Positions 1 through 63,861 of a stretch of DNA of 63,861 nt are shown piece after piece. Made by a program: the position numbers and the translations under genes. Source of the DNA: an uncultured Candidatus Saccharibacteria bacterium. GTDB lineage: Bacteria; Patescibacteriota; Dojkabacteria; J137. The notes under the pieces were generated by a model, which made no database searches, was not told where the DNA came from, and was given only the letters and a program-made list of their open reading frames with translations. The stretch is taken from assembly GCA_964414295.1 (NCBI GenBank), contig CAYPVU010000002.1:1-63861 (forward strand), read 5' to 3'. Each line of letters begins with the position of its first letter. Positions within the stretch are counted from its first letter, which is position 1.

Positions 1-719
1 TAGATAATCCTATATTAGGGAATGCTACATATGCAGAAAGAAAAGAATGTATAAGAATAAATACTCTTTGGGCAAAAAGAAGTAAGGCTAAGTTTGATGA
101 ATTGAATGCGGGTATTAAACAAAAGTCATTAATTGGAGCCGTAATTCAAGGAGGAAATGATTATGAGTTAAGAAAGATTAGTGCAGAAGAACTTTTAGAA
201 TTAGATTTTGATATTTACAATTTTGGTGGAATGCCCCTACATACACAAACTACATGGCTTACAGAATCTAAAAAAGGTTTTTACCACGAAATGCTCGAAT
301 ATGTTTCTAGTCTAATCCCAAATAATAAGTATAAATATGCAATGGGGGTGGGACAGCCAGATGATATTGCTTTTTGTGTGGATGTAGGTTGGGATTTATT
401 TGATACCGTCTTGCCTACAAGAAATGCTAGACACGGTCTTTTATATGTAAGTGAAGGTAATGGAGAATCTACAAAATCATATAAAAATTTAAGTTATGAT
501 ACTTTGCATTTAAAAACAGAAAGATATAAGTATGATAAAAATCCCTTAGATTCAAACTGTAGCTGTGAAGCGTGTAAAACTGTTAGCAGAGCTTATTTAA
601 GACATTTGATAAGAATTGGAGAAGCAAGCGGTTTACGATTAGCTACAATTCATAATCTACAATTTTATTCTGATTGGATGAATAAGATTAGATCTACTCT
701 TTTTAATAACCTTACTTGA
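1..719 (+). CDS. tgt: queuine tRNA-ribosyltransferase, 5'-truncated at the window edge
   Basis: The frame is open back to position 3 (DNPILGNATYAERKEC...). Motifs YAMGVG.PDDI, GWDLFDTVLPTRNARHG and the Zn site CSCEAC...TIHNL. Confidence 0.95.
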   Translation, partial: DNPILGNATYAERKECIRINTLWAKRSKAKFDELNAGIKQKSLIGAVIQGGNDYELRKISAEELLELDFDIYNFGGMPLHTQTTWLTESKKGFYHEMLEYVSSLIPNNKYKYAMGVGQPDDIAFCVDVGWDLFDTVLPTRNARHGLLYVSEGNGESTKSYKNLSYDTLHLKTERYKYDKNPLDSNCSCEACKTVSRAYLRHLIRIGEASGLRLATIHNLQFYSDWMNKIRSTLFNNLT

Positions 720-794
720 TTGTAGGTTGCTTTTATAACGCCAACTAATTAATATATATAAGTAAAGATTAGTTTAAGTTTTAAGCTTTAGAAA

Positions 795-2348
795 ATGCCT
801 ATATCACCAAAAAGACCTAGACCAGTTGTTCTTATATCAATGGATGGTGTTGGAGTAGCTCCTCCAGGGCCGGGAAATGCTGTAACTTTAGCCAATACTC
901 AAAACCTAGATAAATTTTGGCCGCTATATCCTCATACTTACTTAGAAGCAGCAGGGTTAAATGTTGGTCTACCTTCAGGTACTGATGGTAATAGCGAAGT
1001 TGGGCATATGACTATGGGTGCAGGGAAGGTAATTTTTCAAAACTTACCTAGAATTGATAATGCGGTAAGAACTGGATCCTTTTATGAGAATCCAGCAATA
1101 AAGGATTTATTTGCACATGCTAAAAAGAATAATAGTAATGTGCATGTAATTGGTTTAGTGGGAAGTGGTTTTGTACACTCCTCTGCTGACCATTTAGAGG
1201 CTATTATTAAATTTGCAGCTTTAGAAAAAATAAATCCAGACAAACTCTTTGTACATGCAATAACTGATGGTAGAGACTCTCCACCTAAATCAGCAATTGA
1301 GATCCTGGAAAAAATTGAAACATGGTTAATACAAAGGAGAGTTGGTACATTGGCTTCTATAATAGGTAGAGCTTACGCTATGGATAGAAATAGAAATTGG
1401 GAAAGAACAAAGATGGCTTATGATCTTTATACAAAAGGTGGAACACCAATTAAAGATTGGCATAAAGCTATAGATGAATCTTATAAAAAAAATGTATTAG
1501 ACGAATACTTTGAACCCATGAGCATTGTTAAAGGTGGAGGCGAACCAGTTACTATTAAGGATAACGATGCAGTTATATTTTTTAATTTTAGACCGGATAG
1601 AGCTTATCAATTAGACTATGCATTTGAATCCGATGACTTTAAAGAATGGGAAAGAGTTAAATTAAATAATCTATACTGGATTGGTATGACAGATTATGAG
1701 AATGGAATGCCAAAGATTAAAGCTTTCCCTCCAGAAAAAGTAACTGTACCATTAGGAAAAGTGTTATCAACTCAGGGATTTAAACAATTAAGAATTGCTG
1801 AATCAGAAAAGTTCCCCCACGTGACTTATTTTTTTAATGGGCAAAATAAAGAAATATCTGCAGGAGAAACTTGGATAGAAGTACCTTCTCCTAAGGATGT
1901 TCCTACTTATGATTTAAAGCCAGAAATGAGTCAGAAATGGGTTACCGACATTTTAGTAGAAAAAATTGGTTCAAATGAATTTGATTTTATAATGGTAAAT
2001 TTTGCAGGACCCGATATGGTAGGACATACAGGGGTTATTGATGCTGCAGTAAAAGCAATGGAAGTTTGTGATCAGTGTGTAGGCAGAATTGTAGATGCTG
2101 CTTTAAAAGTAGATGGGGCTGTAGTAATAGCTGCAGACCACGGTAATGCAGAAGAAATGATCGATACTCAAACGGGAGCACCTGATACTAAGCACTCAAC
2201 AAATCAAATACCATTCTTAGTAATAGCCAATAATTTACCAACTAGAGAATTGCCTGTTGGTGGTTTAGCTGATGTTGCACCAACAATTCTATATTTGATG
2301 GGGTTAGAAGTTCCCCCAGAAATGACCGGAAGAAATTTATTAGCATAA
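795..2348 (+). CDS. gpmI: 2,3-bisphosphoglycerate-independent phosphoglycerate mutase
   Basis: Motifs GNSEVGH, FNFRPDRA, AESEKFPHVTYFFNG, DMVGHTG, ADHGNAE. Confidence 0.97.
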   Translation: MPISPKRPRPVVLISMDGVGVAPPGPGNAVTLANTQNLDKFWPLYPHTYLEAAGLNVGLPSGTDGNSEVGHMTMGAGKVIFQNLPRIDNAVRTGSFYENPAIKDLFAHAKKNNSNVHVIGLVGSGFVHSSADHLEAIIKFAALEKINPDKLFVHAITDGRDSPPKSAIEILEKIETWLIQRRVGTLASIIGRAYAMDRNRNWERTKMAYDLYTKGGTPIKDWHKAIDESYKKNVLDEYFEPMSIVKGGGEPVTIKDNDAVIFFNFRPDRAYQLDYAFESDDFKEWERVKLNNLYWIGMTDYENGMPKIKAFPPEKVTVPLGKVLSTQGFKQLRIAESEKFPHVTYFFNGQNKEISAGETWIEVPSPKDVPTYDLKPEMSQKWVTDILVEKIGSNEFDFIMVNFAGPDMVGHTGVIDAAVKAMEVCDQCVGRIVDAALKVDGAVVIAADHGNAEEMIDTQTGAPDTKHSTNQIPFLVIANNLPTRELPVGGLADVAPTILYLMGLEVPPEMTGRNLLA

Positions 2349-2365
2349 GAAATTAAGCTGGAATT

Positions 2366-2390
2366 AAAGCGGGCCTACAGGGCCCGCTTT
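2366..2390. terminator. bidirectional intrinsic terminator between gpmI and pyrG
   Basis: AAAGCGGGCC-TACAG-GGCCCGCTTT, a perfect 10-bp stem between convergent genes. Confidence 0.85.
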
Positions 2391-2394
2391 CTAT

Positions 2395-4068
2395 TTACTT
2401 CTTCCTTTTATGTTTTTCTGATGCTTTTACAAATTCTAAAAAGAAAGGATGCGGATTTAATGGACTAGACTTATATTCAGGATGAGCTTGTGTAGCTAAA
2501 AAGAAAGGATGAACCTTTTTAGGTAATTCTATTACTTCTACAAAAAAATCATCGGGACTGGTTCCACTAAATACCATTCCTTTTTCTTCTAATTCTTTTC
2601 TAAATTCATTATTAAATTCATATCTATGTCTATGCCTCTCACTTACAATTAAGTTCCCATCTTTTGCAACTTCCCCAATCCCGTATTTTGTATATACATC
2701 AAATGCTAAGGTTCCTTTTTTTATTACACAGTCAAAAGCTCCTAATCTCATAGATGTTCCTTCTCCTTTAATTACTTGGTATTTAGGATCAAAAGGAATT
2801 GAATGAATTATGTGGTGCTTAGATTTGGGATTTACTTCTTCTGAATTTGCATCTTTTAACCCTACAACATTCCTAGCAAACTCTACGCACGCTAACTGCA
2901 TTCCAAAACATAGTCCTAAGTAAGGTATTTTATTTTCTCTTGCAAACTTAATTGCTTCAATTTTACCTTCTACTCCTCTACTTCCCCATCCAATAGGGAC
3001 TATAATTCCATCAACACCACTTAATAATTCCTTGGCACCTTGTTTTTCTATATCTTCTGTATTAACAAATTTAAAGTCAACCCCTATTTGCGTTCCCCAA
3101 CTTGCATGTTTTAATGCGTGTGTTAAGGAGTTATAGGCATCTGGCAATTGATAATCACCTGTTGCAATATATTTGCCAGCAATAGCTATTGTTACTCTGT
3201 TTCTTCTTAATGTTGTAACTGTACTTACAAGGGTTTTCCATTTTTCAAACTTTAAAGGTTTAACTTTTAAATTAAGTGCTTTTAGTACTTTAGAATCAAA
3301 TTCTTGTTCTTCAAATTTTATAGGCAATTCATAAATGCTTTTTAAATCCGCATTCATAATTAATCTTTCTTTTGGCATATTACATTGAACTGCAACCTTA
3401 TCTTTTCTTAAAGTATCTATAGGTTGATTACTTCTAAGAATTAAAAAGTCTGGTTGAATACCAGCCATATTTAAAAATCTTAGTGATAATTGTGTAGGTT
3501 TAGTCTTTGGTTCTCCAAGGTGATCAGGAACAGGTACATAAGTAATATGAACATGAATAACATCTTCGTGATTATTTAGCTTCATTATTCTGGCTGCCTC
3601 GTAGTTGAATACATTTTGATATTCCCCTGCTGTACCTCCAAGTTCAACTAAACATATATCAAAACCTTCTGCTGCTTTTTTTATATTATCCATAATCTCA
3701 TTTGGAATGGCAGGAATTGCGTCTACAGTTTTCCCCCCATACCCCATAGATCTTTCTCTATCAATAACATTTTTATAAACCATCCCCATAGTTAAAAAGT
3801 TCTTTCTACCTACAGATATATCTAAAAATCTTTCGTAAGTACCTAAGTCCATATCTGCTTCTAATCCGTCATTACATAAGAAAGGATCTCCATGCTCTAT
3901 AGGATTAATAGTTCCTGAATCTACATTTAAGTAACTTTCGCATTTAATTGCAGTTACGCTATAACCTCTTGATTTAAGTAGAACTCCTAAAGATGCTGAA
4001 GTAACACCTTTACCAATACCTGAAATTACACCACCGGAAATAAAAATATACTTTGTTTTGGAAGACAT
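2395..4068 (-). CDS. pyrG: CTP synthase
   Basis: Motifs GGVISGIGKG, GLCFGMQ, ERHRHRYE, QAHPE. Confidence 0.98.
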   Translation of the reverse strand: MSSKTKYIFISGGVISGIGKGVTSASLGVLLKSRGYSVTAIKCESYLNVDSGTINPIEHGDPFLCNDGLEADMDLGTYERFLDISVGRKNFLTMGMVYKNVIDRERSMGYGGKTVDAIPAIPNEIMDNIKKAAEGFDICLVELGGTAGEYQNVFNYEAARIMKLNNHEDVIHVHITYVPVPDHLGEPKTKPTQLSLRFLNMAGIQPDFLILRSNQPIDTLRKDKVAVQCNMPKERLIMNADLKSIYELPIKFEEQEFDSKVLKALNLKVKPLKFEKWKTLVSTVTTLRRNRVTIAIAGKYIATGDYQLPDAYNSLTHALKHASWGTQIGVDFKFVNTEDIEKQGAKELLSGVDGIIVPIGWGSRGVEGKIEAIKFARENKIPYLGLCFGMQLACVEFARNVVGLKDANSEEVNPKSKHHIIHSIPFDPKYQVIKGEGTSMRLGAFDCVIKKGTLAFDVYTKYGIGEVAKDGNLIVSERHRHRYEFNNEFRKELEEKGMVFSGTSPDDFFVEVIELPKKVHPFFLATQAHPEYKSSPLNPHPFFLEFVKASEKHKRKK

Positions 4069-4158
4069 AGTTGAATAATTGATAACTATGTAACTTAGTT
4101 TATGTGAAAATTGGAATTAAGTAAATAGTGAAAATATAGTATACAAAATAGTTATCGG

Positions 4159-4971
4159 TTAAGGACTCTTCTGCTGCAGAATCCAGAATCTATTTTTTCC
4201 TAAAAAATCGTTCTTAATTTCTATGTTCCACTCTTTATTAAATTCTCTAGAATCTTCATGAGTATCATCTACTTCTAAAACTAGATACCCATTCTTTTTT
4301 AAGTGTTTTGGAGCTTGACTTATTAATTGTCGAATTAATTCTAATCCATCTATCCCCCCATCTAATGCGGTTAGAGGTTCAAAATGTTTAACAGAGGCAT
4401 TTAATTGGTTAATTCTATTTGAAGGAATATAAGGTAAATTTGCAAATATAATATCAGCTTTTGGTGCAAAATAATGCGTTAATAAATTAGATTCAAATAT
4501 CTTAATAAAATCAAATTTATCAAAATCAATTGTAATCTTTAATTCGTCATCACTCTCAATTACCCTTACATTCAAGTCAAAAATATTTCTTGCATTTCTT
4601 AATGCTACCTTTAATGCAGATTTTGATTTATCGGACAAATATCCATGAAAGTGAATTCCTTTTTTAATAAGTTCTTTAGCAAAGCTTAATCCAATTGCTC
4701 CACTCCCCGTTCCTATGTCGTAAAAAGTAATTAATTTATTTAATTCGATTCTATCTTTAATTAATTCTATTCCTAAATCAATCATTTCTTCAGTTTCTAT
4801 TCGAGGTATTAAAACATTTGAATTAACTATAAAATCTTGACCTTTAAAATCTACATGTCCTGTAATATATTCAACAGGAATATCATCATTAACAAGTTCT
4901 CGTAATTCAGGACCATTAAAGCCATGTTTAGCTAAATGAGAATATTCGTAGGGAGTAAATTGTCTAGCCAT
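4159..4971 (-). CDS. prmC: release factor glutamine methyltransferase (HemK/PrmC family)
   Basis: Motifs VLIPRIETE, DIGTGSGAI, ANLPYI, FEPLTALDGG. Confidence 0.9.
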   Translation of the reverse strand: MARQFTPYEYSHLAKHGFNGPELRELVNDDIPVEYITGHVDFKGQDFIVNSNVLIPRIETEEMIDLGIELIKDRIELNKLITFYDIGTGSGAIGLSFAKELIKKGIHFHGYLSDKSKSALKVALRNARNIFDLNVRVIESDDELKITIDFDKFDFIKIFESNLLTHYFAPKADIIFANLPYIPSNRINQLNASVKHFEPLTALDGGIDGLELIRQLISQAPKHLKKNGYLVLEVDDTHEDSREFNKEWNIEIKNDFLGKNRFWILQQKSP

Positions 4972-5014
4972 CTATAATCTATTAATTACTTAATTATAGA
5001 CTAAATGCTATTTA

Positions 5015-5419
5015 TTATCTTTTAAAAAACTTTTTCTTTTTTCCTTCTCCTTCGCCATCTCGCATTTCTTTTAATACACTTACTACTTTTAGTTTTCTTC
5101 CATTTCTTTTGACTTCTTCCTGAGCTTTTTCTAATAGATCAATTCTTATTAACTCTTTAATTAAATCCATTCTTTCTTTTGATGTAGAAATCTTTTCTTC
5201 TAAAGCTTTTATACTTTCATCTTCTTTAATTTTTTCTCTTAATTCTTTTGCTCTTTTTAGAATTTTATCTAGTTCTTCGATTTCTGGTTTTTGAAGTTTT
5301 AAATCTTTTAAATCATTTCTTAAAGTTCTCATTATATCTTTCATTTTAAAGTACTCCTCAACCTTATCCAAACCTTCTACTGTTAATAATTCTTCATTCG
5401 AAATGTTTACATCAGCCAT
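5015..5419 (-). CDS. hypothetical highly charged coiled-coil protein
   Basis: 134-aa ORF, K/E/L-rich heptad pattern, genome-like codon usage. Confidence 0.7.
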   Translation of the reverse strand: MADVNISNEELLTVEGLDKVEEYFKMKDIMRTLRNDLKDLKLQKPEIEELDKILKRAKELREKIKEDESIKALEEKISTSKERMDLIKELIRIDLLEKAQEEVKRNGRKLKVVSVLKEMRDGEGEGKKKKFFKR

Positions 5420-5529
5420 ATAAATTCTTTAAAAGGTAACGTTTTTTATCTTACACCAAGTTATTTTTTTTATCCATAACAAGGCTTTAAAGGTTTGTAT
5501 GTTATTATTTTTACAATTAATAAAAAACT

Positions 5530-6828
5530 ATGCGCGATATTATTCCTCCAGAAAGTGGATTTGAGAATCCCTTTGCATCAGCTGTTTTTAATTTCCCTTC
5601 TTGGGAGAGGATAAAAGAATCTTTAGATTATTTATTTTCTTTATTTGAATGGTTGGACGCTCACAACTTTGCAGGCGAGTACGGTCACCTTTTAAATCAA
5701 GGTAATGTAGATACTTTTTATTCCCAATACTACAATGCTCAAACCAGACTAAAAACCTTTTGGGAATTTTTAACATCTATAGAAGCCGTAAGTAGTAAAG
5801 AAGCACTGGTAAAGGCCTTAAATGCATTTAATAATCTTACAGGCAATCCTATGGAGTGCATTATTAACTATAATGGAAGAGACACCGTTTCTGTAGCAGT
5901 TTTTAATAATGATATGCCCCTTGGCCAATTAATGGTTGTATGTGAGAACGGTGAGTGGAGAATCGATATTTCTATCTGCTTTTTTGAGATAAATGGATCA
6001 ATTGTAGAAATAAGAAATAGTATTGAAGGAAAAACTTTTGCTTTAGCCTTTAGACCTAATTCCCCTTTTAATGTAATTGCAGCAGGTAGAGACGTTCAAG
6101 ATGCTTTAGCTGCAGAAGTTCCAACAGATGAATTTAAAGGAAATAATGGAGTCTTTATAAGAAATTTAGTAGCAAACGATGATATTTGTTACTTTGATAT
6201 ACAGCAAGTAGCACCGCAAAAAGCTAGACTTATTACAATTTATAATTCGCAAGACTCCGTTAGTGAACGTATAGATGTTGTTCCCTCCGAGTCTGGATTT
6301 GATGCTACATTAGAAGAAATTATTCCAGATAAAAATGGTACAGACAGAAAAGTAATTCTTAAGTATAAAGCTTCTTCAAAAAGTCTTTATGGATTAGATG
6401 TTAATAAGCTTAGATTAGTTTTAAAAAACAACGAAAATGTAATGTATAAATCAGAAATAACAAAGATTGAAGGCCAAAGTATTCCTTTTTCTACAACTGT
6501 AGATATGGAAAGTTCTAATATTAATAGTCTTTCAATCTTTTTTACAGAAGAAGGTGCGATTCGATTTATTAGCTTAGATGGAGAATATTTTGATATAAAT
6601 ACTGAAGTTACTCTATATCCTACGCCCGACAGAGCTTATATAATGCTTTTTCATAAAGAAGGATCTATTCATAACATGCAAAGACTAAAGGTTAGTTTTA
6701 CAAAGGATTATCACGTATTAATTATTGAAACTAATCCTGGACCTGTATTTGAGGTTGTAAACGGAAATTTATGGGTAGATTCAAACTTAACCTCCGGTAA
6801 TTTAAACAGGACAATAAGTTTAAATTAA
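5530..6828 (+). CDS. hypothetical protein
   Basis: 432-aa ORF with no recognised motif. Confidence 0.7.
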   Translation: MRDIIPPESGFENPFASAVFNFPSWERIKESLDYLFSLFEWLDAHNFAGEYGHLLNQGNVDTFYSQYYNAQTRLKTFWEFLTSIEAVSSKEALVKALNAFNNLTGNPMECIINYNGRDTVSVAVFNNDMPLGQLMVVCENGEWRIDISICFFEINGSIVEIRNSIEGKTFALAFRPNSPFNVIAAGRDVQDALAAEVPTDEFKGNNGVFIRNLVANDDICYFDIQQVAPQKARLITIYNSQDSVSERIDVVPSESGFDATLEEIIPDKNGTDRKVILKYKASSKSLYGLDVNKLRLVLKNNENVMYKSEITKIEGQSIPFSTTVDMESSNINSLSIFFTEEGAIRFISLDGEYFDINTEVTLYPTPDRAYIMLFHKEGSIHNMQRLKVSFTKDYHVLIIETNPGPVFEVVNGNLWVDSNLTSGNLNRTISLN

Positions 6829-6830
6829 AG

Positions 6831-6902
6831 TGAGCTGACCGAGACTCGAACTCGGAACCAACTGCTTAAAAGGCAGCTGCTCTACCATTGAGCTATCAGC
6901 CC
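6831..6902 (-). tRNA. tRNA-Lys (anticodon UUU)
   Basis: Reverse complement GGGCTGATAGCTCAATGGTAGAGCAGCTGCCTTTTAAGCAGTTGGTTCCGAGTTCGAGTCTCGGTCAGCTCA folds as a cloverleaf; CCA is not encoded. Confidence 0.95.
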
Positions 6903-6978
6903 GTTATTGCTAAAAAGGCGAATGAATTATATAAAAAAGTCCTGCTCTTGTCCATAAAATAAAAGATTTCTCTATTAT

Positions 6979-7542
6979 TTACTGGCTAATAGGAGTATAT
7001 GTATATTTATAATTAAATCCTGTTTCTCCTTTCCAAATATATAAAGTTGATAATTCCCCTTCTGATTGTGCAGATGCGTCTCCGGGTACAATAACAAGTA
7101 ATTTAGAGCTTTCTAATATATTTCTAATTGCTAATTTTAAATCTTCTGGAGCCAAGTAAGGTAAAACATATCCCATTATAGAAATATCTGCTTCTAGCTC
7201 ATACGCTTCAGTTACAGAATGAGGTGTAATAGATCTTAACTTTGAATATTTAGAAAGACTTTGCAATTTTTCCTGATTTAATAATGTTGTAGGGTCTAAT
7301 ATGTCAAATAGATCTAATTCTATATCCCATTCAGTAGATAATTTTTCTATTAAACCTGCAATTGCTTGACCTCTTCCACATGCACATTCTCTAATTCTTA
7401 TTTTGCCATCTAGCTTTTGTTTGTCTAGACCAGGAATAATATTACTATTTATTATGTAAGGAATATTATTATATCTAATTGCAGAAGATGCACTAGTATA
7501 TCCACTTTCGCCTATAAGTCCCCCCACACTTGTTCTAGACAT
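6979..7542 (-). CDS. hypothetical protein, possible class I SAM-methyltransferase fold
   Basis: Motif-I-like IRECACGRGQ followed by an acidic end of the next strand (LDLFDI); YVLPYL resembles motif IV. Confidence 0.5.
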   Translation of the reverse strand: MSRTSVGGLIGESGYTSASSAIRYNNIPYIINSNIIPGLDKQKLDGKIRIRECACGRGQAIAGLIEKLSTEWDIELDLFDILDPTTLLNQEKLQSLSKYSKLRSITPHSVTEAYELEADISIMGYVLPYLAPEDLKLAIRNILESSKLLVIVPGDASAQSEGELSTLYIWKGETGFNYKYTYTPISQ

Positions 7543-7635
7543 AATTACGTCTATTAGTTCCCCTAATTCAAGATTCTCCCCATTATTCTGTTGTTGAAAA
7601 TCTAAGGATTTTATAAGAAAGTATTAAAATATAAC

Positions 7636-7709
7636 TACACCCGGAGGGAGTCGAACCCCCAACATCTTGTTCCGAAGACAAGTGCTCTATCCAGTTGAGC
7701 TACGGGTGC
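7636..7709 (-). tRNA. tRNA-Arg (anticodon UCG)
   Basis: Reverse complement GCACCCGTAGCTCAACTGGATAGAGCACTTGTCTTCGGAACAAGATGTTGGGGGTTCGACTCCCTCCGGGTGTA folds as a cloverleaf. Confidence 0.95.
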
Positions 7710-7740
7710 TTAAATTACTAAACACCGAATTTTAGCACTT

Positions 7741-8529
7741 TTAGCTTCGTTGTGCAGTTACAACTAATCTGCCTTTTCCTGAATCAATAGCTCCTGAAGT
7801 TACAATTTTTATAGTATCTTTATTATCTGTAATACTATTATAAATATTCTCGTAGTTATTATTAATAAACTCTAATTTTGTTACTTTGTATCTTACTTCT
7901 TCTTCACCATCTTTAAGATAAATTTCATCATTAAGGTTTAGAAGATCCATAAAGTAGCAACTTCTAGGGTCATTATTATTGAAATGTCTTCTTAAGCATA
8001 GCACTGTTACTTCACCTTCTCCTAAATTGTAAGAAGATTTATGCTGCATAATTCCAAATTTTAATGATTCAGCTTTATTATCTCTATACACTGGTGAATT
8101 TAATGAGATTTTAGGGATTCTAATTAAATAGTTTTCTTTTACTTCTCCAGTTTGCCTTGTTGGTCCAAGCTTGTAATCGTCATTAATTTCCTCAAAAAAG
8201 TTCTCTACTCCAGAAACTATTAGGTTTTTATTTTCTGTAGAAAAGGCAAAGTTGTAATTTAGGTTCATATCAAGAACCTTTTGCTGCTCCACCGTTAAGG
8301 CGTCTGGATTAGTGCTTTGTACTATTGGTTCTTTTTTAGGAGGTATAGGAAAGTTGTAGTCTAGTCTATTTACCCTTATTAAATTAGAAACCTCTGCTAC
8401 AACTGTATTTACACCAGGACTTATAATTCTCCAAATAATATTCCCAATAGCAATAAGAGCAATGATTGATACTGCAAATATTGCGAGAACCATTATAAAT
8501 ATATTTTTGTCTTCCTTATTTACGTACAT
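7741..8529 (-). CDS. membrane-anchored sortase-fold protein with substituted catalytic His and Cys
   Basis: N-terminal TM; IRIPKISLNSPV...RYKVT...IVTS...GRLVVTA matches the sortase pattern, but AGHR reads LCLR and LITC reads IVTS. Confidence 0.75.
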   Translation of the reverse strand: MYVNKEDKNIFIMVLAIFAVSIIALIAIGNIIWRIISPGVNTVVAEVSNLIRVNRLDYNFPIPPKKEPIVQSTNPDALTVEQQKVLDMNLNYNFAFSTENKNLIVSGVENFFEEINDDYKLGPTRQTGEVKENYLIRIPKISLNSPVYRDNKAESLKFGIMQHKSSYNLGEGEVTVLCLRRHFNNNDPRSCYFMDLLNLNDEIYLKDGEEEVRYKVTKLEFINNNYENIYNSITDNKDTIKIVTSGAIDSGKGRLVVTAQRS

Positions 8530-8596
8530 TTAGGTAATATAATTAAAGAAATTATAACATAATCACCTATATATAATAAATAACCGTTATATAAAG

Positions 8597-9112
8597 ATGG
8601 CGCGAATAAAGACTGGTATAAAGCTTTCATTTTTAATATTACTTCTAATAGGAGTTGTAGTATCAGCAGTATTTTTAACTAGAAGACCTGAAGAATCTGT
8701 ATATAGATTTAATTCAGGATTACATTTAAGTTTTAATTTAAATGAATGGCATATCGAAAAGAATCCGTCTTTAGGTGATATCTTGCAACATGATAATAAG
8801 AATCTTTCTATTGCATTAACTACAGCTTCTTTAGAAACAGATGAAGATTTAAACACTGTAGTAGATTCAAGACTGACATTAATAAATAAAGAAAATGTTA
8901 CATTTGAAAAAGTTAATGAAGAAATTAATGGTTTAAAGTTTGTAAGGGTAAACTATTTTGACCAAGGAGATGAGAATGTAAACCAGCAGGTAAAAGGAGT
9001 AAGCTTTATAACTATTTACAATAAAATTTATACTACAATACAGATTTTTTACGAAAGTAGCCAGGATTTAGAGGATGCTCTAAAAGTTATAAGAACAGTT
9101 AACGCTAATTAG
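8597..9112 (+). CDS. hypothetical membrane-anchored secreted protein
   Basis: N-terminal hydrophobic segment and a beta-rich ectodomain. Confidence 0.7.
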   Translation: MARIKTGIKLSFLILLLIGVVVSAVFLTRRPEESVYRFNSGLHLSFNLNEWHIEKNPSLGDILQHDNKNLSIALTTASLETDEDLNTVVDSRLTLINKENVTFEKVNEEINGLKFVRVNYFDQGDENVNQQVKGVSFITIYNKIYTTIQIFYESSQDLEDALKVIRTVNAN

Positions 9113-11129
9113 TACCTATTAATTTTAAAGTATCTTCATTTGGTATACTTGAAAATATAATACTCTGAGGTTTTAAAGACTTAGTAAATTTAATTAATTC
9201 CTCATTGAAAGAATTAAATCTTACAATGAACTCCATATTTTTATCGTGTGCAATTCTTTTTAGAGTATCAAGAGCGTGCATTCCTACAATATGGTCAACT
9301 TCTCTTATCTCGCTTCTAAATGTAAGAGCCTTTAATAATTTAGAATAATTTACAATTATTCCGTCTATTCTGTTTTTTTGAATTCTATCTAATTCAAAAA
9401 TAAATGATGGTACGCATACCTCAGCATAAATTCTAAACGAAGTGGCTCTTTTTAATCCGCTAGTATTAAATAACTTTTCGATGTCTTCCAAATTGCTTAA
9501 ATTTCTTAATCCTGAAATTGAAACATGAATATTTCTAGCATTATGTTGTTGTCTGGATTTTTTTATTGCCATTATTTCAATTCCTAGACTTTCTGGGTAG
9601 TCAATAAATCTTTCATCTAAGTTATATTTATATTTATTTTCACTTATGCCTAACAATTTTAATTCCATTTGAGAGATTGTAGAAAGTTGGTAAATCATTG
9701 GCTTATGTATTGCACATCTAGATGCAGTAGATAAATCTAAAGAGTACTTTTCTAATAAACTTATTAAAACTTTTTGATTTGTTGCATACTCTTCAGGAAG
9801 AATATTGTTGTTTAAAATCATTTCTGTGCCGTCGTAGAAACTTCCGCTAAAGTAATGCAGAGCACTAAGATGTTTAGAATTCATTTTTGAAATATCTAAA
9901 TATAGTCCTGATTCAAAAATGAAATCATCCATATATTTTATTTTTCCATCTTCAGGTTCTTTGTCTTTTTTTAGCAAAGGAAGTTCAAGTGCTTGTTCTT
10001 TAATTTCGGGAATCTCTTCTTCTATTAATGGAGCTTCTTCCTTTCCTTCAACTATATCAAGTACTTCTTCCGCAAGCTTTTCTATGTCTGGTTCCTTTTC
10101 TTTTACTACTTTAGGTTCAGTTTTAATCGGCTTTTCGATAGCTTTTTCTACTTTATGTTCAATGTCGGGCAATATTAAGGGATCTAAAGACATTATAAAT
10201 AGTTCTCCAGTTTCTATTCCCCATTTTACCGTTACATCCTGTCTAAAAAGGTTTTCAATTTTTTTTACAATTTTCGAAATATAAACAACAGTTTCATCAT
10301 CTAATTTAGGATTCTTTTTCCATGTTTCCGAAAGTTCAACTTTTATAAATTTATTATTGTTAGTAGGTTTTAACTCATGTATAAACATGTGGTTTTGAGG
10401 AACTATATGTTTATTAATTACTCTATAGTTCTTTTTATCTACAGTGTATGTATCACATAAAGTGTTAAATTCTTGGGTCTCAACTCCATAAATTGCTTTT
10501 ACATCCATTTCTTCTTTACTAAATACTGTTGCACTATTTCCATATCCCGATACTTCTGCTCTAATAAGTTTTTGAATAATTAATGCAACGCTAATTTCTT
10601 CTTTGTAATAAGAGTTTGCTCTAAACTCTAAAGCTTCTTCACTAAATAAAGTAGCCCAGCTTTTTTTTATTTGAATAAATAAATCCTGAACTCCTTGTAA
10701 AAGTGTTTCATTAGGTTTGTAAGAGGTTACAGGAATATACTTTTCTTCGATAATATTAGAAGTAACCATTGTTACAATAGGATTTTCGTTGTTAGCAGTA
10801 AGTTTTTGATAAGCAAAAGTTAATTCTTCCATTAATTTACTTCCTATCTCTGCCTCCATTATTAACTTTTTTATTTCATGAGATGCTTCTACAGCACTTT
10901 GCTTAATAAATGGTCTTACCTTTTTTAATTGTTTTGCTATTGGGCCAACTAAATTATTTTCTACAACAAAGTTATCAAATGCCAAAGTTGAAATAATAAA
11001 GGATGGGGGTATAGGTATATTTTCTCTAACTAAGAATGCTAAATCTATAGCTTCTCGACCTACTAGCTCAAAGTCTCTTTCTTTTAAATTGTGTGGTGTG
11101 AGAATAAACTCAAATTTTGGTGTACTCAT
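9105..11129 (-). CDS. degenerate PEP synthase (PpsA)-like protein: ATP-grasp-like N-domain plus TIM-barrel C-domain, no phospho-His domain
   Basis: LVGREAIDLAFL, IPIPPSFIIST, KKSWATLFSEEALEFR, ALIIQK and GLKRATSFRIYAEVCVPS follow PpsA segments; no GGxTSHAAI motif. Confidence 0.8.
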   Translation of the reverse strand: MSTPKFEFILTPHNLKERDFELVGREAIDLAFLVRENIPIPPSFIISTLAFDNFVVENNLVGPIAKQLKKVRPFIKQSAVEASHEIKKLIMEAEIGSKLMEELTFAYQKLTANNENPIVTMVTSNIIEEKYIPVTSYKPNETLLQGVQDLFIQIKKSWATLFSEEALEFRANSYYKEEISVALIIQKLIRAEVSGYGNSATVFSKEEMDVKAIYGVETQEFNTLCDTYTVDKKNYRVINKHIVPQNHMFIHELKPTNNNKFIKVELSETWKKNPKLDDETVVYISKIVKKIENLFRQDVTVKWGIETGELFIMSLDPLILPDIEHKVEKAIEKPIKTEPKVVKEKEPDIEKLAEEVLDIVEGKEEAPLIEEEIPEIKEQALELPLLKKDKEPEDGKIKYMDDFIFESGLYLDISKMNSKHLSALHYFSGSFYDGTEMILNNNILPEEYATNQKVLISLLEKYSLDLSTASRCAIHKPMIYQLSTISQMELKLLGISENKYKYNLDERFIDYPESLGIEIMAIKKSRQQHNARNIHVSISGLRNLSNLEDIEKLFNTSGLKRATSFRIYAEVCVPSFIFELDRIQKNRIDGIIVNYSKLLKALTFRSEIREVDHIVGMHALDTLKRIAHDKNMEFIVRFNSFNEELIKFTKSLKPQSIIFSSIPNEDTLKLIGTN

Positions 11130-11224
11130 AATTTCTTTTAATATTATGAAAGTTTAGTAAGTCCATGTCAATTAAAAGACTTAGTTCTTGTTATAATCTG
11201 TTACCTAAATAGAAAGGAATCGTA

Positions 11225-11467
11225 ATGAAGCGTTCTAATATGCTGATTTTAACCGGGGTCGTAGTACTCATCCTTTTCTTAGGACTGTCATTTGACATGC
11301 AGGAGCTTCCTTCAGTAGCGGTTACCAACTATGGCTTGCCATGTAGTGACCATACTACAGTGTTTGCTCCAAAGGGGATCGCCCAGCTATTCATTCCTAA
11401 AAGCATACATGTAGTATATCAGGAATGTTTAGGTGGCAACGATTCTATGTGGGTCTCTTTTAAGTAA
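11225..11467 (+). CDS. small membrane-anchored orphan protein (TM plus two Cys)
   Basis: Upstream TATAAT and SD-like AAAGGA; downstream hairpin. Confidence 0.6.
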   Translation: MKRSNMLILTGVVVLILFLGLSFDMQELPSVAVTNYGLPCSDHTTVFAPKGIAQLFIPKSIHVVYQECLGGNDSMWVSFK

Positions 11468-11478
11468 GAGATCTCAAT

Positions 11479-11503
11479 ATGCGCTGGCTTTCAGCCAGCG
11501 CAT
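11479..11503. terminator. hairpin terminator between the orphan ORF and clpC
   Basis: ATGCGCTGGCT-TTC-AGCCAGCGCAT. Confidence 0.75.
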
Positions 11504-11507
11504 TAAG

Positions 11508-13979
11508 TTATTCTACCTGGAATTTATTGTCTTTATAAATAACTTTTACTTTATCTCCAGATTTTATTTTATCGTCAAGTATTAGACTTGAAAGTAAGTT
11601 ATCAATCTCACTTTGTACAGCTCGTTTTATAGGTCTTGCTCCATATTGAGGATTGTAACTAATGTCTGCAATTTCTTCTACAACACTTTCATCGAATTCA
11701 ACTTCTATATTCTGTGCATGAGTTAATTGCTTAGTATTATTTAGTATTAATCTAACAATATTTTTAACTTCATCCTTATTAAGTGCTTTAAACATAATTA
11801 TTTCATCTAGTCTGTTTAAGAACTCAGGTCTAAAGAACTTTTGCAATTGTTCAAAAACACCTGCTCTAACTTCTTCCCATGAAGGTGCAAGTTCGCTTGT
11901 ATCTTTAAACTTAATTAATCCTTCTTTATTTTGTGGTTTTACTTTATCTAATGTTTTAGTTAATTCCTTAATGCCTAACGAAGTTAGAATCAAGTCCGAT
12001 CCAATATTACTTGTAGCAATAATGATAGTATTTTTAAAGTCTACTACTCTGCCCTTCCCATCTGTAAGTTTCCCATCATCCAAAACCTGCAGAAGTATAT
12101 TAAATACGTCTGGGTGTGCTTTTTCTAGTTCATCTAATAGTATTACAGAATATGGTTTTCTTCTTACTTTCTCAGTTAATTGCCCTCCTTCTTCATAACC
12201 TACGTAACCTGGAGGTGCACCAATTAATCTAGTTACTGCAAACTTTTCCATATATTCACTCATATCAATTCTGATCATTGCATCTTCATCACCAAATACT
12301 ACTTCTGATAAAGCCTTTGCTAACTCTGTTTTTCCTACTCCTGTAGGACCTAAAAATAAAAAAGATGCTATTGGTCTTTTAGGGTCTTTTAGTCCAGTTC
12401 GTGATCTTCTAATTGCTTGAGCTACTAAATACACTGCTTCATCTTGTCCAATTACTCTATCATGTAGCTTATCTTCTAATCCTTTTAGATTTTCTTTTTC
12501 TTGTTTGTTTAGTTCTGTTATAGGTATTCCAGTCATCCTAGAAATTACTTCATGAATGTCTGATATTGTAACTTCCGGTGTACCTGTTCCTCTTTGCTTT
12601 AACCATTCATCTTCAATAGGTTTTAATTCTTCCTTTAATTGTTCAATCTTAACTTTAACCTCTGCAGCCTCTTTATGCTGAGATGCTCTTGTTAAAGATT
12701 CTCTTTCTGTTTCTAATTTTTTAACTTCTTCTTTTATTCTTCTTAATTCATTAGGTTCACTCGTAAACTTAATTCTTACCCTACTTGCTGCTTCGTCTAC
12801 AATATCAATTGCTTTATCTGGTAAAAATCTATTTTTTATATATCTATTAGATAAGTTCGCAGCTGCAGTTAAAGCTTCTTCTTGAATCTTTAATTTGTGG
12901 TGAGCTTCGTATCTTTCCTTTATTCCTCTTAGAATTAATACGGTCTGATCTACAGTAGGTTCATCTACCAATACAGGCTGAAACCTTCTTTCTAGTGCAG
13001 CATCTTTTTCTATATATTTTTGATATTCATTTAAAGTTGTAGCTCCAATTACTTGAAGTTCTCCTCTGGCTAACGCAGGCTTAATCATATTAGAAAAGTC
13101 TAATTCTCCGCTTTGTGCTCCGCTACCAACAATTGTATGTAATTCATCTATAAATAAAATTACATTTCTTTCTACTTTTTCTAAATCTTCTATTAACTTT
13201 TTTACTCTGTCTTCAAATTCTCCTCTAAATTTAGAGCCAGCAATCAGTTTGCTTAAATCTAAAGATTTAACTACTTTGTTTTTTAATACTTCTGGTACTT
13301 GGTCTAAAATAATTCTTTGAGCTAAACCTTCTGCTATTGCTGTTTTACCTACTCCAGGTTCTCCTATTAATACAGGATTATTCTTTTTTCTTCTAGATAA
13401 TATTTCTATAACTCTTGTAATTTCATCATCTCTTCCTATTACAGGGTCAATTTTATCTTGTCTAGCAAGTTCGTTAAGATCTTTTGTAAACTCATTTAAA
13501 GTAGGAGTATCTAATCCGCTTCCTACCTTATTCCCCTCCTTGTCACCTTCACCTACAACTTTTATAACAGCTTGTCTTGCTTGTGTATGATTAATTGCAT
13601 ACTTATTTAGAATTTGTGCTGCTAGTCCTTCTCTTTCAAGTATTAAACCTAAAAATAGGTGTTCAGTCCCAATGTAGTTATGTCGTAGTTCAATTGATTC
13701 ATTATTTGCTAATTGCAGAACTTGGTAAGCCCTTGGTGTAAAGCTAGGTGTTTCTAGTTTGAAGCTACCTTTAGACATTTGTTTATCTAAATACTCTCTA
13801 AGCTCATTTGTATTTATGCCTAACTCTTTAAAGACTCTTTTCATTACAATTTCGTCTTCAGTTAATCCATATAAAATATGTTCGGTATCTATTGCTCTTT
13901 GTTCTTTTTTTGCAGCAATTTCAAATGCTTTTTGTAAAGCTTCTTGTGTTCTTTTAGAAAATTGATCAGGTAAGTTCAT
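11508..13979 (-). CDS. clpC: ATP-dependent Clp protease ATPase subunit (ClpC/ClpB family, short M domain)
   Basis: Clp-N repeats, two Walker A motifs ([16 protein letters not shown]), [15 protein letters not shown]. Confidence 0.9.
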
Positions 13980-14129
13980 ATTGAATTCACACTTATAATT
14001 AAAAATAATTTTATTTATAATGTCCTTTTAATTTTAGCAGATGGTGGCGTTACCTGCTAATTTTTTCTAATACAGTGTAAAGATTTTGTTTATCTGATAA
14101 ACTTTTAACAGTTATATTCAATTCTAGAA

Positions 14130-14840
14130 ATGAGCTCTGAGGCACCGGGACCACAAAATAATAGTAGTTTTTCGCAAGGGCGAAAAATCTTAAGAGATAA
14201 TGCAAATAGAAAATTAGATTCAACAAATCAAAAATCTAGATTAATACAAAATATAGTCTCAGTACGTTATGCAGCATTAAGTCCAAGAGCAGCAGAAATT
14301 CAAGCCAATAGAGATTATAATAATGCTATTGCTGCAATTAGTGAAAGATTGCAATCAGAAAATCCTGATTTAGATGCGGCTCAGATAGCAACTCTTGCTG
14401 AACAGGAATTATTAAGCAATGCTAATTCTTTAAAGGCTTTGGTTGGATCAGGCGCGATAGCAGCAGCATCAAGGGCTAAGAAAACAATAGATAAAGCAAA
14501 AAAAATTAAAAAAGCAGCTACCGCTGCAAGGGCTTTAAAATTATCCAATCCTATAGGATGGATATGGCTTGCATTAGAGTTTTTGATTTTTACAAAAACA
14601 GGTAGAAAAGTTTTTTTAGTACTATCTTTATGTTTGTGTTGTTGTTGCATATTGGTTTTAGGATCCTTAAGTAGTATGTTGCAGTTTAGAGTTGAAAATT
14701 TAGGTGACGCAATAAAAAATTCTTCTACTCTAATCTATTGTGCTGGAGGGCAAGATTTAGTTGAGCAAACTACTTGTATGTTTGAACAAAAATCAGAAGA
14801 GTATTTACAAGATGTATATACAGATGAAGAACAAAATTAA
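14130..14840 (+). CDS. hypothetical membrane protein, first gene of a three-gene overlapping operon
   Basis: Ala/Lys-rich helical N-region, hydrophobic segments including LCLCCCCILVLG; overlaps the next ORF. Confidence 0.7.
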   Translation: MSSEAPGPQNNSSFSQGRKILRDNANRKLDSTNQKSRLIQNIVSVRYAALSPRAAEIQANRDYNNAIAAISERLQSENPDLDAAQIATLAEQELLSNANSLKALVGSGAIAAASRAKKTIDKAKKIKKAATAARALKLSNPIGWIWLALEFLIFTKTGRKVFLVLSLCLCCCCILVLGSLSSMLQFRVENLGDAIKNSSTLIYCAGGQDLVEQTTCMFEQKSEEYLQDVYTDEEQN

Positions 14841-17800
14841 TACATTTATTAAAAATATAATTAAACAATTTAAGCTTTCTAAAAGGCTACCTATAATAAT
14901 ATTTGCTACATTTATAGTTTTGTATGGTTATGCCAGCTTAAAACAAACATTAATAGAAAGTATACAAATGGGTTATATAATCCCAAATACTTTTGTTAAT
15001 TCTGTAGTAGTAGCCTTAGATGGATTCGTTAATCCCGATGGTGTGATTGCAAATGCTGTAGATATTACAAAAAAGGTTGGTTCAGGTGAATCTGTTTTAG
15101 TTGAAGATGTTTTTAGAAGATGTGAGATTCAAAGTGAAAATAGAGTTAGTAAAGCCTACTTTCAATTATACGATACAAAAACCGGAGTAAATCAAGGAGA
15201 GATGATTGGTGGAAGTGGATCAGGACAAGAGGTTCGAGATTATTTAAGATGGAAAAATAGGGCTTCATTAGATTTAGAAGCTAGTCAAATGGTAGGCATT
15301 GTTTCTAGCAGTAATCCAGATGTAGTTGCTGATTTTATTATAAAAAATAATGAGGATGGATTTATTCCAATTATTAGACTTGGAATAATTGATTTAGGAG
15401 TTTGGCCATTTGATTTAACCGAAAATAGCGATTCGTTAGTTGCCTTTTATCAAGCAATAGGGGAAAGACTAATGAATGAGAATAAAGGTTATAGAGCTGT
15501 AATTTCTTTTGGACCAAATGAGCCACATACAAATGTACCAGATACTACTCCATTTATGGGTGTAAACTATGCCACAATGGTTCAAAGACAGAATCAAGCT
15601 GCTGATAGATTACAAAAATTCAGAGTAAAAAATGGCGGACCATTCTGGTTTGCTCCTTCTATATTTAACGGAACCGAATCTTTTGTAGCTGATGGAAAAG
15701 AATATTCTTATGACATTTATCACCATTTATATATAGGTGGTATTGGTAGTACAGATAAAAACTACTGGACTCGACCAAACATAGATCCTGCTTTATTTGA
15801 TGCAATGTTAGTTAATGTATACTCAGCACCTACTAAGACTGCATGGGAGTTTTATAGAGATTTTGGTTTAAAGGAATATGTAGATGGTAGAGAAAATCTT
15901 GTAACTGTAGTTACAGAATTTGGTGCTACTCCAGATGCTACAAGTTTAACAATAGATGATTTAAAGGACGACTTTAAACAGTTATACGATGATCAAAAAA
16001 TTGAAGGTATAAACTGGTTTAGAGCAATCAAGGACATGCCTTCTATTCCTCCACAACCTCAAGAGAATCAAAGATTAGAACTATCTGACTTTATTACCTT
16101 TACGGAGCAAGCAAATAAGAATACAAAAAAGATTTCATTAAAAGTAGATTCATGGCTTAATTGTAATCTTTCCTCTACTCTTTATACTAAAAGTACTAGT
16201 GGGAATGGTGGTACAACTCCCCCATTAAATATAAAAACAAAAGGAGGCTTAAATGAAGGTACCGTTGTAGGCGGTGATTTCTCTTCACAAATAAGCAAGG
16301 CAAAAGAAGTTGGATTAAGTGGTTTTACTTTAGGTATGGCAACTAGTCCAAGTCAGGTAGATGCAACAGTAGCCTTTATAAATCAGTCTATCTCAAGTGG
16401 AATGGTACCTATTGTAAGGCTTTGTTATTTAGGCAGTCCGGGAAGCCCAAGAGGAGAAAATTGTAGTTTTGATTTATCCGGAGGCAAAACAGCCGATGTA
16501 GTTAATTTTTATAAAAGTGTAGCTCAAAGAGCAAGCGGATCTTTTATTGGTATTATTGGACCAAATGAACCGGGAACTGGTTTCCCTGAGGGCTTAGGTG
16601 AAATGAAAGGATTTGGTCTAAATAGTTACGATGAAGCTGTAGCATCTGCAAATAAAGTTGCTGCAGAACTTCAGGGTACACCAAAAATGTTGATTGCCCC
16701 GGCTGCATTTAATCTTATTAATCCTCAAAATAATGACTTTGAACAATATAGAAGTAAAGGTTTAAACGCAAGTTTATTTGATGTAATAATTGGTAATGCC
16801 TATAACGCAGATCCTTACAAGGCTGCTACCGCAATTGATGCGGCTGCAAGTTATGCAAAATCTAATGGAATGAAGTTTATTGTTACTGAAACAGGCAATA
16901 TAGTTGGCAGAACCTCTGAAGATTTTAAAAATAGTGTAGCAGCATTATGTCAAAAAGTAGATGGATTCTTAATGTTTAGATCTGTACAAGGCTTATCTCC
17001 AACTGATGGAAATTACGAAAATAAACCACAGCTTTACTCTACAGAAGAATTAAAAAACTTTGCTAGAGCTTGCGGAGGTGGAAGTAGTACTGGAGATACT
17101 TCCTCAGAAACTACAGCAGTACCCGTAGCTGATGAGTTAAGTACAGGCGGTAGTACAACTACAGCGAATGCATGTACAGGAGGTGTGCCAGAAAATCAAA
17201 TCATATTTGTTGGTGATAGTTTAACCGATTGGCTCGGAAGAAGAGTCTTTTCAGGAGTCCCAGAAAAATTTGAAATTGGAGAACCTGGTGCAAGTACTTA
17301 TTGGTTTATGCCTGGGGGTCAAAAAGGAAATACTTATTCAGATAAAGTAAAAGCTGCTGCCGCGGATACACAAGCAAAGGCTTTGTTTTTAATGCTTGGT
17401 ACTAATGATTGTGGAGGAGTTGCCGATGATGCATTTAGGAGTAATTTAACTGCTATTGTAAATTATATTAAAGCAGCTGCTCATCCTGATCTAGATATTT
17501 ATTTAAGTACTATTCCAAATTATAGAGCAGGATGTTCACCAGAAAAAATTAGTTCTTACAATAATATTATTAGAAGCGTTCAATCTTCTACAGGAGTATC
17601 TTTAAGAGATGTAGGAGATTTTGTTGAATCTGATACTACAGATGGTGTTCACTTAACTAATCAAGGTTACGAAAGAATTGCAAATAAAACTCGTGAATTA
17701 CTAGGCGGGACGTGTCCTAGTACTGGAAACAATGGAGGGTCCGGTCCAGGTGGATCCGGAGGGTCAGGCGGTACTTCTTTAGTTGCAGGTTCTACAGCTC

Positions 17801-20800
17801 TTGCGTGTGGTGTAGAACAAGATAAACCAGCAACCTTTTATCAGGGTAAAAATGCTGCTGCTTTAAGGGTTAGGTGTGCAGGAGGATCTTGTACAACAAA
17901 AAAAGTTGATACAGTAGATATAGAAGCTCCAATTAAATTATTTGCTAGTAATTCTCCAAATGGAACACTAAGAAATAGATTATCACCTGTATCACAAATT
18001 GCTGCAGCTGCATCTAATAATCCTGGTTATGATGCATTAAATATGTTTGCTGGAGAAATTAAAGTTGCCGGAAAATCTTATGCCATGCCTGGTTTAGGAA
18101 GTGCAACAAACAGCTCCTTTACTATTCTAAGAGATTCATTAACAGATAGATTTACAAAGAATCTAGGTACAAAAAGTACTGGTAGCCTTTTAAAGACAAC
18201 TCAATTGAAATTACAAAGTCAGTTAAGTGATAGTTCAACAATTCCAGTAATAGGATCTCGAGAAGTATTTGTTAATAGTACAAACACAGTTTCAATCGGA
18301 GGTGAAGATACTGATTTAGAATCGATAGATGATAGAACGGTATGTTTTGACGGAGAGTGTTACAACAATGACTCAGGATTGGCAGATTGGAGAAAAAATA
18401 TGCTTCCCTATGATCCTAGCATTGCATATCCAACATATTATGCTCCAAAAGCATGTCAAACTTCTTCAATGAAGTTTGTAAATAATCTTGATAACTATAT
18501 CACGGGTCCTGAAATGATTTTGAAACCGCAATCTACTGTATTTAGCGGAACTACTCAAGATGTTTGTTGGCTATATTCTGGAAGAAACCTACAAAGCAGA
18601 TCTCCATTAATGTCAGGAGATGGTGTAAAAACGTGCGGATATATTTTTGATACTAGAATATTTCCTGGTGCGGACATTAATGCTACTTCTCCAGATAATG
18701 ATAAACCAAAAAGAAGAATACCAATTACAACTTATGATCCATTAACAGGCACTACTATTACAACTTATCAAATTGAATATACAAATTGGACTTGTAAGGA
18801 ATTATTTGATGGAGTTGCCAATCCTAATGACAGTGTAGAAGAAGATGCTGAATTTGCAAATGCCCCTGTCCCAGGAGGAGCAAGATTACCAAAATGTGAT
18901 TTTGATGATTATGAATTTGAATTAAATAAAGGGCAAATCCCTCCTTCAGAAAGAAGTGGTAATTGCGACATTCAAGAAAAATATCAGCAATGTTTAAGAT
19001 ACGATCCTCAGGAAAGTGATCAGGTATATATTCATACAGATACTTATGAATCTGTACCAAAAGTAAGTATTCCAGAAATGTATAGTGCAATCTATGGCCT
19101 ATACGATAGATTGCAAACAATTTTAAGTCAAAGAAATGCCAAAATTATATTCCAAGAAAATATAGGAATGAAGTTAAAGGTAAACTCTAAAATAAGAGAT
19201 GCTAACGAAACTATCGCCTCTAAGCCATATAGTTACAGTAAAAGATTTGATGACTCTATTCTACCGGAATTAATAAGCAATACTATGCCTTTGGCATCTA
19301 ATAACTCTACAAAGACACAATATCAATATTTTGATGATCTTGGATATGTGGACGTACTTCAGGAATTAATAACTGCATATTCAGAAGAACATACATTATT
19401 AGGCGATCATATTATAGATAATCCATTCTTAGGAGGCAGTAATATATTTCCTGGTAGAACAAAAATTATGGCCGGAGGTACAGCAAATGTTGCCTTAGGA
19501 ACACCAATTTTAACTTGTGATCAGATAGAAATATGTAAGAGATTTACAGTAGATGAACTAGCAAGCACTTATGGTGAAAATATGGCAAGAAGATTATGTC
19601 CATTAAAAGAAAAGATTCCAGCTGGTGAAGAAAGAAATTGTATAACTTTCTTGAGTGATGATAGATATGATGACCGATTGAAAGATCAATTATGCAAAAG
19701 AGGTTTCCCTGTTGATAAAAATTGTAACTTTCAATGTTCTGTAGATGATGATGCAGATGGAGTTGACGATGATGATAATGATGATGACGGGGGAGATCCA
19801 CCAATTTCAGGATCTTATCCTAATACTGCTTGCCCTGTAGCAGATACTCAACATAGATGTTTCCAAGGACCCTATGGGACCTATACACATGGCAGTTCTA
19901 TGGGACTTCCGTTAGATTTATATCCTAACTTTACAGGAGGATCCTCTAATGCAGCTAATAGAGATAAAAGAATTGTTGCTCCAGAAGATGGAGAAGTGGT
20001 GGCTGTTATTAATGAAGGTGCACAGGGTACTAGAATTACATTAAAGGGTAAATCAGGACTGACTTATTATATTTTACATTTAAATGGTAATGACCCAAAT
20101 ATGGTTAAATCTGGACAGGTAAGAGGAGGACAAAGAATTGCTGAGATAGCTTCTCAAGCTACTGTTCCTGGTTTAGCATATAATGATGGTAATATCCATG
20201 CTCATGTTAGAGCTGAATACAATGGAAAAGATATTGATCCATATTTCTTGTTTGGACAAATTTTAAAGTGTAACGCAACTAAACCTAACGACAGTTGGGC
20301 TAACAGATTAGTATTAAATGGTGTTGTCTCTAATCCAAGAGCATACTGTGTAATTTCTTCAGGCAATACATTCCAACTTAATGATAATGGTCCAGATAAA
20401 GCAAGACAGTCAAAATCTGTAGACCCTGATACTTCAGCTTTAGATAATAATCAGGTTAAGGCTTTATTTGATGCTGCTTATGGCTCTACTACTGCATCTA
20501 CAGTAAATAATAATGCAGTTCAATCAGGCTCATCTACTAGTATCAATAGAACAATTGCCTTAGCATCTACCCCACTAAGTTCAGGAAAGGTATTAGGTAC
20601 TAGTACAGATCCAAGCGCATTTAAAATTAGAATACCTGTAAATGTCCAAACAGAAGTCTTATCTAATTATGGTCCAAGATGTTTTGAAAGAGAAGGCAGA
20701 CAATACTGTGATTACCATACAGGAGTAGATTTTGCTGAGGGAGTTAGTACAGGAGTATCAGTTGTTGCAGCAGAGTCCGGAAGGGTTATTAAAGTAGGTA

Positions 20801-21975
20801 GGGAAGCTAATGGGTATGGTAATTATGTAAGAATTGTACATCCAAATGGAATGTCAACTCTATATGCTCATAATTCTAGTGTTACTGTTGCTGAAGGTGC
20901 CTGTGTAAGGATTGGACAAGAAATTGCTAAAGCTGGGTCAACGGGTAATTCTACTGGTCCTCATGTTCATTTAGAATTAAGAAAAGATCCAAATTGTACT
21001 ATTACTGATTATTCTCAAACAACAAGTCAAAATTGTGCAGTTAATCCTAGTCAGTACATTGATCTAAACAAAACAACTTCTTACTTTACTGAAGAAGAGT
21101 TAAGAACTACATGCGATGGAGAACTTCCAGATGGAGAAGGGCCTGAAGAGGTATTGCAATGTGTACCAACAGATGATTCACCTGATATTGATTCAGGAGA
21201 AACTTATGGAAATGTATTTAGCTTGTTAGAAAAAGTTTCTGAAATTACTGGGGTGGATCAATATTTTTTGGCTGGTATTTTAAGTCTTGAAAGTGGTCCT
21301 GAGCTTCAAAAAAGTGTTGGAGATGCAATTAAAAATGGAACTGCATTATATAAAGGTGATCCTACTGACATAGGAAATCCAAATCCTAACAGTGCAGGTG
21401 CAGTAGGTCCATTTCAATTTATATGTAGAACTGGTTTATCTTACTTCTACCCTCCTAACAGTTCTAACTTACCATGTCAGCCATGGAGTGCTGGTTCCAC
21501 AGGAAGATATTACAATAAAGTATTATCTTGTGTTAAAGCTTTGGGTATGAGTTACAACGATGGAGACATTTTAGATCCTAAATATTTTGGTGTAGGTGCA
21601 TGTGGTGCAGCGACTATGTTTAGTGGTTTAGAAGGTCAGTCAATATCAGCATACGATATTAATAATTCTTCTGCTCGAAGTAATTCGAATCCTTTCTGGA
21701 AAGCAGCAGGTGGATATAATGGAGGTGGAAACTTTGAAAATATTCCTATTTCTAAATGGTACGCAGATAGTACAGTAGGAAGAGCTCATTTCTTTAAAAA
21801 ATACTGGAATGAATATAAAAGTGGAGATAAAGGTAGTGATTGTAAGCCCAATGCTTATAAAGATTGGTATTTCTACCATGTAAGTTTAGGTATAGAATGT
21901 ATATCTAGAGGTCCTCAAGACGGACAGTGTAGAATTACAACAGAGTCAGCATTAAATAATGAATGCCAAAGATAA
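14761..21975 (+). CDS. giant membrane-anchored multi-domain hydrolase (2x GH-A-like barrels, SGNH esterase, 2x M23 peptidase, SLT/lysozyme-like); probable start 14812 or 14824
   Basis: NEP/TEFG and NEP/TETG pairs; GDSL...GTND...DGVH; HTGVD...HVH and H...D...HAH; ILSLES...GPFQF...YNGG. Confidence 0.85.
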   Translation: MSKLLVCLNKNQKSIYKMYIQMKNKINTFIKNIIKQFKLSKRLPIIIFATFIVLYGYASLKQTLIESIQMGYIIPNTFVNSVVVALDGFVNPDGVIANAVDITKKVGSGESVLVEDVFRRCEIQSENRVSKAYFQLYDTKTGVNQGEMIGGSGSGQEVRDYLRWKNRASLDLEASQMVGIVSSSNPDVVADFIIKNNEDGFIPIIRLGIIDLGVWPFDLTENSDSLVAFYQAIGERLMNENKGYRAVISFGPNEPHTNVPDTTPFMGVNYATMVQRQNQAADRLQKFRVKNGGPFWFAPSIFNGTESFVADGKEYSYDIYHHLYIGGIGSTDKNYWTRPNIDPALFDAMLVNVYSAPTKTAWEFYRDFGLKEYVDGRENLVTVVTEFGATPDATSLTIDDLKDDFKQLYDDQKIEGINWFRAIKDMPSIPPQPQENQRLELSDFITFTEQANKNTKKISLKVDSWLNCNLSSTLYTKSTSGNGGTTPPLNIKTKGGLNEGTVVGGDFSSQISKAKEVGLSGFTLGMATSPSQVDATVAFINQSISSGMVPIVRLCYLGSPGSPRGENCSFDLSGGKTADVVNFYKSVAQRASGSFIGIIGPNEPGTGFPEGLGEMKGFGLNSYDEAVASANKVAAELQGTPKMLIAPAAFNLINPQNNDFEQYRSKGLNASLFDVIIGNAYNADPYKAATAIDAAASYAKSNGMKFIVTETGNIVGRTSEDFKNSVAALCQKVDGFLMFRSVQGLSPTDGNYENKPQLYSTEELKNFARACGGGSSTGDTSSETTAVPVADELSTGGSTTTANACTGGVPENQIIFVGDSLTDWLGRRVFSGVPEKFEIGEPGASTYWFMPGGQKGNTYSDKVKAAAADTQAKALFLMLGTNDCGGVADDAFRSNLTAIVNYIKAAAHPDLDIYLSTIPNYRAGCSPEKISSYNNIIRSVQSSTGVSLRDVGDFVESDTTDGVHLTNQGYERIANKTRELLGGTCPSTGNNGGSGPGGSGGSGGTSLVAGSTALACGVEQDKPATFYQGKNAAALRVRCAGGSCTTKKVDTVDIEAPIKLFASNSPNGTLRNRLSPVSQIAAAASNNPGYDALNMFAGEIKVAGKSYAMPGLGSATNSSFTILRDSLTDRFTKNLGTKSTGSLLKTTQLKLQSQLSDSSTIPVIGSREVFVNSTNTVSIGGEDTDLESIDDRTVCFDGECYNNDSGLADWRKNMLPYDPSIAYPTYYAPKACQTSSMKFVNNLDNYITGPEMILKPQSTVFSGTTQDVCWLYSGRNLQSRSPLMSGDGVKTCGYIFDTRIFPGADINATSPDNDKPKRRIPITTYDPLTGTTITTYQIEYTNWTCKELFDGVANPNDSVEEDAEFANAPVPGGARLPKCDFDDYEFELNKGQIPPSERSGNCDIQEKYQQCLRYDPQESDQVYIHTDTYESVPKVSIPEMYSAIYGLYDRLQTILSQRNAKIIFQENIGMKLKVNSKIRDANETIASKPYSYSKRFDDSILPELISNTMPLASNNSTKTQYQYFDDLGYVDVLQELITAYSEEHTLLGDHIIDNPFLGGSNIFPGRTKIMAGGTANVALGTPILTCDQIEICKRFTVDELASTYGENMARRLCPLKEKIPAGEERNCITFLSDDRYDDRLKDQLCKRGFPVDKNCNFQCSVDDDADGVDDDDNDDDGGDPPISGSYPNTACPVADTQHRCFQGPYGTYTHGSSMGLPLDLYPNFTGGSSNAANRDKRIVAPEDGEVVAVINEGAQGTRITLKGKSGLTYYILHLNGNDPNMVKSGQVRGGQRIAEIASQATVPGLAYNDGNIHAHVRAEYNGKDIDPYFLFGQILKCNATKPNDSWANRLVLNGVVSNPRAYCVISSGNTFQLNDNGPDKARQSKSVDPDTSALDNNQVKALFDAAYGSTTASTVNNNAVQSGSSTSINRTIALASTPLSSGKVLGTSTDPSAFKIRIPVNVQTEVLSNYGPRCFEREGRQYCDYHTGVDFAEGVSTGVSVVAAESGRVIKVGREANGYGNYVRIVHPNGMSTLYAHNSSVTVAEGACVRIGQEIAKAGSTGNSTGPHVHLELRKDPNCTITDYSQTTSQNCAVNPSQYIDLNKTTSYFTEEELRTTCDGELPDGEGPEEVLQCVPTDDSPDIDSGETYGNVFSLLEKVSEITGVDQYFLAGILSLESGPELQKSVGDAIKNGTALYKGDPTDIGNPNPNSAGAVGPFQFICRTGLSYFYPPNSSNLPCQPWSAGSTGRYYNKVLSCVKALGMSYNDGDILDPKYFGVGACGAATMFSGLEGQSISAYDINNSSARSNSNPFWKAAGGYNGGGNFENIPISKWYADSTVGRAHFFKKYWNEYKSGDKGSDCKPNAYKDWYFYHVSLGIECISRGPQDGQCRITTESALNNECQR

Positions 21976-22504
21976 TATGAAAGCCTTAATAGAAAAAATA
22001 AAAAATTTTAGTAAGAACTTAACTTTTGAAAAGTCTTTTGGAATATTAGTAGCTATATTCCTTTTATCGATATTACTAATAGCAGTTACTTCCCCCTCTA
22101 CTCTAAATGATATTGTTACACCTTCACAAAATGGTGTGCCAAGAGCTCCGTTAAATTCAGATCCTTATGCAAATTCAGTCGATCCAAATCAATTAACAAG
22201 AGGACGTGGAGATGCTTATTATTATCAATACGGACAAATTGTTATTGAAGAAAAGGACACAGCAACTTATTACTACCAAAGAAAACCTACAGATTCCGAG
22301 TTAGATATGATTAAAAGGCAACTAGGAGTAGAGTTCATTAATTTGGTAGACGAAACGTATAAGGCAGTTGAAAGAACAGAACCTGGTCCTCTTTTGGAAC
22401 CCCCTACCAGCGAGGAAGAAGTTATATTAAATCTACCTAGAGTTGGTGTTGAGCAATCCGATGAAGGAATTGGTCCTGATGCTGTAGTTGATGGTGAAGA
22501 GTAA
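21959..22504 (+). CDS. hypothetical membrane-anchored protein
   Basis: TM near the N-terminus; start overlaps the end of the giant ORF. Confidence 0.7.
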   Translation: MNAKDNMKALIEKIKNFSKNLTFEKSFGILVAIFLLSILLIAVTSPSTLNDIVTPSQNGVPRAPLNSDPYANSVDPNQLTRGRGDAYYYQYGQIVIEEKDTATYYYQRKPTDSELDMIKRQLGVEFINLVDETYKAVERTEPGPLLEPPTSEEEVILNLPRVGVEQSDEGIGPDAVVDGEE

Positions 22505-22599
22505 TATTATTATTAGTTAATGCTTGCAGCTGTATTAGTTGAATAAAATCAATTATTGAATTATACTTTTTCTCGTTACATTAAGCGTTTCCCAAAATT

Positions 22600-25500
22600 A
22601 TGATAAAAAAAGTATTACCTTCTTTTGATCTAAACCAAAGACAAATCAAGTCTACAGAAAAAGCATTTCAAAAAATAAAAGAATTAAAAGAGCCTGTCTC
22701 TAAAATGTCCTATGAAGACATGCAAAAAAGAATTCAAGAAATGAAAGAAGAAATTAATAAATTAGTAGAAGAAATCCCTTTTGAAAAAAAACTGTCTTTA
22801 AGAAAAATAGATAGAACAAAACCTTTAGCAAAAGAAGAAGTAGCCATTCAAAATAAGCTAAATGAGTTTCTTCCAGAAGTATATGCATTTATGGATGAAG
22901 TTTTCTTTAGGAAAGTAGGTTTTAGGTATCATGATGTTCAATTAAGAGCTGGTATTATACTTGCACAAGGTCAAAGACTAGTTGAGCTTTACACGGGTGA
23001 AGGTAAAACAATGACCTTTCAACTTCCATTAGTACTCTACTCCATTGCAGGAAGAGGTGCACATTTAGTAACTGTAAATGACTATTTATCTAGAAGAGAC
23101 GGTGAGTATGCGGGTCATATTGCATCTGCATTAGGTTTAAGCGTAGGTATTATTAGTTCTACTGCTTCATATAAATTTGTTAACGATGATCAATTAAAGT
23201 TTGTAAAAGGTGAGGGTGCAGCCGAACTAAGAGGTAACATGCATGCAATTCAAATCAGCAACATGGATGGTATTAACTTAGTAGAATGTAGTAAAAGAGA
23301 TTCTTATAATTGTGATATTACTTACGGAACAAATAACGAATTTGGATTTGATTATTTAAGAGACAATATGTCTTGGGATTTAAATAATATATCTCAAAGA
23401 GAATTGTACTTTTGTATTATAGACGAAGCTGACTCCATTTTAATTGATGAAGCTAGAACTCCTTTAATTATTTCTGGTATACCTACAGATGCTAATGTAG
23501 GTAAATATAATTCCTTCGCAAGTGCAGTTAAAGATCTAGTGGAAGGTGAACATTACGAATTGGATCATAAAACTAGGACTGTAGTATTAACAGAGCAAGG
23601 AATTGAATTAGTTGAAAATAGATTGGGCGTAGAAAATCTCTGGAAAGATTATTCTATGGCTTATCACATTGAAAATGCTTTAAAAGCTCAGACAATGTTT
23701 AATAGAGACGAACACTATCTTGTTAAGGGTGGTGAGGTTTTAATTGTAGATGAATTTACAGGAAGAATATTAAAGGGAAGAAGATATTCAGAAGGTTTGC
23801 ATCAAGCTATTGAAGCAAAAGAAGGAGTTGAAGTAAGGCAGGAAAGCAAAACATATGCAACTATTACATTTCAAAACTTCTTTAGGTTGTATAAAGTCTT
23901 ATGCGGTGGTTCTGGAACTGTTATGACTGAGGCCGAAGAATTCTATAAGATATATGGTTTAGAAACTGTTTCTATACCTACTAACAGACCTGTAGTTAGA
24001 ATTGATTATCCTGATCAGATCTATAAGAATCAAACAGCTAAATATAGAGCTGTAGTAGCGGAAATTAAAGAGAAACATTCAAAAGGACAACCTGTGTTGG
24101 TCGGTACAACATCTGTAGAAAAATCAGAATTAATTTCTCAATTATTAGATGCCGAGCAAATCCCTCATGAGGTTTTGAATGCTAAATATCACGAACAAGA
24201 AGCTAAAATTATAGAAAAGGCTGGTAGAAAAGGTGCTGTTACCGTTGCTACAAATATGGCAGGAAGAGGTGCTGATATTGTTATAGGAGGTGGTTCAAGA
24301 GGAGATGAAGCTTATTTAGAAATTAGAGAATTGGGTGGTTTGCATGTAATTGGTACAGAAAGACACGAATCTAGAAGAATTGATAATCAGTTAAGAGGTA
24401 GAACTGGAAGACAAGGAGAACCTGGTTCCTCAAGATTTTATGTTGCTCTAGATGATCAATTAATGAGGATTTTAGGAGGTGACATGATGGGCCGATTAAT
24501 GAATTCAGTAGGTATGGATGAAAACTTGCCAATTGAATTAAAGTTAATTTCTAAACAGATTGAATCTGCCCAAAAAAGAATTGAAGGCATGAATTTTGAT
24601 GCTAGAAAAAGAATTGTCGATTATGACGATGTAATGAATCAGCATAGAGAAATCTTTTACAGCAGAAGAAGAAAGTTTTTGCAGAGTGCAGAAGAAGCAT
24701 CCGGCAAATTTGTTGAAAACGGACAATTGGTTACTGTAAGTTCTTTAACAAAAGAATTGCAGCAGTCTTACGATAATAAAATTAACTCTGCACAGGATAA
24801 TTTAGTAAAGATAATAAACAGTTTAGTAAATGATGAAGTTAAAACATTTATTGAAAATCAGCTAAATGGAAATAAAAAATGGAATAAAGAAAGTATTTCT
24901 ACAATAGTAAAGAACTTTACTGAAATGATTCCAGCTTCTATATTAGCTAAGGTTTTAAATATTCAAACAAGTAAGGTAAATGAGTACTTAGTTGAGGAAT
25001 TATTAAAAGATAAATCCGATAAAGCTCAAAAATATCTATTAGACTTAGCAAATAAAGTAATTGAACAAAAAAGAACTGAATTTAATAAAGAATTTGCGTA
25101 TGTTACTAAGGCTATTACATTACAAACAATGGACAATATCTGGGTAGATCACCTAGAACTAATGAAGGATATTAGAGATGGAATTGGTTTACAAGCTTAT
25201 GCTCAAAAAGATCCTTTAGTTGAATATAAGAATGAAGCCTATAACGTCTTTGAATCATTTATTCAAAATATTAATAAAGATGTTGTAAAACAAATTCTAT
25301 CTATTCAAAAACTAACACCAGAAATGGTTAATGCTCAACCACAATTTGATAACATTACAACAAATCAGGCTCAAGTTGAGGATGTTTTGACCGAAGATAG
25401 AGAGTTTGTAAGTACAGATGTATACGATCAAAAAGTTTTAGCATCCTCCTTAGTAGGCAGATTAGAAAGTGAGAGAAAATCTAATGCTGTGGTAGGCGGT

Positions 25501-25668
25501 TTAGGGATGGAAAATAATACAAGAAAAATTAATGCTAAAGCATTTAAGCAATTTAACAGAAATGATAAAGTCTCTGTAAGATATAGTAATGGTGAGATTT
25601 TAAAAGATGTTAAATTTAAGAAAGTAGAAAACGATTTAATAAATGGGAAAGCAGTTATTGTAGATTAA
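22600..25668 (+). CDS. secA: preprotein translocase ATPase SecA
   Basis: Motifs TGEGKT, IIDEADSILIDEARTPLIISG, ATNMAGRG, HESRRIDNQLRGR, QKDPLVEYK. Confidence 0.98.
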   Translation: MIKKVLPSFDLNQRQIKSTEKAFQKIKELKEPVSKMSYEDMQKRIQEMKEEINKLVEEIPFEKKLSLRKIDRTKPLAKEEVAIQNKLNEFLPEVYAFMDEVFFRKVGFRYHDVQLRAGIILAQGQRLVELYTGEGKTMTFQLPLVLYSIAGRGAHLVTVNDYLSRRDGEYAGHIASALGLSVGIISSTASYKFVNDDQLKFVKGEGAAELRGNMHAIQISNMDGINLVECSKRDSYNCDITYGTNNEFGFDYLRDNMSWDLNNISQRELYFCIIDEADSILIDEARTPLIISGIPTDANVGKYNSFASAVKDLVEGEHYELDHKTRTVVLTEQGIELVENRLGVENLWKDYSMAYHIENALKAQTMFNRDEHYLVKGGEVLIVDEFTGRILKGRRYSEGLHQAIEAKEGVEVRQESKTYATITFQNFFRLYKVLCGGSGTVMTEAEEFYKIYGLETVSIPTNRPVVRIDYPDQIYKNQTAKYRAVVAEIKEKHSKGQPVLVGTTSVEKSELISQLLDAEQIPHEVLNAKYHEQEAKIIEKAGRKGAVTVATNMAGRGADIVIGGGSRGDEAYLEIRELGGLHVIGTERHESRRIDNQLRGRTGRQGEPGSSRFYVALDDQLMRILGGDMMGRLMNSVGMDENLPIELKLISKQIESAQKRIEGMNFDARKRIVDYDDVMNQHREIFYSRRRKFLQSAEEASGKFVENGQLVTVSSLTKELQQSYDNKINSAQDNLVKIINSLVNDEVKTFIENQLNGNKKWNKESISTIVKNFTEMIPASILAKVLNIQTSKVNEYLVEELLKDKSDKAQKYLLDLANKVIEQKRTEFNKEFAYVTKAITLQTMDNIWVDHLELMKDIRDGIGLQAYAQKDPLVEYKNEAYNVFESFIQNINKDVVKQILSIQKLTPEMVNAQPQFDNITTNQAQVEDVLTEDREFVSTDVYDQKVLASSLVGRLESERKSNAVVGGLGMENNTRKINAKAFKQFNRNDKVSVRYSNGEILKDVKFKKVENDLINGKAVIVD

Positions 25669-25693
25669 AAAATCCCTCGGAAGAGGGATTTTT
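25668..25693. terminator. bidirectional intrinsic terminator
   Basis: AAAAATCCCTC-GGAA-GAGGGATTTTT. Confidence 0.85.
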
Positions 25694-25696
25694 ATT

Positions 25697-26872
25697 TTAT
25701 AACTTTAAATTCCCTTCTCCGCCAAGCTTCCAATAAGCTATTCCGTTAATGCCATACTCAGCTGCTAATTGTTTTCTAACTTCTATAGATTTATTACTTG
25801 GAAATACAGCAGCTCTAATCTGTCCATTAAAATTATATTTCCCAATAACTTCTCCCCATGTATCTACATACTCTTCTTCTACAACATAGTTATTAAAAAG
25901 CTTTACTAGTCCATCTCCATAATAAGCAACTCCATCACCTCCGGTATATCCTATAAAAAACTGCTCTCCAAAGTAATCTAAATCGTATCTTATTGGATCT
26001 TTTATACTCCAATCCATTGTGTATGTATGTATTCCAAGCACAATCTTTTCTCTTGGAATACCAATTTTAATTGAATATCTTATTACATCTTCTAACCAGG
26101 CTAATGGTCCAACCGGTCCTAAAGGATCTTGTGCTATAGAATATCCATAGCCTTGCAATTTTATTTTATCTGCAAATTTAGCCAGTTTAGGATAATCTAA
26201 AGCTGCTTTTGTTTGCCCATAGGGGAAATTATCTCCCCATTTTGATAGTAGACTTAAATGCAATTGCTTATTATTTCTTTTTAACTCATTACTTAATGTT
26301 TCAATTAAATCTAGGAGTACTTTATGATCATTTACATAGATATGTTCAAAATCAAGATCAATTCCATCGTAGCTGTAATTTAATACGTTAGACATGACTT
26401 CGTTAATGAATCGTTGACTATTTTCTTTAGAATTTAAAACCTTTGTCAGCTTATCTCTTTCAAAAGATGTAATTGCTGGAACTAATTCAATATTATTTTG
26501 TTTAGTATAGTTTAATAGTACTGACCAGTTTGTATATGGATTCGCTTTTAGAGAGCCATCTTCATTTAAATCAAACCAAAATGGACTAATGCTTGTTATG
26601 TGAGGATTATTTTTTAGTGTATCTAACCCGCTTTGCATCCCCCAATCAGGAATCCAACCGTAGTATTGTAGACTATTTGTATCTTTAGGATCTTTTTGTA
26701 CAGATCTAATTTGTTCTATTTCTAAATCAAATTCACTTTTATTAGAGTTATATATAGTAAATTCATTAAGTTTTTCTATGTCTACAGTATTAGGATTATT
26801 GTATTTTTGAAATGCTATATAGCTTAATGCGCCAATTGCTATAGTTAGAATAATTACAATAATAAACCTCAT
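25697..26872 (-). CDS. membrane-anchored glycoside hydrolase family 18 protein
   Basis: N-terminal TM; intact DGIDLDFE (DxxDxDxE) motif; GIAYWKLG C-terminus. Confidence 0.9.
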   Translation of the reverse strand: MRFIIVIILTIAIGALSYIAFQKYNNPNTVDIEKLNEFTIYNSNKSEFDLEIEQIRSVQKDPKDTNSLQYYGWIPDWGMQSGLDTLKNNPHITSISPFWFDLNEDGSLKANPYTNWSVLLNYTKQNNIELVPAITSFERDKLTKVLNSKENSQRFINEVMSNVLNYSYDGIDLDFEHIYVNDHKVLLDLIETLSNELKRNNKQLHLSLLSKWGDNFPYGQTKAALDYPKLAKFADKIKLQGYGYSIAQDPLGPVGPLAWLEDVIRYSIKIGIPREKIVLGIHTYTMDWSIKDPIRYDLDYFGEQFFIGYTGGDGVAYYGDGLVKLFNNYVVEEEYVDTWGEVIGKYNFNGQIRAAVFPSNKSIEVRKQLAAEYGINGIAYWKLGGEGNLKL

Positions 26873-26892
26873 TTATGAAAGTTTTAATTTAT

Positions 26893-28080
26893 TTAGTCGC
26901 CTAGTGTTAAAGGTTTTTCTACATCTTCACTAAGCATTTCAATTGCTTCTCCAGTAATTTTATAAATATCTTTATCTATTTTTTTGTACTCAACTCTTGC
27001 ATCATTATATGCTCCTACCGCAGTTCCAAGATTCTTTCCTAACTTTGTCATATTAAGCTCAAAACTGGCTAAATGCTTTTGCAGTTTTTCTACATTGCTT
27101 TTAATCTCCATTGCTTGTTCTTCTATTTTTAAAGCATTTAATCCTTGTAGTACAGTTTGAAGATACGCTAAAAATGATGTAGGAGAAGTTATTATTACAT
27201 TCTTTTGTTTGAAAGCGTATTCAATTAAATCCGTTGTGCTTGTTTTTATAGTCCCTATTTGATTGATTAGTAAATCATAATAAATACCTTCCGATGGAAT
27301 AAACATAAAAGCGAACCCCATTGTTTTTTCATCTGGTCTAATATATTTAGATGTTTCGTCTATTCTATTCTTTAAATCTAATTTAAACATCTTTTCTAAT
27401 CTCAGTCTTTCTGTCTCATCTTTACATTCAACTATTTTATTGTAATTTTCTAACGAAAATTTTGAATCAATAGGTATTACTTTATCTTTTACAAATACAG
27501 CAGCGTCTACTATTTCTCCATTGCTGAATTTGTATTGCATTTGAAAGGATCCTGGAGGAAGTACATTTTTAAGTAATGTTTCTAAAAAGTATTCACCTAA
27601 AATCCCTCTTTGTTTCGGATTTTTTAAAATATTTTCTAAACTCTGTAATTGTTCAGCAAAACCTACTACTTGCTTATTAGTCTCATCTAATTTAGTAAGC
27701 TTTTCTGTAACTTCTTTAATAATTTTGCTGGCAGTATCGTTTGTGTCTTTCATACTTTTTTGTGCCATTTGAAATTGTTGTACTAAGCCTACATTTGATT
27801 TATTAAGCTGTTCGTTTAATGTTAGGTTCTGCTCTCTTAATCTTTCGTTCAACTCCTTTACTGTTCTGTCTAACTTTTCGTTTTGTTGTGAAGTTAAAGC
27901 ATTTATTTGATTTTGAAGTATTATTAGAGATTTATCTAGACCTTCATCTGATCCTTTTTTGCCTACTTTTTGAAAAAGCATAAAAACTGCACCAATTAAA
28001 ACAACTAGTAAAATTATTGCTATTATTATTAAAACATCCATATGTATTAAGTAAAACTGTAAACTTAACCATTCTATCAT
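26893..28080 (-). CDS. rmuC: DNA recombination protein RmuC
   Basis: TM plus coiled coil; KQRGILGE, IPIDSKFSLENY, FAFMFIPSEG. Confidence 0.93.
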   Translation of the reverse strand: MIEWLSLQFYLIHMDVLIIIAIILLVVLIGAVFMLFQKVGKKGSDEGLDKSLIILQNQINALTSQQNEKLDRTVKELNERLREQNLTLNEQLNKSNVGLVQQFQMAQKSMKDTNDTASKIIKEVTEKLTKLDETNKQVVGFAEQLQSLENILKNPKQRGILGEYFLETLLKNVLPPGSFQMQYKFSNGEIVDAAVFVKDKVIPIDSKFSLENYNKIVECKDETERLRLEKMFKLDLKNRIDETSKYIRPDEKTMGFAFMFIPSEGIYYDLLINQIGTIKTSTTDLIEYAFKQKNVIITSPTSFLAYLQTVLQGLNALKIEEQAMEIKSNVEKLQKHLASFELNMTKLGKNLGTAVGAYNDARVEYKKIDKDIYKITGEAIEMLSEDVEKPLTLGD

Positions 28081-28108
28081 AAGTATACCAAGGGGGATTT
28101 AAATGTTT

Positions 28109-28130
28109 AGGGAGCTAATAAAAGCTCCCT
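28109..28130 (-). terminator. hairpin terminator after orphan ORF 28143-28403
   Basis: AGGGAGCT-AATAAA-AGCTCCCT. Confidence 0.65.
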
Positions 28131-28142
28131 GTAGAAATTCGG

Positions 28143-28403
28143 TTACGCAAAAACCACTGGTCTAGGCAGCGGCTTGCTTTGTTTATACTCAGCAAGTTGG
28201 CTCAGAAGATCTTCGGGAGCGCAGCGTTCTGCGTTTTCCAATTTCGTCTGTGCCTGAAACCTTACCATCCCCGCCTCTTCGGCTGCCGAACCTGACCCGT
28301 TATGGGATCGGTGCAGATTTTGGGTTGCACACCAAAGCTCATCGTATAGAGCTTTTAGAGTGTCGATGGTTGTAGGTTCTTGAGCAAGTGTAGCGGTTGA
28401 CAT
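28143..28403 (-). CDS. small GC-rich orphan protein
   Basis: SD GAGGT upstream; TTGCCT...TAATAT promoter-like element; own terminator. Confidence 0.65.
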   Translation of the reverse strand: MSTATLAQEPTTIDTLKALYDELWCATQNLHRSHNGSGSAAEEAGMVRFQAQTKLENAERCAPEDLLSQLAEYKQSKPLPRPVVFA

Positions 28404-28487
28404 TAGTTTACCTCAATACTTAAAACCGAACTGCCTATATTAACACCTGTTATTTACTTTAGGCAACAGTTTTAATGGCTGACTAGG

Positions 28488-28510
28488 GTCTGGGGCTTAT
28501 CGCCCCAGAC
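28488..28510 (-). terminator. hairpin terminator after orphan ORF 28515-28808
   Basis: GTCTGGGGC-TTATC-GCCCCAGAC. Confidence 0.65.
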
Positions 28511-28514
28511 ATCT

Positions 28515-28808
28515 TTAATCTTCTAGAGGTTTTATGTAAAGCCTTGCTTCTTGAAAAGCGATGGCTACCTCTAGATTTTCTTTACCAAGTTCATCGAGCA
28601 TTCGTTGAAGTTTCTGTCTAAGCTGGGCTGCCTTTGCTTCCTCAGCTTTTACTACGTAGCCCGGAACTAGGTTTGCAATTACTGGACGCGGATCATTTGA
28701 ACCTTCTATAACAGATTCCGCGTTTTTTATAGCTGCCTCCACATACAAAAGCTCAAAAAGCTTTGCTAATTGTGGAGCCGTTAGCTGGTGCTTATATTCG
28801 GTGGTCAT
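28515..28808 (-). CDS. small helical orphan protein (start reassigned to the ATG at 28808)
   Basis: SD-like GAGGG precedes the in-frame ATG at 28808. Confidence 0.6.
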   Translation of the reverse strand: MTTEYKHQLTAPQLAKLFELLYVEAAIKNAESVIEGSNDPRPVIANLVPGYVVKAEEAKAAQLRQKLQRMLDELGKENLEVAIAFQEARLYIKPLED

Positions 28809-28921
28809 TTTGTGCCCTCTATATAAACGCAACAAATTATATCATTAAGATATACAATCTTATCTTTTATACCTAACTTTATTTAATTATGATAAACTTT
28901 CTTGTTTAGCAACAATACTTT

Positions 28922-29929
28922 ATGGAACAACTTTCAATAATTGCAGGGTTTACTATTTTATCTATGCTTGTTACAGCAGCTTATGCTCCTTTTTTAATAA
29001 AGCTTTTATACAGAATGCAGATTGTAGTAAGGCATACCTTAATGGGGAATAAGATGAACGAAGAATTTATGAAAATTCAGGGTCATAAATCTGGTACACC
29101 AACTTTAGGAGGTTTAATGATTTCTATTTCTGTAATGATATTAGTTTTGGTTTTTATTGAAGATTCAAGTTTAAAATGGTTGTTTTTGGTCTTTTGGGGA
29201 TTATTTACTCTTTATGGATTTATAGAAGGGATGATTGTATATGCAAGAAAACTAAGCGAAAGATTTAAGCTTATTGAGTCTAGCTTTGAGTGGAGATTAG
29301 GGAAGCTATTTTTGTTGTATCTTATTAGTTTATTTTCTGTTACAGCTACAACTTACTTTCTTAATATTACGCAAATTAATATTTTTGGCTTAAATATTGC
29401 TATTAACGTTTTTAGTGTTTTTATTGGTTCAATATTCTTTGTATTGGCCATGTATGCTATGGAAATTACAGATGGAGCCGATGGTTTAGTTACAGGTCAA
29501 TTTATAATTGCAGTCCTTTCATATTTAGTAATTAGTATTGTAAAAGGTAATAATGATTTATTGCCTATTTTGTCTATGATATTAGGAGCATGTCTTGTTT
29601 ATTTATATTTTAATATCAATCCTGCACGTGTATTTATGGGGGGGACGGGTACTTTTCCAGTTGCATTCTCTATTCTATTAGCTTCTATAATTACTAATAC
29701 TGTAGATATTTTATTAATAATTGGAATCATCTTTTGGACTGAATTAGCAACTAGTACATTACAAATTCTTTGGATAAAAATATTTAAAAAAAGATTATTT
29801 AAAATTGCACCTTTTCATCATTATTTTGAATCTATTGGGTGGCCAGAAACTAAAATGGTGCAAAGATTCTGGTTATTTTCTGCAATTTTTGCAGTAATAG
29901 CTTTATGGATATTTAGTTTAATAAAATAA
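28922..29929 (+). CDS. mraY: phospho-N-acetylmuramoyl-pentapeptide transferase
   Basis: Motifs KSGTPTLGG, ITDGADGL, FNINPARVFMG, APFHHYFE, WPETKMV. Confidence 0.92.
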   Translation: MEQLSIIAGFTILSMLVTAAYAPFLIKLLYRMQIVVRHTLMGNKMNEEFMKIQGHKSGTPTLGGLMISISVMILVLVFIEDSSLKWLFLVFWGLFTLYGFIEGMIVYARKLSERFKLIESSFEWRLGKLFLLYLISLFSVTATTYFLNITQINIFGLNIAINVFSVFIGSIFFVLAMYAMEITDGADGLVTGQFIIAVLSYLVISIVKGNNDLLPILSMILGACLVYLYFNINPARVFMGGTGTFPVAFSILLASIITNTVDILLIIGIIFWTELATSTLQILWIKIFKKRLFKIAPFHHYFESIGWPETKMVQRFWLFSAIFAVIALWIFSLIK

Positions 29930-29931
29930 TG

Positions 29932-30441
29932 TTATATCCATGTATCATCTATATGTTCTAAGAAGCTATCTTCTTTAAATATATTAAAGTGTTTATTGTA
30001 GGTTTTGAATAATTCAATTACTGTCTTATAGAAGTCATTTACAAGGTCATGATCTACTTTTGCAAATGCTTTATCTAGTCTTTCTTCTGCATCTCTGTGT
30101 ACAAATATATTTCTATACTTAATAAGCATATTTAATCTTTGATATAAATCGTCTTTTTCGTGAATTATTTCTTTAGGATGATTTTTTGATATTTTAGGCA
30201 GAATTATTATTCTATTTTTAATAGAAATTCTTTCTAAATACTCGTAGTTAATTACATAAGTATATCCAAAGTCATTAATAAAGCTTTCAAGTGCAAGTTC
30301 TATAAGTATAAGACAGTTTATTAAATAAACTTTTCTATGTTCACTTATGTATTTGGAATTATTTTTAGATGGATCTGATTTTTCGAATTGTTCTTTAGCA
30401 AGATCGATGTACTTCTTATATAACTTTTTATCTGTATTCAT
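29932..30441 (-). CDS. stand-alone HEPN-like (Rx4H) putative RNase
   Basis: All-helical 169 aa with ELALESFIN and LIKYRNIFVH (codons 30097-30114). Confidence 0.6.
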   Translation of the reverse strand: MNTDKKLYKKYIDLAKEQFEKSDPSKNNSKYISEHRKVYLINCLILIELALESFINDFGYTYVINYEYLERISIKNRIIILPKISKNHPKEIIHEKDDLYQRLNMLIKYRNIFVHRDAEERLDKAFAKVDHDLVNDFYKTVIELFKTYNKHFNIFKEDSFLEHIDDTWI

Positions 30442-30493
30442 TAATTAAGAAAATATATTATCTCTTAATTATACTCTACTCCTTAAAAATGCG

Positions 30494-30517
30494 AAAAGGC
30501 GGACCTACGGTCCGCCT
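30494..30517 (-). terminator. minus-strand intrinsic terminator
   Basis: Minus strand reads AGGCGGACC-GTA-GGTCCGCCT followed by TTT. Confidence 0.8.
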
Positions 30518-31565
30518 CAGTAATCTCGTCAAAGTACCATGGGTATGCTGGAATAATAGGGTCCAGCCTTTGACGAGTATAATACCCTTTCTCGAACCAA
30601 TATTTGTTCGAGGCGAGTTTATCGGTTTCTCGCTCCGTCAATTTAGTCAACGCCAATACATTAGGGCGTTGACGAGCATTTAAATGCTACAAATTAAAAA
30701 CAATTATTTCTAATTTGCAAAATTTAAATTGTTTCCTCCGGCAACTTTTATAATGTTGCCGGAGGTTCTAGTACCAATAAGGCACTAATTCTTAAGAACT
30801 TTTTATCCCCCATGGTTGCCCAGAGGGAGCTCTTGCTGCCGTCACTAAGGACGGCTTAAGAAAACAGTATTCTCTTAAGTCGTCTTTAGATAATTGTTAA
30901 AGTGATCGGTGGTTCGGGCAATGCCCGAACCACCTTTTGTCTCGACCAGGTTTATCAAAAAGTCCTCCCGGCTAATGCCGGATCCGCCGTGCAGCAGGAA
31001 TGGGACGCGGCGATGTGCCGTCCCTCAGCGCGGTTGCCCGCTGCCATGACCCGCGGCGATTGCCGGGAGGAGGGATTTTGGCTCCCTTTAGCTAAAAGCT
31101 ATTGGGAGCTAACCTATTCGAAAATCTAACATCGCTTGCTCCTTTCGTAAGCATTTTTCGCGATGTCCAATAAAATGTGCTAGGGACGCGCCAGTGACCA
31201 TTAGGTCCGCCCAGGTCCCTGCGAGCACTTTAAAAAACATTTAGTATTTTCTTAAAGTGCCCCACATTTCTATTTTCTTTTTAAAGTGCAGTGGGGGGAT
31301 TTGGCTCCTCTCCCCAGCTTTTTCAGAGGGTCCAATAAATAAGGTTGGTAAAAGCCTTACGGCTTATCCCGCGGCATGTTCGACATGCTTACTCCTTTTT
31401 AATAAAGGCCCAATATTCCGTCCCTACGGTTCGCGTTTCGTGGACGGGACTCTTGCCTCTAGAGAATTCTCTCCTTTCCGCTCTCGCGTAAAGAGGTTTG
31501 AGTCATTTAAAAAGAATAACCTTCTTAAATGACCCCTCTAGATACTATTGCTTATAAATGAACTA
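30494..31565 (-). ncRNA. candidate large structured non-coding RNA (or two or three tandem RNAs) of unrecognised class
   Basis: GC-rich, no credible long ORF, more than 10 perfect stems, GNRA loops on the minus strand, consensus promoter upstream and terminator downstream. Confidence 0.6.
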
Positions 31566-31570
31566 TATCT

Positions 31571-31599
31571 ATTATATAATATCTCTTTTGCTGTGTCAA
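31571..31599 (-). promoter_or_regulatory. perfect sigma70 consensus promoter
   Basis: Minus strand TTGACA (31599-31594), 17-nt spacer, TATAAT (31576-31571). Confidence 0.85.
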
Positions 31600-31608
31600 C
31601 TGTTTCGG

Positions 31609-31645
31609 GTAACAGAAGAAAAGTTATATTTCTTCTGTTACTTTT
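31609..31645 (+). terminator. 13-bp hairpin with plus-strand T-tract
   Basis: GTAACAGAAGAAA-AGTTATA-TTTCTTCTGTTAC-TTTT. Confidence 0.6.
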
Positions 31646-31779
31646 GTTGGTAAGTAAGGTAATAAGATATTGTGTTTTGTAACCTTATACCTATATTTGA
31701 CCTTACCTGTTGGTCTTTGTCTCTTGCTATAAAAGCTAATAATGCCCATAGACAAGATTACGGCAACTATTTCGTGCAT
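31624..31779 (-). CDS. unlisted 51-aa small protein (hydrophobic N-terminus, basic tail)
   Basis: Hand translation MHEIVAVILSMGIISFYSKRQRPTGKVKYRYKVTKHNILLPYLPTKVTEEI; consensus promoter upstream. Confidence 0.45.
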   Translation of the reverse strand: MHEIVAVILSMGIISFYSKRQRPTGKVKYRYKVTKHNILLPYLPTKVTEEI

Positions 31780-31848
31780 ATATATAACTTAATAACTATT
31801 CTATGGACTGTGCACGTTTTATACTAAGTATTTTGTCCATACGCGCGA

Positions 31849-31876
31849 ATTATATAACGAGATAGGTATCTGTCAA
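31849..31876 (-). promoter_or_regulatory. sigma70 consensus promoter
   Basis: Minus strand TTGACA (31876-31871), 16-nt spacer, TATAAT (31854-31849). Confidence 0.75.
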
Positions 31877-31971
31877 TACTTTTAAATAACTTGACTTTAT
31901 TTTCTTCCTATGAATGTAATAGAAGCTGCCTACATTGCCTGTTATAATTACAGCGTTTATTAATCAAAACC

Positions 31972-33909
31972 ATGTCAAATAATCAAAATATTAGAAACTT
32001 TTGCATAATTGCCCATATTGATCACGGTAAATCTACATTAGCAGATAGACTTATTGAATTTACTGGTGCAGTATCCTCAAGAGAAATGAAGGATAGAATG
32101 TTAGATACTTTAGAATTAGAGCAAGAAAGAGGTATAACAATAAAACTGCAGACTGCAAGACTAAAGTATAAGTATACTAAGGATAATGCCGAAAAGGGGG
32201 ATTATATTTTAAATTTAATTGATACTCCCGGGCACGTAGATTTTAGTTACGAGGTATCTAGATCTGTAGCTGCCAGTGAAGGATGTTTGTTGCTAGTGGA
32301 TGCAACTCAAGGGGTACAAGCTCAAACTTTAACTACTGTTTATAAAGCTATGGAATATGATTTAAAAATCATTCCTGTAATTAATAAAATTGATATGGAT
32401 ATTGCTGAGGTTGAAAGAACTAAGCAGGAGATGATCGAAACTTTTGGATTTAGTGAGGATGAAATTATAATGGCATCAGGTAAATCTGGAATAGGTGTTG
32501 AAGAAATTTTAGATGCAATTGTAGAAAGAATTCCGCCTTATAAAAAAGACAATACAAAGATTCTTGCAGAAGATGATGAGCTAGCAATTCTTAATGGCGA
32601 AGACATTACAGCAACAAAAGCCTTAATATTTGATGCTTTTTTTCATGAATATAAAGGTGTAACAGCTTTAGTAAAAGTAATTAGTGGGGAAATCAAAAAG
32701 GGACAAAAGATTTACTTTATTGGGACTCAAACAGATGTTCAACCAATTGAAATAGGTTACTTATTGCCTAGAATGACTGAAGGAACCTCTATAAAAGAAG
32801 GTGAAGTAGGTTACATTGCTACGGGGTTAAAAGATATTCACAAAGTACATTCAGGAGATACAATTACACTATTCCACTCTAATCAGGATCATATAAAAAT
32901 TGAACCTCTTAAAGGGTATAGACAGCCAAAGCCAATGGTATATGCTAGTTTGTATCCCGTAGAAGCAAGTGATTATGAAAATTTTAAAGAAGCTTTAGAA
33001 AAGTTGTCTTTAAATGATGCGGCTTTAACCTATCAAAAAGAATATTCCCAGGCTTTAGGTACAGGATTTGTTTGTGGATTTTTAGGATTGCTACATTTAG
33101 AAATTACACAAGATAGATTAGAAAGAGAACATAATATCGATTTAATAAGTACTACACCAACTGTAGAATTTAGAGTGCTTTTATCTACTAAGGATTACTC
33201 AAAAGTTCCAAATATTAATGTTTCTAATATAGATACTGATACTAATATTGCAACAATTAGAACTGCAGCTGAATTCCCAGACGGAAGCTTATACGATGAA
33301 GTATATGAGCCCTGGGTAAAGCTCGATATTATTACTCCAGAAGAATACATCGGTCCTATAATGGAGCTTTGTCAAAATAGAAGAGGTATTTATAAGCACA
33401 TGAACTTTTTGAATAAATCCGGCAATAAAAATCATGCAATGATTGAATATGAAATGCCTACAGTAGAAATTATTGTAAACTTTTTTGATAAATTAAAATC
33501 AATTAGTCATGGATATGCTTCCATGGACTATTCTTTACTAGAATATAGAAAGGGCGATATTGTAAAGGTTGCAATATTAGTGAATGGAGAATCTGCTGAG
33601 TCTCTGAGCTTTTTAACTCATAGAAATAATGCAGAAAGAAGAGGAAGGGAAATGGCAGCTAAACTTAAAGAATTGATTCCAAGGCAGCAATTTAGAGTTC
33701 CTATACAGGCAGCAATTGGAGGGCAAGTTATTGCAAGAGAAACTATTGATGCTTTTAGAAAAGATGTTTTAGCAAAGCTTTATGGAGGTGACGTTACAAG
33801 AAAGCTGAAATTATTAGAAAAGCAAAAGAAAGGTAAAAAGAAAATGAAGGCTATTGGGAGCGTCGAAATTCCAAAAGAAGCATTTATGGCTGCATTAAAA
33901 ATAGACTGA
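31972..33909 (+). CDS. lepA: translation elongation factor 4
   Basis: Motifs IAHIDHGKSTLADR, DTPGHVDF, GFLGLLHLE, KLYGGDVTRK. Confidence 0.98.
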   Translation: MSNNQNIRNFCIIAHIDHGKSTLADRLIEFTGAVSSREMKDRMLDTLELEQERGITIKLQTARLKYKYTKDNAEKGDYILNLIDTPGHVDFSYEVSRSVAASEGCLLLVDATQGVQAQTLTTVYKAMEYDLKIIPVINKIDMDIAEVERTKQEMIETFGFSEDEIIMASGKSGIGVEEILDAIVERIPPYKKDNTKILAEDDELAILNGEDITATKALIFDAFFHEYKGVTALVKVISGEIKKGQKIYFIGTQTDVQPIEIGYLLPRMTEGTSIKEGEVGYIATGLKDIHKVHSGDTITLFHSNQDHIKIEPLKGYRQPKPMVYASLYPVEASDYENFKEALEKLSLNDAALTYQKEYSQALGTGFVCGFLGLLHLEITQDRLEREHNIDLISTTPTVEFRVLLSTKDYSKVPNINVSNIDTDTNIATIRTAAEFPDGSLYDEVYEPWVKLDIITPEEYIGPIMELCQNRRGIYKHMNFLNKSGNKNHAMIEYEMPTVEIIVNFFDKLKSISHGYASMDYSLLEYRKGDIVKVAILVNGESAESLSFLTHRNNAERRGREMAAKLKELIPRQQFRVPIQAAIGGQVIARETIDAFRKDVLAKLYGGDVTRKLKLLEKQKKGKKKMKAIGSVEIPKEAFMAALKID

Positions 33910-33921
33910 TAGAAAAAGTTA

Positions 33922-33951
33922 GAGGCGGTCTGCACAAAGTGCAGCCGCCTC
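33922..33951. terminator. hairpin terminator between lepA and the orphan cluster
   Basis: GAGGCGG(T)CTGCAC-AAA-GTGCAGCCGCCTC. Confidence 0.75.
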
Positions 33952-33955
33952 GTTG

Positions 33956-34384
33956 TTATGGATTGATGCAGAGAAAATCTCCATCTCTTGTCCATCCAGC
34001 CTGCTGAGCAGGAGGTACGCCTTCTGCTGTCACGCAGAGAGTGTCATCCACCCCAACTGGAATGGTCTGACCACCCACCTGCAATGTAGCAGACGATCCG
34101 TTCACAGTGAAGGTGAATCCCGTAGGATCCGCCATCCACCGATCCCTTGTCCCATTCTGGTGGCGAACCTGTACGTCCACCCGCCCAACAGGCGGAATGT
34201 CCGTTCCCGGAATGTTTGTGGGCATTATCTGTCTACCCGTCCCCATATCTGTGCCTCTGCGAAGCGAGATGGCAGTCGATGCGATGAGAACCAGTACCAA
34301 CAGAATCACCCCGATGATGAGCAGTCGCCGGCAACCCCGACGCCAGCTCTTTTTCTTAGTGCTAGTCTGAGCCATTTCTGACAT
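33956..34384 (-). CDS. GC-rich small membrane-anchored protein with two Cys
   Basis: Basic N-terminus, long hydrophobic helix, beta-rich ectodomain; SD-like GAGAGG. Confidence 0.7.
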   Translation of the reverse strand: MSEMAQTSTKKKSWRRGCRRLLIIGVILLVLVLIASTAISLRRGTDMGTGRQIMPTNIPGTDIPPVGRVDVQVRHQNGTRDRWMADPTGFTFTVNGSSATLQVGGQTIPVGVDDTLCVTAEGVPPAQQAGWTRDGDFLCINP

Positions 34385-34447
34385 CCTCTCTGTTGTCCAA
34401 GACTAATAACATTACAACATATATAGCAGTTATATTTTTAGATATGT

Positions 34448-34477
34448 AAAAGGGGACGCCTAACGGCGTCCCCTTTT
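34448..34477. terminator. intrinsic terminator
   Basis: AAAAGGGGACGCC-TAAC-GGCGTCCCCTTTT. Confidence 0.85.
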
Positions 34478-34478
34478 G

Positions 34479-34802
34479 TTAAGGAGTGAAGGAGTCTGCT
34501 CTGAAGCACCCGTTTTCGGGGTTCTCCTCGTCCAGCTCTGCTCTCGCATGTAGCTGGTAGTATACCCTGTTTAGCGGGACGCACACCTCGTCTTCGCCGC
34601 TTAAGCGAAGCTCGAAGTTTGTGCCGGCTGTTACGCGCAGCACGGTGTAATCCGCCGCTTGGTCAAACTCCACCAGTTCACCTTCTTCCAGCACCACTTG
34701 GTACTGGTAAGTAATTCCGCTTTGATAGTGAACTGAGAGTGTAACCTCAGGTGTTTGCACACCTCCAAACAGGGCAATTAAAAACAGCAGCCATTCGAAC
34801 AC
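34479..34802 (-). CDS. small secreted or anchored protein with two Cys (start reassigned to the GTG at 34802)
   Basis: AGGAGG SD 6 nt before the in-frame GTG; hydrophobic N-terminus. Confidence 0.7.
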   Translation of the reverse strand: MFEWLLFLIALFGGVQTPEVTLSVHYQSGITYQYQVVLEEGELVEFDQAADYTVLRVTAGTNFELRLSGEDEVCVPLNRVYYQLHARAELDEENPENGCFRADSFTP

Positions 34803-34888
34803 TTCGATTCCTCCTACTAAAAATAGCAATAAAATTATTATCTTATATACTGATTATATTCAATAGGGCGCCATTGGCGCCTTACTTT

Positions 34889-35239
34889 CTAGAAGTCTTC
34901 TACACTGTATCCTTCGTTAAGAAGACTTCCAATGCAGATTCTTTGATCAGGATCTAGTCCAATACTTCTATATTCTTCAAAGAATACCTCTAAACCTAAG
35001 GTACTATACAAACATAGCAATTCCCTTGGTTCTAATTCAAAGGTAAGTCTCTGTTGAATCCAGGTAATTTTACTGTAGTCAGCGTTAACCGAAAATGACG
35101 GTTCGCTATCTAAAGTAAATTCCTGTTTATAGATCCCTTCAATTTGTACCATTAATGATGAGGTAGGTCTTGCGGCGAATGCAAAGCCAATTACAGCAAT
35201 GATTATGATTGCTGCAAGTGCAATTACATATACTTTCAC
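34889..35239 (-). CDS. small secreted or anchored protein with two Cys
   Basis: TATAAT and AAGGAG SD upstream of the GTG; signal/TM N-terminus. Confidence 0.7.
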   Translation of the reverse strand: MKVYVIALAAIIIIAVIGFAFAARPTSSLMVQIEGIYKQEFTLDSEPSFSVNADYSKITWIQQRLTFELEPRELLCLYSTLGLEVFFEEYRSIGLDPDQRICIGSLLNEGYSVEDF

Positions 35240-35322
35240 GATGTCTCTCCTTCTTGGTAACTATATTATACCAAACTCCTATAAGTTAATAAATTTGATA
35301 TAATCTGTAGTTAAATCGTTTT

Positions 35323-36432
35323 ATGACTTTACTAGAAAATATAAATACAATTAAAGAGCGTATTGATGCAATTGTGGCTAAAAAGAATCTTAGCAAGCTC
35401 ATGTCAGAAAGGGATGAATTAGCCTCTAAAACTATGACTGATGGATTTTGGAGTAATAATGATGAAGCTCAAAAAACTATGCAGAAGTTAGGTGGGCTTA
35501 ATGAAGAGATTGCAGATGTAAACAACCTTGTAAAAGGTATTGAAGATATTCAGGAGCTTGCAGAAGACGATTCTGTAGCTTCAATAAAAGATCAGTCAGA
35601 AGAAGATACAAATGAAATCGCTCAAATGATTAGAGCTGGTTTAGGAGAGTTAGAGATGAAGGTAGAGGAAGTTGAACTTACTACTTTTTTAAGCGGTAAA
35701 TTTGATACTAATAATGCTATTGTTAAGATAATCGCTGGGCAGGGCGGTACAGAGGCATGTGATTGGGCTAGTATGGTTTTAAGAATGTATACCAGGTATG
35801 CTAATTCTAAAGGTTGGAACGTTTTAATTTTAGATAAGGTAGATGGTAATGAAGCTGGTATTGCAAGTGCAGAGCTTTTAATAGAGGGCAGATATGCATA
35901 TGGTTACTTAAAGCATGAGCATGGCACTCATAGATTGGTTAGAAATTCTCCATTTAATGCGCAGGGGTTAAGACAAACTTCTTTTGTAGGAGTTGAAGTA
36001 TTGCCAGAAGTAAATGAAGATATTGATATCGAAGTAAAAGACGAAGATTTAGAATTTAGTGCAGTAAGAAGTGGTGGTGCAGGAGGTCAGAATGTAAATA
36101 AAGTAGCTTCAAAAGTTAGAATTGTCCATAAACCTACAGGGATAGTAGTTGAATCTTCCAGTCAAAGAACGCAGCATGCCAATAGAGAGACAGCAATGAG
36201 ATTGTTGAAAGCAAGGTTGTACGAAATTGAAGAAGATAAGCAAAAAGCAGAAATGGCAAAGGCAAAAGGGGAGTATAAGATTGCAGGTTGGGGTAATCAA
36301 ATTAGAAACTATGTTTTACAACCATATAAATTGGTCAAGGACGTTAGAACGGAAGTAGAAACTCCTAATTCCGATGGTGTCCTTGACGGAGATATTCAGA
36401 TGTTTATTGATGCAGAAATAAGAATGCTTTAA
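35323..36432 (+). CDS. prfB: peptide chain release factor 2 (no programmed frameshift evident)
   Basis: SPF anticodon-mimic (RNSPFN) and GGQ motif; continuous ORF from the ATG. Confidence 0.95.
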
Positions 36433-36606
36433 TTATTCTTCGTCATCTAATAAATCCTCATCCTCAGAGTCTAGTTCATCTAAGATAGATTCATCAAATC
36501 CTAAGTCGTCGCTATCATTTAAATAAGAGTCACCTTCATTTTGGGACATTAAGGAAGATACTCCATTTTCTAATTCAACGGGATTTGGGGTTTGTTCGTT
36601 GCTCAT
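36433..36606 (-). CDS. unlisted 57-aa hyper-acidic peptide
   Basis: Hand translation MSNEQTPNPVELENGVSSLMSQNEGDSYLNDSDDLGFDESILDELDSEDEDLLDDEE; starts 8 nt after the response-regulator stop and fills the gap to prfB. Confidence 0.7.
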   Translation of the reverse strand: MSNEQTPNPVELENGVSSLMSQNEGDSYLNDSDDLGFDESILDELDSEDEDLLDDEE

Positions 36607-36614
36607 ACTTTATA

Positions 36615-37067
36615 TTAATAAATATCTACTAAAATAGAACTATTTGTAACTTGGGTATTATATAAAACATTTTCTACTATTTCTATAAGATCATTTACAT
36701 CGGTATCTGCTTTTGCTGCGTAAGCGTGAGCACCTAATCCCATTAATTGTTTTATTACTAGATCTCCTCCCATATTACTTATTATTACTATTTTAGGTTT
36801 GCTTTCCGGTAGATTTTTAAAATGTTGTAATGTTTCAAATCCATCCATTCCAGGCATAAATACATCTAATAAAATAAGGTCGTAGTTATTTGTATTAACT
36901 TTATCTACGCACTCTTTTCCATTGGAGGCATAATCAATAACTACATCAAAAGACCTAAGAATTATTTCTCCAAACAATTCTCGTGCTTCGGGTTCGTCGT
37001 CTACAATTAAAATCTTATTAAATAGTGAGGTGCTATTATTGGTTGACAAAGAAGCCATGTTGGACAT
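36615..37067 (-). CDS. stand-alone response regulator receiver domain (CheY-like)
   Basis: ILIVDDE, LILLDVFMPGMDG (phospho-Asp), IISN, conserved Lys. Confidence 0.9.
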   Translation of the reverse strand: MSNMASLSTNNSTSLFNKILIVDDEPEARELFGEIILRSFDVVIDYASNGKECVDKVNTNNYDLILLDVFMPGMDGFETLQHFKNLPESKPKIVIISNMGGDLVIKQLMGLGAHAYAAKADTDVNDLIEIVENVLYNTQVTNSSILVDIY

Positions 37068-37279
37068 AGAGGAAGTCTAAAAACTTATACCTGAATTATA
37101 TTTGAGAATCTTGATGTTGTCAAATATAATTGGAATTGCCCCACTGGGTCTTATTAATTCCTTATCAATATTATCAGAAGATTTATTTAAGTTAAATAAT
37201 TAAATTAAAGTCTTTTAAAGTAACATTATGGTCTTATATCTATATATGTCTTATAATTACGGAGTTTAAATTAAAACTT

Positions 37280-38755
37280 ATGAATGTAAGAACAAGAATT
37301 GCACCTAGTCCAACAGGTGGACTACATATTGGACATGTAAGAACTATGCTGTATGATTATGCTTTGGCAAATCACCATAATGGTCAATTTATTGTAAGAA
37401 TTGAAGATACAGATCAAAAAAGATATGTAGAAGGTGCGGTAGAAAATATTTTAAAACTAATAAAAGCCTACGGATTAAATTATAACGAAGGACCTGATGT
37501 AGGTGGAGACTATGCACCTTATGTTCAGTCACAGAGATTAGACTTATATATGGAGTATGCAAAGCAATTAGTAGATGAAGGACACGCCTACTACTGTTTT
37601 ATGACTCCTTTAGAAACAGAAGAATTACAAAAACAATCAAGATTAGAAGGAAAAAAGCTAAGGTCTCCTTACAGGAACAAATCTAAAAATGAGGTTCAAG
37701 CTTTAATTAATTCAGGTAAAGAGTGGGTTATTAGATTAAAGGTACCTGAAGATACGGAAATAGAATTTGAAGATGCGGTACTAGGAAAGGTTAAGTTTAA
37801 TACTAACGAAGTAGATGATCAGATTTTAATAAAAACTGATGGTTTCCCAACTTATCACTTAGCTGTAGTAATAGATGACCATTTAATGAATATTACACAC
37901 ATTTTAAGAGGTAATGATTGGCTTTCTTCTACTCCAAAACATATTCTTTTATACAGAGCTTTAGGATGGGAAATTCCTGTAATTGCTCATTTGCCTAATT
38001 TAAAAGAAAAAGATAGTAGCAAAAAGTTATCTAAAAGACATGGAGCAGTATTTGCTATTCAGTTTTTACAAGAAGGATATTTACCCGAAGCTTTACTAAA
38101 CTTTTTAATGCTTTTAGGTTGGTCATCTCCTCTTGAAAGAAAGCATGGAGAAAAAGAAAAGGAAATGTACTCTTTAAAAGAATTTACTGATTTATTCTCA
38201 TTAGATAGAGTTCAAAAAACTGCTCTAGTATCTTTTGATAGAGAAAAACTTTTATGGTTTAACAAAGAGTATATAAAATCAAAAACACCATCTGAATTAA
38301 ATAATATATTCATAAATTGGTATAAAGAGTACTGTGAAGAAAAACTTTATTCAGAATTTATACTAAACGATTCTTTACTTGAAGATAAGATTGCATTAGT
38401 TAAAGATAGAGCTTCAACACTAAAGGAAATCTTAGTTCAATTAGGATTCTTTTATACTGCTCCCGAAAATATTGATTGGAATATAAAGCAAGTTGAAAAT
38501 ACTAGAGAAATAGTAAAGGAATTAAAGGAAAGATTTGTTAAGTTGTTTGAAGGCTTTGCTGATAATTCTACAGAATGGAAGCACGAAGATTGGGAAAAGC
38601 AAATGAGAGCAATTGGTGATGACTTTGGAAAAAAGCATGGAGATATATTTATGGTACTAAGAATTGCTATCGTTGGATCCCCCTTCTCTCCTCCTCTTTT
38701 TGAAGCAATGCAGATATTAGGAAAAGCTGAGGTATTAAAAAGATTAAGAGCCTGA
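37280..38755 (+). CDS. gltX: glutamate--tRNA ligase
   Basis: RIAPSPTG.LHIG (HIGH), KKLSKR (KMSKS-like), PTYHLAVVIDDH. Confidence 0.97.
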   Translation: MNVRTRIAPSPTGGLHIGHVRTMLYDYALANHHNGQFIVRIEDTDQKRYVEGAVENILKLIKAYGLNYNEGPDVGGDYAPYVQSQRLDLYMEYAKQLVDEGHAYYCFMTPLETEELQKQSRLEGKKLRSPYRNKSKNEVQALINSGKEWVIRLKVPEDTEIEFEDAVLGKVKFNTNEVDDQILIKTDGFPTYHLAVVIDDHLMNITHILRGNDWLSSTPKHILLYRALGWEIPVIAHLPNLKEKDSSKKLSKRHGAVFAIQFLQEGYLPEALLNFLMLLGWSSPLERKHGEKEKEMYSLKEFTDLFSLDRVQKTALVSFDREKLLWFNKEYIKSKTPSELNNIFINWYKEYCEEKLYSEFILNDSLLEDKIALVKDRASTLKEILVQLGFFYTAPENIDWNIKQVENTREIVKELKERFVKLFEGFADNSTEWKHEDWEKQMRAIGDDFGKKHGDIFMVLRIAIVGSPFSPPLFEAMQILGKAEVLKRLRA

Positions 38756-38777
38756 TTTAAAAAAATAGTGTAGAATA

Positions 38778-39845
38778 TTGGGTATGTCCCAAATTCGAAG
38801 AACTAAATCTAAAAGATATTTAGAAGGTGCTACCTTTTTTACGTCTGAACTAAAACGAAGCATTGTTAGCAGAATGTTTTGGGGAAGAAGCAGCCTTTAT
38901 AAAAATGTTATCCACTTTTTAGTAATTTTAATAACAATATCAGTTACTTTAAGTGGAATTATTTATAGAGTATCTGATGTTAGTGCCAGTGGATCTGCAT
39001 TAAGTGGAGAATATACTATCGGTTCAAATGATTTATTAACTCAGGGAGGTTCTATAGCGACTGTACTTAGAACAGATAATACTAATCTGAGTGCTCTCCA
39101 GAATACTAAATATACTGTACAAGCTGGTGATAGTTTAGCTTCTATCTCAGAAAAATTTAATGTAACAATGGATACTGTTAGATGGGCTAATCCTAACCTT
39201 ATTAGTCCATTTACAAATGATATTCAAGTAGGGTGGGAATTAGCTATTCCACAAATTAATGGAGTTTTATACACTGTGCGATCCGGCCAATCTTTAGATG
39301 AAATTATTTCCTTAACAAGTGTTAATAATAGTGAATCAAATAGATTTAATATAATTGAATTAAATCAGCTCTCCCCTCCCTACAATCTAACACCGGGCAC
39401 TAAGTTATTTATTCCGGATGGAAATCTTTATAGACAGGATATTAATGTTCAGGGTATTCCTGTTGGAATATTTATTGATCCTTTGTCCAGTCCTGACTGT
39501 AATGGATATCAATACCAAAGAGGCTATACTTATTATCATGATGGTATTGATCTTTCTAAATGGGATGGTTGCAATATACAAGCCGTAGCAAATGGAACAG
39601 TTTACTATGCAGGATGGGAAAACCTTTCAGGATTAACAGTAAAGATTGACCATGGTGGGGGGATTCATACTTACTACTACCATTTATCAGATATCTATGT
39701 ATCTCCTGGTAATAGAGTTCAACAGGGACAATCTATCGGATACATGGGAAATACAGGAAATAGTACAGGAACCCACCTTCACTTTGTTTTAAAGAAAGAT
39801 TACATTGCGGTAGACCCTGAGCCATACGTACCATATAATAAATAA
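38778..39845 (+). CDS. LysM plus M23 peptidase protein
   Basis: TM; LysM YTVQAGDSLASIS and YTVRSGQSL; M23 HDGID...HLH. Confidence 0.92.
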   Translation: MGMSQIRRTKSKRYLEGATFFTSELKRSIVSRMFWGRSSLYKNVIHFLVILITISVTLSGIIYRVSDVSASGSALSGEYTIGSNDLLTQGGSIATVLRTDNTNLSALQNTKYTVQAGDSLASISEKFNVTMDTVRWANPNLISPFTNDIQVGWELAIPQINGVLYTVRSGQSLDEIISLTSVNNSESNRFNIIELNQLSPPYNLTPGTKLFIPDGNLYRQDINVQGIPVGIFIDPLSSPDCNGYQYQRGYTYYHDGIDLSKWDGCNIQAVANGTVYYAGWENLSGLTVKIDHGGGIHTYYYHLSDIYVSPGNRVQQGQSIGYMGNTGNSTGTHLHFVLKKDYIAVDPEPYVPYNK

Positions 39846-39860
39846 AATTATTAAATTCAA

Positions 39861-41177
39861 ATGTATAAAATTCGGAACTACTTAAAATATATTTTATTAC
39901 TGTGTGTTTTTGTAATAACTTACTTTTTGTGGGCTTATACAAAAATAGTTATTGAAAAAGATTTTTATCCAGAAGACTTTTTAATTTACATAAGTCAGCT
40001 TTCTGCTTTAACTGCTGTAATTCTTTTTGCAGTTAATTTTATTATGGCAACAAGATTATATTTTGTAGAGGCGTTGTTTAATGGTTTAGACAAAATGTAT
40101 AAATACCATAAAGTAGTTGCCAGAATTGCCTTTACTTTGGCTTGGATACATCCAATTCTTTTAACAGTTAATTATTTTGCTGGAATTAATACCTTAAAGA
40201 TGTACTTTATCCCTGGCCAAAGGTTAGCTTCTAATGCTGGAATGTTAACACTTTATGTAATGACAATTTTAGTCTTATTTAGTGTAGCCAAATTTCTTCC
40301 ATATCATTTGTGGAAGCATACACATAGATTAATGATTTTAGTATTGTTGTTTCTTGGTGTTCATATGGCTGTAAATACTGGTACTATCGCTTCAAATCCA
40401 ATTTTTAAATTTTGGATGATGACTTGGGTTTTTATTGGAATAGTATGCTGGATATATATTGAATTTTTTTACAAAAAAATAGGTCCAGTATTTTATTACA
40501 AAGTTTCTAAAGTAAATTCCCTAGATTCTATAACTGAACTATATCTAGAACCTCAGAATAAACCTTTAGTACATAAGGCCGGCCAATTTACTTTTATGTC
40601 ATTTTTAACTAATAAACTAATTGGAAATGAGGCTCATCCATATACTATCTCTTCTAATCCTCACGACTATAATATTAGAATCTCAGCTAAATCATTAGGT
40701 GATTATTCTTCTAAGCTATACAATGCAAAACAAGGCGATCTAGTAAGATTAATTGGACCTTATGGATATTTTACTAAAGATAGATTAGAAAATTCTAAAA
40801 AACAAATTTGGATTGCAGGAGGAATTGGAGTAACACCATTTTTAAGTATGGTAGCAGAAGAAAAAGATGAGCCAAGTGGTAATAATATACACTTCTTTTA
40901 TACTACTAAAACAGATGATGAAGGAGTTTATAGAAAAGAAATCGAAAGTAATGCAGATACAGTTAAGAATTTAAGTATACACTTTAATGCAGATTCAAAG
41001 GATGGATATCTAACTGCAACTAAGATAGCTGAAATAGTTAAAGATGATATAAAAGAATACTCTATTTTATTGTGTGGTCCCAAATCTATGATGCATTCTT
41101 TAAAAAATCAATTTAAAGAATTAGGATTATCAAATGAGCAAATAATATTTGAAGACTTTGCTTTAAAACCAGCGTAG
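39861..41177 (+). CDS. ferric-reductase-like transmembrane plus FAD/NAD-binding oxidoreductase
   Basis: His-containing TMs; HPYTISS, IGPYG, IAGGIGVTPF, CGP, IFEDF. Confidence 0.88.
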   Translation: MYKIRNYLKYILLLCVFVITYFLWAYTKIVIEKDFYPEDFLIYISQLSALTAVILFAVNFIMATRLYFVEALFNGLDKMYKYHKVVARIAFTLAWIHPILLTVNYFAGINTLKMYFIPGQRLASNAGMLTLYVMTILVLFSVAKFLPYHLWKHTHRLMILVLLFLGVHMAVNTGTIASNPIFKFWMMTWVFIGIVCWIYIEFFYKKIGPVFYYKVSKVNSLDSITELYLEPQNKPLVHKAGQFTFMSFLTNKLIGNEAHPYTISSNPHDYNIRISAKSLGDYSSKLYNAKQGDLVRLIGPYGYFTKDRLENSKKQIWIAGGIGVTPFLSMVAEEKDEPSGNNIHFFYTTKTDDEGVYRKEIESNADTVKNLSIHFNADSKDGYLTATKIAEIVKDDIKEYSILLCGPKSMMHSLKNQFKELGLSNEQIIFEDFALKPA

Positions 41178-41242
41178 AATATAATAAAAATAATTTATCT
41201 ACTAATAATGAATTGTATATCGGCTAAGATGTTCAAAAATCA

Positions 41243-43816
41243 ATGGATCCAGTAACTTTTCTTCTAATAATAATATTCTTTGTTGCGTTTACATTTGCAG
41301 CTAATATTGTTTTGCAAAGATATTACAACCTTCTAGTAAAAGTTAATGAGACAGTAGCAGATAAAGTAATATTAAAAATAGCCGTACCAGTAAGAAATGA
41401 TAAAAAAGCCTTAGCTGCAGAACAAATGTTTCAATCTTTGCACGGAATATTAAAGGGAGATAAATTAAGCAAGGATCATTACTCTTTTGAAATATTTGCT
41501 GCTAATCATGGTATATATTTTGTTGTAGTTTGCTCTAATAGATATAGACCATTTCTAGAAAATCAGATATATGCACAATACCCCGAGGCCCAAATAAATG
41601 TAGTCCCCGATTATGCAGTACTGCATCCTCTAGATAAAACAGCAGTTAGTGAATTAGTATTAGAAAAAGATTTCTTTTTACCAATTAGAACATTTACTAG
41701 TTTTGAAGTCGATCCCCTAGCTTCCATTACAAGTGCTGTTTCTAACTTAACTCCAGGATTTGAAGTTTGGATACAAGTATTATCAAGACCAATAAATAAT
41801 GAATGGCAAACAAAGGGAAAAGAATTTGTAGAAAAGATGAAGAATCAAAAGGATGCTGCTGGTAATAAAAAGGAACCGGATTCATCTGTGGTAGAAACGT
41901 TTGGAGATATTTCTAGAAAGTCAGATAAGGTTGGGTTTCAATTTAAAATAAGAATTGTAGGAAAAGGACCAGATGAAAATATTGTAAAAAGATTAGTTGA
42001 AGATACTGAAGCTTCTTTTAAGCAGTTTCAAACTACTAAGCTAAATAGTATTGTAAAACCTAAACCTAAAAAGAAAAATGCCTTAGAAAAATATTTGGAT
42101 GATTTAAATAAAAAAATTACCTTTTTTATAAGTGGTAAAAGATTGGGCGATAAAATTAACGGGATACAAAAATATCAGCTTAGATATTTAGATGAAAGGG
42201 AGAAAAATATTATTAATATTGAAGAATTAGCATCTTTGTATCACTTGCCTAATGAGTCTGTAAAAACTCCAAATGTTGCATGGGCTAAATCTAGAAAACT
42301 TGAATTTCCTTTAAACCTACCCGTCTTAAAGCAAGATCCATTACAAAATCAAGGAATAAGAGCTTTAGCATTGACAGATTATAGAAATATTCATTTACCT
42401 TTTGGGATAAAAGCTGAAGACAGAAGAAGACATATGTATTTACTAGGTAAAACTGGTACAGGTAAATCTACATTCTTAAAAAATATGATTGTTGGAGATA
42501 TTTTAGATGGAAATGGTTTAGCAGTATTAGATCCTCACGGTGACTTAGTAGAAGAAATTTTAGATTTAATTCCAGAGCATAGAATAAAAGATGTTATTTA
42601 TTTAGATCCTTCTGATGTAGAGTATCCAATTGGATTAAACATGTTAGATTTAAATGAGGGCGAAACTTTAGATTTACTTGCTGATGGTATTGTAAACGTA
42701 TTTAAAAAGTTTTTTGGAGAGATGAGTTGGGGGCCAAGACTTCAGCATTTACTTTATAATACTGTAGCTACTCTGCTTCACTGTCAGAACGTATCTTTAC
42801 TTGCTGTCTTAAGAATCTTAAACGATAAAAATTATAGAACCTTTTTATTAAAACAAGTAAAGGATCCATTCTTAATTAAATTCTGGGAAGAGGAATATGC
42901 TCAATTAAGTATAAATCCTAGATTGTTAGCAGAAGCGGTAGCCCCAATTCAAAATAAGGTAGGTAGATTCTTAGGATCTACAATGGTTAGAAATATGATC
43001 GGCCAAATTAAATCAAATGTAAATTTAGCCGATGTAATGAATTCGGGTAAGATTTTATTAGTAAATCTGTCACAAGGAAAAATTGGAGAAGAAAGTTCTT
43101 CGCTTCTTGGAGCTATGATTGTAACAAGATTGTATTCAAATGCTATGCAAAGGGCCAGAATGGCTAAAGAAGATAGAAGAGACTTTTACTTATATGTAGA
43201 TGAATTTCAGAATTTTGCAACAGAGTCATTTATTAAGATATTATCGGAAGCTAGAAAGTATGGGTTAAATCTTATTGTAACTCATCAGTATATAGATCAA
43301 ATTGATCCTAAAATTCAAGATGCTATCTTTGGTAACATTGGTACTTTAATGAATTATGTTGTAAGTCAAAAAGATGGGGGCAGATTAGAAAAAGAATATA
43401 CCCCATACTTAGGTGTAGAAGATTTAGTAAATTTAGATAAGTACAGAATTGCAATGAAAATGACTGTGGATATGGCTCAAACCCCTCCATTTACTGCAAT
43501 TGCTATGAAGCCAAGCTACTATACTTATGGTTTAAAAGATCAAGTTAAAGAGTTTTGTAGGAAAACCTATGCAAAGCCTAGAGCTGAGGTAGAATTAAAA
43601 CTTAATAAATGGGCAAGCCAGTTATACGATAAGCAAGGTAATTTAGTACAAAGAAATCCAGATGGATCTTTACCTACTGGTGTTACTACACCAGCCCAAC
43701 AAATTGAAGCTGCCGCAGCTGCTCCAGCATATCCAAAAAAGAAGAAAAAGAAACCTAACAAACCAAATTCTGGTGGAAATAGTCAGCCTCAAAATTCTAA
43801 CCAACCTACAAAATAA
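41243..43816 (+). CDS. VirD4/TraD/TrwB-like P-loop ATPase (coupling-protein family)
   Basis: N-terminal TM; RRRHMYLLGKTGTGKST; LYVDEFQNF; SEARKYGL.L.VTHQY. Confidence 0.88.
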   Translation: MDPVTFLLIIIFFVAFTFAANIVLQRYYNLLVKVNETVADKVILKIAVPVRNDKKALAAEQMFQSLHGILKGDKLSKDHYSFEIFAANHGIYFVVVCSNRYRPFLENQIYAQYPEAQINVVPDYAVLHPLDKTAVSELVLEKDFFLPIRTFTSFEVDPLASITSAVSNLTPGFEVWIQVLSRPINNEWQTKGKEFVEKMKNQKDAAGNKKEPDSSVVETFGDISRKSDKVGFQFKIRIVGKGPDENIVKRLVEDTEASFKQFQTTKLNSIVKPKPKKKNALEKYLDDLNKKITFFISGKRLGDKINGIQKYQLRYLDEREKNIINIEELASLYHLPNESVKTPNVAWAKSRKLEFPLNLPVLKQDPLQNQGIRALALTDYRNIHLPFGIKAEDRRRHMYLLGKTGTGKSTFLKNMIVGDILDGNGLAVLDPHGDLVEEILDLIPEHRIKDVIYLDPSDVEYPIGLNMLDLNEGETLDLLADGIVNVFKKFFGEMSWGPRLQHLLYNTVATLLHCQNVSLLAVLRILNDKNYRTFLLKQVKDPFLIKFWEEEYAQLSINPRLLAEAVAPIQNKVGRFLGSTMVRNMIGQIKSNVNLADVMNSGKILLVNLSQGKIGEESSSLLGAMIVTRLYSNAMQRARMAKEDRRDFYLYVDEFQNFATESFIKILSEARKYGLNLIVTHQYIDQIDPKIQDAIFGNIGTLMNYVVSQKDGGRLEKEYTPYLGVEDLVNLDKYRIAMKMTVDMAQTPPFTAIAMKPSYYTYGLKDQVKEFCRKTYAKPRAEVELKLNKWASQLYDKQGNLVQRNPDGSLPTGVTTPAQQIEAAAAAPAYPKKKKKKPNKPNSGGNSQPQNSNQPTK

Positions 43817-43880
43817 TCTTAATTTGATTTTCCTTTCTTAAGAGTTATAATCCATATGCACATAAGTAAAGGAGCTTTTT

Positions 43881-44066
43881 ATGAGCGACAGCAAATTTGG
43901 TGAAGGAAATCAGGTGATCCTGACTACTCCACCTCCGCCACCTCATATACCTTCATCTGTACAAATGCTTCCTCCTTTTAAAGGTGAAGCAGGCGGTAGT
44001 AAAGATACTACTGATGACGGTCTAACTGACGAAGAGCGTGAAGCTCACGAAAGTTATGGCGGATAA
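43881..44066 (+). CDS. small orphan protein (Pro-rich and acidic)
   Basis: TTGATT-16-TATAAT, SD AAGGAG, terminator 44074-44103. Confidence 0.6.
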   Translation: MSDSKFGEGNQVILTTPPPPPHIPSSVQMLPPFKGEAGGSKDTTDDGLTDEEREAHESYGG

Positions 44067-44073
44067 CCTTTAC

Positions 44074-44103
44074 TTAAGCGGGACAGCTTGCCGTCCCGCT
44101 TAA
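44074..44103 (+). terminator. hairpin terminator
   Basis: TTAAGCGGGAC-AGCTTGCC-GTCCCGCTTAA. Confidence 0.7.
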
Positions 44104-44161
44104 ACTTTTAAACTTTCTACTAATTGCTATAATTAAATTACCTAAAACTGAGAGGTGTTGA

Positions 44162-44371
44162 ATGGGTCCTAATAGTGAAAGCTCGCAAGAACGTTCTACA
44201 AGGGAAGTAATGGAAGCACTATCGTCTATTTCTGCAGATTGTGTAGAAGGAGACGATGTTCCAACTCGCAGAATTCTTGCAAAACATCAAGGCAAGCACC
44301 AAACTCAAAGAAGGAAAGAAAGACCTGAAGAAAATATTGAAACATACGAAAATTATTCAGGTCTGTATTAG
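44162..44371 (+). CDS. small orphan protein
   Basis: TATAAT and SD GAGGTG upstream; hairpin with a TTCG loop after the stop. Confidence 0.55.
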   Translation: MGPNSESSQERSTREVMEALSSISADCVEGDDVPTRRILAKHQGKHQTQRRKERPEENIETYENYSGLY

Positions 44372-44415
44372 AATAGGGCGCCTTCGGCACCCACTACATT
44401 TGTCACCGTTTTCTG

Positions 44416-44444
44416 TTGACTTTGTTATATTGCTGTAATATAAT
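44416..44444 (+). promoter_or_regulatory. sigma70-type promoter
   Basis: TTGACT-17-TATAAT. Confidence 0.75.
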
Positions 44445-44495
44445 AAAAGCAATCCCGAATGACTCGGGTAAAAATGAATTAAGGAGTTTTTTGAA

Positions 44496-44708
44496 ATGGC
44501 AGCTAACGAAGTCACCCATGATGATGTTGTTCGTCGCTCCAAGTTTCGCACTACGCCGAAGACGGGTTTTACCCCCGCTCAGCGGAAAGCTGCATTGCAG
44601 CGCGGACAGGATGCCCTGCATCAGGACGATGCGAATGACATCGTGGATGATACTGCCGATGAAGAAGTCGTCGAGCCGGAAGGCGAAAACGGCGTTGACT
44701 GGCTCTAG
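44496..44708 (+). CDS. small GC-rich orphan protein (basic N-half, acidic C-half)
   Basis: SD AAGGAG; own promoter and terminator (44724-44752). Confidence 0.65.
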   Translation: MAANEVTHDDVVRRSKFRTTPKTGFTPAQRKAALQRGQDALHQDDANDIVDDTADEEVVEPEGENGVDWL

Positions 44709-44723
44709 CTAGTCTCAACTCCC

Positions 44724-44752
44724 AAGGGCGGAACCAAATGTTCCGCCCTTTT
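44724..44752 (+). terminator. intrinsic terminator
   Basis: AAGGGCGGAAC-CAAAT-GTTCCGCCCTTTT. Confidence 0.85.
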
Positions 44753-44842
44753 GCATTTTTATAAACTACACATACAAAAATCCTATAGTAATTTTATGTA
44801 TAATTCTATTGCACTAATTTTTTATTGTGATATCATCTTTGT

Positions 44843-45016
44843 ACCTCTCAGAACAACGAGGGGATTATCGGTCCTACAAGGAGACGAGCCGGCATGAAGA
44901 ACCTGAATAACAACAAGTAACAGGCGCACATGTCAGCCGGGTGACGATGTTCCCGGCGCCCGCTAACCCGTAAGGGTTCCATAATTACAGATGGTGTGGG
45001 TTATCCTACACCATCT
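44843..45016 (+). ncRNA. candidate ~170-nt structured RNA or mini-ORF transcript
   Basis: TTGCAC-16-(TG)TATCAT promoter at 44809-44836; hairpins GCCGGG/CCCGGC and AACCC-GTAA-GGGTT; terminal hairpin 44989-45016. Confidence 0.45.
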
Positions 45017-45113
45017 CAACACTTTCTTATACCAGTATCCTAATGTTATAATTCACTACTCGCATAAGAGTCCTATTGTTTTTGTCTATAGGGTCAACTA
45101 AAGGAGTTCGGTA

Positions 45114-45311
45114 GTGGCAAACTGTCCGCGGTGCCAAATGAAAGTTAAAAAGGGGAAGAAGATCAAGATCTATCGGTGTCCACATTGTGGAAAAATCGTT
45201 GGTCATAAAGGTGATGGCGATTGTACCGGTAATATCAAAGATTGCATCCCTGAGCGACACGGTCATCATTACAATCTCGAGTTAGCCTATGAGATTGAAG
45301 GTGAAGATTAA
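45114..45311 (+). CDS. small zinc-ribbon protein
   Basis: CPRC...CPHC plus additional Cys/His; SD AAGGAG before the GTG. Confidence 0.7.
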   Translation: MANCPRCQMKVKKGKKIKIYRCPHCGKIVGHKGDGDCTGNIKDCIPERHGHHYNLELAYEIEGED

Positions 45312-45330
45312 CGGCTGGACCGTTATACCA

Positions 45331-45356
45331 AAACGGGTCACGCAAGTGACCCGTTT
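45331..45356. terminator. hairpin terminator
   Basis: AAACGGGTCAC-GCAA-GTGACCCGTTT. Confidence 0.8.
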
Positions 45357-45378
45357 AAGCTTTTGATTATATTCACAC

Positions 45379-45449
45379 CTCGGGGTCAGGGACTCGAACC
45401 CCAATTAACAGTTCCAGAGACTGTCGTCCTACCATTAGACGAACCCCGA
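45379..45449 (-). tRNA. tRNA-Gln (anticodon CUG)
   Basis: Reverse complement TCGGGGTTCGTCTAATGGTAGGACGACAGTCTCTGGAACTGTTAATTGGGGTTCGAGTCCCTGACCCCGAG folds as a cloverleaf. Confidence 0.93.
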
Positions 45450-45503
45450 AGTATAAATACAATCTTTAAAGAAACAGTTGAAATTATAGCTCAAGCCATA
45501 CTC

Positions 45504-46346
45504 TTAAGCAATTCCGTAGGTAATTGCAATAACTATGAGTATTACTAAAAAGTACTCTAATAGAACTCCTTTAGTAAAAGTCTTCATTATTAAGTGATGA
45601 ATCACTGCTGAAGTTAAGTAGAAAACAAAAAATAAACCAAGACTTATTTGCAATGAGTTTACTACTCTATCTGCATGGTATAAAAGAAATATTATTCCAA
45701 TAAATGTACTCACAATTAACCCGTAAATAGCTGAATAAAGATGAAATTTATCAAATCTCCATAACATAAGTGCTAATAATGTAAATGTAGTAATCATTAC
45801 TCCCATTGCATAAATAGCTACATTAGTTGGAAAATTATTTGAAGCATTAGAAAATACATTTACAAGACTAAAGAAAATTAAAAATTTTATTAAATCATAG
45901 ACGTAATGGGTTTTATCCTCTACTCTAGTTTTTGCTTCAAAAAAAGCTCTTATATTTATAAATAAAATAAAGAAAGTTATAAACACTACTCCTAACAACA
46001 TTAATAAAGAAGAACTTTGAATATTGTAATAGCCAAATCCTACTAAAGAACAATATAAGCCTGCGGGTAATACTATTTTATGAAACAGATGCGAGAGTTC
46101 ATTAACTTCATCATTAAAATCCAAGTTTAATTCTACTTTTCTTTTCTTACTGATCCAATTTGAATAAACTTCTGCAAGGTATATAAAAAAAACTAAAGCA
46201 GAAAATAATATAAATCTATATGTATTCTTTAATTCATGAATTTCTTGTAATGCTATATAAATTCCAAAAGTTAGTGAGAGGGAATAAAATAAGGATTTAA
46301 AGTTTCTTTTAATAATTTTAATAATATTCATGTAGGTAATATACAA
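45504..46346 (-). CDS. hypothetical polytopic membrane protein
   Basis: About eight hydrophobic segments. Confidence 0.75.
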   Translation of the reverse strand: MYITYMNIIKIIKRNFKSLFYSLSLTFGIYIALQEIHELKNTYRFILFSALVFFIYLAEVYSNWISKKRKVELNLDFNDEVNELSHLFHKIVLPAGLYCSLVGFGYYNIQSSSLLMLLGVVFITFFILFINIRAFFEAKTRVEDKTHYVYDLIKFLIFFSLVNVFSNASNNFPTNVAIYAMGVMITTFTLLALMLWRFDKFHLYSAIYGLIVSTFIGIIFLLYHADRVVNSLQISLGLFFVFYLTSAVIHHLIMKTFTKGVLLEYFLVILIVIAITYGIA

Positions 46347-46449
46347 TATAAACTTTTAAATGTATTATGTATATACATTAAGTCATTTCAAAATAATATA
46401 TCTAATAATAAAAAACTAAATAAGTAAAGTCTAGTTTTTGTTTAGCTAA

Positions 46450-47580
46450 TTGCAAAAAATGTCTTCTAAAAAAATAAAACCAAAGAAACCATTAACAAAA
46501 ACATCATTAACTAATTCAAAACTTAGTTCTGTTAGAAAAGTTGCATTATTTATTCTTGCAATTTTTGTACTTTCATTTAATTTAATGGTTAAGGTAGATA
46601 TAAAAGCTGAAAATTCTAATGAAGCAATTACTTTAGAGAATCTACTTAAAGCACATAACGAATATAGAAAAAGTGTGGGTGTTTCTGAATTAAAACTTAA
46701 TAATCTTTTAAATATCTCCTCTAGATATAAAGCCGACGTAATGATAGATAATCAATGCTGGTCTCACTATTGTCCTCCTGGTAAGTCGCCATGGGATTTT
46801 TTTGACAATGCTAGTTATGATTACGTCTATGCAGGTGAAAATTTAGCTGAAGGATTCTATACAATAGATACTGTAATGCAGGCTTGGATTAACAGTAAAA
46901 CGCATAGAGATAATATTGTAAAACCTGAATTTACAGAAGTTGGATTTTCAATTTTGTATGGAGATTATTTAAATAATTCTAATAATATTTTAATTGTTAC
47001 ACATTTTGGTTCAAGGGGAGAAAGCGATGTACTAAATGCTCAAAATCCTAATTTGGAAATAACATCTCCTGAAGATGGCTACAGTACTTCCTCAGAAGAA
47101 TTAGAAATCTCAGGAATCGTAAATGGATTAGATAATGTAAGAGTATTTAATAATAACGTACTACAAGGCGAAGCTGGAATTAGTGGTGGAGTTTTTACAT
47201 ATAGAATCAAAGCATTAAGTAAAGGCAATAACTTGATATGGGCAGATGGGACTAATAGTAATTTGACTTTAAATTCTAATCAAATTTCTGTTAACTACTC
47301 TCTATTAGATGAATCAATTTCTGATTCAGATTTTGAATTAGTAAGTATTTCAGAAGGTGATTTATCTATGTCTCAACACGATAAAAATTTAATTAATTTA
47401 ATATTTATAATTTTTCTTGCTGTAATATTTTTAATAGATATTTTATTAGTATCTAGAAGTTCAGCTATAAATAGCAAAAAATCATTTTCACATTACCACT
47501 TAGCTTTAATTTTATTAGTTGCCCTAGTAGTACTAATAGGAGGCTTTGCTGGACAAATTCAAAACGGAATATCGATTTAA
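46450..47580 (+). CDS. CAP/SCP-domain membrane protein with an Ig-like segment
   Basis: HNEYR...WSH...AGENLA...WINSKTHRDNI; C-terminal TMs. Confidence 0.88.
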   Translation: MQKMSSKKIKPKKPLTKTSLTNSKLSSVRKVALFILAIFVLSFNLMVKVDIKAENSNEAITLENLLKAHNEYRKSVGVSELKLNNLLNISSRYKADVMIDNQCWSHYCPPGKSPWDFFDNASYDYVYAGENLAEGFYTIDTVMQAWINSKTHRDNIVKPEFTEVGFSILYGDYLNNSNNILIVTHFGSRGESDVLNAQNPNLEITSPEDGYSTSSEELEISGIVNGLDNVRVFNNNVLQGEAGISGGVFTYRIKALSKGNNLIWADGTNSNLTLNSNQISVNYSLLDESISDSDFELVSISEGDLSMSQHDKNLINLIFIIFLAVIFLIDILLVSRSSAINSKKSFSHYHLALILLVALVVLIGGFAGQIQNGISI

Positions 47581-47632
47581 TCTAATATTGTTATATAATC
47601 AAATAAATTAACTACCTAATTAATAAAACTAT

Positions 47633-49132
47633 ATGTCTAAATTAAGAATTTTATTACCAGGAGGCAACGCAATTAATCTGTCTAATCCTTTAAATAATAG
47701 TAATAAATATTTATCTTTCTTTTCTTTAGCAGTTAACTATTTATCTATAGCGATAATTGCAATCTTCTCCTTTCTTTTGCCTTTTTCTGGCCAATTAATG
47801 GATAGCGAAAATAATACCTCTACACTTAGATTTATTGTTTTATTTTTAATATTGTTTTTATTTGTTTTTTTAGTTAAAACCCTAATTCAAAAAAGGAGTT
47901 TTATTATTGAACCTAAGGGGTTATTACTTATATTAGTATTTAACTTGATACTTACAAGTTTAAGTATATTAATAACAACAGTAAGAGTTTCCAATACTTT
48001 TGGAACTGATGGTTTTAGATCTTTATCTGGTATTGCATTAATGAGTTTAATAGGGTTATTTTATCTTTTTAATCTCTATTTTGCCGATAAAGCTTTTAGA
48101 GCAAGATTACTCAATATATTTTTAGTCGGTAGTATCTTATCAGTATTTTATAACTTGATTGTACACTCTCAGCAAGATATAGATATTATTATTAATATTC
48201 CATTAATGGTTATTAGCTTTTCTTTATTGGTATATAAAGCTCTTACCAGTACTCAAAAAGTTATTTACTCTTTTGCTTTATTAATATATGGAATTTTAAT
48301 CTTATTAACTCTTCCCTTTAATCAAGTAATGTATAGTGAATTATTCTACTATATTCTTGCTTTGTTTATTTCGTATATGGTTGTAATGTCTTTATATATT
48401 ACACAAAGTAAATACGAGATTAGGAAAAGAATAAAAGAAATTAAATCTAATATTTTAAATTTTTTAAAAGTAAAAAAAGGTTTTACACCTACAAATAAAG
48501 GAATTTCTGATCTTTATTTAGTACTATTTTTTGTAATTCCTTTTATTCTTTTGATTTCTGCACTATTGTTCTATTTGAATTCACCAATATCTTCAAGAAA
48601 TACATTCATAGTCAGTGAAGCTCAACAGTATTCAAATGCTTTTAGAAGCATATCTGGAAATAGTGATTCTTTAACAGGCAATAATATTAGAAGTATATTT
48701 ATGGGAAGGGGTTCAGATAACTATAATACAGCCTATTCATTTTTAGTTAATGTTTTAGTTGTACATGGACTTATTGGATTTGCTATATATGTATTTTTAT
48801 GGATTTACTTTATTAGAACTGCAGTAAAAAGATTTAATAAAGATATTAAAGAAGCTAAAGATTATAAATTATCAGGATTTCTTTTATTTAATGCAATATT
48901 CATTCCAATTGTATTAATGTTTAGCTATTCAAATCTTTTAACTATTGTTTTACTGTGGGTAATTTATTCTTTAATAACTTCTTCGTATATAAAGGATAAT
49001 ATTAATTACCTTTTTACTAAAGATAATTTAAATAAAACAAAAATTTTTGTTATATCTAGAGCAAGTTTAATTATTTTGCTAGGGATTGGAAGTATTTATT
49101 TAATTAACCTTTTGCTATCAGTAATTAAATAA
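47633..49132 (+). CDS. hypothetical polytopic membrane protein (possibly O-antigen-ligase/Wzy-like)
   Basis: About 12 TMs with a large loop ending MGRGSDNY...VVHGLIGF. Confidence 0.6.
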   Translation: MSKLRILLPGGNAINLSNPLNNSNKYLSFFSLAVNYLSIAIIAIFSFLLPFSGQLMDSENNTSTLRFIVLFLILFLFVFLVKTLIQKRSFIIEPKGLLLILVFNLILTSLSILITTVRVSNTFGTDGFRSLSGIALMSLIGLFYLFNLYFADKAFRARLLNIFLVGSILSVFYNLIVHSQQDIDIIINIPLMVISFSLLVYKALTSTQKVIYSFALLIYGILILLTLPFNQVMYSELFYYILALFISYMVVMSLYITQSKYEIRKRIKEIKSNILNFLKVKKGFTPTNKGISDLYLVLFFVIPFILLISALLFYLNSPISSRNTFIVSEAQQYSNAFRSISGNSDSLTGNNIRSIFMGRGSDNYNTAYSFLVNVLVVHGLIGFAIYVFLWIYFIRTAVKRFNKDIKEAKDYKLSGFLLFNAIFIPIVLMFSYSNLLTIVLLWVIYSLITSSYIKDNINYLFTKDNLNKTKIFVISRASLIILLGIGSIYLINLLLSVIK

Positions 49133-49133
49133 A

Positions 49134-50435
49134 TTATCTTATTATCCTTTTTGCAGTAGGTTGATTAGCATTACTGGTCTTACTTACATTTAATAGTAAG
49201 CCTATACCCATTAATGTGGTGATTGTATTACTTCCTCCATAAGTTAAAAATGGTAGTGGCATTCCACCAAAAGGAATAATTGCTAAGTTAGCAGCTATAT
49301 TTAAAAAAGCCTGTACAGATATCCATGTTGTTACTCCTACTGCTATAAGGGCCAGATATTTATTCTTTGAATTTCTGGCTATCTGCAAACCTAACGACAT
49401 AAAATAGAAATAGCCGAATATTAAAATTAAAGAACCCATTAATCCAAATTCTTCTGCAAACACAGCAAAGATTGAATCAGTATATGCAGCTTCCTGCAAA
49501 AAGAATAACTTTTGTCGAGATTCACCATACCCTACACCAAATATTCCACCTGACCCTATTGCAATTAAGCCGTTCCAAATTTGAAAACTCGCACCTTGTT
49601 TATTCTCAGGTTCGCCCTTTACTAATATTTCAACAAAAGACATAACTCTTTCTCTTCTGTAAGGTTCAAGTATGGAAGCTGCCGTACCTACAACTAAAGC
49701 AAGTATTAGTAATATCATTACAAATCTAGTTTCTTTTTTTGTTGTGCTAGCTGCATAATAAATTGCAAAAAAGGTTAATACTATTACTACAATAGTATCT
49801 AAATCTCTTTCTAATAAAATAAACATGCTTAATATAAAAGTTACTAATAAGGGAAATATTGAATATCCTAATTTTATTAATGGATAAAGATATTCATTAT
49901 CTTTGTAAGATTTGACCCATTTTTCCATCTTTATCTTTGTCTTCTCGCCTCTAGTTAACCATAGTGCAGTAAACATTATTATAACTATTTTGGCCAGTTC
50001 AGCAGGCTGTATATCAAAAAGACCGGGGATTCTAATCCATCTTGTGGCTCCATTTAATGTAACAACCCCTGGCATTGGTATGTCGAATACGGCCTGAGGC
50101 AGAATAAAGATAAGTAGTATTGTTCCTACAATTAATAAAATCTTTGTTAAATACCTAAGTCGCAAATAGCTTAGTTTATAGATTATATAGGCTAATACTA
50201 ATCCAATAACAATAAATATAATTTGCCTTTTTACAAAGTAAAACGTATCTTGGTATCTAACAAAAGCTAGTACAGCACTTGCACTAAATATCATTAATAA
50301 TCCTGCTATTAAAAAAGTGATTGTTACAGTTACTAAGGGGATACTTGGTCTGTCTGCACCTTCATTCTTTTTAAGTGTAGAAGGTTTAACCCTGGTAAAG
50401 GATTTATTATTTTTCTTTGAAGATTTATTAAACAT
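49134..50435 (-). CDS. ftsW: SEDS-family peptidoglycan glycosyltransferase FtsW/RodA
   Basis: Motifs GATRWI, QPAELAK, YTDSIFAVFAEEFG, GMPLPFLTYGGS. Confidence 0.9.
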   Translation of the reverse strand: MFNKSSKKNNKSFTRVKPSTLKKNEGADRPSIPLVTVTITFLIAGLLMIFSASAVLAFVRYQDTFYFVKRQIIFIVIGLVLAYIIYKLSYLRLRYLTKILLIVGTILLIFILPQAVFDIPMPGVVTLNGATRWIRIPGLFDIQPAELAKIVIIMFTALWLTRGEKTKIKMEKWVKSYKDNEYLYPLIKLGYSIFPLLVTFILSMFILLERDLDTIVVIVLTFFAIYYAASTTKKETRFVMILLILALVVGTAASILEPYRRERVMSFVEILVKGEPENKQGASFQIWNGLIAIGSGGIFGVGYGESRQKLFFLQEAAYTDSIFAVFAEEFGLMGSLILIFGYFYFMSLGLQIARNSKNKYLALIAVGVTTWISVQAFLNIAANLAIIPFGGMPLPFLTYGGSNTITTLMGIGLLLNVSKTSNANQPTAKRIIR

Positions 50436-50498
50436 TAGTATTAAATGTAGAAACTTTAATCATGATATACTGAAACGTATAAATTTCAATTAAAATTT

Positions 50499-50780
50499 AT
50501 GTTCATTACAATTTTTGCATCTGCAATTAGATGTATTGCTATTCCAATTGTTGCATTTTTGGCTTTATCTCCCACTATGGGAGAAAAATCTGCTTTTTTA
50601 ATAGTTACAATTGCATTAACAGTTACTAATATTCTATCAATAATTTGGCAAGGTTTTAGAATAATTCCAAGTCTTATGCTTTTAAGAGGAGGAAAGATTC
50701 TTAGAATAATTTTAAGAATTATAATTGAGATTGTTAGTACAGTAGGTTTTTGGATTTATTATTTAACAAATTATAATTAA
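50499..50780 (+). CDS. small membrane protein
   Basis: Three hydrophobic segments; adjacent to yhaM. Confidence 0.6.
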   Translation: MFITIFASAIRCIAIPIVAFLALSPTMGEKSAFLIVTIALTVTNILSIIWQGFRIIPSLMLLRGGKILRIILRIIIEIVSTVGFWIYYLTNYN

Positions 50781-50782
50781 AA

Positions 50783-51856
50783 ATGAAAAGTTTATATATT
50801 AAAGATTTGACCGCGATGTTCGGTCTAAATAGGGAACCTTTTGCAATTGGAGAGGTAGTAAGGGCTGAAGATAAATTTGGAAAACCCTATTTAAAGCTAG
50901 TTTTAGTAGATAAAACAGGTAGAATTGAAGCCAAAATCTGGAATGATAAATTAATGAAGATTAATCCTAAAATTTGTGAAGCAGGTTGTATAGTTTTAGT
51001 AACAGGTAAAGTTGAAGACTATAAAGGTAAGCTACAAATTAATATTATTGATCTAGCTGAATGTACAGATATGAAGCTAGATGAATTTGTTGAAACTAGT
51101 GAATTCGATACAGAAGAGATGTATAGAGATCTTATGCATTATGTAGATGGCATTAGTCATAATGGCTTAAAGGGAGTTTTATTAGAAATGTTTAAAGATG
51201 AGGAATTTGTTAAAAACTATAAAACAAGACCTGCTGCAAAGTCAGTTCATCACGATTTTAGATCTGGATTAATACAGCACGTATTGGAAATGCTAGATAT
51301 TGCTTATTCAATGAAGCGATTTTACCCAATGGCAAATTACGATATCTTGACTGCAGGGATAATTCTTCATGATATTGGTAAATTTGAGGAAATGGATATT
51401 AATGGTTTAATGACAGAATATTCTAAAAAAGGCATGCTTGTAGGTCATATTTCCCTAGGAGCAATGAAATTTAGTAGATATGCTATAGGAAAATTGTCAG
51501 AAGACTTGTACTATCACGTACTACATATGATATTATCTCATCACGGTGAATTGCAGTATGGAAGTCCAGTAGTTCCAGCTACTATTGAAGCAGTAATGCT
51601 AAGTTACATAGATAGATTATCCGATAAAGCTCGATGTGCAGTAAAAGCTGTTAGAGAAATTGGTGAAGATAGAGAATTTGGAAACTATAATATGTTTATG
51701 GAGAACGCAAGATTCTGGAAGGGTGGAAACTATGATGATTTAATTAGTTTACAAAGCCCAGATCCTAGTGATGATGTAAAAGAAGAGAGCCATACAGAAA
51801 TAAATTTAGTAACCGATGAAGGAGATCAATTAATATTTACAACAGACAATGAATAA
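50783..51856 (+). CDS. yhaM: OB-fold plus HD-domain 3'-5' exoribonuclease (YhaM/Cbf1 family)
   Basis: DKTGRIEAKIW (OB fold); HHDFRSGLIQH, LHDIGK, ILSHHG. Confidence 0.88.
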   Translation: MKSLYIKDLTAMFGLNREPFAIGEVVRAEDKFGKPYLKLVLVDKTGRIEAKIWNDKLMKINPKICEAGCIVLVTGKVEDYKGKLQINIIDLAECTDMKLDEFVETSEFDTEEMYRDLMHYVDGISHNGLKGVLLEMFKDEEFVKNYKTRPAAKSVHHDFRSGLIQHVLEMLDIAYSMKRFYPMANYDILTAGIILHDIGKFEEMDINGLMTEYSKKGMLVGHISLGAMKFSRYAIGKLSEDLYYHVLHMILSHHGELQYGSPVVPATIEAVMLSYIDRLSDKARCAVKAVREIGEDREFGNYNMFMENARFWKGGNYDDLISLQSPDPSDDVKEESHTEINLVTDEGDQLIFTTDNE

Positions 51857-52496
51857 AAGAAGATTACCAGACGACAAATTTAAAGGAATTAAATATAGAC
51901 CTGATGTAAAAACATATAGGTTATTTTTAGGCATATTCCCTCCTGAAAGCTATATTAATACATTTAGAAGGGTTATTAGAGAATACGAGAAGGAAAAAAG
52001 AAATCTGAGATTAATACCTATGGATCAAATTCATCTAACTTTAAAATTTATAGGTGCAGCTGTAAGTGAAGATAGCAAAAATGCGATTGCTGAAGCTCTA
52101 AACAAATATCAAGGCAGATTTCCAAAGCCAGAAATAAATTTAACTAAAGTACAGTTTGGATTCCCATATCAAAATGATCCAAGAGTTGTAATGTTAAAAG
52201 TTGAAGATAATAAAGAACTAATAAATCTAACAAATGCTGCACACGGCGTTATTAGAGATCTAAGACTTTTAGATACTATTAGGTGGAAAGAAAAAAGTAG
52301 TGGTGACTTTCATATGTCCTTAGCTAGATTAAAGGATGCAGCTACTAGAAGTACTGGTAAATCAGTTGCAGAAATTACAAAAAAAATAACTTTTGATGCC
52401 CCAGAATCATTTGTTCCAGAATATATGGAATTAGTTGAAAGTCAATTTGGCAGACAAGGTATTGTTTATAAAAGACTTGCAAAAATAAAACTATAA
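51849..52496 (+). CDS. thpR: RNA 2',3'-cyclic phosphodiesterase (2H family)
   Basis: RLFLGI; two HxT/S motifs (HLTL, HMSL). Confidence 0.82.
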   Translation: MNKRRLPDDKFKGIKYRPDVKTYRLFLGIFPPESYINTFRRVIREYEKEKRNLRLIPMDQIHLTLKFIGAAVSEDSKNAIAEALNKYQGRFPKPEINLTKVQFGFPYQNDPRVVMLKVEDNKELINLTNAAHGVIRDLRLLDTIRWKEKSSGDFHMSLARLKDAATRSTGKSVAEITKKITFDAPESFVPEYMELVESQFGRQGIVYKRLAKIKL

Positions 52497-52802
52497 TTAT
52501 TCCTTATTTACTATTTTGCTAGTTCTAATATAACCGTTTTTGTTTCTACCTTCTGTTGCATTTTTAAATACCTCTTCTCTATTTAAAGAAGGTTTAACTT
52601 TATCTTCCTGTAGTATATTGCCTCTAAAATCATGCATGTGATGTTGAAATTCGATTCCTTGAGTATCACACTCTTTAATTAAAGAAATGTAATTTAAAAT
52701 ACTATTAAATTCTTCTGCAAACTTTTCTAGTTCAATATCGCTAAATCTTAACTTAGCCAGATTTGCAATATGTTTTATTTCTTCCTTTGATAATTGAGCC
52801 AT
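52497..52802 (-). CDS. gatC: Asp/Glu-tRNA amidotransferase subunit C
   Basis: IKHIANLAKL...ILNYI...LQEDKV...KNGYIR. Confidence 0.9.
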   Translation of the reverse strand: MAQLSKEEIKHIANLAKLRFSDIELEKFAEEFNSILNYISLIKECDTQGIEFQHHMHDFRGNILQEDKVKPSLNREEVFKNATEGRNKNGYIRTSKIVNKE

Positions 52803-52821
52803 ATGTATATTATAACAATTG

Positions 52822-53646
52822 TTATCTCTTTTCGCTTTTTACTATTAAATTATATGCAATATCCTCATATTCTCTAGCTGTTGCCTCATTTATGCTTAAT
52901 AAATAACCAATTGTAGTCATTTCAGCAGATGATTTATCTTCACTATTATCCGAATACTTTATACCTAATGATTTTTGGGCTACATGATAAGCTTCATGGG
53001 CTATAGTTTTTATCATTACTTTATAGAGATAATCAATAGCATGCGAACATTCCTTTATTCTTGAATCATCAAACTCTTCTCCAGTTGTTGTAGCTTCTCT
53101 TATGTATCTATATAAATCTTTCATTAGTAAAAAAAATAGTAAGGAAATTCTAAACTTAAGATTTAAAGAATCCTTCCTGAACTCTATACCTCCAAAATGT
53201 AGAGATTTATATTCATTATTACCATAGTTTTCTATAACTCCTGATTCAATAAACTCAAAAGATAATCTTTGTGATAGTTCCTCAGGATCAAGTCCAAGTA
53301 TCTTAAAGTTTATGACTATATATTTTGCAATATCTCTACATAAGTTTTTGTAAATGACCTCTACAATAGGATCTTCAGAGTAATCCCATTTCATAAAAAA
53401 TCCATCAGAAAATTCCCCTGTGTAGGCACTGCTAGAAGGAGTAAATACTGAACGAATTGATTCTGACATTCTTTCTACTGTACTTAAATCTTCTTCACCT
53501 AGTTCTATATTCGTCTGATTTAAAGGAATTAAATCAAAGCTATCTTGAGATAGTAATCTTGCTATAGTTAATACATCTTTATTCGCTAGATCAAATCCAT
53601 TATCTAATCTAGCTAAGCTCTCTGTTTGAGTCAGTGCGTCTACCAT
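52822..53646 (-). CDS. hypothetical protein with an HExxH motif
   Basis: IAHEAYHVAQ followed by NEATARE. Confidence 0.55.
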   Translation of the reverse strand: MVDALTQTESLARLDNGFDLANKDVLTIARLLSQDSFDLIPLNQTNIELGEEDLSTVERMSESIRSVFTPSSSAYTGEFSDGFFMKWDYSEDPIVEVIYKNLCRDIAKYIVINFKILGLDPEELSQRLSFEFIESGVIENYGNNEYKSLHFGGIEFRKDSLNLKFRISLLFFLLMKDLYRYIREATTTGEEFDDSRIKECSHAIDYLYKVMIKTIAHEAYHVAQKSLGIKYSDNSEDKSSAEMTTIGYLLSINEATAREYEDIAYNLIVKSEKR

Positions 53647-53647
53647 A

Positions 53648-55012
53648 TTACAAAGTTACACTCTCTTTTAGATTAGGTATATAAGTATTTTCAATTCCTA
53701 TACCTTTTAAATGGTCTTGTAATGCTGTTGCTCTATCTATTTCAGCATGAATTAAATAAACTTTCTTTAATCTAGGACTAATAAATCTTTTTAACCATTC
53801 TGTATAGTCGTTAGTATCACCATGAGCAGAAAATCCTTCTAAATGATGAATTGCTGCATTTACATTAACTGATTTTGTTCCAATTAGGACCTTTTTAGCT
53901 CCTTCTACTAATTCACGGCCTAAAGTTCCTACAGCTTGGAATCCAACAAAAATAACTGCGTTCTTTTTATTTTCTAATCCTACAGCTAAATGGTCCATAA
54001 TTCGCCCTCCGTCAGCCATTCCGCTTCCTGCAATAATTACTTGTCCGCTTTTTCTGGTTAGTGCTGCTGATTGTTTATATTTTTTTACATAAATTAAATT
54101 TGGGAAGTCAAATAATGACTCTTGAGAATGTCCTAGAGCCTGGTTGTAAATTCTAGTTACTCTTTGAGCTAATGGACTATCTAACCAAACAGGTAAATCA
54201 TTTGGTAATGCTCCTGCTCTTTTAGCCATTTTAAGATCGTTTAAAACTTCTTGGGCTCTTTGTACAGCAAAACATGGAATAAAGGCATTCCCTCCATTAG
54301 AAGTTGTTTCTTGAATTAAATTAATTAACCTATTAGCAGATTCAAGTCTATCTACATGTACTTGTCCTCCGTATAGAGATTCCATTAAAACATAATCAGG
54401 TTCAAGCTTAAAGTTAGGATCAAAAGTAGGAATTATTGGACTTTGAATTCTTCCAATGTCTCCTGAAAATACTATGGTTTTTGTTTGGCCTTCATCTTGT
54501 ACCTCTATAATAATACTTGCAGCACCTAAGATATGACCGGCAACAATATAAGTAACTTTAATTCCTGGGATAGGTTCAAACGAAGTATCGTAGTTTACTA
54601 CATTAAACATTCCAATTGTTTGCATTGCATCTCTAGTATTGTATACAATCGCTTTTATTTTTGTATATTTCCCGTAGAATTCACCTCTTTGGAATGCATT
54701 TTCTTGTAATTTTGCAGAATCTAATAATAATTCAGTTGTAATTTGAATTGTATTGCTTGTAGCATATATCTTTCCTTCAAAACCAGCTTTTACTAATTTA
54801 GGTAACATTCCTGAGTGATCAATATGAGAGTGTGTAAGTAAAGCAAAATCAACATCTTTTGCGTTATATGCTATTGGTTCTAGGTTGTAGTGTTCTACAT
54901 CTTCGCCTTGGAACATTCCACAATCCACTACTAACTTCCCTAAATCAGTTTTTACTAAGTAATTTGAGCCTGTTACAGTTTTTGCGGCTCCAAAAAATTC
55001 AATTGAAATCAT
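53648..55012 (-). CDS. MBL-fold beta-CASP ribonuclease (YSH1-like)
   Basis: THSHIDHSG, AGHILG, FSGDIG, GSGMADGGRI, FSAHGD. Confidence 0.92.
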   Translation of the reverse strand: MISIEFFGAAKTVTGSNYLVKTDLGKLVVDCGMFQGEDVEHYNLEPIAYNAKDVDFALLTHSHIDHSGMLPKLVKAGFEGKIYATSNTIQITTELLLDSAKLQENAFQRGEFYGKYTKIKAIVYNTRDAMQTIGMFNVVNYDTSFEPIPGIKVTYIVAGHILGAASIIIEVQDEGQTKTIVFSGDIGRIQSPIIPTFDPNFKLEPDYVLMESLYGGQVHVDRLESANRLINLIQETTSNGGNAFIPCFAVQRAQEVLNDLKMAKRAGALPNDLPVWLDSPLAQRVTRIYNQALGHSQESLFDFPNLIYVKKYKQSAALTRKSGQVIIAGSGMADGGRIMDHLAVGLENKKNAVIFVGFQAVGTLGRELVEGAKKVLIGTKSVNVNAAIHHLEGFSAHGDTNDYTEWLKRFISPRLKKVYLIHAEIDRATALQDHLKGIGIENTYIPNLKESVTL

Positions 55013-55087
55013 AATAAAACTTTCTTAAATATCTTTTAATAATAACAGAAATATACCTGGTTTGGCTAAGCAAAAGACTTCTTAAAC

Positions 55088-55441
55088 ATGTTAAAATCAG
55101 GCTGTACTATGCTTAAAAAGGAACAAAGACTTAAAACAAAAGATATACCTCATTTAGCTAGAAAAGGTAAGAAATTATACTCAGACGGATTTGAGTTAAG
55201 GGTATGGTGGGATAATAAAGTAAAGCCCTCGTTTTCTATATCTGTATCGACTGCTATAGATAAAAGAGCCGTTGTTAGAAATAAAATTAAAAGAAAGTTT
55301 AAAGCAGCTATATTAGAGCTTCAAAAAAATAACTATAACTTTAGAAGTGGAAAATACTTAATAATTATTAGAGATATTAAAGTATTAGAAACTGAAAATA
55401 CTGAGCTTTCTAAACAAATCTTTAAAGCTCTTAGCTATTAA
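55088..55441 (+). CDS. rnpA: ribonuclease P protein component (start may be 55109)
   Basis: RLKTKD; ISVSTAIDKRAVVRNKIKRKF (RNR-motif variant). Confidence 0.85.
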   Translation: MLKSGCTMLKKEQRLKTKDIPHLARKGKKLYSDGFELRVWWDNKVKPSFSISVSTAIDKRAVVRNKIKRKFKAAILELQKNNYNFRSGKYLIIIRDIKVLETENTELSKQIFKALSY

Positions 55442-56454
55442 TTAACATTTGGTTTATATGCCAAGTCTCCTCCTAACAATGTTCTTATATCTGTAATTTT
55501 GTGTTTAGCCATTGCCCATCTGTCTAAGCCCAGTCCAAAAGCAAATCCTTGCCACTTTTCCGGATCAATCCCTGCCATTCTTAACATATTAGGATGTCTT
55601 ATACCTGCTCCACCCATTTCTATCCAACCTCTTCCTTTACATACCTGACAACCAGCACCATGGCAATTAAAACATTGCATATCAGGACCTACTCCCGGTT
55701 CTACTTCTGGGTAATATTTATTTCTAAATCTAATTACTACATCATCTCCAAGGAATGATTTGAATAAATATTCTATTGTTGCTAATAAATCAGCAAGACT
55801 TACTTTTTCTTGTACGCAAGTTAATTGGTATTGATGAAAAACAAAATGATTTGTTCTAGTAACCTTTTCGTTTCTATATGTTCTTCCAGGCATTACTACC
55901 TTAAATGGCGGTTCATATTGTTCTAGAACATGTGTTTCTATTGATGTTGTTTGAGTTCTTAATAATAAATTTGGTTCCTCAATATAAATACTGTCTTGTA
56001 AATCCATTGCCGGATGGTCTACTGGAAGATTTGCTCGTTCGAAATTGTATTCAGCTGTTTCAATTTCGGGTCCATCCATAATACTGTAACCAATCTTTTG
56101 TAAAATGCTATTCATTTCATTAATGGTTTGAGTTAACGGATGGATATGTCCTACTTTTGGTTTATTATAAATTAGAGCAGCCTGAATCTGATTTAAATAG
56201 ACATCTAAATTTTTATCTTTTAATGCCGCTTTTGCATTTTCGATTAATACATCAATTTCGTTCTTTAAATCATTTAGATTTTGTCCAAAAGCTTTTCTTT
56301 CTTCAGGTGCAACTTTCCCGATTTCTTTAAATTCATTGGTTACAATTCCATCTTTACCTAGGTATTTTCTCCATAGATCTGTTAAAGCTTCTTCGCTTTT
56401 TAATTCTTGAATCTCCTGAAGTATTTTTACTTTTAATTCTTGATGATTAATCAT
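55438..56454 (-). CDS. pheS: phenylalanine--tRNA ligase alpha subunit
   Basis: HPAMDLQD, LLRTQTT, PGRTYR, YYPEVEPG, GFAFGLGLDR. Confidence 0.95.
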   Translation of the reverse strand: MINHQELKVKILQEIQELKSEEALTDLWRKYLGKDGIVTNEFKEIGKVAPEERKAFGQNLNDLKNEIDVLIENAKAALKDKNLDVYLNQIQAALIYNKPKVGHIHPLTQTINEMNSILQKIGYSIMDGPEIETAEYNFERANLPVDHPAMDLQDSIYIEEPNLLLRTQTTSIETHVLEQYEPPFKVVMPGRTYRNEKVTRTNHFVFHQYQLTCVQEKVSLADLLATIEYLFKSFLGDDVVIRFRNKYYPEVEPGVGPDMQCFNCHGAGCQVCKGRGWIEMGGAGIRHPNMLRMAGIDPEKWQGFAFGLGLDRWAMAKHKITDIRTLLGGDLAYKPNVN

Positions 56455-56456
56455 AT

Positions 56457-58430
56457 TTATTTAAATAGACTATATTTTTTAGTTAATGAGTCAATTTTAT
56501 TTTTATCTCCATAAATACCAACTGCGTAATATTCTATCTCAGAATCTTTTTTAGTTGATAGTAGTTTTACAATTTCCTCATCGTTAGTTGTTTCTATCAT
56601 TTCTTTTATAAATCCATGATACATTAATCCTGATTCTCTTACATTAGTCATAAAATTGCTCATCTGACCTGGTTTTGCAGCTAATATTATTATTGCATAC
56701 TGACTATTTCTAGGATGAAGCACTCCATCTTCTGTTACAAAGTAATCAGCAGTTTTAAAGTCCTCTCCTAACATATTTCCTAAATATGCAGCTACATGAC
56801 TGATTGAATTAGCTTTTTTCCAATTTTCTAATTCCTCGTTTACAACAATAACAATTTTATTATCAAAATCTTGTTTTTTAGCTTCGTTGCTTATAGGTCT
56901 ATTCTCGTACTTTAATACATCCTTATAGATTTCTTTTGTAAGATTATCCATATCATATTTAAGCTGAGGGAATGGAACCCCTTCTTTTGCAGTTACGCCT
57001 TCGAAAAACCAGAATACCCTTTCACTCATACCCCATCCACATGTGGGTGGCATTCCATATTCAAGCATTTCTACAAAATCAATATCTAACATCTGAGCTT
57101 CATCATCACCGCTTTCTCTTAGTTTTTCTTGTTCTACAAATCTATCTAGTTGGTCTAAGGGGTCATTTAACTCACTATAGGCATTAACTAATTCACTTCC
57201 CGCAATTAATGCATGGAATCTTTGAGTTACGTTTGGATTTAGCTCATCAGATTTAGCTAAGGGAGACATAAACTTTGGTTCATTTATTAAGAATGCAGGT
57301 CCTGCAATTGTTTTTCTAATTAATTTCCAAAGACTATCTACTGCTCTATTCCTATTTAAATTAGGATCCATTGCATCTGAATTACCATTTGCTTTTAGAA
57401 TCTCTCTCATTTTTTCTAATGAATCGTTGTAGATATCTACATCAAATCTTTTCTTTATAATTTCTGCATAATCAATTCTTTCCCAATCTTTTGATAAATC
57501 AATTTCGAATCCTCTAATATTAAATTTTAGAGTCCCATATACTTCTTGCATTACATATCTAAACATTTCTTCTGTAAGTTTCATTCCGTCATTATAGTCA
57601 GCATAAGCCCAATACCACTCCATAGCAACGTGTTCAGGTAAGTGTTCATCGCTAAAGCCTTCATTTCTAAATCTAGGCCCAATATCAAATACTTTATTAA
57701 ATCCTGCCCCTATAAGTCTTTTTAACGGCAATTCATGTGATATTCTTAAATAGAAGTCTTCATTTAATGCATCGTAATGTGTTACAAATGGTTTTGCATC
57801 TGCACCTCCAGTTGTATGTTCTAAAACTGGGATATTAACTTCTACAAATCCATTTTTAATATAAAATTCCCTAGCAGCATTCCAGAATTTAGCTCTTCTT
57901 ACAAACCTCTCTCTTACTTCTGTATGGATATTCATATCTAAATATCTCCTTCTAAACCTGTCTTCCTTATCTTCTAAGTTTGTTGGAATTGGTCTAAGAG
58001 CTTTTGTTAAAAGCTTTAGGTTGTGAGCTAATACGGAAACTTCTCCTCTTTGAGTTTTAGTTACTTCACCAGTAACTTCAATAAAATCAGAAGTATCTAA
58101 TAAGCTTAACTTCTCAAAACCTAAATATCCTCTTGTTAAATCCTCTTTTAACTCGTCAGCTTTAATATAGACTTGTAATTTGCCAGACATATCCTCAATA
58201 TCTACAAACATTAATTTACCATGTTCTCTAATTGTTTTTACTCTTCCAGTTACACTTATTACTTTGCTATTTAAATTTTCGAAATTCTCTACTACCTTTG
58301 CATTAAGCATATCTTTTTTAGATACAGCAGGGTAAGGATTAACTCCTAACTTCTTCAACTGCTCTAATTTTTCAATTCTTAAGCTACGTTGACCCATAAG
58401 GTCGGAAGATTCTACGCTTCTTGTATTCAT
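56457..58430 (-). CDS. lysS: class II lysine--tRNA ligase with C-terminal DUF2000-like extension (start probably 58430)
   Basis: FYLRISHELPLKRLI, FRNEG, ELVNAYSELNDP, EYGMPPTCGWGM; extra ~135-aa C-terminal domain. Confidence 0.93.
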   Translation of the reverse strand: MNTRSVESSDLMGQRSLRIEKLEQLKKLGVNPYPAVSKKDMLNAKVVENFENLNSKVISVTGRVKTIREHGKLMFVDIEDMSGKLQVYIKADELKEDLTRGYLGFEKLSLLDTSDFIEVTGEVTKTQRGEVSVLAHNLKLLTKALRPIPTNLEDKEDRFRRRYLDMNIHTEVRERFVRRAKFWNAAREFYIKNGFVEVNIPVLEHTTGGADAKPFVTHYDALNEDFYLRISHELPLKRLIGAGFNKVFDIGPRFRNEGFSDEHLPEHVAMEWYWAYADYNDGMKLTEEMFRYVMQEVYGTLKFNIRGFEIDLSKDWERIDYAEIIKKRFDVDIYNDSLEKMREILKANGNSDAMDPNLNRNRAVDSLWKLIRKTIAGPAFLINEPKFMSPLAKSDELNPNVTQRFHALIAGSELVNAYSELNDPLDQLDRFVEQEKLRESGDDEAQMLDIDFVEMLEYGMPPTCGWGMSERVFWFFEGVTAKEGVPFPQLKYDMDNLTKEIYKDVLKYENRPISNEAKKQDFDNKIVIVVNEELENWKKANSISHVAAYLGNMLGEDFKTADYFVTEDGVLHPRNSQYAIIILAAKPGQMSNFMTNVRESGLMYHGFIKEMIETTNDEEIVKLLSTKKDSEIEYYAVGIYGDKNKIDSLTKKYSLFK

Positions 58431-58494
58431 TATCTTATCCAGGTAATAGTTATTAAACAATGGAATTATATAATATACAAACCCTTTGTAGTAG

Positions 58495-59562
58495 CTAAAA
58501 TTGGGCTAAAAATAAAGTTTCTACAACTTTTTGAAGTTCAGTAAATTTTGGAATCTCAATTTGTTCATTTACTGTATGTACATCTGTGACACTATCTCCT
58601 AAACAAAAGGTTTCTATTCCTACATAATTTAAGAAGGCAGCATCACTACCACCTTTTACATCAGTAGGTTTTATTTCAATTCCAAAGTTAGAATATATGT
58701 CGACTACTTTTTTGTATATTGGAGAATTCAGATTCATTTCGTAACCATAAGCATATGGTATCCAATTAATTTCTACCTTTGCATTAAATTCTTTTGCAGC
58801 ATTTAGTAATATTTCTTCAAACTCTTTTTTATTTTTTTCAAAGTTTTCTGTTTTAGAACTTCTTAAATCACCTTCAAGTATTAATTCACCTGGGACAGAA
58901 TTAGTAGCTATTCCTGCTCTTATAATCCCTATATTTAAAGTAGTAAACTCGTCTGGTCTTCCTAGTTTTAATTTGTTATTCATACTCATTAATAAACTAA
59001 GAACATTCACCCCTTCTTCAGGTAGACTTGCATGTGCTGATTTCCCAACAAATTTAATTTTAAAATCTTGTATAGTAGGAGCCGATTTAGCAAACCAACC
59101 TAAATCGCCATTACCTCCATCAAATACAAATCCTACTTTTGAAGTTAATTTTTTATAGTCAAACCTACTTACCCCAGAATCAGTTTCTTCTTTTACCGTA
59201 AATAAGATCTCAATATTTAAATCCTTACTTTCGTTAAGTAACTTTTCTAAAGTAAATAAGATTAAAGCTACTGATGCTTTATTGTCACCGCCAATAATTG
59301 TTGATCCATTTGATTTTAGTATCCCGTTTTCTTCTAGTACCTTTATTCCTCTACCTGGCTCTACTGTATCCATGTGGGCACAAAAAAGGGTTGGATTTGG
59401 TTTATTACCAACTCTTACTAGAATATTGTGTTCCGAATCTATTAATGCTTTAAGCCCTAAAGATTTTAATTTTTCAACGATATATGAAGATATAGTTGCC
59501 TCTTCTCCGGAAACGGAATCAATTTCAGCTAAGTTTTTAAAAGTTTTTACTAAAGTATCCAT
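58495..59562 (-). CDS. M20-family peptidase (peptidase T-like)
   Basis: AHMDTV, GGDNKAS, KEE, GKSAHA, GGSDA, VHTVNE. Confidence 0.9.
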   Translation of the reverse strand: MDTLVKTFKNLAEIDSVSGEEATISSYIVEKLKSLGLKALIDSEHNILVRVGNKPNPTLFCAHMDTVEPGRGIKVLEENGILKSNGSTIIGGDNKASVALILFTLEKLLNESKDLNIEILFTVKEETDSGVSRFDYKKLTSKVGFVFDGGNGDLGWFAKSAPTIQDFKIKFVGKSAHASLPEEGVNVLSLLMSMNNKLKLGRPDEFTTLNIGIIRAGIATNSVPGELILEGDLRSSKTENFEKNKKEFEEILLNAAKEFNAKVEINWIPYAYGYEMNLNSPIYKKVVDIYSNFGIEIKPTDVKGGSDAAFLNYVGIETFCLGDSVTDVHTVNEQIEIPKFTELQKVVETLFLAQF

Positions 59563-60494
59563 TATGCTTCTTGGTGTTCTGTAGATGATGTTAGCGCAGA
59601 ACCGTAATAATTTAAACTATTTAAAGCATTTATAAAGTTTTGCATTGTAGTTTCTTGATCTAATACAACTCCGCCCTCTCCAATTCCGAACCTATTTAGA
59701 ATATTTGTTTTAAATAATGCTAAGGCACTATCTTGTCCGGCTATAAACATAAAACAAGCTCCTTCATCTAGACTGCCATCTTCTGATATTTCAATATGAT
59801 TATTTGTTGCTTCAGTTCTAATATCCTCAGTTTTAATCTCAATCCCACCTTTATCTGTTCTAACAGTACATGCATGTAGTCCATGATGGTGTCCATGTCC
59901 TTTTAACGGCTGATCGGGTTCACAAACACAAGTTAATGCACCAATATAATGCTCATTATGATTTACAAGTAGTGTTCTAATACCAAAGTTAATGCTTTTT
60001 GATAATAGTTTAGCTACTTTAGCATTAGTTAGGGTACCAATAATTATATGATCACTACAATGTAATCTACTAAAAATATCATATAAATTTAATATTGTAA
60101 TTGTAGAAGTGTGCAAGCTATCTCCTCTTAACTCTGGTGTAGTATAAACAGTTCCAAGTTCAAAAACTCTAGGCGTATTGTGAGGTAATTCCAACTGAGA
60201 ATTTAATTCGTGTGTTGTTGCTTGGGCTAATCTGGCATGAGAAACAATTCTATCTAAGACAGGATCATAAATTACACTAGAATGACCTAATTTCCAGCTA
60301 GCCATTAATGTGTCTGCTGTAGTTGGAAACAATTTCTCTTCGTGACTCATCTCAATACTTAACTTCTCAAATAAAGAAAAGACTATAGAATTATCAAGAT
60401 TCCTATCAGTAGGATCTAGAATTTGTCTACCTGATTCTTGAAGATAATTAGAAATTTTATTTAATGCTATTTGTTTTAGTTCAATGTCATTCAT
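59562..60494 (-). CDS. hypothetical protein with a GNAT-like segment and a His/Cys cluster
   Basis: ELGTVYTTPELRG resembles acetyl-CoA motif A; CVCEP...GHGHHHGLHAC. Confidence 0.5.
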   Translation of the reverse strand: MNDIELKQIALNKISNYLQESGRQILDPTDRNLDNSIVFSLFEKLSIEMSHEEKLFPTTADTLMASWKLGHSSVIYDPVLDRIVSHARLAQATTHELNSQLELPHNTPRVFELGTVYTTPELRGDSLHTSTITILNLYDIFSRLHCSDHIIIGTLTNAKVAKLLSKSINFGIRTLLVNHNEHYIGALTCVCEPDQPLKGHGHHHGLHACTVRTDKGGIEIKTEDIRTEATNNHIEISEDGSLDEGACFMFIAGQDSALALFKTNILNRFGIGEGGVVLDQETTMQNFINALNSLNYYGSALTSSTEHQEA

Positions 60495-60570
60495 TTTGGA
60501 AAACGTAATTAGAAAATTATGCTCGCGAGTATATGGTTAAGTACTCTAAAAGTCAACGAGGGTCTATGTT

Positions 60571-61665
60571 TTAGCTTCGCTTAGAAGGGATTAAGAGTAG
60601 AACAAGGATAGTAAATACTACAACAGCAAGTAACCCTGCAATAATTACAGGATTAATGCCTTCAAATACTTCGGCAACTGCTTCTTCGTTTAGTTCGCTA
60701 CTAGGTATGCAAGAATTCCCAATGCAGCTATGGTTTGGACCACACTCTATCCCAAGAGACGGTGCACAGTAGGCCTGACTTTCAACTATACAAGTTGCAT
60801 TAGAAGTAACACATTTATTATTATTGCACGTAAGTCCGCTTGCACATTCATTTGAGTTTACACAAGAAGATCCACACAATGCGGTATTAACTCCTTGATT
60901 ACTAGAACTAAATTGTGATGATAGAATAAATCCTTCAAATCCTTTTGGAAGGACTATTGCTCCAATATTATTTACTGCACAGTAACTGCTTTTGTCTTTG
61001 CTAGAAGATATAATAGAAGATACTATGCCTACAATTCTATTAGTCGATTTCTCAAATACAGGGCTTCCGCTGTCACCGTAACAAATTCCTCCGTCAGAGC
61101 CTTTCATGTATGCAATATTGCCTACAATATCTTCAATACATACTTGAATACTTTTTCTAAGTTTAGTTCTAAAGTCTCCTTCGATAGTCGATTCATTTTG
61201 ACCATATCCAACTATTTCGTAATTACATCCTTCTTTAGGAGTAGATACGGTTGCAAATGTATTTAAATCAACATTAGTACTTAAATTCAAAACAGCTATA
61301 TCGTTATCGGGTTTGCCGACCCAAGCTGTATTGATTACAAAATTATTTACTTTTATATTATCTTTTCTTGCAGGTTTAAATTCACCAGTTCCTACATACA
61401 TTTCTGCTCCCGAAGGTATACAGTGCGCTGCTGTTACAACCGTACTGCTATTCAGGAATGTTACTCCACATGTTGTAATTTTTCCTCCATTATATGCAAT
61501 TGAATATCCCGCAAATGGGTATCCGCTTTCTAATTTCCCGCCAAATAAAGCAGAAGATCCTTGAGGTGCTAAATCTCTACCAACATAAATTACACCTAGC
61601 AGAATAACTAGAACTGCTGCTACTAATAAAAGCATTTTGATAATTTTTGCTTTTGCCTTTATCAT
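60571..61665 (-). CDS. membrane-anchored trypsin-like (S1) serine protease with a Cys-rich module
   Basis: TAAHC, NDIAVL and GDSGSP triad; N-terminal signal/TM and C-terminal TM. Confidence 0.92.
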   Translation of the reverse strand: MIKAKAKIIKMLLLVAAVLVILLGVIYVGRDLAPQGSSALFGGKLESGYPFAGYSIAYNGGKITTCGVTFLNSSTVVTAAHCIPSGAEMYVGTGEFKPARKDNIKVNNFVINTAWVGKPDNDIAVLNLSTNVDLNTFATVSTPKEGCNYEIVGYGQNESTIEGDFRTKLRKSIQVCIEDIVGNIAYMKGSDGGICYGDSGSPVFEKSTNRIVGIVSSIISSSKDKSSYCAVNNIGAIVLPKGFEGFILSSQFSSSNQGVNTALCGSSCVNSNECASGLTCNNNKCVTSNATCIVESQAYCAPSLGIECGPNHSCIGNSCIPSSELNEEAVAEVFEGINPVIIAGLLAVVVFTILVLLLIPSKRS

Positions 61666-61696
61666 TTAATTAATAATAATTCTAGTTATTGTAATT

Positions 61697-62380
61697 ATGG
61701 ACTCTTTAAACCCTGTTGATTTTGAATACTTTAAAACTGACCAAAAAATTCTGACAGATTTAAACGAAAACAATATAACTGAATTGTATTCAAAAGGCTA
61801 TGTTTTTACAAGAGTAAAAAAGGGATTATTTAATCAAACAAGGTCTTTAAGAATAAGGTTAGATAATTTTGACTTAAATTCAGAAAATAAAAGAGTATTA
61901 AAAAAACTTGAAAATCTTAATCTAGAATTCTTATCACTACCCTATCCTAACTATTCCTGGGAAATTCATAAGATGGGTAAAGACTTTTATGCTATAAAGT
62001 TTGGAGATGGTACAATGAGTGCTTCTAAAATAAAAGAAATGTTTTTAGAAATTGATAAATCTAATATGAACTCCTGTTTTAAGTACACTTTAGCTGAAGC
62101 TCCTGCAGGTTATGCATTAACATATTCAAATAATAATATTGTTCATTATGCTTATCCCTTCTATGATCTATATATACCAAAGGATTTAAGTATAGGAATG
62201 GGAATGATGGTTAAAGCAATTTTATGGGCAAAAGAAAATAATAAGGATTACATTTACTTAGGATCAGTAATTGATCAAAAAGCTAAATATAAATTGCAGT
62301 TTGAAGGGCTTGAATGGTTTAATACAGATACCCAACTGTGGGAAACCGATTTAGAAAAACTTAAACAGTTAATTTTGTAA
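61697..62380 (+). CDS. aminoacyl-tRNA--protein transferase-like (Bpt/ATE family)
   Basis: YSKGY...TRSLRI; YAYPFYD...SIGMGMM; YIYLGS...KYK. Confidence 0.65.
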   Translation: MDSLNPVDFEYFKTDQKILTDLNENNITELYSKGYVFTRVKKGLFNQTRSLRIRLDNFDLNSENKRVLKKLENLNLEFLSLPYPNYSWEIHKMGKDFYAIKFGDGTMSASKIKEMFLEIDKSNMNSCFKYTLAEAPAGYALTYSNNNIVHYAYPFYDLYIPKDLSIGMGMMVKAILWAKENNKDYIYLGSVIDQKAKYKLQFEGLEWFNTDTQLWETDLEKLKQLIL

Positions 62381-62914
62381 TTCTAATTCAATCTCTTTAA
62401 ATACCTTAGTAAGTATATCTAATTCTTCAGTACTGAATCTGCCTAATACGTAATCCGAACCTGATATATATTTTTTAATTTCTTCTGTTCTATTATCTAT
62501 TCCTATTCTTAATCTCCAAAATTCACCTGTATTTAAATGATTTTCAATTGATAATATTCCGTTGTGTACTTTAGGTCCTTTATTAAATTGAAGTTTATAA
62601 TCTCCTAATTTTATATCTAGATCGTCATGTACAATTAAAATATTGCTAGCTTTAATTTTGTAGAAGCTTGTAATTGCTTTTACAGCTTCTCCACTACTAT
62701 TCATGAATGTTAGTGGTTTTGCATAAATTATTTTATTTGAGTTATTTGTAATACAGATTTCGGATTTAAATTTTTTCTCTTCTAAAAAATTTGTTGCTAA
62801 AGAATCTAAAAATAGAAAACCTGCATTATGTCTAGTATTAACATAGTCTTTTCCAGGATTACCTAAACCTACTATTAATTTAATTTGATTTATATCTAAT
62901 TTTAATGGATCCAT
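62369..62914 (-). CDS. pth: peptidyl-tRNA hydrolase
   Basis: LIVGLGNPG..Y..TRHNAG, KPLTFMNSSG, VHDDLD, HNG, RLRIGI. Confidence 0.96.
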   Translation of the reverse strand: MDPLKLDINQIKLIVGLGNPGKDYVNTRHNAGFLFLDSLATNFLEEKKFKSEICITNNSNKIIYAKPLTFMNSSGEAVKAITSFYKIKASNILIVHDDLDIKLGDYKLQFNKGPKVHNGILSIENHLNTGEFWRLRIGIDNRTEEIKKYISGSDYVLGRFSTEELDILTKVFKEIELELQN

Positions 62915-63754
62915 TTATTGCTGTAGCTTTGCTAAATTTATTAAATTTCTAAATAAACAAGCAATTGTTAAAGGTCCAATTCCGCCTGGAACTGGTGTAT
63001 AAAACAAATTTTTATCTTCATTTTCTATTTTAAAGTCTCCAATCGTTTTATCGTCTTTCCTTATGCTTGTTACATCTATTACTAATGCACCATCTTTTAT
63101 TGAATTATCTGTAAATAAGTGACCTTTTCCTGTAGCAGTAATTACTATATCTGCAGATTTTAATAAGGTATCCATATTACTAGTAAATTCATTTGCAATT
63201 ACTACTGTAGCTCCTAAAGTAGATAAAATCATACTTAAAGGCTTTCCTATTAAATCAGAATTGTTTATTACTAAAATATTACTTCCTTGAAAATCTTTGC
63301 TATATGAATTTTTAATAACTTCTAAACAGGCATCTACAGTAGCTGGAAGAATTCCATTCATAATATCTTGAGAATATAGTCCAAAATTTATTGCAGAAAG
63401 TCCATCTACATCCTTTAAAGGATTAATTGAATTTAATATTCGATGTTTATATGGAGCCAATTGTGCATATAAAGGTAACTGAACTAATACACCATTTACA
63501 GATTTATCTTTATTTAAGGAATCAATTTTAGTCAGTACTTCTTCTATCTTTGAAGATTCAGAAAATCTTACTAGATCTGCTTTTACTCCTAATTCAATTG
63601 CTTTTTGCATCTTTAAAGAAATATACTTTTTACTAGCTTCATCGGAACCTGCATCAATAATAAATAACCGTATAGGGTTTGAACTATCTGTTATAGCGGT
63701 CTTAACGTCTTTATATATTGATTCAGCTATGTTTTTACAATCTATTTTTTGCAT
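62915..63754 (-). CDS. folD: methylene-THF dehydrogenase/cyclohydrolase
   Basis: GVLVQLPL, KDVDGL, YTPVPGGIGPLTI. Confidence 0.95.
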   Translation of the reverse strand: MQKIDCKNIAESIYKDVKTAITDSSNPIRLFIIDAGSDEASKKYISLKMQKAIELGVKADLVRFSESSKIEEVLTKIDSLNKDKSVNGVLVQLPLYAQLAPYKHRILNSINPLKDVDGLSAINFGLYSQDIMNGILPATVDACLEVIKNSYSKDFQGSNILVINNSDLIGKPLSMILSTLGATVVIANEFTSNMDTLLKSADIVITATGKGHLFTDNSIKDGALVIDVTSIRKDDKTIGDFKIENEDKNLFYTPVPGGIGPLTIACLFRNLINLAKLQQ

Positions 63755-63861
63755 ATAAGAATTCTAGCACTATAAAATAGTATAAAGAAATAGTAATTGG
63801 AGAATTTTAAGTTTACTTCTTGGTGAGGAACAGAGTTCCTCACCTGCAATGTTACATTATC

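Follow-up and report, generated by a model that had tools for sequence, protein, structure and literature searches.

About seven predicted wall-cutting modules around a domain without known fold in a single protein encoded between clpB and secA in Dojkabacteria

The giant gene and its neighbourhood

We analyzed a stretch of 63,861 nucleotides (hereafter the window) from an uncultured bacterium of the Dojkabacteria lineage. Its most conspicuous feature is a giant gene on the plus strand, which is accompanied by the following elements:

14130-14840 (+): gene for a 236-aa membrane protein, its end overlapping the start of the giant gene
14812-21975 (+): giant gene, 2387 aa plus stop, frame intact, likely start at ATG 14812
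21959-22504 (+): gene for a 181-aa single-TM protein, its start overlapping the giant stop by 17 nt
25668-25693 (+): strongest terminator-like hairpin, 11 pairs, directly after secA (a consensus match only)
25700-26872: GH18 gene, conserved near the giant gene
38778-39842: gene for an ordinary LysM-M23 protein, elsewhere in the window

The maximal reading frame covers 14761-21975 on the plus strand, with 2404 open codons of which the first is TTG. A first-pass annotation, made from the sequence, had proposed a protein of 2400 aa. The frame is intact, but the length is better given as 2387 aa: ATG 14812 is the likely start, as judged from AGAAGAG just before it (14795-14801) and from the 95%-identical relative P0001, whose gene call begins with MYIQMKNK. 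Residues are numbered accordingly, as (nt-14809)/3+1. The G+C content of the giant gene is similar to that of the flanking DNA.

ClpB, SecA, GH18 and RmuC are neighbours of the giant gene in the window and in most related loci, and an MraY-like GT4 is also found among its housekeeping neighbours. In every related genome checked, the giant gene is a positional orthologue with the same core, and its inheritance looks vertical. Three distant members occupy the same slot, with ClpB, the giant gene and a small membrane-protein ORF in succession and SecA next in two loci (L010 and L012); their C-terminal modules vary (M23, VanY, NAGPA, lysozyme-like). Placement inside a conjugation or type IV secretion system (T4SS) cluster, as expected of a VirB1-like hydrolase, was not observed: the genes around the giant gene, in the window and in most related loci, are those for ClpB, SecA, GH18 and RmuC.

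A small ORF follows the giant gene in every locus checked, with an N-terminal hydrophobic stretch in all eight that were read; ORFs of 140-235 aa with an N-terminal anchor were found in this position at L001, L003, L004, L010, L011, L012 and L013. These downstream ORFs diverge fast, and similarity among them is confined to sub-clades. The upstream 236-aa membrane protein is limited to the closest relatives and is missing upstream of P0046, P0161 and P0024. From the giant stop (21975) to the hairpin at 25668 there are no terminator-like sites, and four weaker plus-strand matches all fall within the giant gene or secA. The genes from the giant gene through secA may constitute an operon.

Modules of the giant protein

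The giant protein is divided as follows, with the Gly/Ser and poly-Asp linkers read off the translation:

14884-14943 (+): N-terminal hydrophobic segment, aa 26-45, LPIIIFATFIVLYGYASLK, from a Kyte-Doolittle scan
14962-15171 (+): conserved region of ~70 aa (aa 52-121), between anchor and barrel 1
15172-16203 (+): barrel 1, GH-A-like (beta/alpha)8, NEP 15517-15525, TEFG 15913-15924
16204-17118 (+): barrel 2, GH-A-like (beta/alpha)8, NEP 16564-16572, TETG 16885-16896
17206-17688 (+): SGNH/GDSL hydrolase domain, GDS 17212-17220, GTND 17398-17409, DGVH 17641-17652
17716-17778 (+): Gly/Ser-rich linker
17779-19743 (+): middle domain, 655 aa, 19 Cys
19744-19797 (+): poly-Asp linker
19801-20313 (+): M23a, divergent M23 peptidase, HAH 20191-20199, first zinc motif HGSSMGLPLD and not HxxxD
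20314-20613 (+): Ser/Thr/Asn-rich linker, 66-121 aa and 27-38% identity among relatives
20614-21006 (+): M23b, canonical M23 peptidase, HTGVD 20716, HVH 20962
21181-21972 (+): C-terminal SLT/GH23-like domain, Glu 21289-21291, GPFQF, YNGG, 4-Cys tail

All motif coordinates of the first-pass annotation could be matched in the translation, including the poly-Asp run, and so could its Gly/Ser linker and Cys-rich middle region. In residue numbers, the motifs stand at 237-239 (NEP), 369-372 (TEFG), 586-588 (NEP), 693-696 (TETG), 802-804 (GDS), 864-867 (GTND), 945-948 (DGVH), 1970-1974 (HTGVD), 2052-2054 (HVH) and 2161 (Glu). Both N-E-P, the T-E-x-G of both barrels, G-D-S, G-T-N-D, His948, His1970/Asp1974, His2052/His2054 and Glu2161 are invariant in nine full-length relatives of 46-96% identity, which argues that these motifs are not chance strings.

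Residues 26-45 provide the sole 19-residue windows above 1.5 on the Kyte-Doolittle scale in the entire protein. A Lys/Arg-rich stretch precedes them, and most relatives checked have one hydrophobic segment at the same position. This could be a signal-anchor or a signal peptide, uncleaved or cleaved, with a possible cleavage site at GYA/S. The protein had been described as membrane-anchored: the lone N-terminal segment fits an anchor, but it may also be a cleaved signal peptide. Together with a total of 48 Cys, the segment suggests that the protein is exported; no delivery domain specific to a secretion system was recognised in it. The region at aa 52-121 is 63-74% identical among relatives, is present in just 11 of 158 family proteins and has no match in Pfam or PHROG.

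Structural modelling strongly supports the earlier proposal of two clan GH-A-like glycosidase domains. The AF2 model of barrel 2 (pLDDT 86, pTM 0.88) displays eight beta/alpha units; from the strand positions in this model, NEP (model residues 121-123) is placed just past strand 4 (114-117) and TETG (228-231) at the end of strand 7 (224-230). A Foldseek search of the PDB with this model returned 295 matches at E<=0.001 (best E 1.8e-9), the best 50 of which all belong to clan GH-A (GH53/GH26/GH5/GH1/GH72), with TM-scores against GH-A enzymes of just 0.55-0.6. Profile-profile alignment ties barrel 1 to barrel 2 (hhalign probability 99.2%, E 3.5e-19) and places the NEP and TExG motifs of both in matching columns. 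The query barrels have no Pfam match at E<=10 and a single match among PDB sequences, to a non-glycosidase (a TIR/DUF4062 protein, E 0.73). Among the barrels of relatives, PF11790 (Glyco_hydro_cc) is touched by 4 of 72, at best with 2.4e-6, and PF00150 (Cellulase) by one; these are the sole Pfam families matched, and both are of the GH-A clan.

Evidence for the SGNH domain is also strong. It passes the Pfam cut-offs of PF13472 (53.5 bits against 32.9, E 5.5e-14) and PF00657 (24.8 bits against 23.6), contains the GDS, GTND and DGVH blocks on which the assignment was originally based, and has its predicted catalytic residues (Ser804, Asn866 and His948) invariant in the nine full-length relatives. 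The best match among PDB sequences (2hsj, E 0.31) is insignificant.

As for the two putative M23 peptidases, M23b is strongly predicted and agrees in full with the initial reading. The whole giant protein scores 116.9 bits against Pfam M23; PDB sequences matched by M23b are M23 peptidases, LytM, lysostaphin and ShyA (E down to 1e-15); and all residues of its HxxxD...H...HxH signature (His1970, Asp1974, His2021, His2052 and His2054) are invariant in the nine full-length relatives. M23a alone exceeds the cut-off of PF01551 (34.1 bits against 28.7, E 3.2e-8) and has the HAH motif, but it deviates from the canonical pattern in the first zinc motif: in HGSSMGLPLD the His stands nine residues ahead of the Asp, and a Gly occupies the canonical His position. 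The domain may be active or inactive. The five relatives that have M23a share its YTH, LPLDLYP, LHLNGND and NIHxH motifs; in P0005-8, VanY takes its place.

We assign the C-terminal domain to the SLT/lysozyme-like class with moderate confidence. The SLT-like domain first suggested has no Pfam match in the query at E<=10, none in PHROG and none in phage genomes (tblastn), but comparison of profiles argues in its favor. The profile of the C-terminal family (26 sequences) obtained 10 weak matches in the PDB, all to goose lysozyme, phiKZ gp144 or Slt35. When aligned by hhalign to Slt70/EmtA/MltC/MltD of E. coli, it reached 85.8% (E 5.4e-6), and the alignment superposes the catalytic Glu (E-S) and G-x-M-Q; ten control pairs reached 0.6% at most. 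Among the 26 members, SLT is touched by one (0.0017) and SLT_2 by one (0.048).

The 655-aa middle region, well conserved and among the least explained parts, had received little attention in the first-pass annotation. At 61-62% identity among relatives, it ranks with the best-conserved parts of the giant protein, and it retains 42 near-invariant positions in 25 sequences whose identity goes down to 23%. Its AF2 model has a pLDDT of 84 and a pTM of 0.80. Foldseek found no structural match to this model (best E 1.0 in the PDB and 0.8 in BFVD), sequence searches of Pfam, PHROGs and the PDB gave no match, and a search for an internal repeat found none. The middle domain is without known fold or family, although confidently modelled.

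A conserved core with varying modules

The barrel is carried by 193 clusters, of which about 55 combine it with the middle domain, most of them with M23 too. Barrel and middle domain are the defining core of a wider family. The organism names found for its members are only Dojkabacteria or generic Patescibacteria/Saccharibacteria labels, and a search of the viral contigs in IMG/VR found no relatives of either domain. In the sources, relatives are labelled just 'M15 family metallopeptidase', 'MepM/NlpD', 'LdcB' or 'hypothetical'. The domain combination had at first not been recognised: a fitting annotation is indeed lacking in the relatives, but the combination is not unique and belongs, as one variant among others, to a family that is conserved and syntenic.

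Around the core, the modules differ: 28 members contain M23 (19), GDSL (6), NAGPA (5), VanY (4), M15_4 (3), M14 (1) or Amidase_2 (1). Nearest relatives are 47-74% identical in their N-terminal two-thirds and fall to 16-18% identity at the M23a slot and C-terminus, a drop that we attribute to module swaps. Peptidoglycan-cleaving modules have thus been exchanged repeatedly on a conserved core.

Possible roles and known counterparts

A single chain of 2,387 residues carries about seven modules predicted to cut walls, arranged around a domain without known fold. In view of the domain assignments, the sequence conservation, the shared synteny and the exchange of modules described above, we consider it very probable that the giant protein is an extracytoplasmic multi-enzyme wall hydrolase. 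Its export, order of action and substrates, and whose wall is cut, are what we infer here. The protein would be Sec-exported, probably tethered by its N-terminus, and would act as a polyvalent cell-envelope depolymerase. The two GH-A-like barrels, putatively of retaining type, would likely target wall-associated or capsular polysaccharide. The SGNH domain, as a putative esterase, would most plausibly strip O-acetyl groups that block muramidases, a logical activity given the muramidase-like domain in the same chain. The two M23 metallopeptidases would cleave peptide cross-links and the lysozyme/lytic-transglycosylase-like domain glycan strands; the disulfide-rich core may be involved in substrate or target recognition, or may represent a catalytic module of a new kind. 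Joined by flexible linkers of the Gly/Ser, poly-Asp and Ser/Thr types, the modules could work one wall patch in sequence: polymers and acetyl groups would come off first, before peptide and glycan cleavage. Given the LysM-M23 protein encoded in the window, the giant protein would not be the sole cross-link peptidase.

Our preferred reading, to which we give an even chance, is that the giant protein breaches or breaks down the envelope of a different cell, be it host or prey, where the two are in contact. A foreign wall as the target has, in our estimation, an even chance or slightly less; the breaching of a host wall by an epibiont, as the first-pass annotation had proposed, is plausible. The fast-diverging anchored small protein that always follows the giant gene would be a candidate immunity or partner protein. 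However, the housekeeping neighbourhood and vertical-looking inheritance would fit an essential autolysin equally well, that is, a membrane-tethered main wall-remodelling enzyme that acts on the cell's own peptidoglycan and wall polymers in growth, division or turnover, with the downstream small protein as its regulator. The giant gene is core and syntenic, with the clpB slot kept in all close genomes and the three distant ones and secA in two of these three; the anchor would hold the enzyme at the producer's surface; fusion of functions is frequent in reduced genomes; and autolysins are classically built from modules such as M23, VanY/M15 and lytic transglycosylases. A self-directed role is also feasible given the organism's own sortase, MraY-like and LysM-M23 genes. 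We still find a housekeeping autolysin the less likely reading, though a serious rival: the chemistry of the cell's own wall would be expected to stay constant, but related genomes have swapped modules that cleave peptidoglycan; a separate conventional LysM-M23 protein exists; the two GH-A barrels and the NAGPA modules of relatives exceed known autolysin content; and a chain of this length and module number is oversized, usual autolysins being far smaller.

We may also hypothesize that a surface-bound depolymerase feeds a fermentative cell on wall debris or extracellular polysaccharide, providing building blocks that it does not make itself. Many biosynthetic pathways are missing in Patescibacteria (PMC13293708), the giant protein combines glycosidase, esterase and peptidase modules, a conserved GH18 gene lies nearby, and relatives have M14 or M15 carboxypeptidases and NAGPA. 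Such scavenging is improbable in our view, as no muropeptide transporter or catabolic genes were found adjacent to the giant gene, polymer degradation is typically performed by several separate secreted proteins instead of one anchored chain, and the conserved partner ORF is left unaccounted for. Far less credible still is a VirB1-, PrgK- or CwlT-like enzyme that opens peptidoglycan locally for assembly of a trans-envelope machine such as a T4SS or pilus. The anchor with M23 and SLT-like modules resembles PrgK-type hydrolases known from conjugation in monoderms, and a TrwB/HerA-like ATPase gene lies ~19 kb from the giant gene. VirB1 homologues of Patescibacteria are mostly not beside virB4, and an SLT+CHAP form of hydrolase has been described (10.1101/2025.01.22.634366). 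However, none of the eight loci examined has genes for type IV secretion (VirB4, VirB6, VirD4) or a pilus next to the giant gene, the barrels, SGNH and middle domains have no counterpart in VirB1-like proteins, and no relatives were found on viral contigs in IMG/VR.

Individual modules of the proposed wall hydrolase have known counterparts. The barrels share with clan GH-A enzymes the (beta/alpha)8 fold, Asn-Glu-Pro after strand 4 and a Glu on strand 7, with the two Glu invariant throughout the family and barrel 2 being structurally nearest to GH53 endo-beta-1,4-galactanase, GH26 lichenase/mannanase and GH5; however, they have no significant sequence match to a curated family and are duplicated in tandem inside a peptidoglycan-hydrolase chain. 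The SGNH domain has the GDS, GxND and DxxH blocks in common with O-acetylesterases (Ape1) and O-acetyltransferase domains (OatA/PatB), with no specific similarity to either subgroup. M23b matches LytM/lysostaphin-type enzymes with E about 1e-10 to 1e-15 and lacks none of the catalytic and zinc residues, but is one module of about seven, and M23a departs in its first zinc motif. With Family 1 lytic transglycosylases/GH23, the C-terminal domain shares the Glu in an E-S context, G-P-x-Q-F (~GLMQ) and Y-N-G-G, whereas it adds Cys-rich insertions and a tail and lies below Pfam detection.

At the level of whole proteins, phage lysins such as phi29 gp13 (lysozyme-like plus M23) likewise join glycan-cutting and M23 modules in one polypeptide and penetrate a foreign wall from outside, and M23-bearing phage internal or tape-measure proteins are represented among the PDB matches of M23 (phage Gp16 and an 'internal protein'). 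The giant gene, in contrast, is cellular and syntenic, its barrel and middle domain having yielded no relatives in IMG/VR. In PrgK (pCF10), TraG (pIP501) and CwlT (ICEBs1), an N-terminal anchor precedes several modules that cut peptidoglycan, among them M23/LytM-like and SLT-like ones, and the giant protein similarly has an N-terminal hydrophobic segment and several wall-cutting modules in one chain. Those proteins, however, have about 300-900 aa, are encoded inside T4SS operons and use CHAP or NlpC/P60 domains, whereas the giant protein is chromosomally encoded between clpB and secA, reaches 2,387 aa and adds GH-A barrels, an SGNH domain and a 655-aa core of its own.

Reading frame and modules of the giant gene

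The giant gene occupies a single unbroken frame at 14761-21975 (+), 2404 codons when counted from TTG. Translation probably starts at ATG 14812, because AGAAGAG lies just 5' of it (14795-14801) and the gene call of a 95%-identical relative opens at the equivalent Met; the protein is then 2387 aa long, with residue number = (nt-14809)/3+1. Its G+C content resembles that of the flanking DNA. All motifs quoted in the first-pass annotation were found again on the translation, each in its place, and the key residues of each quoted catalytic motif are invariant in an alignment with the full-length relatives. The observation is real and well past chance. The modules are as follows:

15517-15525 and 15913-15924 (+), NEP and TEFG motifs of barrel 1
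16564-16572 and 16885-16896 (+), NEP and TETG motifs of barrel 2
17212-17652 (+), SGNH domain, from its GDS to its DGVH motif
17779-19743 (+), middle domain, 655 aa with 19 Cys, initially described as a Cys-rich middle region
19801-20313 (+), M23a, a divergent M23 domain
20614-21006 (+), M23b, a canonical M23 domain
21181-21972 (+), C-terminal domain, putatively lysozyme-like

By sequence the barrels fall in no curated family: neither matched Pfam, NCBIfam or PHROGs, and among PDB sequences the barrel profile matched only a TIR/DUF4062 protein (E 0.73), which has no bearing here. Profile-profile comparison shows barrels 1 and 2 to be homologous (probability 99.2%, E 3.5e-19); their NEP and TExG columns are in register. 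The AlphaFold2 model of barrel 2, computed from 16 barrel sequences, has eight strand-helix units (pLDDT 86, pTM 0.88); strand 4 leads at once into NEP and strand 7 ends with TETG. With this model Foldseek returned 295 PDB matches at E<=0.001 (best E 1.8e-9; TM-scores 0.55-0.59), the best 50 of which belong throughout to clan GH-A (GH53 galactanases, GH26 lichenases/mannanases, GH5, GH1 and GH72). The Pfam matches in barrels of relatives were to Glyco_hydro_cc (4/72) or Cellulase (1/72), both in clan GH-A, and to no other family; in the related protein P0072 the GH-A match overlaps the barrel. Together, these lines of evidence support the initial description of the barrels as GH-A-like in predicted fold and catalytic-residue placement, directly for the modelled barrel 2 and through homology for barrel 1. 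The barrels would form an unclassified branch of clan GH-A, with about 190 clusters outside any curated family.

The SGNH assignment holds (Pfam 53.5 bits for a cut-off of 32.9), with Ser, Asn and Asp-x-x-His kept. M23b is a textbook M23 domain in which zinc and catalytic residues are all invariant; it matches M23 peptidases, LytM, lysostaphin and ShyA with E-values as low as 1e-15. M23a passes the Pfam cut-off by itself (34.1 bits). Its middle His and HxH are retained, but HGSSMGLPLD stands in the place of HxxxD as the first motif. Its profile matches that of M23b weakly (E 0.017), so that its identity rests on Pfam. We regard M23a as a genuine M23 domain of uncertain activity.

The SLT-like C-terminus was the weakest claim at the outset, and the query domain itself matched nothing in Pfam, PHROGs, the PDB (with a close-family profile) or phage genomes. 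Iterating the profile over the collected family proteins recruited about 32 domains sharing the pattern E...GDP...GPMQF...C..LG...G.ALCAAA.K...RYYG.C. Two approaches alone gave a signal: deepening the profile to 26 sequences, and comparison with a reference assembled by hand from E. coli enzymes. The deeper profile gave ten weak PDB matches, each to goose-type lysozyme, phiKZ gp144 or Slt35/MltB and each aligned at the catalytic Glu. The reference, comprising Slt70, EmtA, MltC and MltD, was matched by hhalign at 85.8% (E 5.4e-6), the catalytic Glu and the GLMQ motif both falling in register, while ten control profile pairs reached at most 0.6%. Since all PDB matches lie in one superfamily and the hhalign result exceeds the controls, a lysozyme-like domain (lytic transglycosylase or hydrolase) is reasonably supported. 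A transitive link through SLT_3 was discarded: the two distant barrel relatives that match SLT_3 differ from P0091 and P0070, the proteins picked by the profile.

The middle domain is among the best-conserved parts of the protein (61-62% identity among close relatives) and is present in 59 of 158 family proteins. Across 25 sequences, with identity down to 23%, 42 positions are near-invariant, including GPE1235, R1259, RD1463-4, QE1518-9 and CD1570-1. Its model is confident (pLDDT 84, pTM 0.80), and Foldseek found no match to it (best E 1.0 in PDB and 0.8 in BFVD; TM at most 0.07). Sequence profiles had no match in Pfam, PHROGs or PDB sequences; a search for an internal repeat found none, and the domain is unrelated to the protein's other modules. 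This large, well-modelled domain without a structural relative is possibly a new fold. The conserved residues of either charge, acidic and basic, and the numerous probable disulfides are compatible with two roles, as a new extracellular catalytic domain or as a recognition module. In seven related proteins (P0014, P0016, P0019, P0045, P0051, P0053 and P0054), SGNH does not precede the middle domain but interrupts it ~90 residues from its start. The middle domain can thus accommodate a large insert there and is probably built from two or more sub-domains.

A family with exchangeable modules at a conserved locus

Among 5.8 billion protein clusters searched, only eight full-length relatives came up (P0001-P0008, 95-53% identity). 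This number understates the family, as the word-indexed search missed clusters present in its own collection, such as P0011. When the barrel profile was run as an exhaustive HMM search, 193 clusters matched (43 at E<1e-30); most are 1400-2400 aa long and have the barrel close to the N-terminus. Local domain mapping defined a core common to about 55 of these clusters, in which an N-terminal hydrophobic segment goes with the barrel and the middle domain; M23 is usually present too, SGNH or a lysozyme-like domain sometimes. A Pfam census of 28 members counted M23 in 19, GDSL in 6, NAGPA in 5, VanY in 4, M15_4 in 3, and M14 and Amidase_2 in 1 each. Among the nearest relatives, P0005-P0008 keep the N-terminal two-thirds, carry VanY in place of M23a and end in a different, longer C-terminus.

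Source names of the relatives are generic ('M15 family metallopeptidase', 'MepM/NlpD', 'LdcB', 'exopolysaccharide biosynthesis protein', 'hypothetical'). Both proteins with an organism name come from Candidatus Dojkabacteria, and genome matches are labelled Dojkabacteria, Patescibacteria and, for one MAG, Saccharibacteria. With the family alignments, viral contigs yielded no relatives and metagenome contigs a single further locus. A full-text literature search found no description of the family. Two metagenomic proteins of ~4000 aa, P0009 and P0010, have only the M23 module in common with the query; both carry PF18760 and P0010 also PF18814, in an unrelated architecture.

In the window and three related loci (L001, L003 and L004) the gene order is ClpB(-), ~240-aa ORF, giant gene, 150-180-aa ORF, SecA, GH18(-), RmuC(-). 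Three more distant relatives with different module sets are positional orthologues; P0089 alone lies elsewhere.

Module order and genomic position of four relatives
P0046: barrel-SGNH-middle-M23a, M23a twice; ClpB slot, small TM ORF, then SecA
P0161: barrel-SGNH-middle-M23b-NAGPA; ClpB slot, small TM ORF, then SecA
P0024: barrel-middle-M23b-VanY; ClpB slot, small TM ORF
P0089: domain order rearranged; other place in the genome

Other features of the window are listed here:

14130-14840 (+), 236-aa ORF with a Cys-rich membrane segment (LSLCLCCCCILVLG), its end overlapping the start of the giant gene
21959-22504 (+), downstream ORF, its start overlapping the stop of the giant gene by 17 nt
25700-26872 (-), GH18 gene (chitinase or endo-beta-N-acetylglucosaminidase family), just past secA
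33953-34384, two 142-aa ORFs overlapping on opposite strands
34001-36000, local G+C of 0.42 (about 0.32 elsewhere in the window)
34479-34829 and 34889-35239 (-), tandem 116-aa ORFs
38778-39842 (+), conventional LysM + M23 protein, 355 aa, two genes upstream of the ATPase gene
41243-43813 (+), 857-aa ATPase with weak TrwB/VirD4-coupling-protein and HerA (DUF87) matches
56460-58460 (-), aspartyl/lysyl-type class II tRNA synthetase with a C-terminal DUF2000 (E 3.6e-25), a fusion that looks unusual

Downstream of the giant gene lies, at each locus inspected (window, L001, L003, L004, L010-L013), an ORF of 140-235 aa. All eight translations read have an N-terminal hydrophobic stretch resembling a single TM anchor. 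The sequence diverges fast, with similarity detectable only within sub-clades; partner, regulator and immunity protein are possible roles of the product. The 236-aa ORF precedes the giant gene only in the closest relatives and is absent from the P0046, P0161 and P0024 loci; its sole Pfam match, VIT1, is below threshold. The strongest terminator-like hairpin lies 3' of secA. The GH18 gene is kept in several related loci and may encode a further wall- or glycan-active enzyme of the neighbourhood. A ferric-reductase-like membrane protein is encoded between the LysM-M23 and ATPase genes; this stretch may represent a minimal module for secretion or DNA translocation, or what is left of one. At the gathering threshold, Rfam found three tRNAs in the whole window, none within the G+C-rich region.

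Function and target wall

The giant protein is, with high probability, an extracytoplasmic multi-enzyme wall hydrolase: an exported, probably tethered chain of wall-active modules with flexible linkers between them. Polymers attached to the wall would be removed by the glycosidase barrels and, in relatives, by phosphodiester glycosidases as well. Muramidases being hindered by O-acetyl groups, the SGNH esterase would strip these off; cross-links and stems would be cleaved by the M23, VanY and M15 peptidases, and the glycan by the lysozyme-like domain, both the substrates and the order of action being presumed.

Whose wall is cut is a closer question. The proposal of a toolkit for breaching a host wall has, extended to prey, close to an even chance. 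In its support we count the repeated swapping of peptidoglycan-cleaving modules on a conserved core, the wide range of activities on one chain, the separate, ordinary LysM-M23 protein encoded in the window and the fast-evolving partner ORF. We consider it rather unlikely that the protein is an autolysin cutting the producer's own wall, a reading that gains weight from the gene's core status and housekeeping neighbours, from the N-terminal tether and from the lack of any delivery system. A scavenging enzyme seems improbable. Type IV secretion or conjugation was rejected as the primary context after Pfam analysis of 20 window ORFs (housekeeping neighbours, and only a distant TrwB/HerA-like ATPase), and a role as T4SS accessory is highly improbable.

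Returning to a foreign wall, we tentatively advance a joint reading, itself rather doubtful. The middle domain would be a new fold, either a new wall-cleaving catalytic domain or a target-cell recognition module, and with the GH-A-like barrel would define a Dojkabacteria-wide, single-locus 'envelope-breaching' protein; host wall chemistry would be mirrored in the interchangeable C-terminal peptidoglycan cutters, and the rapidly evolving anchored protein encoded downstream would act as cognate immunity or control factor. The locus would then be a genomic marker of host range and, for an uncultured CPR class, would supply the first candidate for an enzyme that opens the host wall. More generally, with a host wall as target, the type of host might be predictable from genomes alone through their module content; if the producer's own wall is cut, the gene would exemplify a reduced genome condensing its autolytic machinery into one protein.

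Comparison with known systems

How ultra-small CPR/Patescibacteria penetrate or feed on the envelopes of the cells they depend on has so far been largely obscure. In the literature searched, the only peptidoglycan hydrolases tied to epibiotic growth are the peptidase and lysozyme homologues adjoining virB4 in Southlakia (10.1101/2025.01.22.634366). The giant gene is a testable candidate: single, conserved and easily recognised, with enzyme modules that vary between genomes. Its nearest counterparts are modular autolysins, the anchored multi-domain hydrolases of Gram-positive conjugation systems (PrgK, TraG and CwlT types) and phage virion lysins pairing a muramidase with M23. All three lack the combination of GH-A barrels, SGNH and middle domain and, unlike the giant gene, none is a syntenic chromosomal core gene. 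The family contains an unclassified GH-A branch and, possibly, a new fold.

Follow-up and report, generated by a model that had tools for sequence, protein, structure and literature searches.

A GC-rich island in an otherwise AT-rich genome raised the question of whether a stretch of about 1 kb without a credible protein-coding frame is a gene for a large structured RNA. The island lies in a window of 63,861 nucleotides (contig CAYPVU010000002.1, assembly GCA_964414295.1), whose LepA is closest to Candidatus Dojkabacteria, a CPR lineage. The sequence-only reading had proposed a structured non-coding RNA on the minus strand, possibly of an undescribed large class in CPR. We first examined whether the sequence features hold. 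The island contained 45% GC against about 31% for the window, no ORF exceeded 91 aa, and all six frames were full of stops. Two SD+AUG mini-ORFs, read by eye (7-12 and 9-35 aa), were not conserved in length or sequence, so neither a coding nor a pseudogene reading was retained. A promoter matching the consensus at 12 of 12 positions lies at the 5' end, and a hairpin followed by a U-tract lies at the 3' end. The seven stems proposed for the RNA were all exactly complementary, and both proposed GNRA hairpins were present on the minus strand. The AT-rich stretch at 30680-30730, which had been suspected to be a gap that could split the element into separate RNAs, is not a gap but a 21-bp AU-rich hairpin that is strongly conserved in sequence in two subgroups of homologues (A and B). 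This hairpin did not pass the scan criteria for an internal promoter.

Table 1. Features of the RNA locus and its neighbours, in window coordinates.
Coordinates	Strand	Feature	Details
31849..31876	-	Promoter P1, upstream of the small ORF	TTGACA-16-TATAAT; 12/12 match
31624..31779	-	51-aa small protein gene	N-terminal hydrophobic helix followed by a basic tail (SKRQRPTGKVKYRYKV...); co-oriented with the RNA and directly upstream of it
31607..31643	-	Hairpin over the stop codon of the small ORF	No U-tract follows on the minus strand; conserved in L083
31571..31599	-	Promoter P2	TTGACA-17-TATAAT; 12/12 match; predicted transcription start about 31564
30494..31564	-	Structured ncRNA (about 1,071 nt)	From the predicted start to the end of the terminator U-tract
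30460-31546		GC-rich island	
31455..31545	-	Module M1, long 5' stem-loop	31535-31521/31514-31500, extended by 31545-31536/31464-31455
31352..31365	-	GNRA-capped hairpin	AAGCC-GUAA-GGCUU (GCC-GAAA-GGC in L083)
31124..31270	-	Module M2, central core	Closing helix 31270-31263/31179-31172; AU-rich CUUUAAG hairpin 31262-31223; GC-rich three-way element 31220-31182; invariant CAUUUUAUUGG motif 31178-31168; helix 31171-31160/31135-31124 enclosing a GAAA loop
30963..31071	-	GC-rich multibranch domain	Closed by UCCUCCCGGC/GCCGGGAGGA
31030-31041	-	GNRA-capped hairpin within the multibranch domain	GCGG-GCAA-CCGC
30908..30934	-	12-bp hairpin	GGUGGUUCGGGC/GCCCGAACCACC
30680..30893	-	Module M3, 3' domain	CUUAAG hairpin 30879-30855; hairpin 30855-30838; CAUGGGGG element 30834-30794; hairpins 30788-30768 and 30765-30735; AU-rich 21-bp hairpin 30727-30680 (30727-30706/30701-30680)
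30520..30673	-	Variable 3' region	Hairpins 30673-30646, 30637-30609 and 30577-30525
30494..30518	-	Intrinsic terminator	GAGGCGGACC-GUAG-GGUCCGCC-UUUU; 10-bp GC stem
30468..30495	-	Promoter-like site for the downstream 169-aa gene	TTCGCA-16-TATAAT; 10/12 match
29932..30441	-	169-aa HEPN-like protein gene	Clade-specific; immediately downstream of the RNA on the same strand
31502-10/31525-33		Perfect stem	
31225-33/31252-60		Perfect stem	
31129-35/31160-66		Perfect stem	
30964-72/31062-70		Perfect stem	
30908-19/30923-34		Perfect stem	
30735-45/30755-65		Perfect stem	
30525-34/30568-77		Perfect stem	

Next, we asked whether the RNA belongs to a known family. A covariance-model search of the whole window against Rfam 15 (which includes OLE, GOLLD, ROOL, HEARO, raiA, RNase P, tmRNA, 6S, SRP, group I/II introns and ribozymes) at the gathering threshold returned only 3 tRNAs. 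At E<=10, the region 27500-35500 gave only noise hits, the best being 24 bits against a 114-bit cut-off, and five homologue loci gave nothing in the RNA at E<=1. Comparison by blastn showed no similarity among the four GC-rich islands of the window, and the other three turned out to be small protein genes.

We searched for homologues. They occur at the same locus, between lepA and a GT4/169-aa gene pair, in seven other lineages of one Dojkabacteria clade (homologous and related loci are denoted here by L numbers, and the lineages fall into subgroups A to D). The family is confined to this narrow clade, in which LepA is at least about 86% identical. The two closest GTDB representatives (L001 and L002; LepA 77%) share no flanking genes and have no island. 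Nearest relatives outside the clade lack the RNA entirely, so it is dispensable at that scale. A metagenome pattern scan gave two true homologues (L097 and L098). A third hit (L096) was a chance match at the end of an apparent coding region in a 50% GC contig, followed, by our reading, by a ferredoxin-type ORF.

We then tested whether the predicted helices have been maintained by selection. Folding z-scores against dinucleotide shuffles were -6 to -12 for 30494-30950 and -4 for 31400-31570, but only -2 to -3 for 30950-31400; the decisive evidence is comparative. In subgroup A, 93.8% of cells were paired and 41 base pairs had changed on both sides and stayed paired, compared with 15.2+/-3.0 in shuffles (0/500) and 3-7 in slid controls. 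In subgroup B, the corresponding values were 90.9%, 53, 21.8+/-3.6 (0/500) and 5-9. Three helices were shared across A and B, with 14 of 51 pairs compensated. The covariation rests on only 8 distinct sequences from one narrow clade, and the consensus structures came from RNAalifold, which rewards covariation; however, a less circular test using single-sequence MFE structures still gave 29-31 doubly compensated pairs. In addition, four-fold codon sites were saturated (37-50% identity between the window and L083), whereas the whole stretch from the 169-aa gene to lepA, including the RNA, aligned at 71% with long invariant blocks. These results indicate purifying selection relative to the saturated synonymous sites.

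The gene signals were also conserved. TTGAC(A/T)-16/17-TATAAT followed by (A/G)ATATAG was found at P2 in six of the seven other lineages; L092 has a single promoter with an 18-nt spacer, and L102 keeps the TATAAT but no TTGAC(A/T) -35 was found there by the regular expression used. The terminator stem is rebuilt by compensatory changes, with a U-tract kept, in L083, L093, L098, L102 and L092, and the sequence tail UUCGCAUUU is conserved after the terminator.

Several comparisons assigned the structure to the minus strand. First, the MFE was about 30 kcal/mol lower on the minus sense in both the window and L083, and one-sided changes kept pairing more often (36:68 against 26:84). Second, the alifold energy was -321 against -287, and -146 against -132. 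Third, all four point substitutions in L081 were C-to-U on the minus strand, and one of them turns G-C into G-U in the 12-bp hairpin, which is valid only on that strand. Finally, GNRA-capped hairpins numbered 43 on the sense strand and 14 on the antisense strand, whereas shuffles gave about 2 per RNA. A possible plus-strand terminator at 30908-30934 was rejected, since its T-tract is not conserved in L083.

We considered whether the region might have no RNA function and instead represent DNA-level palindromes (protein-binding or recombination sites), a decaying mobile element, or a degraded GC-rich foreign gene. Many stems are perfect, two hairpin loops are inverted between strains, showing DNA-level hairpin recombination, the neighbouring islands are small genes that look horizontally acquired, and the island is absent from the next relatives. 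However, the G-U pairs (78 against 11 A-C cells), the GNRA strand bias and the energy asymmetry are RNA-specific and strand-specific. In addition to the conservation described above, no similarity to phages, plasmids or the other islands was found by blastn, no pattern hits were found in IMG/VR, and no repeats occurred elsewhere in the window. This explanation therefore appears very unlikely.

Comparison among relatives showed that the RNA is modular. In M1, 5 pairs changed on both sides between the window and L083, and an equivalent 5' hairpin is present in subgroups B, C and D. The loop of the GNRA-capped hairpin AAGCC-GUAA-GGCUU stays GNRA after substitution. M2 contains a nearly invariant 48-nt block between the window and L083, and its UUAU(U/A)GG motif is invariant across six lineages; this core is present in A, L093, L098, C (L092) and D, and absent in L102. 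The multibranch domain is the least well supported (79-92% of cells paired). Read by eye, its closing helix is kept in L083 with a U-A to A-U swap, although the covariation count scored no both-sides change there because MAFFT shifts this stretch. The 12-bp hairpin has 3 compensatory pairs in L083. M3 is shared by subgroups A and B. Its CUUAAG hairpin, a 10-bp stem with a conserved G-U, occurs once in the window (0.04 matches expected by chance) and 0-4 times per RNA in relatives; the wobble is present in 11 of 13 copies and would be A-C on the other strand. In the variable 3' region, hairpin positions are kept but sequences are replaced in L083, and the region is much longer in L093, L098 and L104.

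This modularity raised the possibility that the transcript is a precursor cut, for example by RNase III at its long perfect 15-22-bp AU-rich hairpins, into several independent structured RNAs. L102 lacks M2, L092 keeps M2 but lacks M3, and L104 has four CUUAAG hairpins, a pattern that fits a set of separable elements at least as well as one integrated fold. Most supported helices are local hairpins, and several are long near-perfect duplexes (31535-31500, 31262-31223, 30879-30855 and 30727-30680). Conversely, only one promoter and one terminator frame the whole region in every lineage, no internal terminators or promoters are conserved, and some longer-range helices are kept (31270-63/31179-72 and 31071-62/30972-63). 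We regard the precursor model as possible but unlikely, and the concern of the sequence-only reading that the element might comprise separable RNAs is not excluded.

Two clade-specific protein genes flank the RNA. The upstream small ORF is a real gene: it is conserved in seven lineages, with nucleotide differences concentrated at third codon positions (e.g. 5/4/23), and was called by gene callers in relatives. P1, as TTGAC(A/T)-16-TATAAT, is conserved in all seven lineages that carry the small ORF. The ORF sits upstream of the RNA in seven of eight RNA-bearing lineages and is never found without it. L092, the one lineage lacking the ORF, also lacks every CUUAAG hairpin, although this link rests on a single loss event. 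Because no U-tract follows the terminal hairpin of the ORF, read-through from P1 into the RNA is plausible, and we therefore asked whether the RNA could be a long structured 3' UTR or cis element of the mRNA of the small ORF, which lies 60 nt upstream, stabilising or regulating the peptide's transcript. Against this, a full-consensus promoter is conserved between the ORF and the RNA, L092 keeps a promoter, an RNA and a terminator but no ORF, and 1 kb of sequence-conserved, GNRA-rich structure is far more than mRNA stabilisation needs. We consider this reading improbable.

The downstream 169-aa protein has an invariant YRNIFVHRD (Rx4H) motif. It gave a weak DUF3644 hit below the Pfam cut-off and a PDB sequence hit to a HepN toxin at E=0.37, and its AF2 model (pLDDT 83) gave HEPN toxins as top Foldseek hits (prob 0.95-0.99, E about 0.1); the HEPN assignment is therefore weak. 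Searches for wider families of the small ORF and the 169-aa protein found only 2 and 8 clusters, all within this clade. Given the order of promoter, structured RNA, terminator and putative RNase gene on the same strand, we investigated whether the RNA could be an antitoxin or regulator that binds and neutralises, or is processed by, the 169-aa protein, as in a type III toxin-antitoxin (ToxIN-like) layout. The order RNA, terminator, 169-aa gene is found in the window, L081-L083, L098, L102, L103 and lineage D, no MNT-type antitoxin gene lies beside the protein gene, and the RNA and the protein are restricted to the same clade. However, L093, L104 and L092 carry the RNA without the gene, and L099 carries the gene with only 164 nt of AT-rich spacer and no RNA. 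Tandem Repeats Finder returned 0 rows at score 30, only dispersed hairpin copies being present, the protein is HEPN-like rather than ToxN/AbiQ-like, and a 1-kb antitoxin RNA has no precedent. This arrangement is thus a doubtful explanation.

Taken together, these results support a large structured non-coding RNA gene of about 1.07 kb on the minus strand, although the transcript itself, from P2 and probably also by read-through from P1, and its high expression are inferred without expression data. With only slightly better than even confidence, we infer that this independent gene encodes an RNA that acts in trans as a scaffold or decoy. The sequence-conserved CUUAAG hairpins and the invariant single-stranded motif would bind a protein partner, the 5' stem-loop would be protective, and the GNRA loops would build tertiary or higher-order structure. 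The most likely partner is the co-transcribed 51-aa peptide, in which no RNA-binding domain is demonstrated; the 169-aa protein is a neighbour not shown to be a partner. This would give a membrane-tethered ribonucleoprotein analogous in logic to OLE RNA (RF01071) with OapA.

We compared the RNA with the closest known systems. Like OLE, it is a large, highly structured RNA of restricted phylogenetic range, predicted to be strongly expressed and encoded next to a small membrane protein gene in the same orientation. It differs in having no match to the OLE model, in its length (about 1.07 kb against about 0.6 kb), and in its neighbour, a 51-aa single-helix peptide with no Pfam hit rather than the multi-pass OapA, with no oapB or oapC equivalents; it is also modular and fast-evolving, whereas OLE appears to be highly conserved. 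With GOLLD and ROOL it shares a size of 0.6-0.8 kb or more, an ORF-free, GNRA-rich, multi-domain organisation, detection as a structured intergenic island and an unknown biochemical function. However, there was no covariance-model match and no phage or prophage context; the RNA sits at a fixed chromosomal locus flanked by lepA, GT4, rmuC and prfB. With protein-sponge RNAs of the CsrB/RsmZ type it shares the idea of one long RNA presenting multiple copies of a hairpin motif to titrate a protein, but GGA/AGGA motifs were not enriched (AGGA counts of 7, 8, 4, 8, 5, 7, 2 and 5 against 5.9, 5.5, 4.5, 5.3, 3.7, 7.3, 2.4 and 4.5 expected).

A more speculative and unlikely possibility is that this is a new class of giant (>1 kb) ornate RNA specific to episymbiotic CPR bacteria. 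It would fold into a defined tertiary or oligomeric architecture and assemble with the 51-aa membrane peptide, and possibly the adjacent HEPN-like RNase, into a membrane-tethered ribonucleoprotein. That would make it a CPR counterpart of OLE-, ROOL- or GOLLD-type particles with a variable number of protein-binding hairpin modules.

Large structured bacterial ncRNAs other than rRNA are rare, and none that we could find is described from CPR/Patescibacteria. At about 1.07 kb (up to about 1.6 kb in L104), this RNA would be longer than OLE, ROOL or GOLLD. Close relatives provide natural 'deletion mutants' with the core only, the 3' domain only or extra hairpins, and two clade-specific candidate protein partners lie next to the RNA. 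The locus also shows that GC-rich islands in AT-rich CPR genomes are heterogeneous: in this window, one island is an RNA gene and three are clusters of small, probably acquired protein genes.

The analysed segment is a roughly 31% GC bacterial chromosome segment, and its LepA is closest to Candidatus Dojkabacteria (Patescibacteria/CPR), with 77% identity to GTDB representatives and up to 92% to Logan assemblies. We first examined whether the GC-rich island I2 has the features of a structured non-coding RNA gene, as a sequence-only reading had proposed. The island has no ORF above 91 aa and has stops in all six frames. On the minus strand, it is framed by the promoter P2 and by a terminator. 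All the stems and both GNRA hairpins listed in the sequence-only reading were present exactly as described. To assess the folding, z-scores against dinucleotide shuffles were determined. The scores were -6 to -12 for 30494-30950 and -4 for 31400-31570, but only -2 to -3 for 30950-31400, indicating that thermodynamics alone would not settle the central part. The coordinates of the features are listed in the table below.

Features of the RNA locus and its surroundings (positions in the window unless another contig is named)
Feature	Position	Strand	Description
GC-rich island I1	28081-28921		
GC-rich island I2	30460-31546		45% GC
GC-rich island I3	33910-35322		
GC-rich island I4	43817-45503		
Small ORFs of the other three islands	28143-28403(-), 28515-28835(-); 33956-34384(-), 34479-34829(-), 34889-35239(-); 43881-45311(+)		60-142 aa; islands of 44-58% GC
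TrwB/VirD4-like coupling ATPase next to I4 and a tRNA gene	41243-43816 (+) and 45379-45449 (-)		
Promoter P1	31876-31849	-	12/12 match
51-aa ORF	31779-31624	-	hydrophobic helix plus the basic tail KRQRPTGKVKYRYKV
Promoter P2	31599-31571	-	12/12 match, TTGACA-17-TATAAT
Module M1	31545-31455	-	long 5' stem-loop
Module M2	31270-31124	-	core
Invariant motif of M2	31178-31168	-	CAUUUUAUUGG
Multibranch domain	31071-30963	-	GC-rich
Module M3	30893-30680	-	
Hairpin with replaced sequence	30673-30646	-	
Inverted hairpin loops (versus L081)	30506-30508 and 30655-30664		TAC/GTA; AATACATTAG/CTAATGTATT
Terminator	30518-30494	-	GC hairpin plus UUUU
Weaker promoter	30495-30468	-	
169-aa ORF	30441-29932	-	invariant RNIFVH (Rx4H) motif
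Mosaic divergence from L081	28081-31971 versus flanks		
Variant RNA in L092	L092 2505-3060	-	515 nt, 55% GC
Variant RNA in L104	L104 1074-2745	+	about 1.6 kb

We next compared I2 with its surroundings. The window has four GC-rich islands, which are not related to each other. I1, I3 and I4 contain small ORFs with ribosome-binding sites, promoters and terminators, several of them with a signal or TM segment. In I3, substitutions against a 96%-identical strain cluster at third codon positions. These three islands are protein-coding, and only I2 is non-coding. The content of the other islands differs between close relatives, as L083 has a single 133-aa ORF in place of I3 and L087 has none, and they look like acquired accessory genes. 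The coupling ATPase next to I4, which carries DUF8128 in the L083 orthologue, may be a remnant of, or mark a hotspot for, an integrative element. Reading the minus strand from upstream to downstream, the order at the I2 locus is P1, the 51-aa ORF, a hairpin without a U-tract, P2, the RNA, the terminator, the weaker promoter and the 169-aa ORF. The lepA gene is divergent from P1, and a GT4 glycosyltransferase gene is convergent with the 169-aa gene.

Exact-protein look-ups and a metagenome pattern scan recovered the same locus in related genomes, designated here by L numbers. Subgroup A comprises the window, L082 (99.98% identical), L081 (95.8%) and L083 (LepA 92%). Subgroup B comprises L093, L097/L098, L102, L103 (partial) and L104. 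Lineage D is represented by L090 plus L105, which overlap by 181 identical bases, and variant C by L092. The RNA is absent from L094 and L095 (LepA 80-81%), in which rmuC or other genes abut lepA, as well as from L099 (LepA 84%) and the GTDB representatives L001 and L002, indicating that the family is confined to a narrow clade. No match was found in Rfam 15, either in the window region (E<=10) or in five homologue loci (E<=1), and none was found in phage, plasmid or IMG/VR collections. Two literature searches found no described CPR large RNA.

To determine whether the region is under selection, we compared the window with L083. The four-fold degenerate sites of lepA, GT4, prfB and the 169-aa gene are only 37-50% identical, which is saturation. 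The stretch from the 169-aa gene to lepA, which includes the RNA, nevertheless aligns at 71% and contains invariant blocks of up to 48 nt. Between the window and L081, the divergence is mosaic: 0% in GT4 and the 169-aa gene, 0.2-1.5% in I1, I2 and the spacer, 3.5% in lepA, 9.3% in prfB and 13% in I3. This suggests a recent recombination tract covering the RNA locus.

Compensatory base-pair changes were then counted on RNAalifold consensus structures in subgroups A and B. Given that RNAalifold rewards covariation, we repeated the count with single-sequence MFE structures, and this still gave 29-31 doubly compensated pairs. Across both subgroups, three helices of the 3' domain are shared, with 14 of 51 pairs compensated. 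Some hairpins, such as 30673-30646, keep their position while their sequence is entirely replaced. In addition, between the window and L081, two strains that are 96% identical, the loops of two hairpins are exact reverse complements of each other. These are small DNA inversions across the inverted-repeat stems.

Base-pair conservation in the two subgroups
Measure	Subgroup A	Subgroup B (L093, L098, L102)
Pair cells that are standard pairs	93.8%	90.9%
Pairs changed on both sides and still paired	41	53
Same count in 500 shuffles	15.2+/-3.0 (0/500 reach it)	21.8+/-3.6 (0/500 reach it)
Same count in slid-partner controls	3-7	5-9
Cells paired in slid-partner controls	42-51%	36-48%

Since the sequence-only reading had cautioned that some G-U pairs fit the plus strand better, we wondered which strand is constrained. 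First, the minus sense folds about 30 kcal/mol better in both the window and L083, and it keeps pairing after one-sided changes more often (36:68 against 26:84). The consensus energies are -321 against -287, and -146 against -132. Second, all four point substitutions between the window and L081 are C-to-U on the minus strand, and one of them turns a G-C pair of the 12-bp hairpin into G-U. Third, a hairpin with a CUUAAG motif (consensus GACUUAAGUAAAUAnnGUUUAUUUAAGCC) carries a G-U wobble in 11 of 13 copies, which would be an A-C mismatch on the other strand. In addition, GNRA-capped hairpins number 43 on the sense strand and 14 on the antisense strand over eight RNAs, whereas shuffles give about 2 per RNA. 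The GAAAGG hexamer, from C-GAAA-G loops, is enriched 5- to 15-fold. Finally, P2 (TTGAC[A/T]-16/17-TATAAT followed by [A/G]ATATAG) is found in six of the seven other lineages; L092 has a single promoter with an 18-nt spacer, and L102 keeps the TATAAT without a pattern match to the -35. The terminator is kept in A, B and C. The concern about the plus strand is outweighed by these results. We consider it very unlikely that the region has no RNA function.

The RNA is modular. Following M1, the core M2 is built from an AU-rich CUUUAAG hairpin, a GC-rich three-way element, the invariant motif and a GAAA-capped helix. It is recognisable in A, L093, L098, C and D, but deleted in L102. The GC-rich multibranch domain is the least well supported part. 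M3 holds the CUUAAG hairpin, a CAUGGGG element, two hairpins and a 21-bp AU-rich hairpin whose sequence is conserved, and it is present in A and B but not in C. A variable region follows, and then the terminator. The RNA length varies widely, being about 515 nt in L092, 741 in L102, 1,071-1,148 in most, and about 1,600 in L104. The CUUAAG hairpin occurs 0, 1, 2 or 4 times per RNA. It occurs only once in the window, against 0.04 matches expected by chance, whereas L104 carries four, which suggests internal duplication of hairpin modules. L092, a close relative (LepA 88%), keeps at the same position the promoter, the terminator and its UUCGCAUUU tail, as well as the UUUAUUGG core. The body of its RNA is largely different but still very stable (z = -10.4), and neither the small ORF nor the 169-aa gene is present. 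A processed precursor of multiple RNAs is a possible alternative, though we rate it as unlikely.

The two neighbouring genes were examined as candidate partners. The 51-aa ORF is a real gene; it is conserved in seven lineages with third-position bias, and it encodes a hydrophobic helix followed by a basic tail, SRRQRPTGKVKYRYKV. Only 2 clusters were found in a collection of 5.8 billion proteins. The ORF always lies between P1 and P2, upstream of the RNA, and is never found without it; L092, which lacks it, also lacks all CUUAAG hairpins. That the RNA is merely a structured 3' UTR of this small ORF appears improbable. The 169-aa protein is restricted to the same clade (8 clusters). It is considered HEPN-like on the basis of an invariant YRNIFVHRD (Rx4H) motif, a sub-threshold DUF3644 hit, a weak PDB sequence hit to a HepN toxin, and an AF2 model (pLDDT 83) whose best Foldseek matches are HEPN toxins (prob 0.95-0.99, E about 0.1, TM 0.47-0.60). 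No MNT-type partner gene is adjacent. The protein accompanies the RNA in A, D, L098, L102 and L103, is missing in L093, L104 and L092, and stands alone between lepA and rmuC in L099. This decoupling in both directions weakens the possibility that the RNA is a type III-like antitoxin for the HEPN-like protein, which we regard as doubtful.

Given the evidence for a conserved, strand-specific, structurally constrained non-coding element with its own conserved promoter and terminator, we conclude with high confidence that I2 is a structured ncRNA gene, although its transcription is inferred. The sequence-conserved repeated hairpins, the invariant single-stranded motif and the abundance of GNRA loops led us to infer, as somewhat more likely than not, that the RNA works in trans as a protein-binding or self-assembling scaffold. 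The more specific idea, that the probably co-transcribed basic membrane peptide is the partner in an OLE/OapA-like manner, rests on linkage only and is tentative. The observation made from the sequence alone is confirmed, and its interpretation as a large structured RNA of an undescribed class is supported. These results identify an undescribed, clade-restricted, modular large ncRNA of unknown function.
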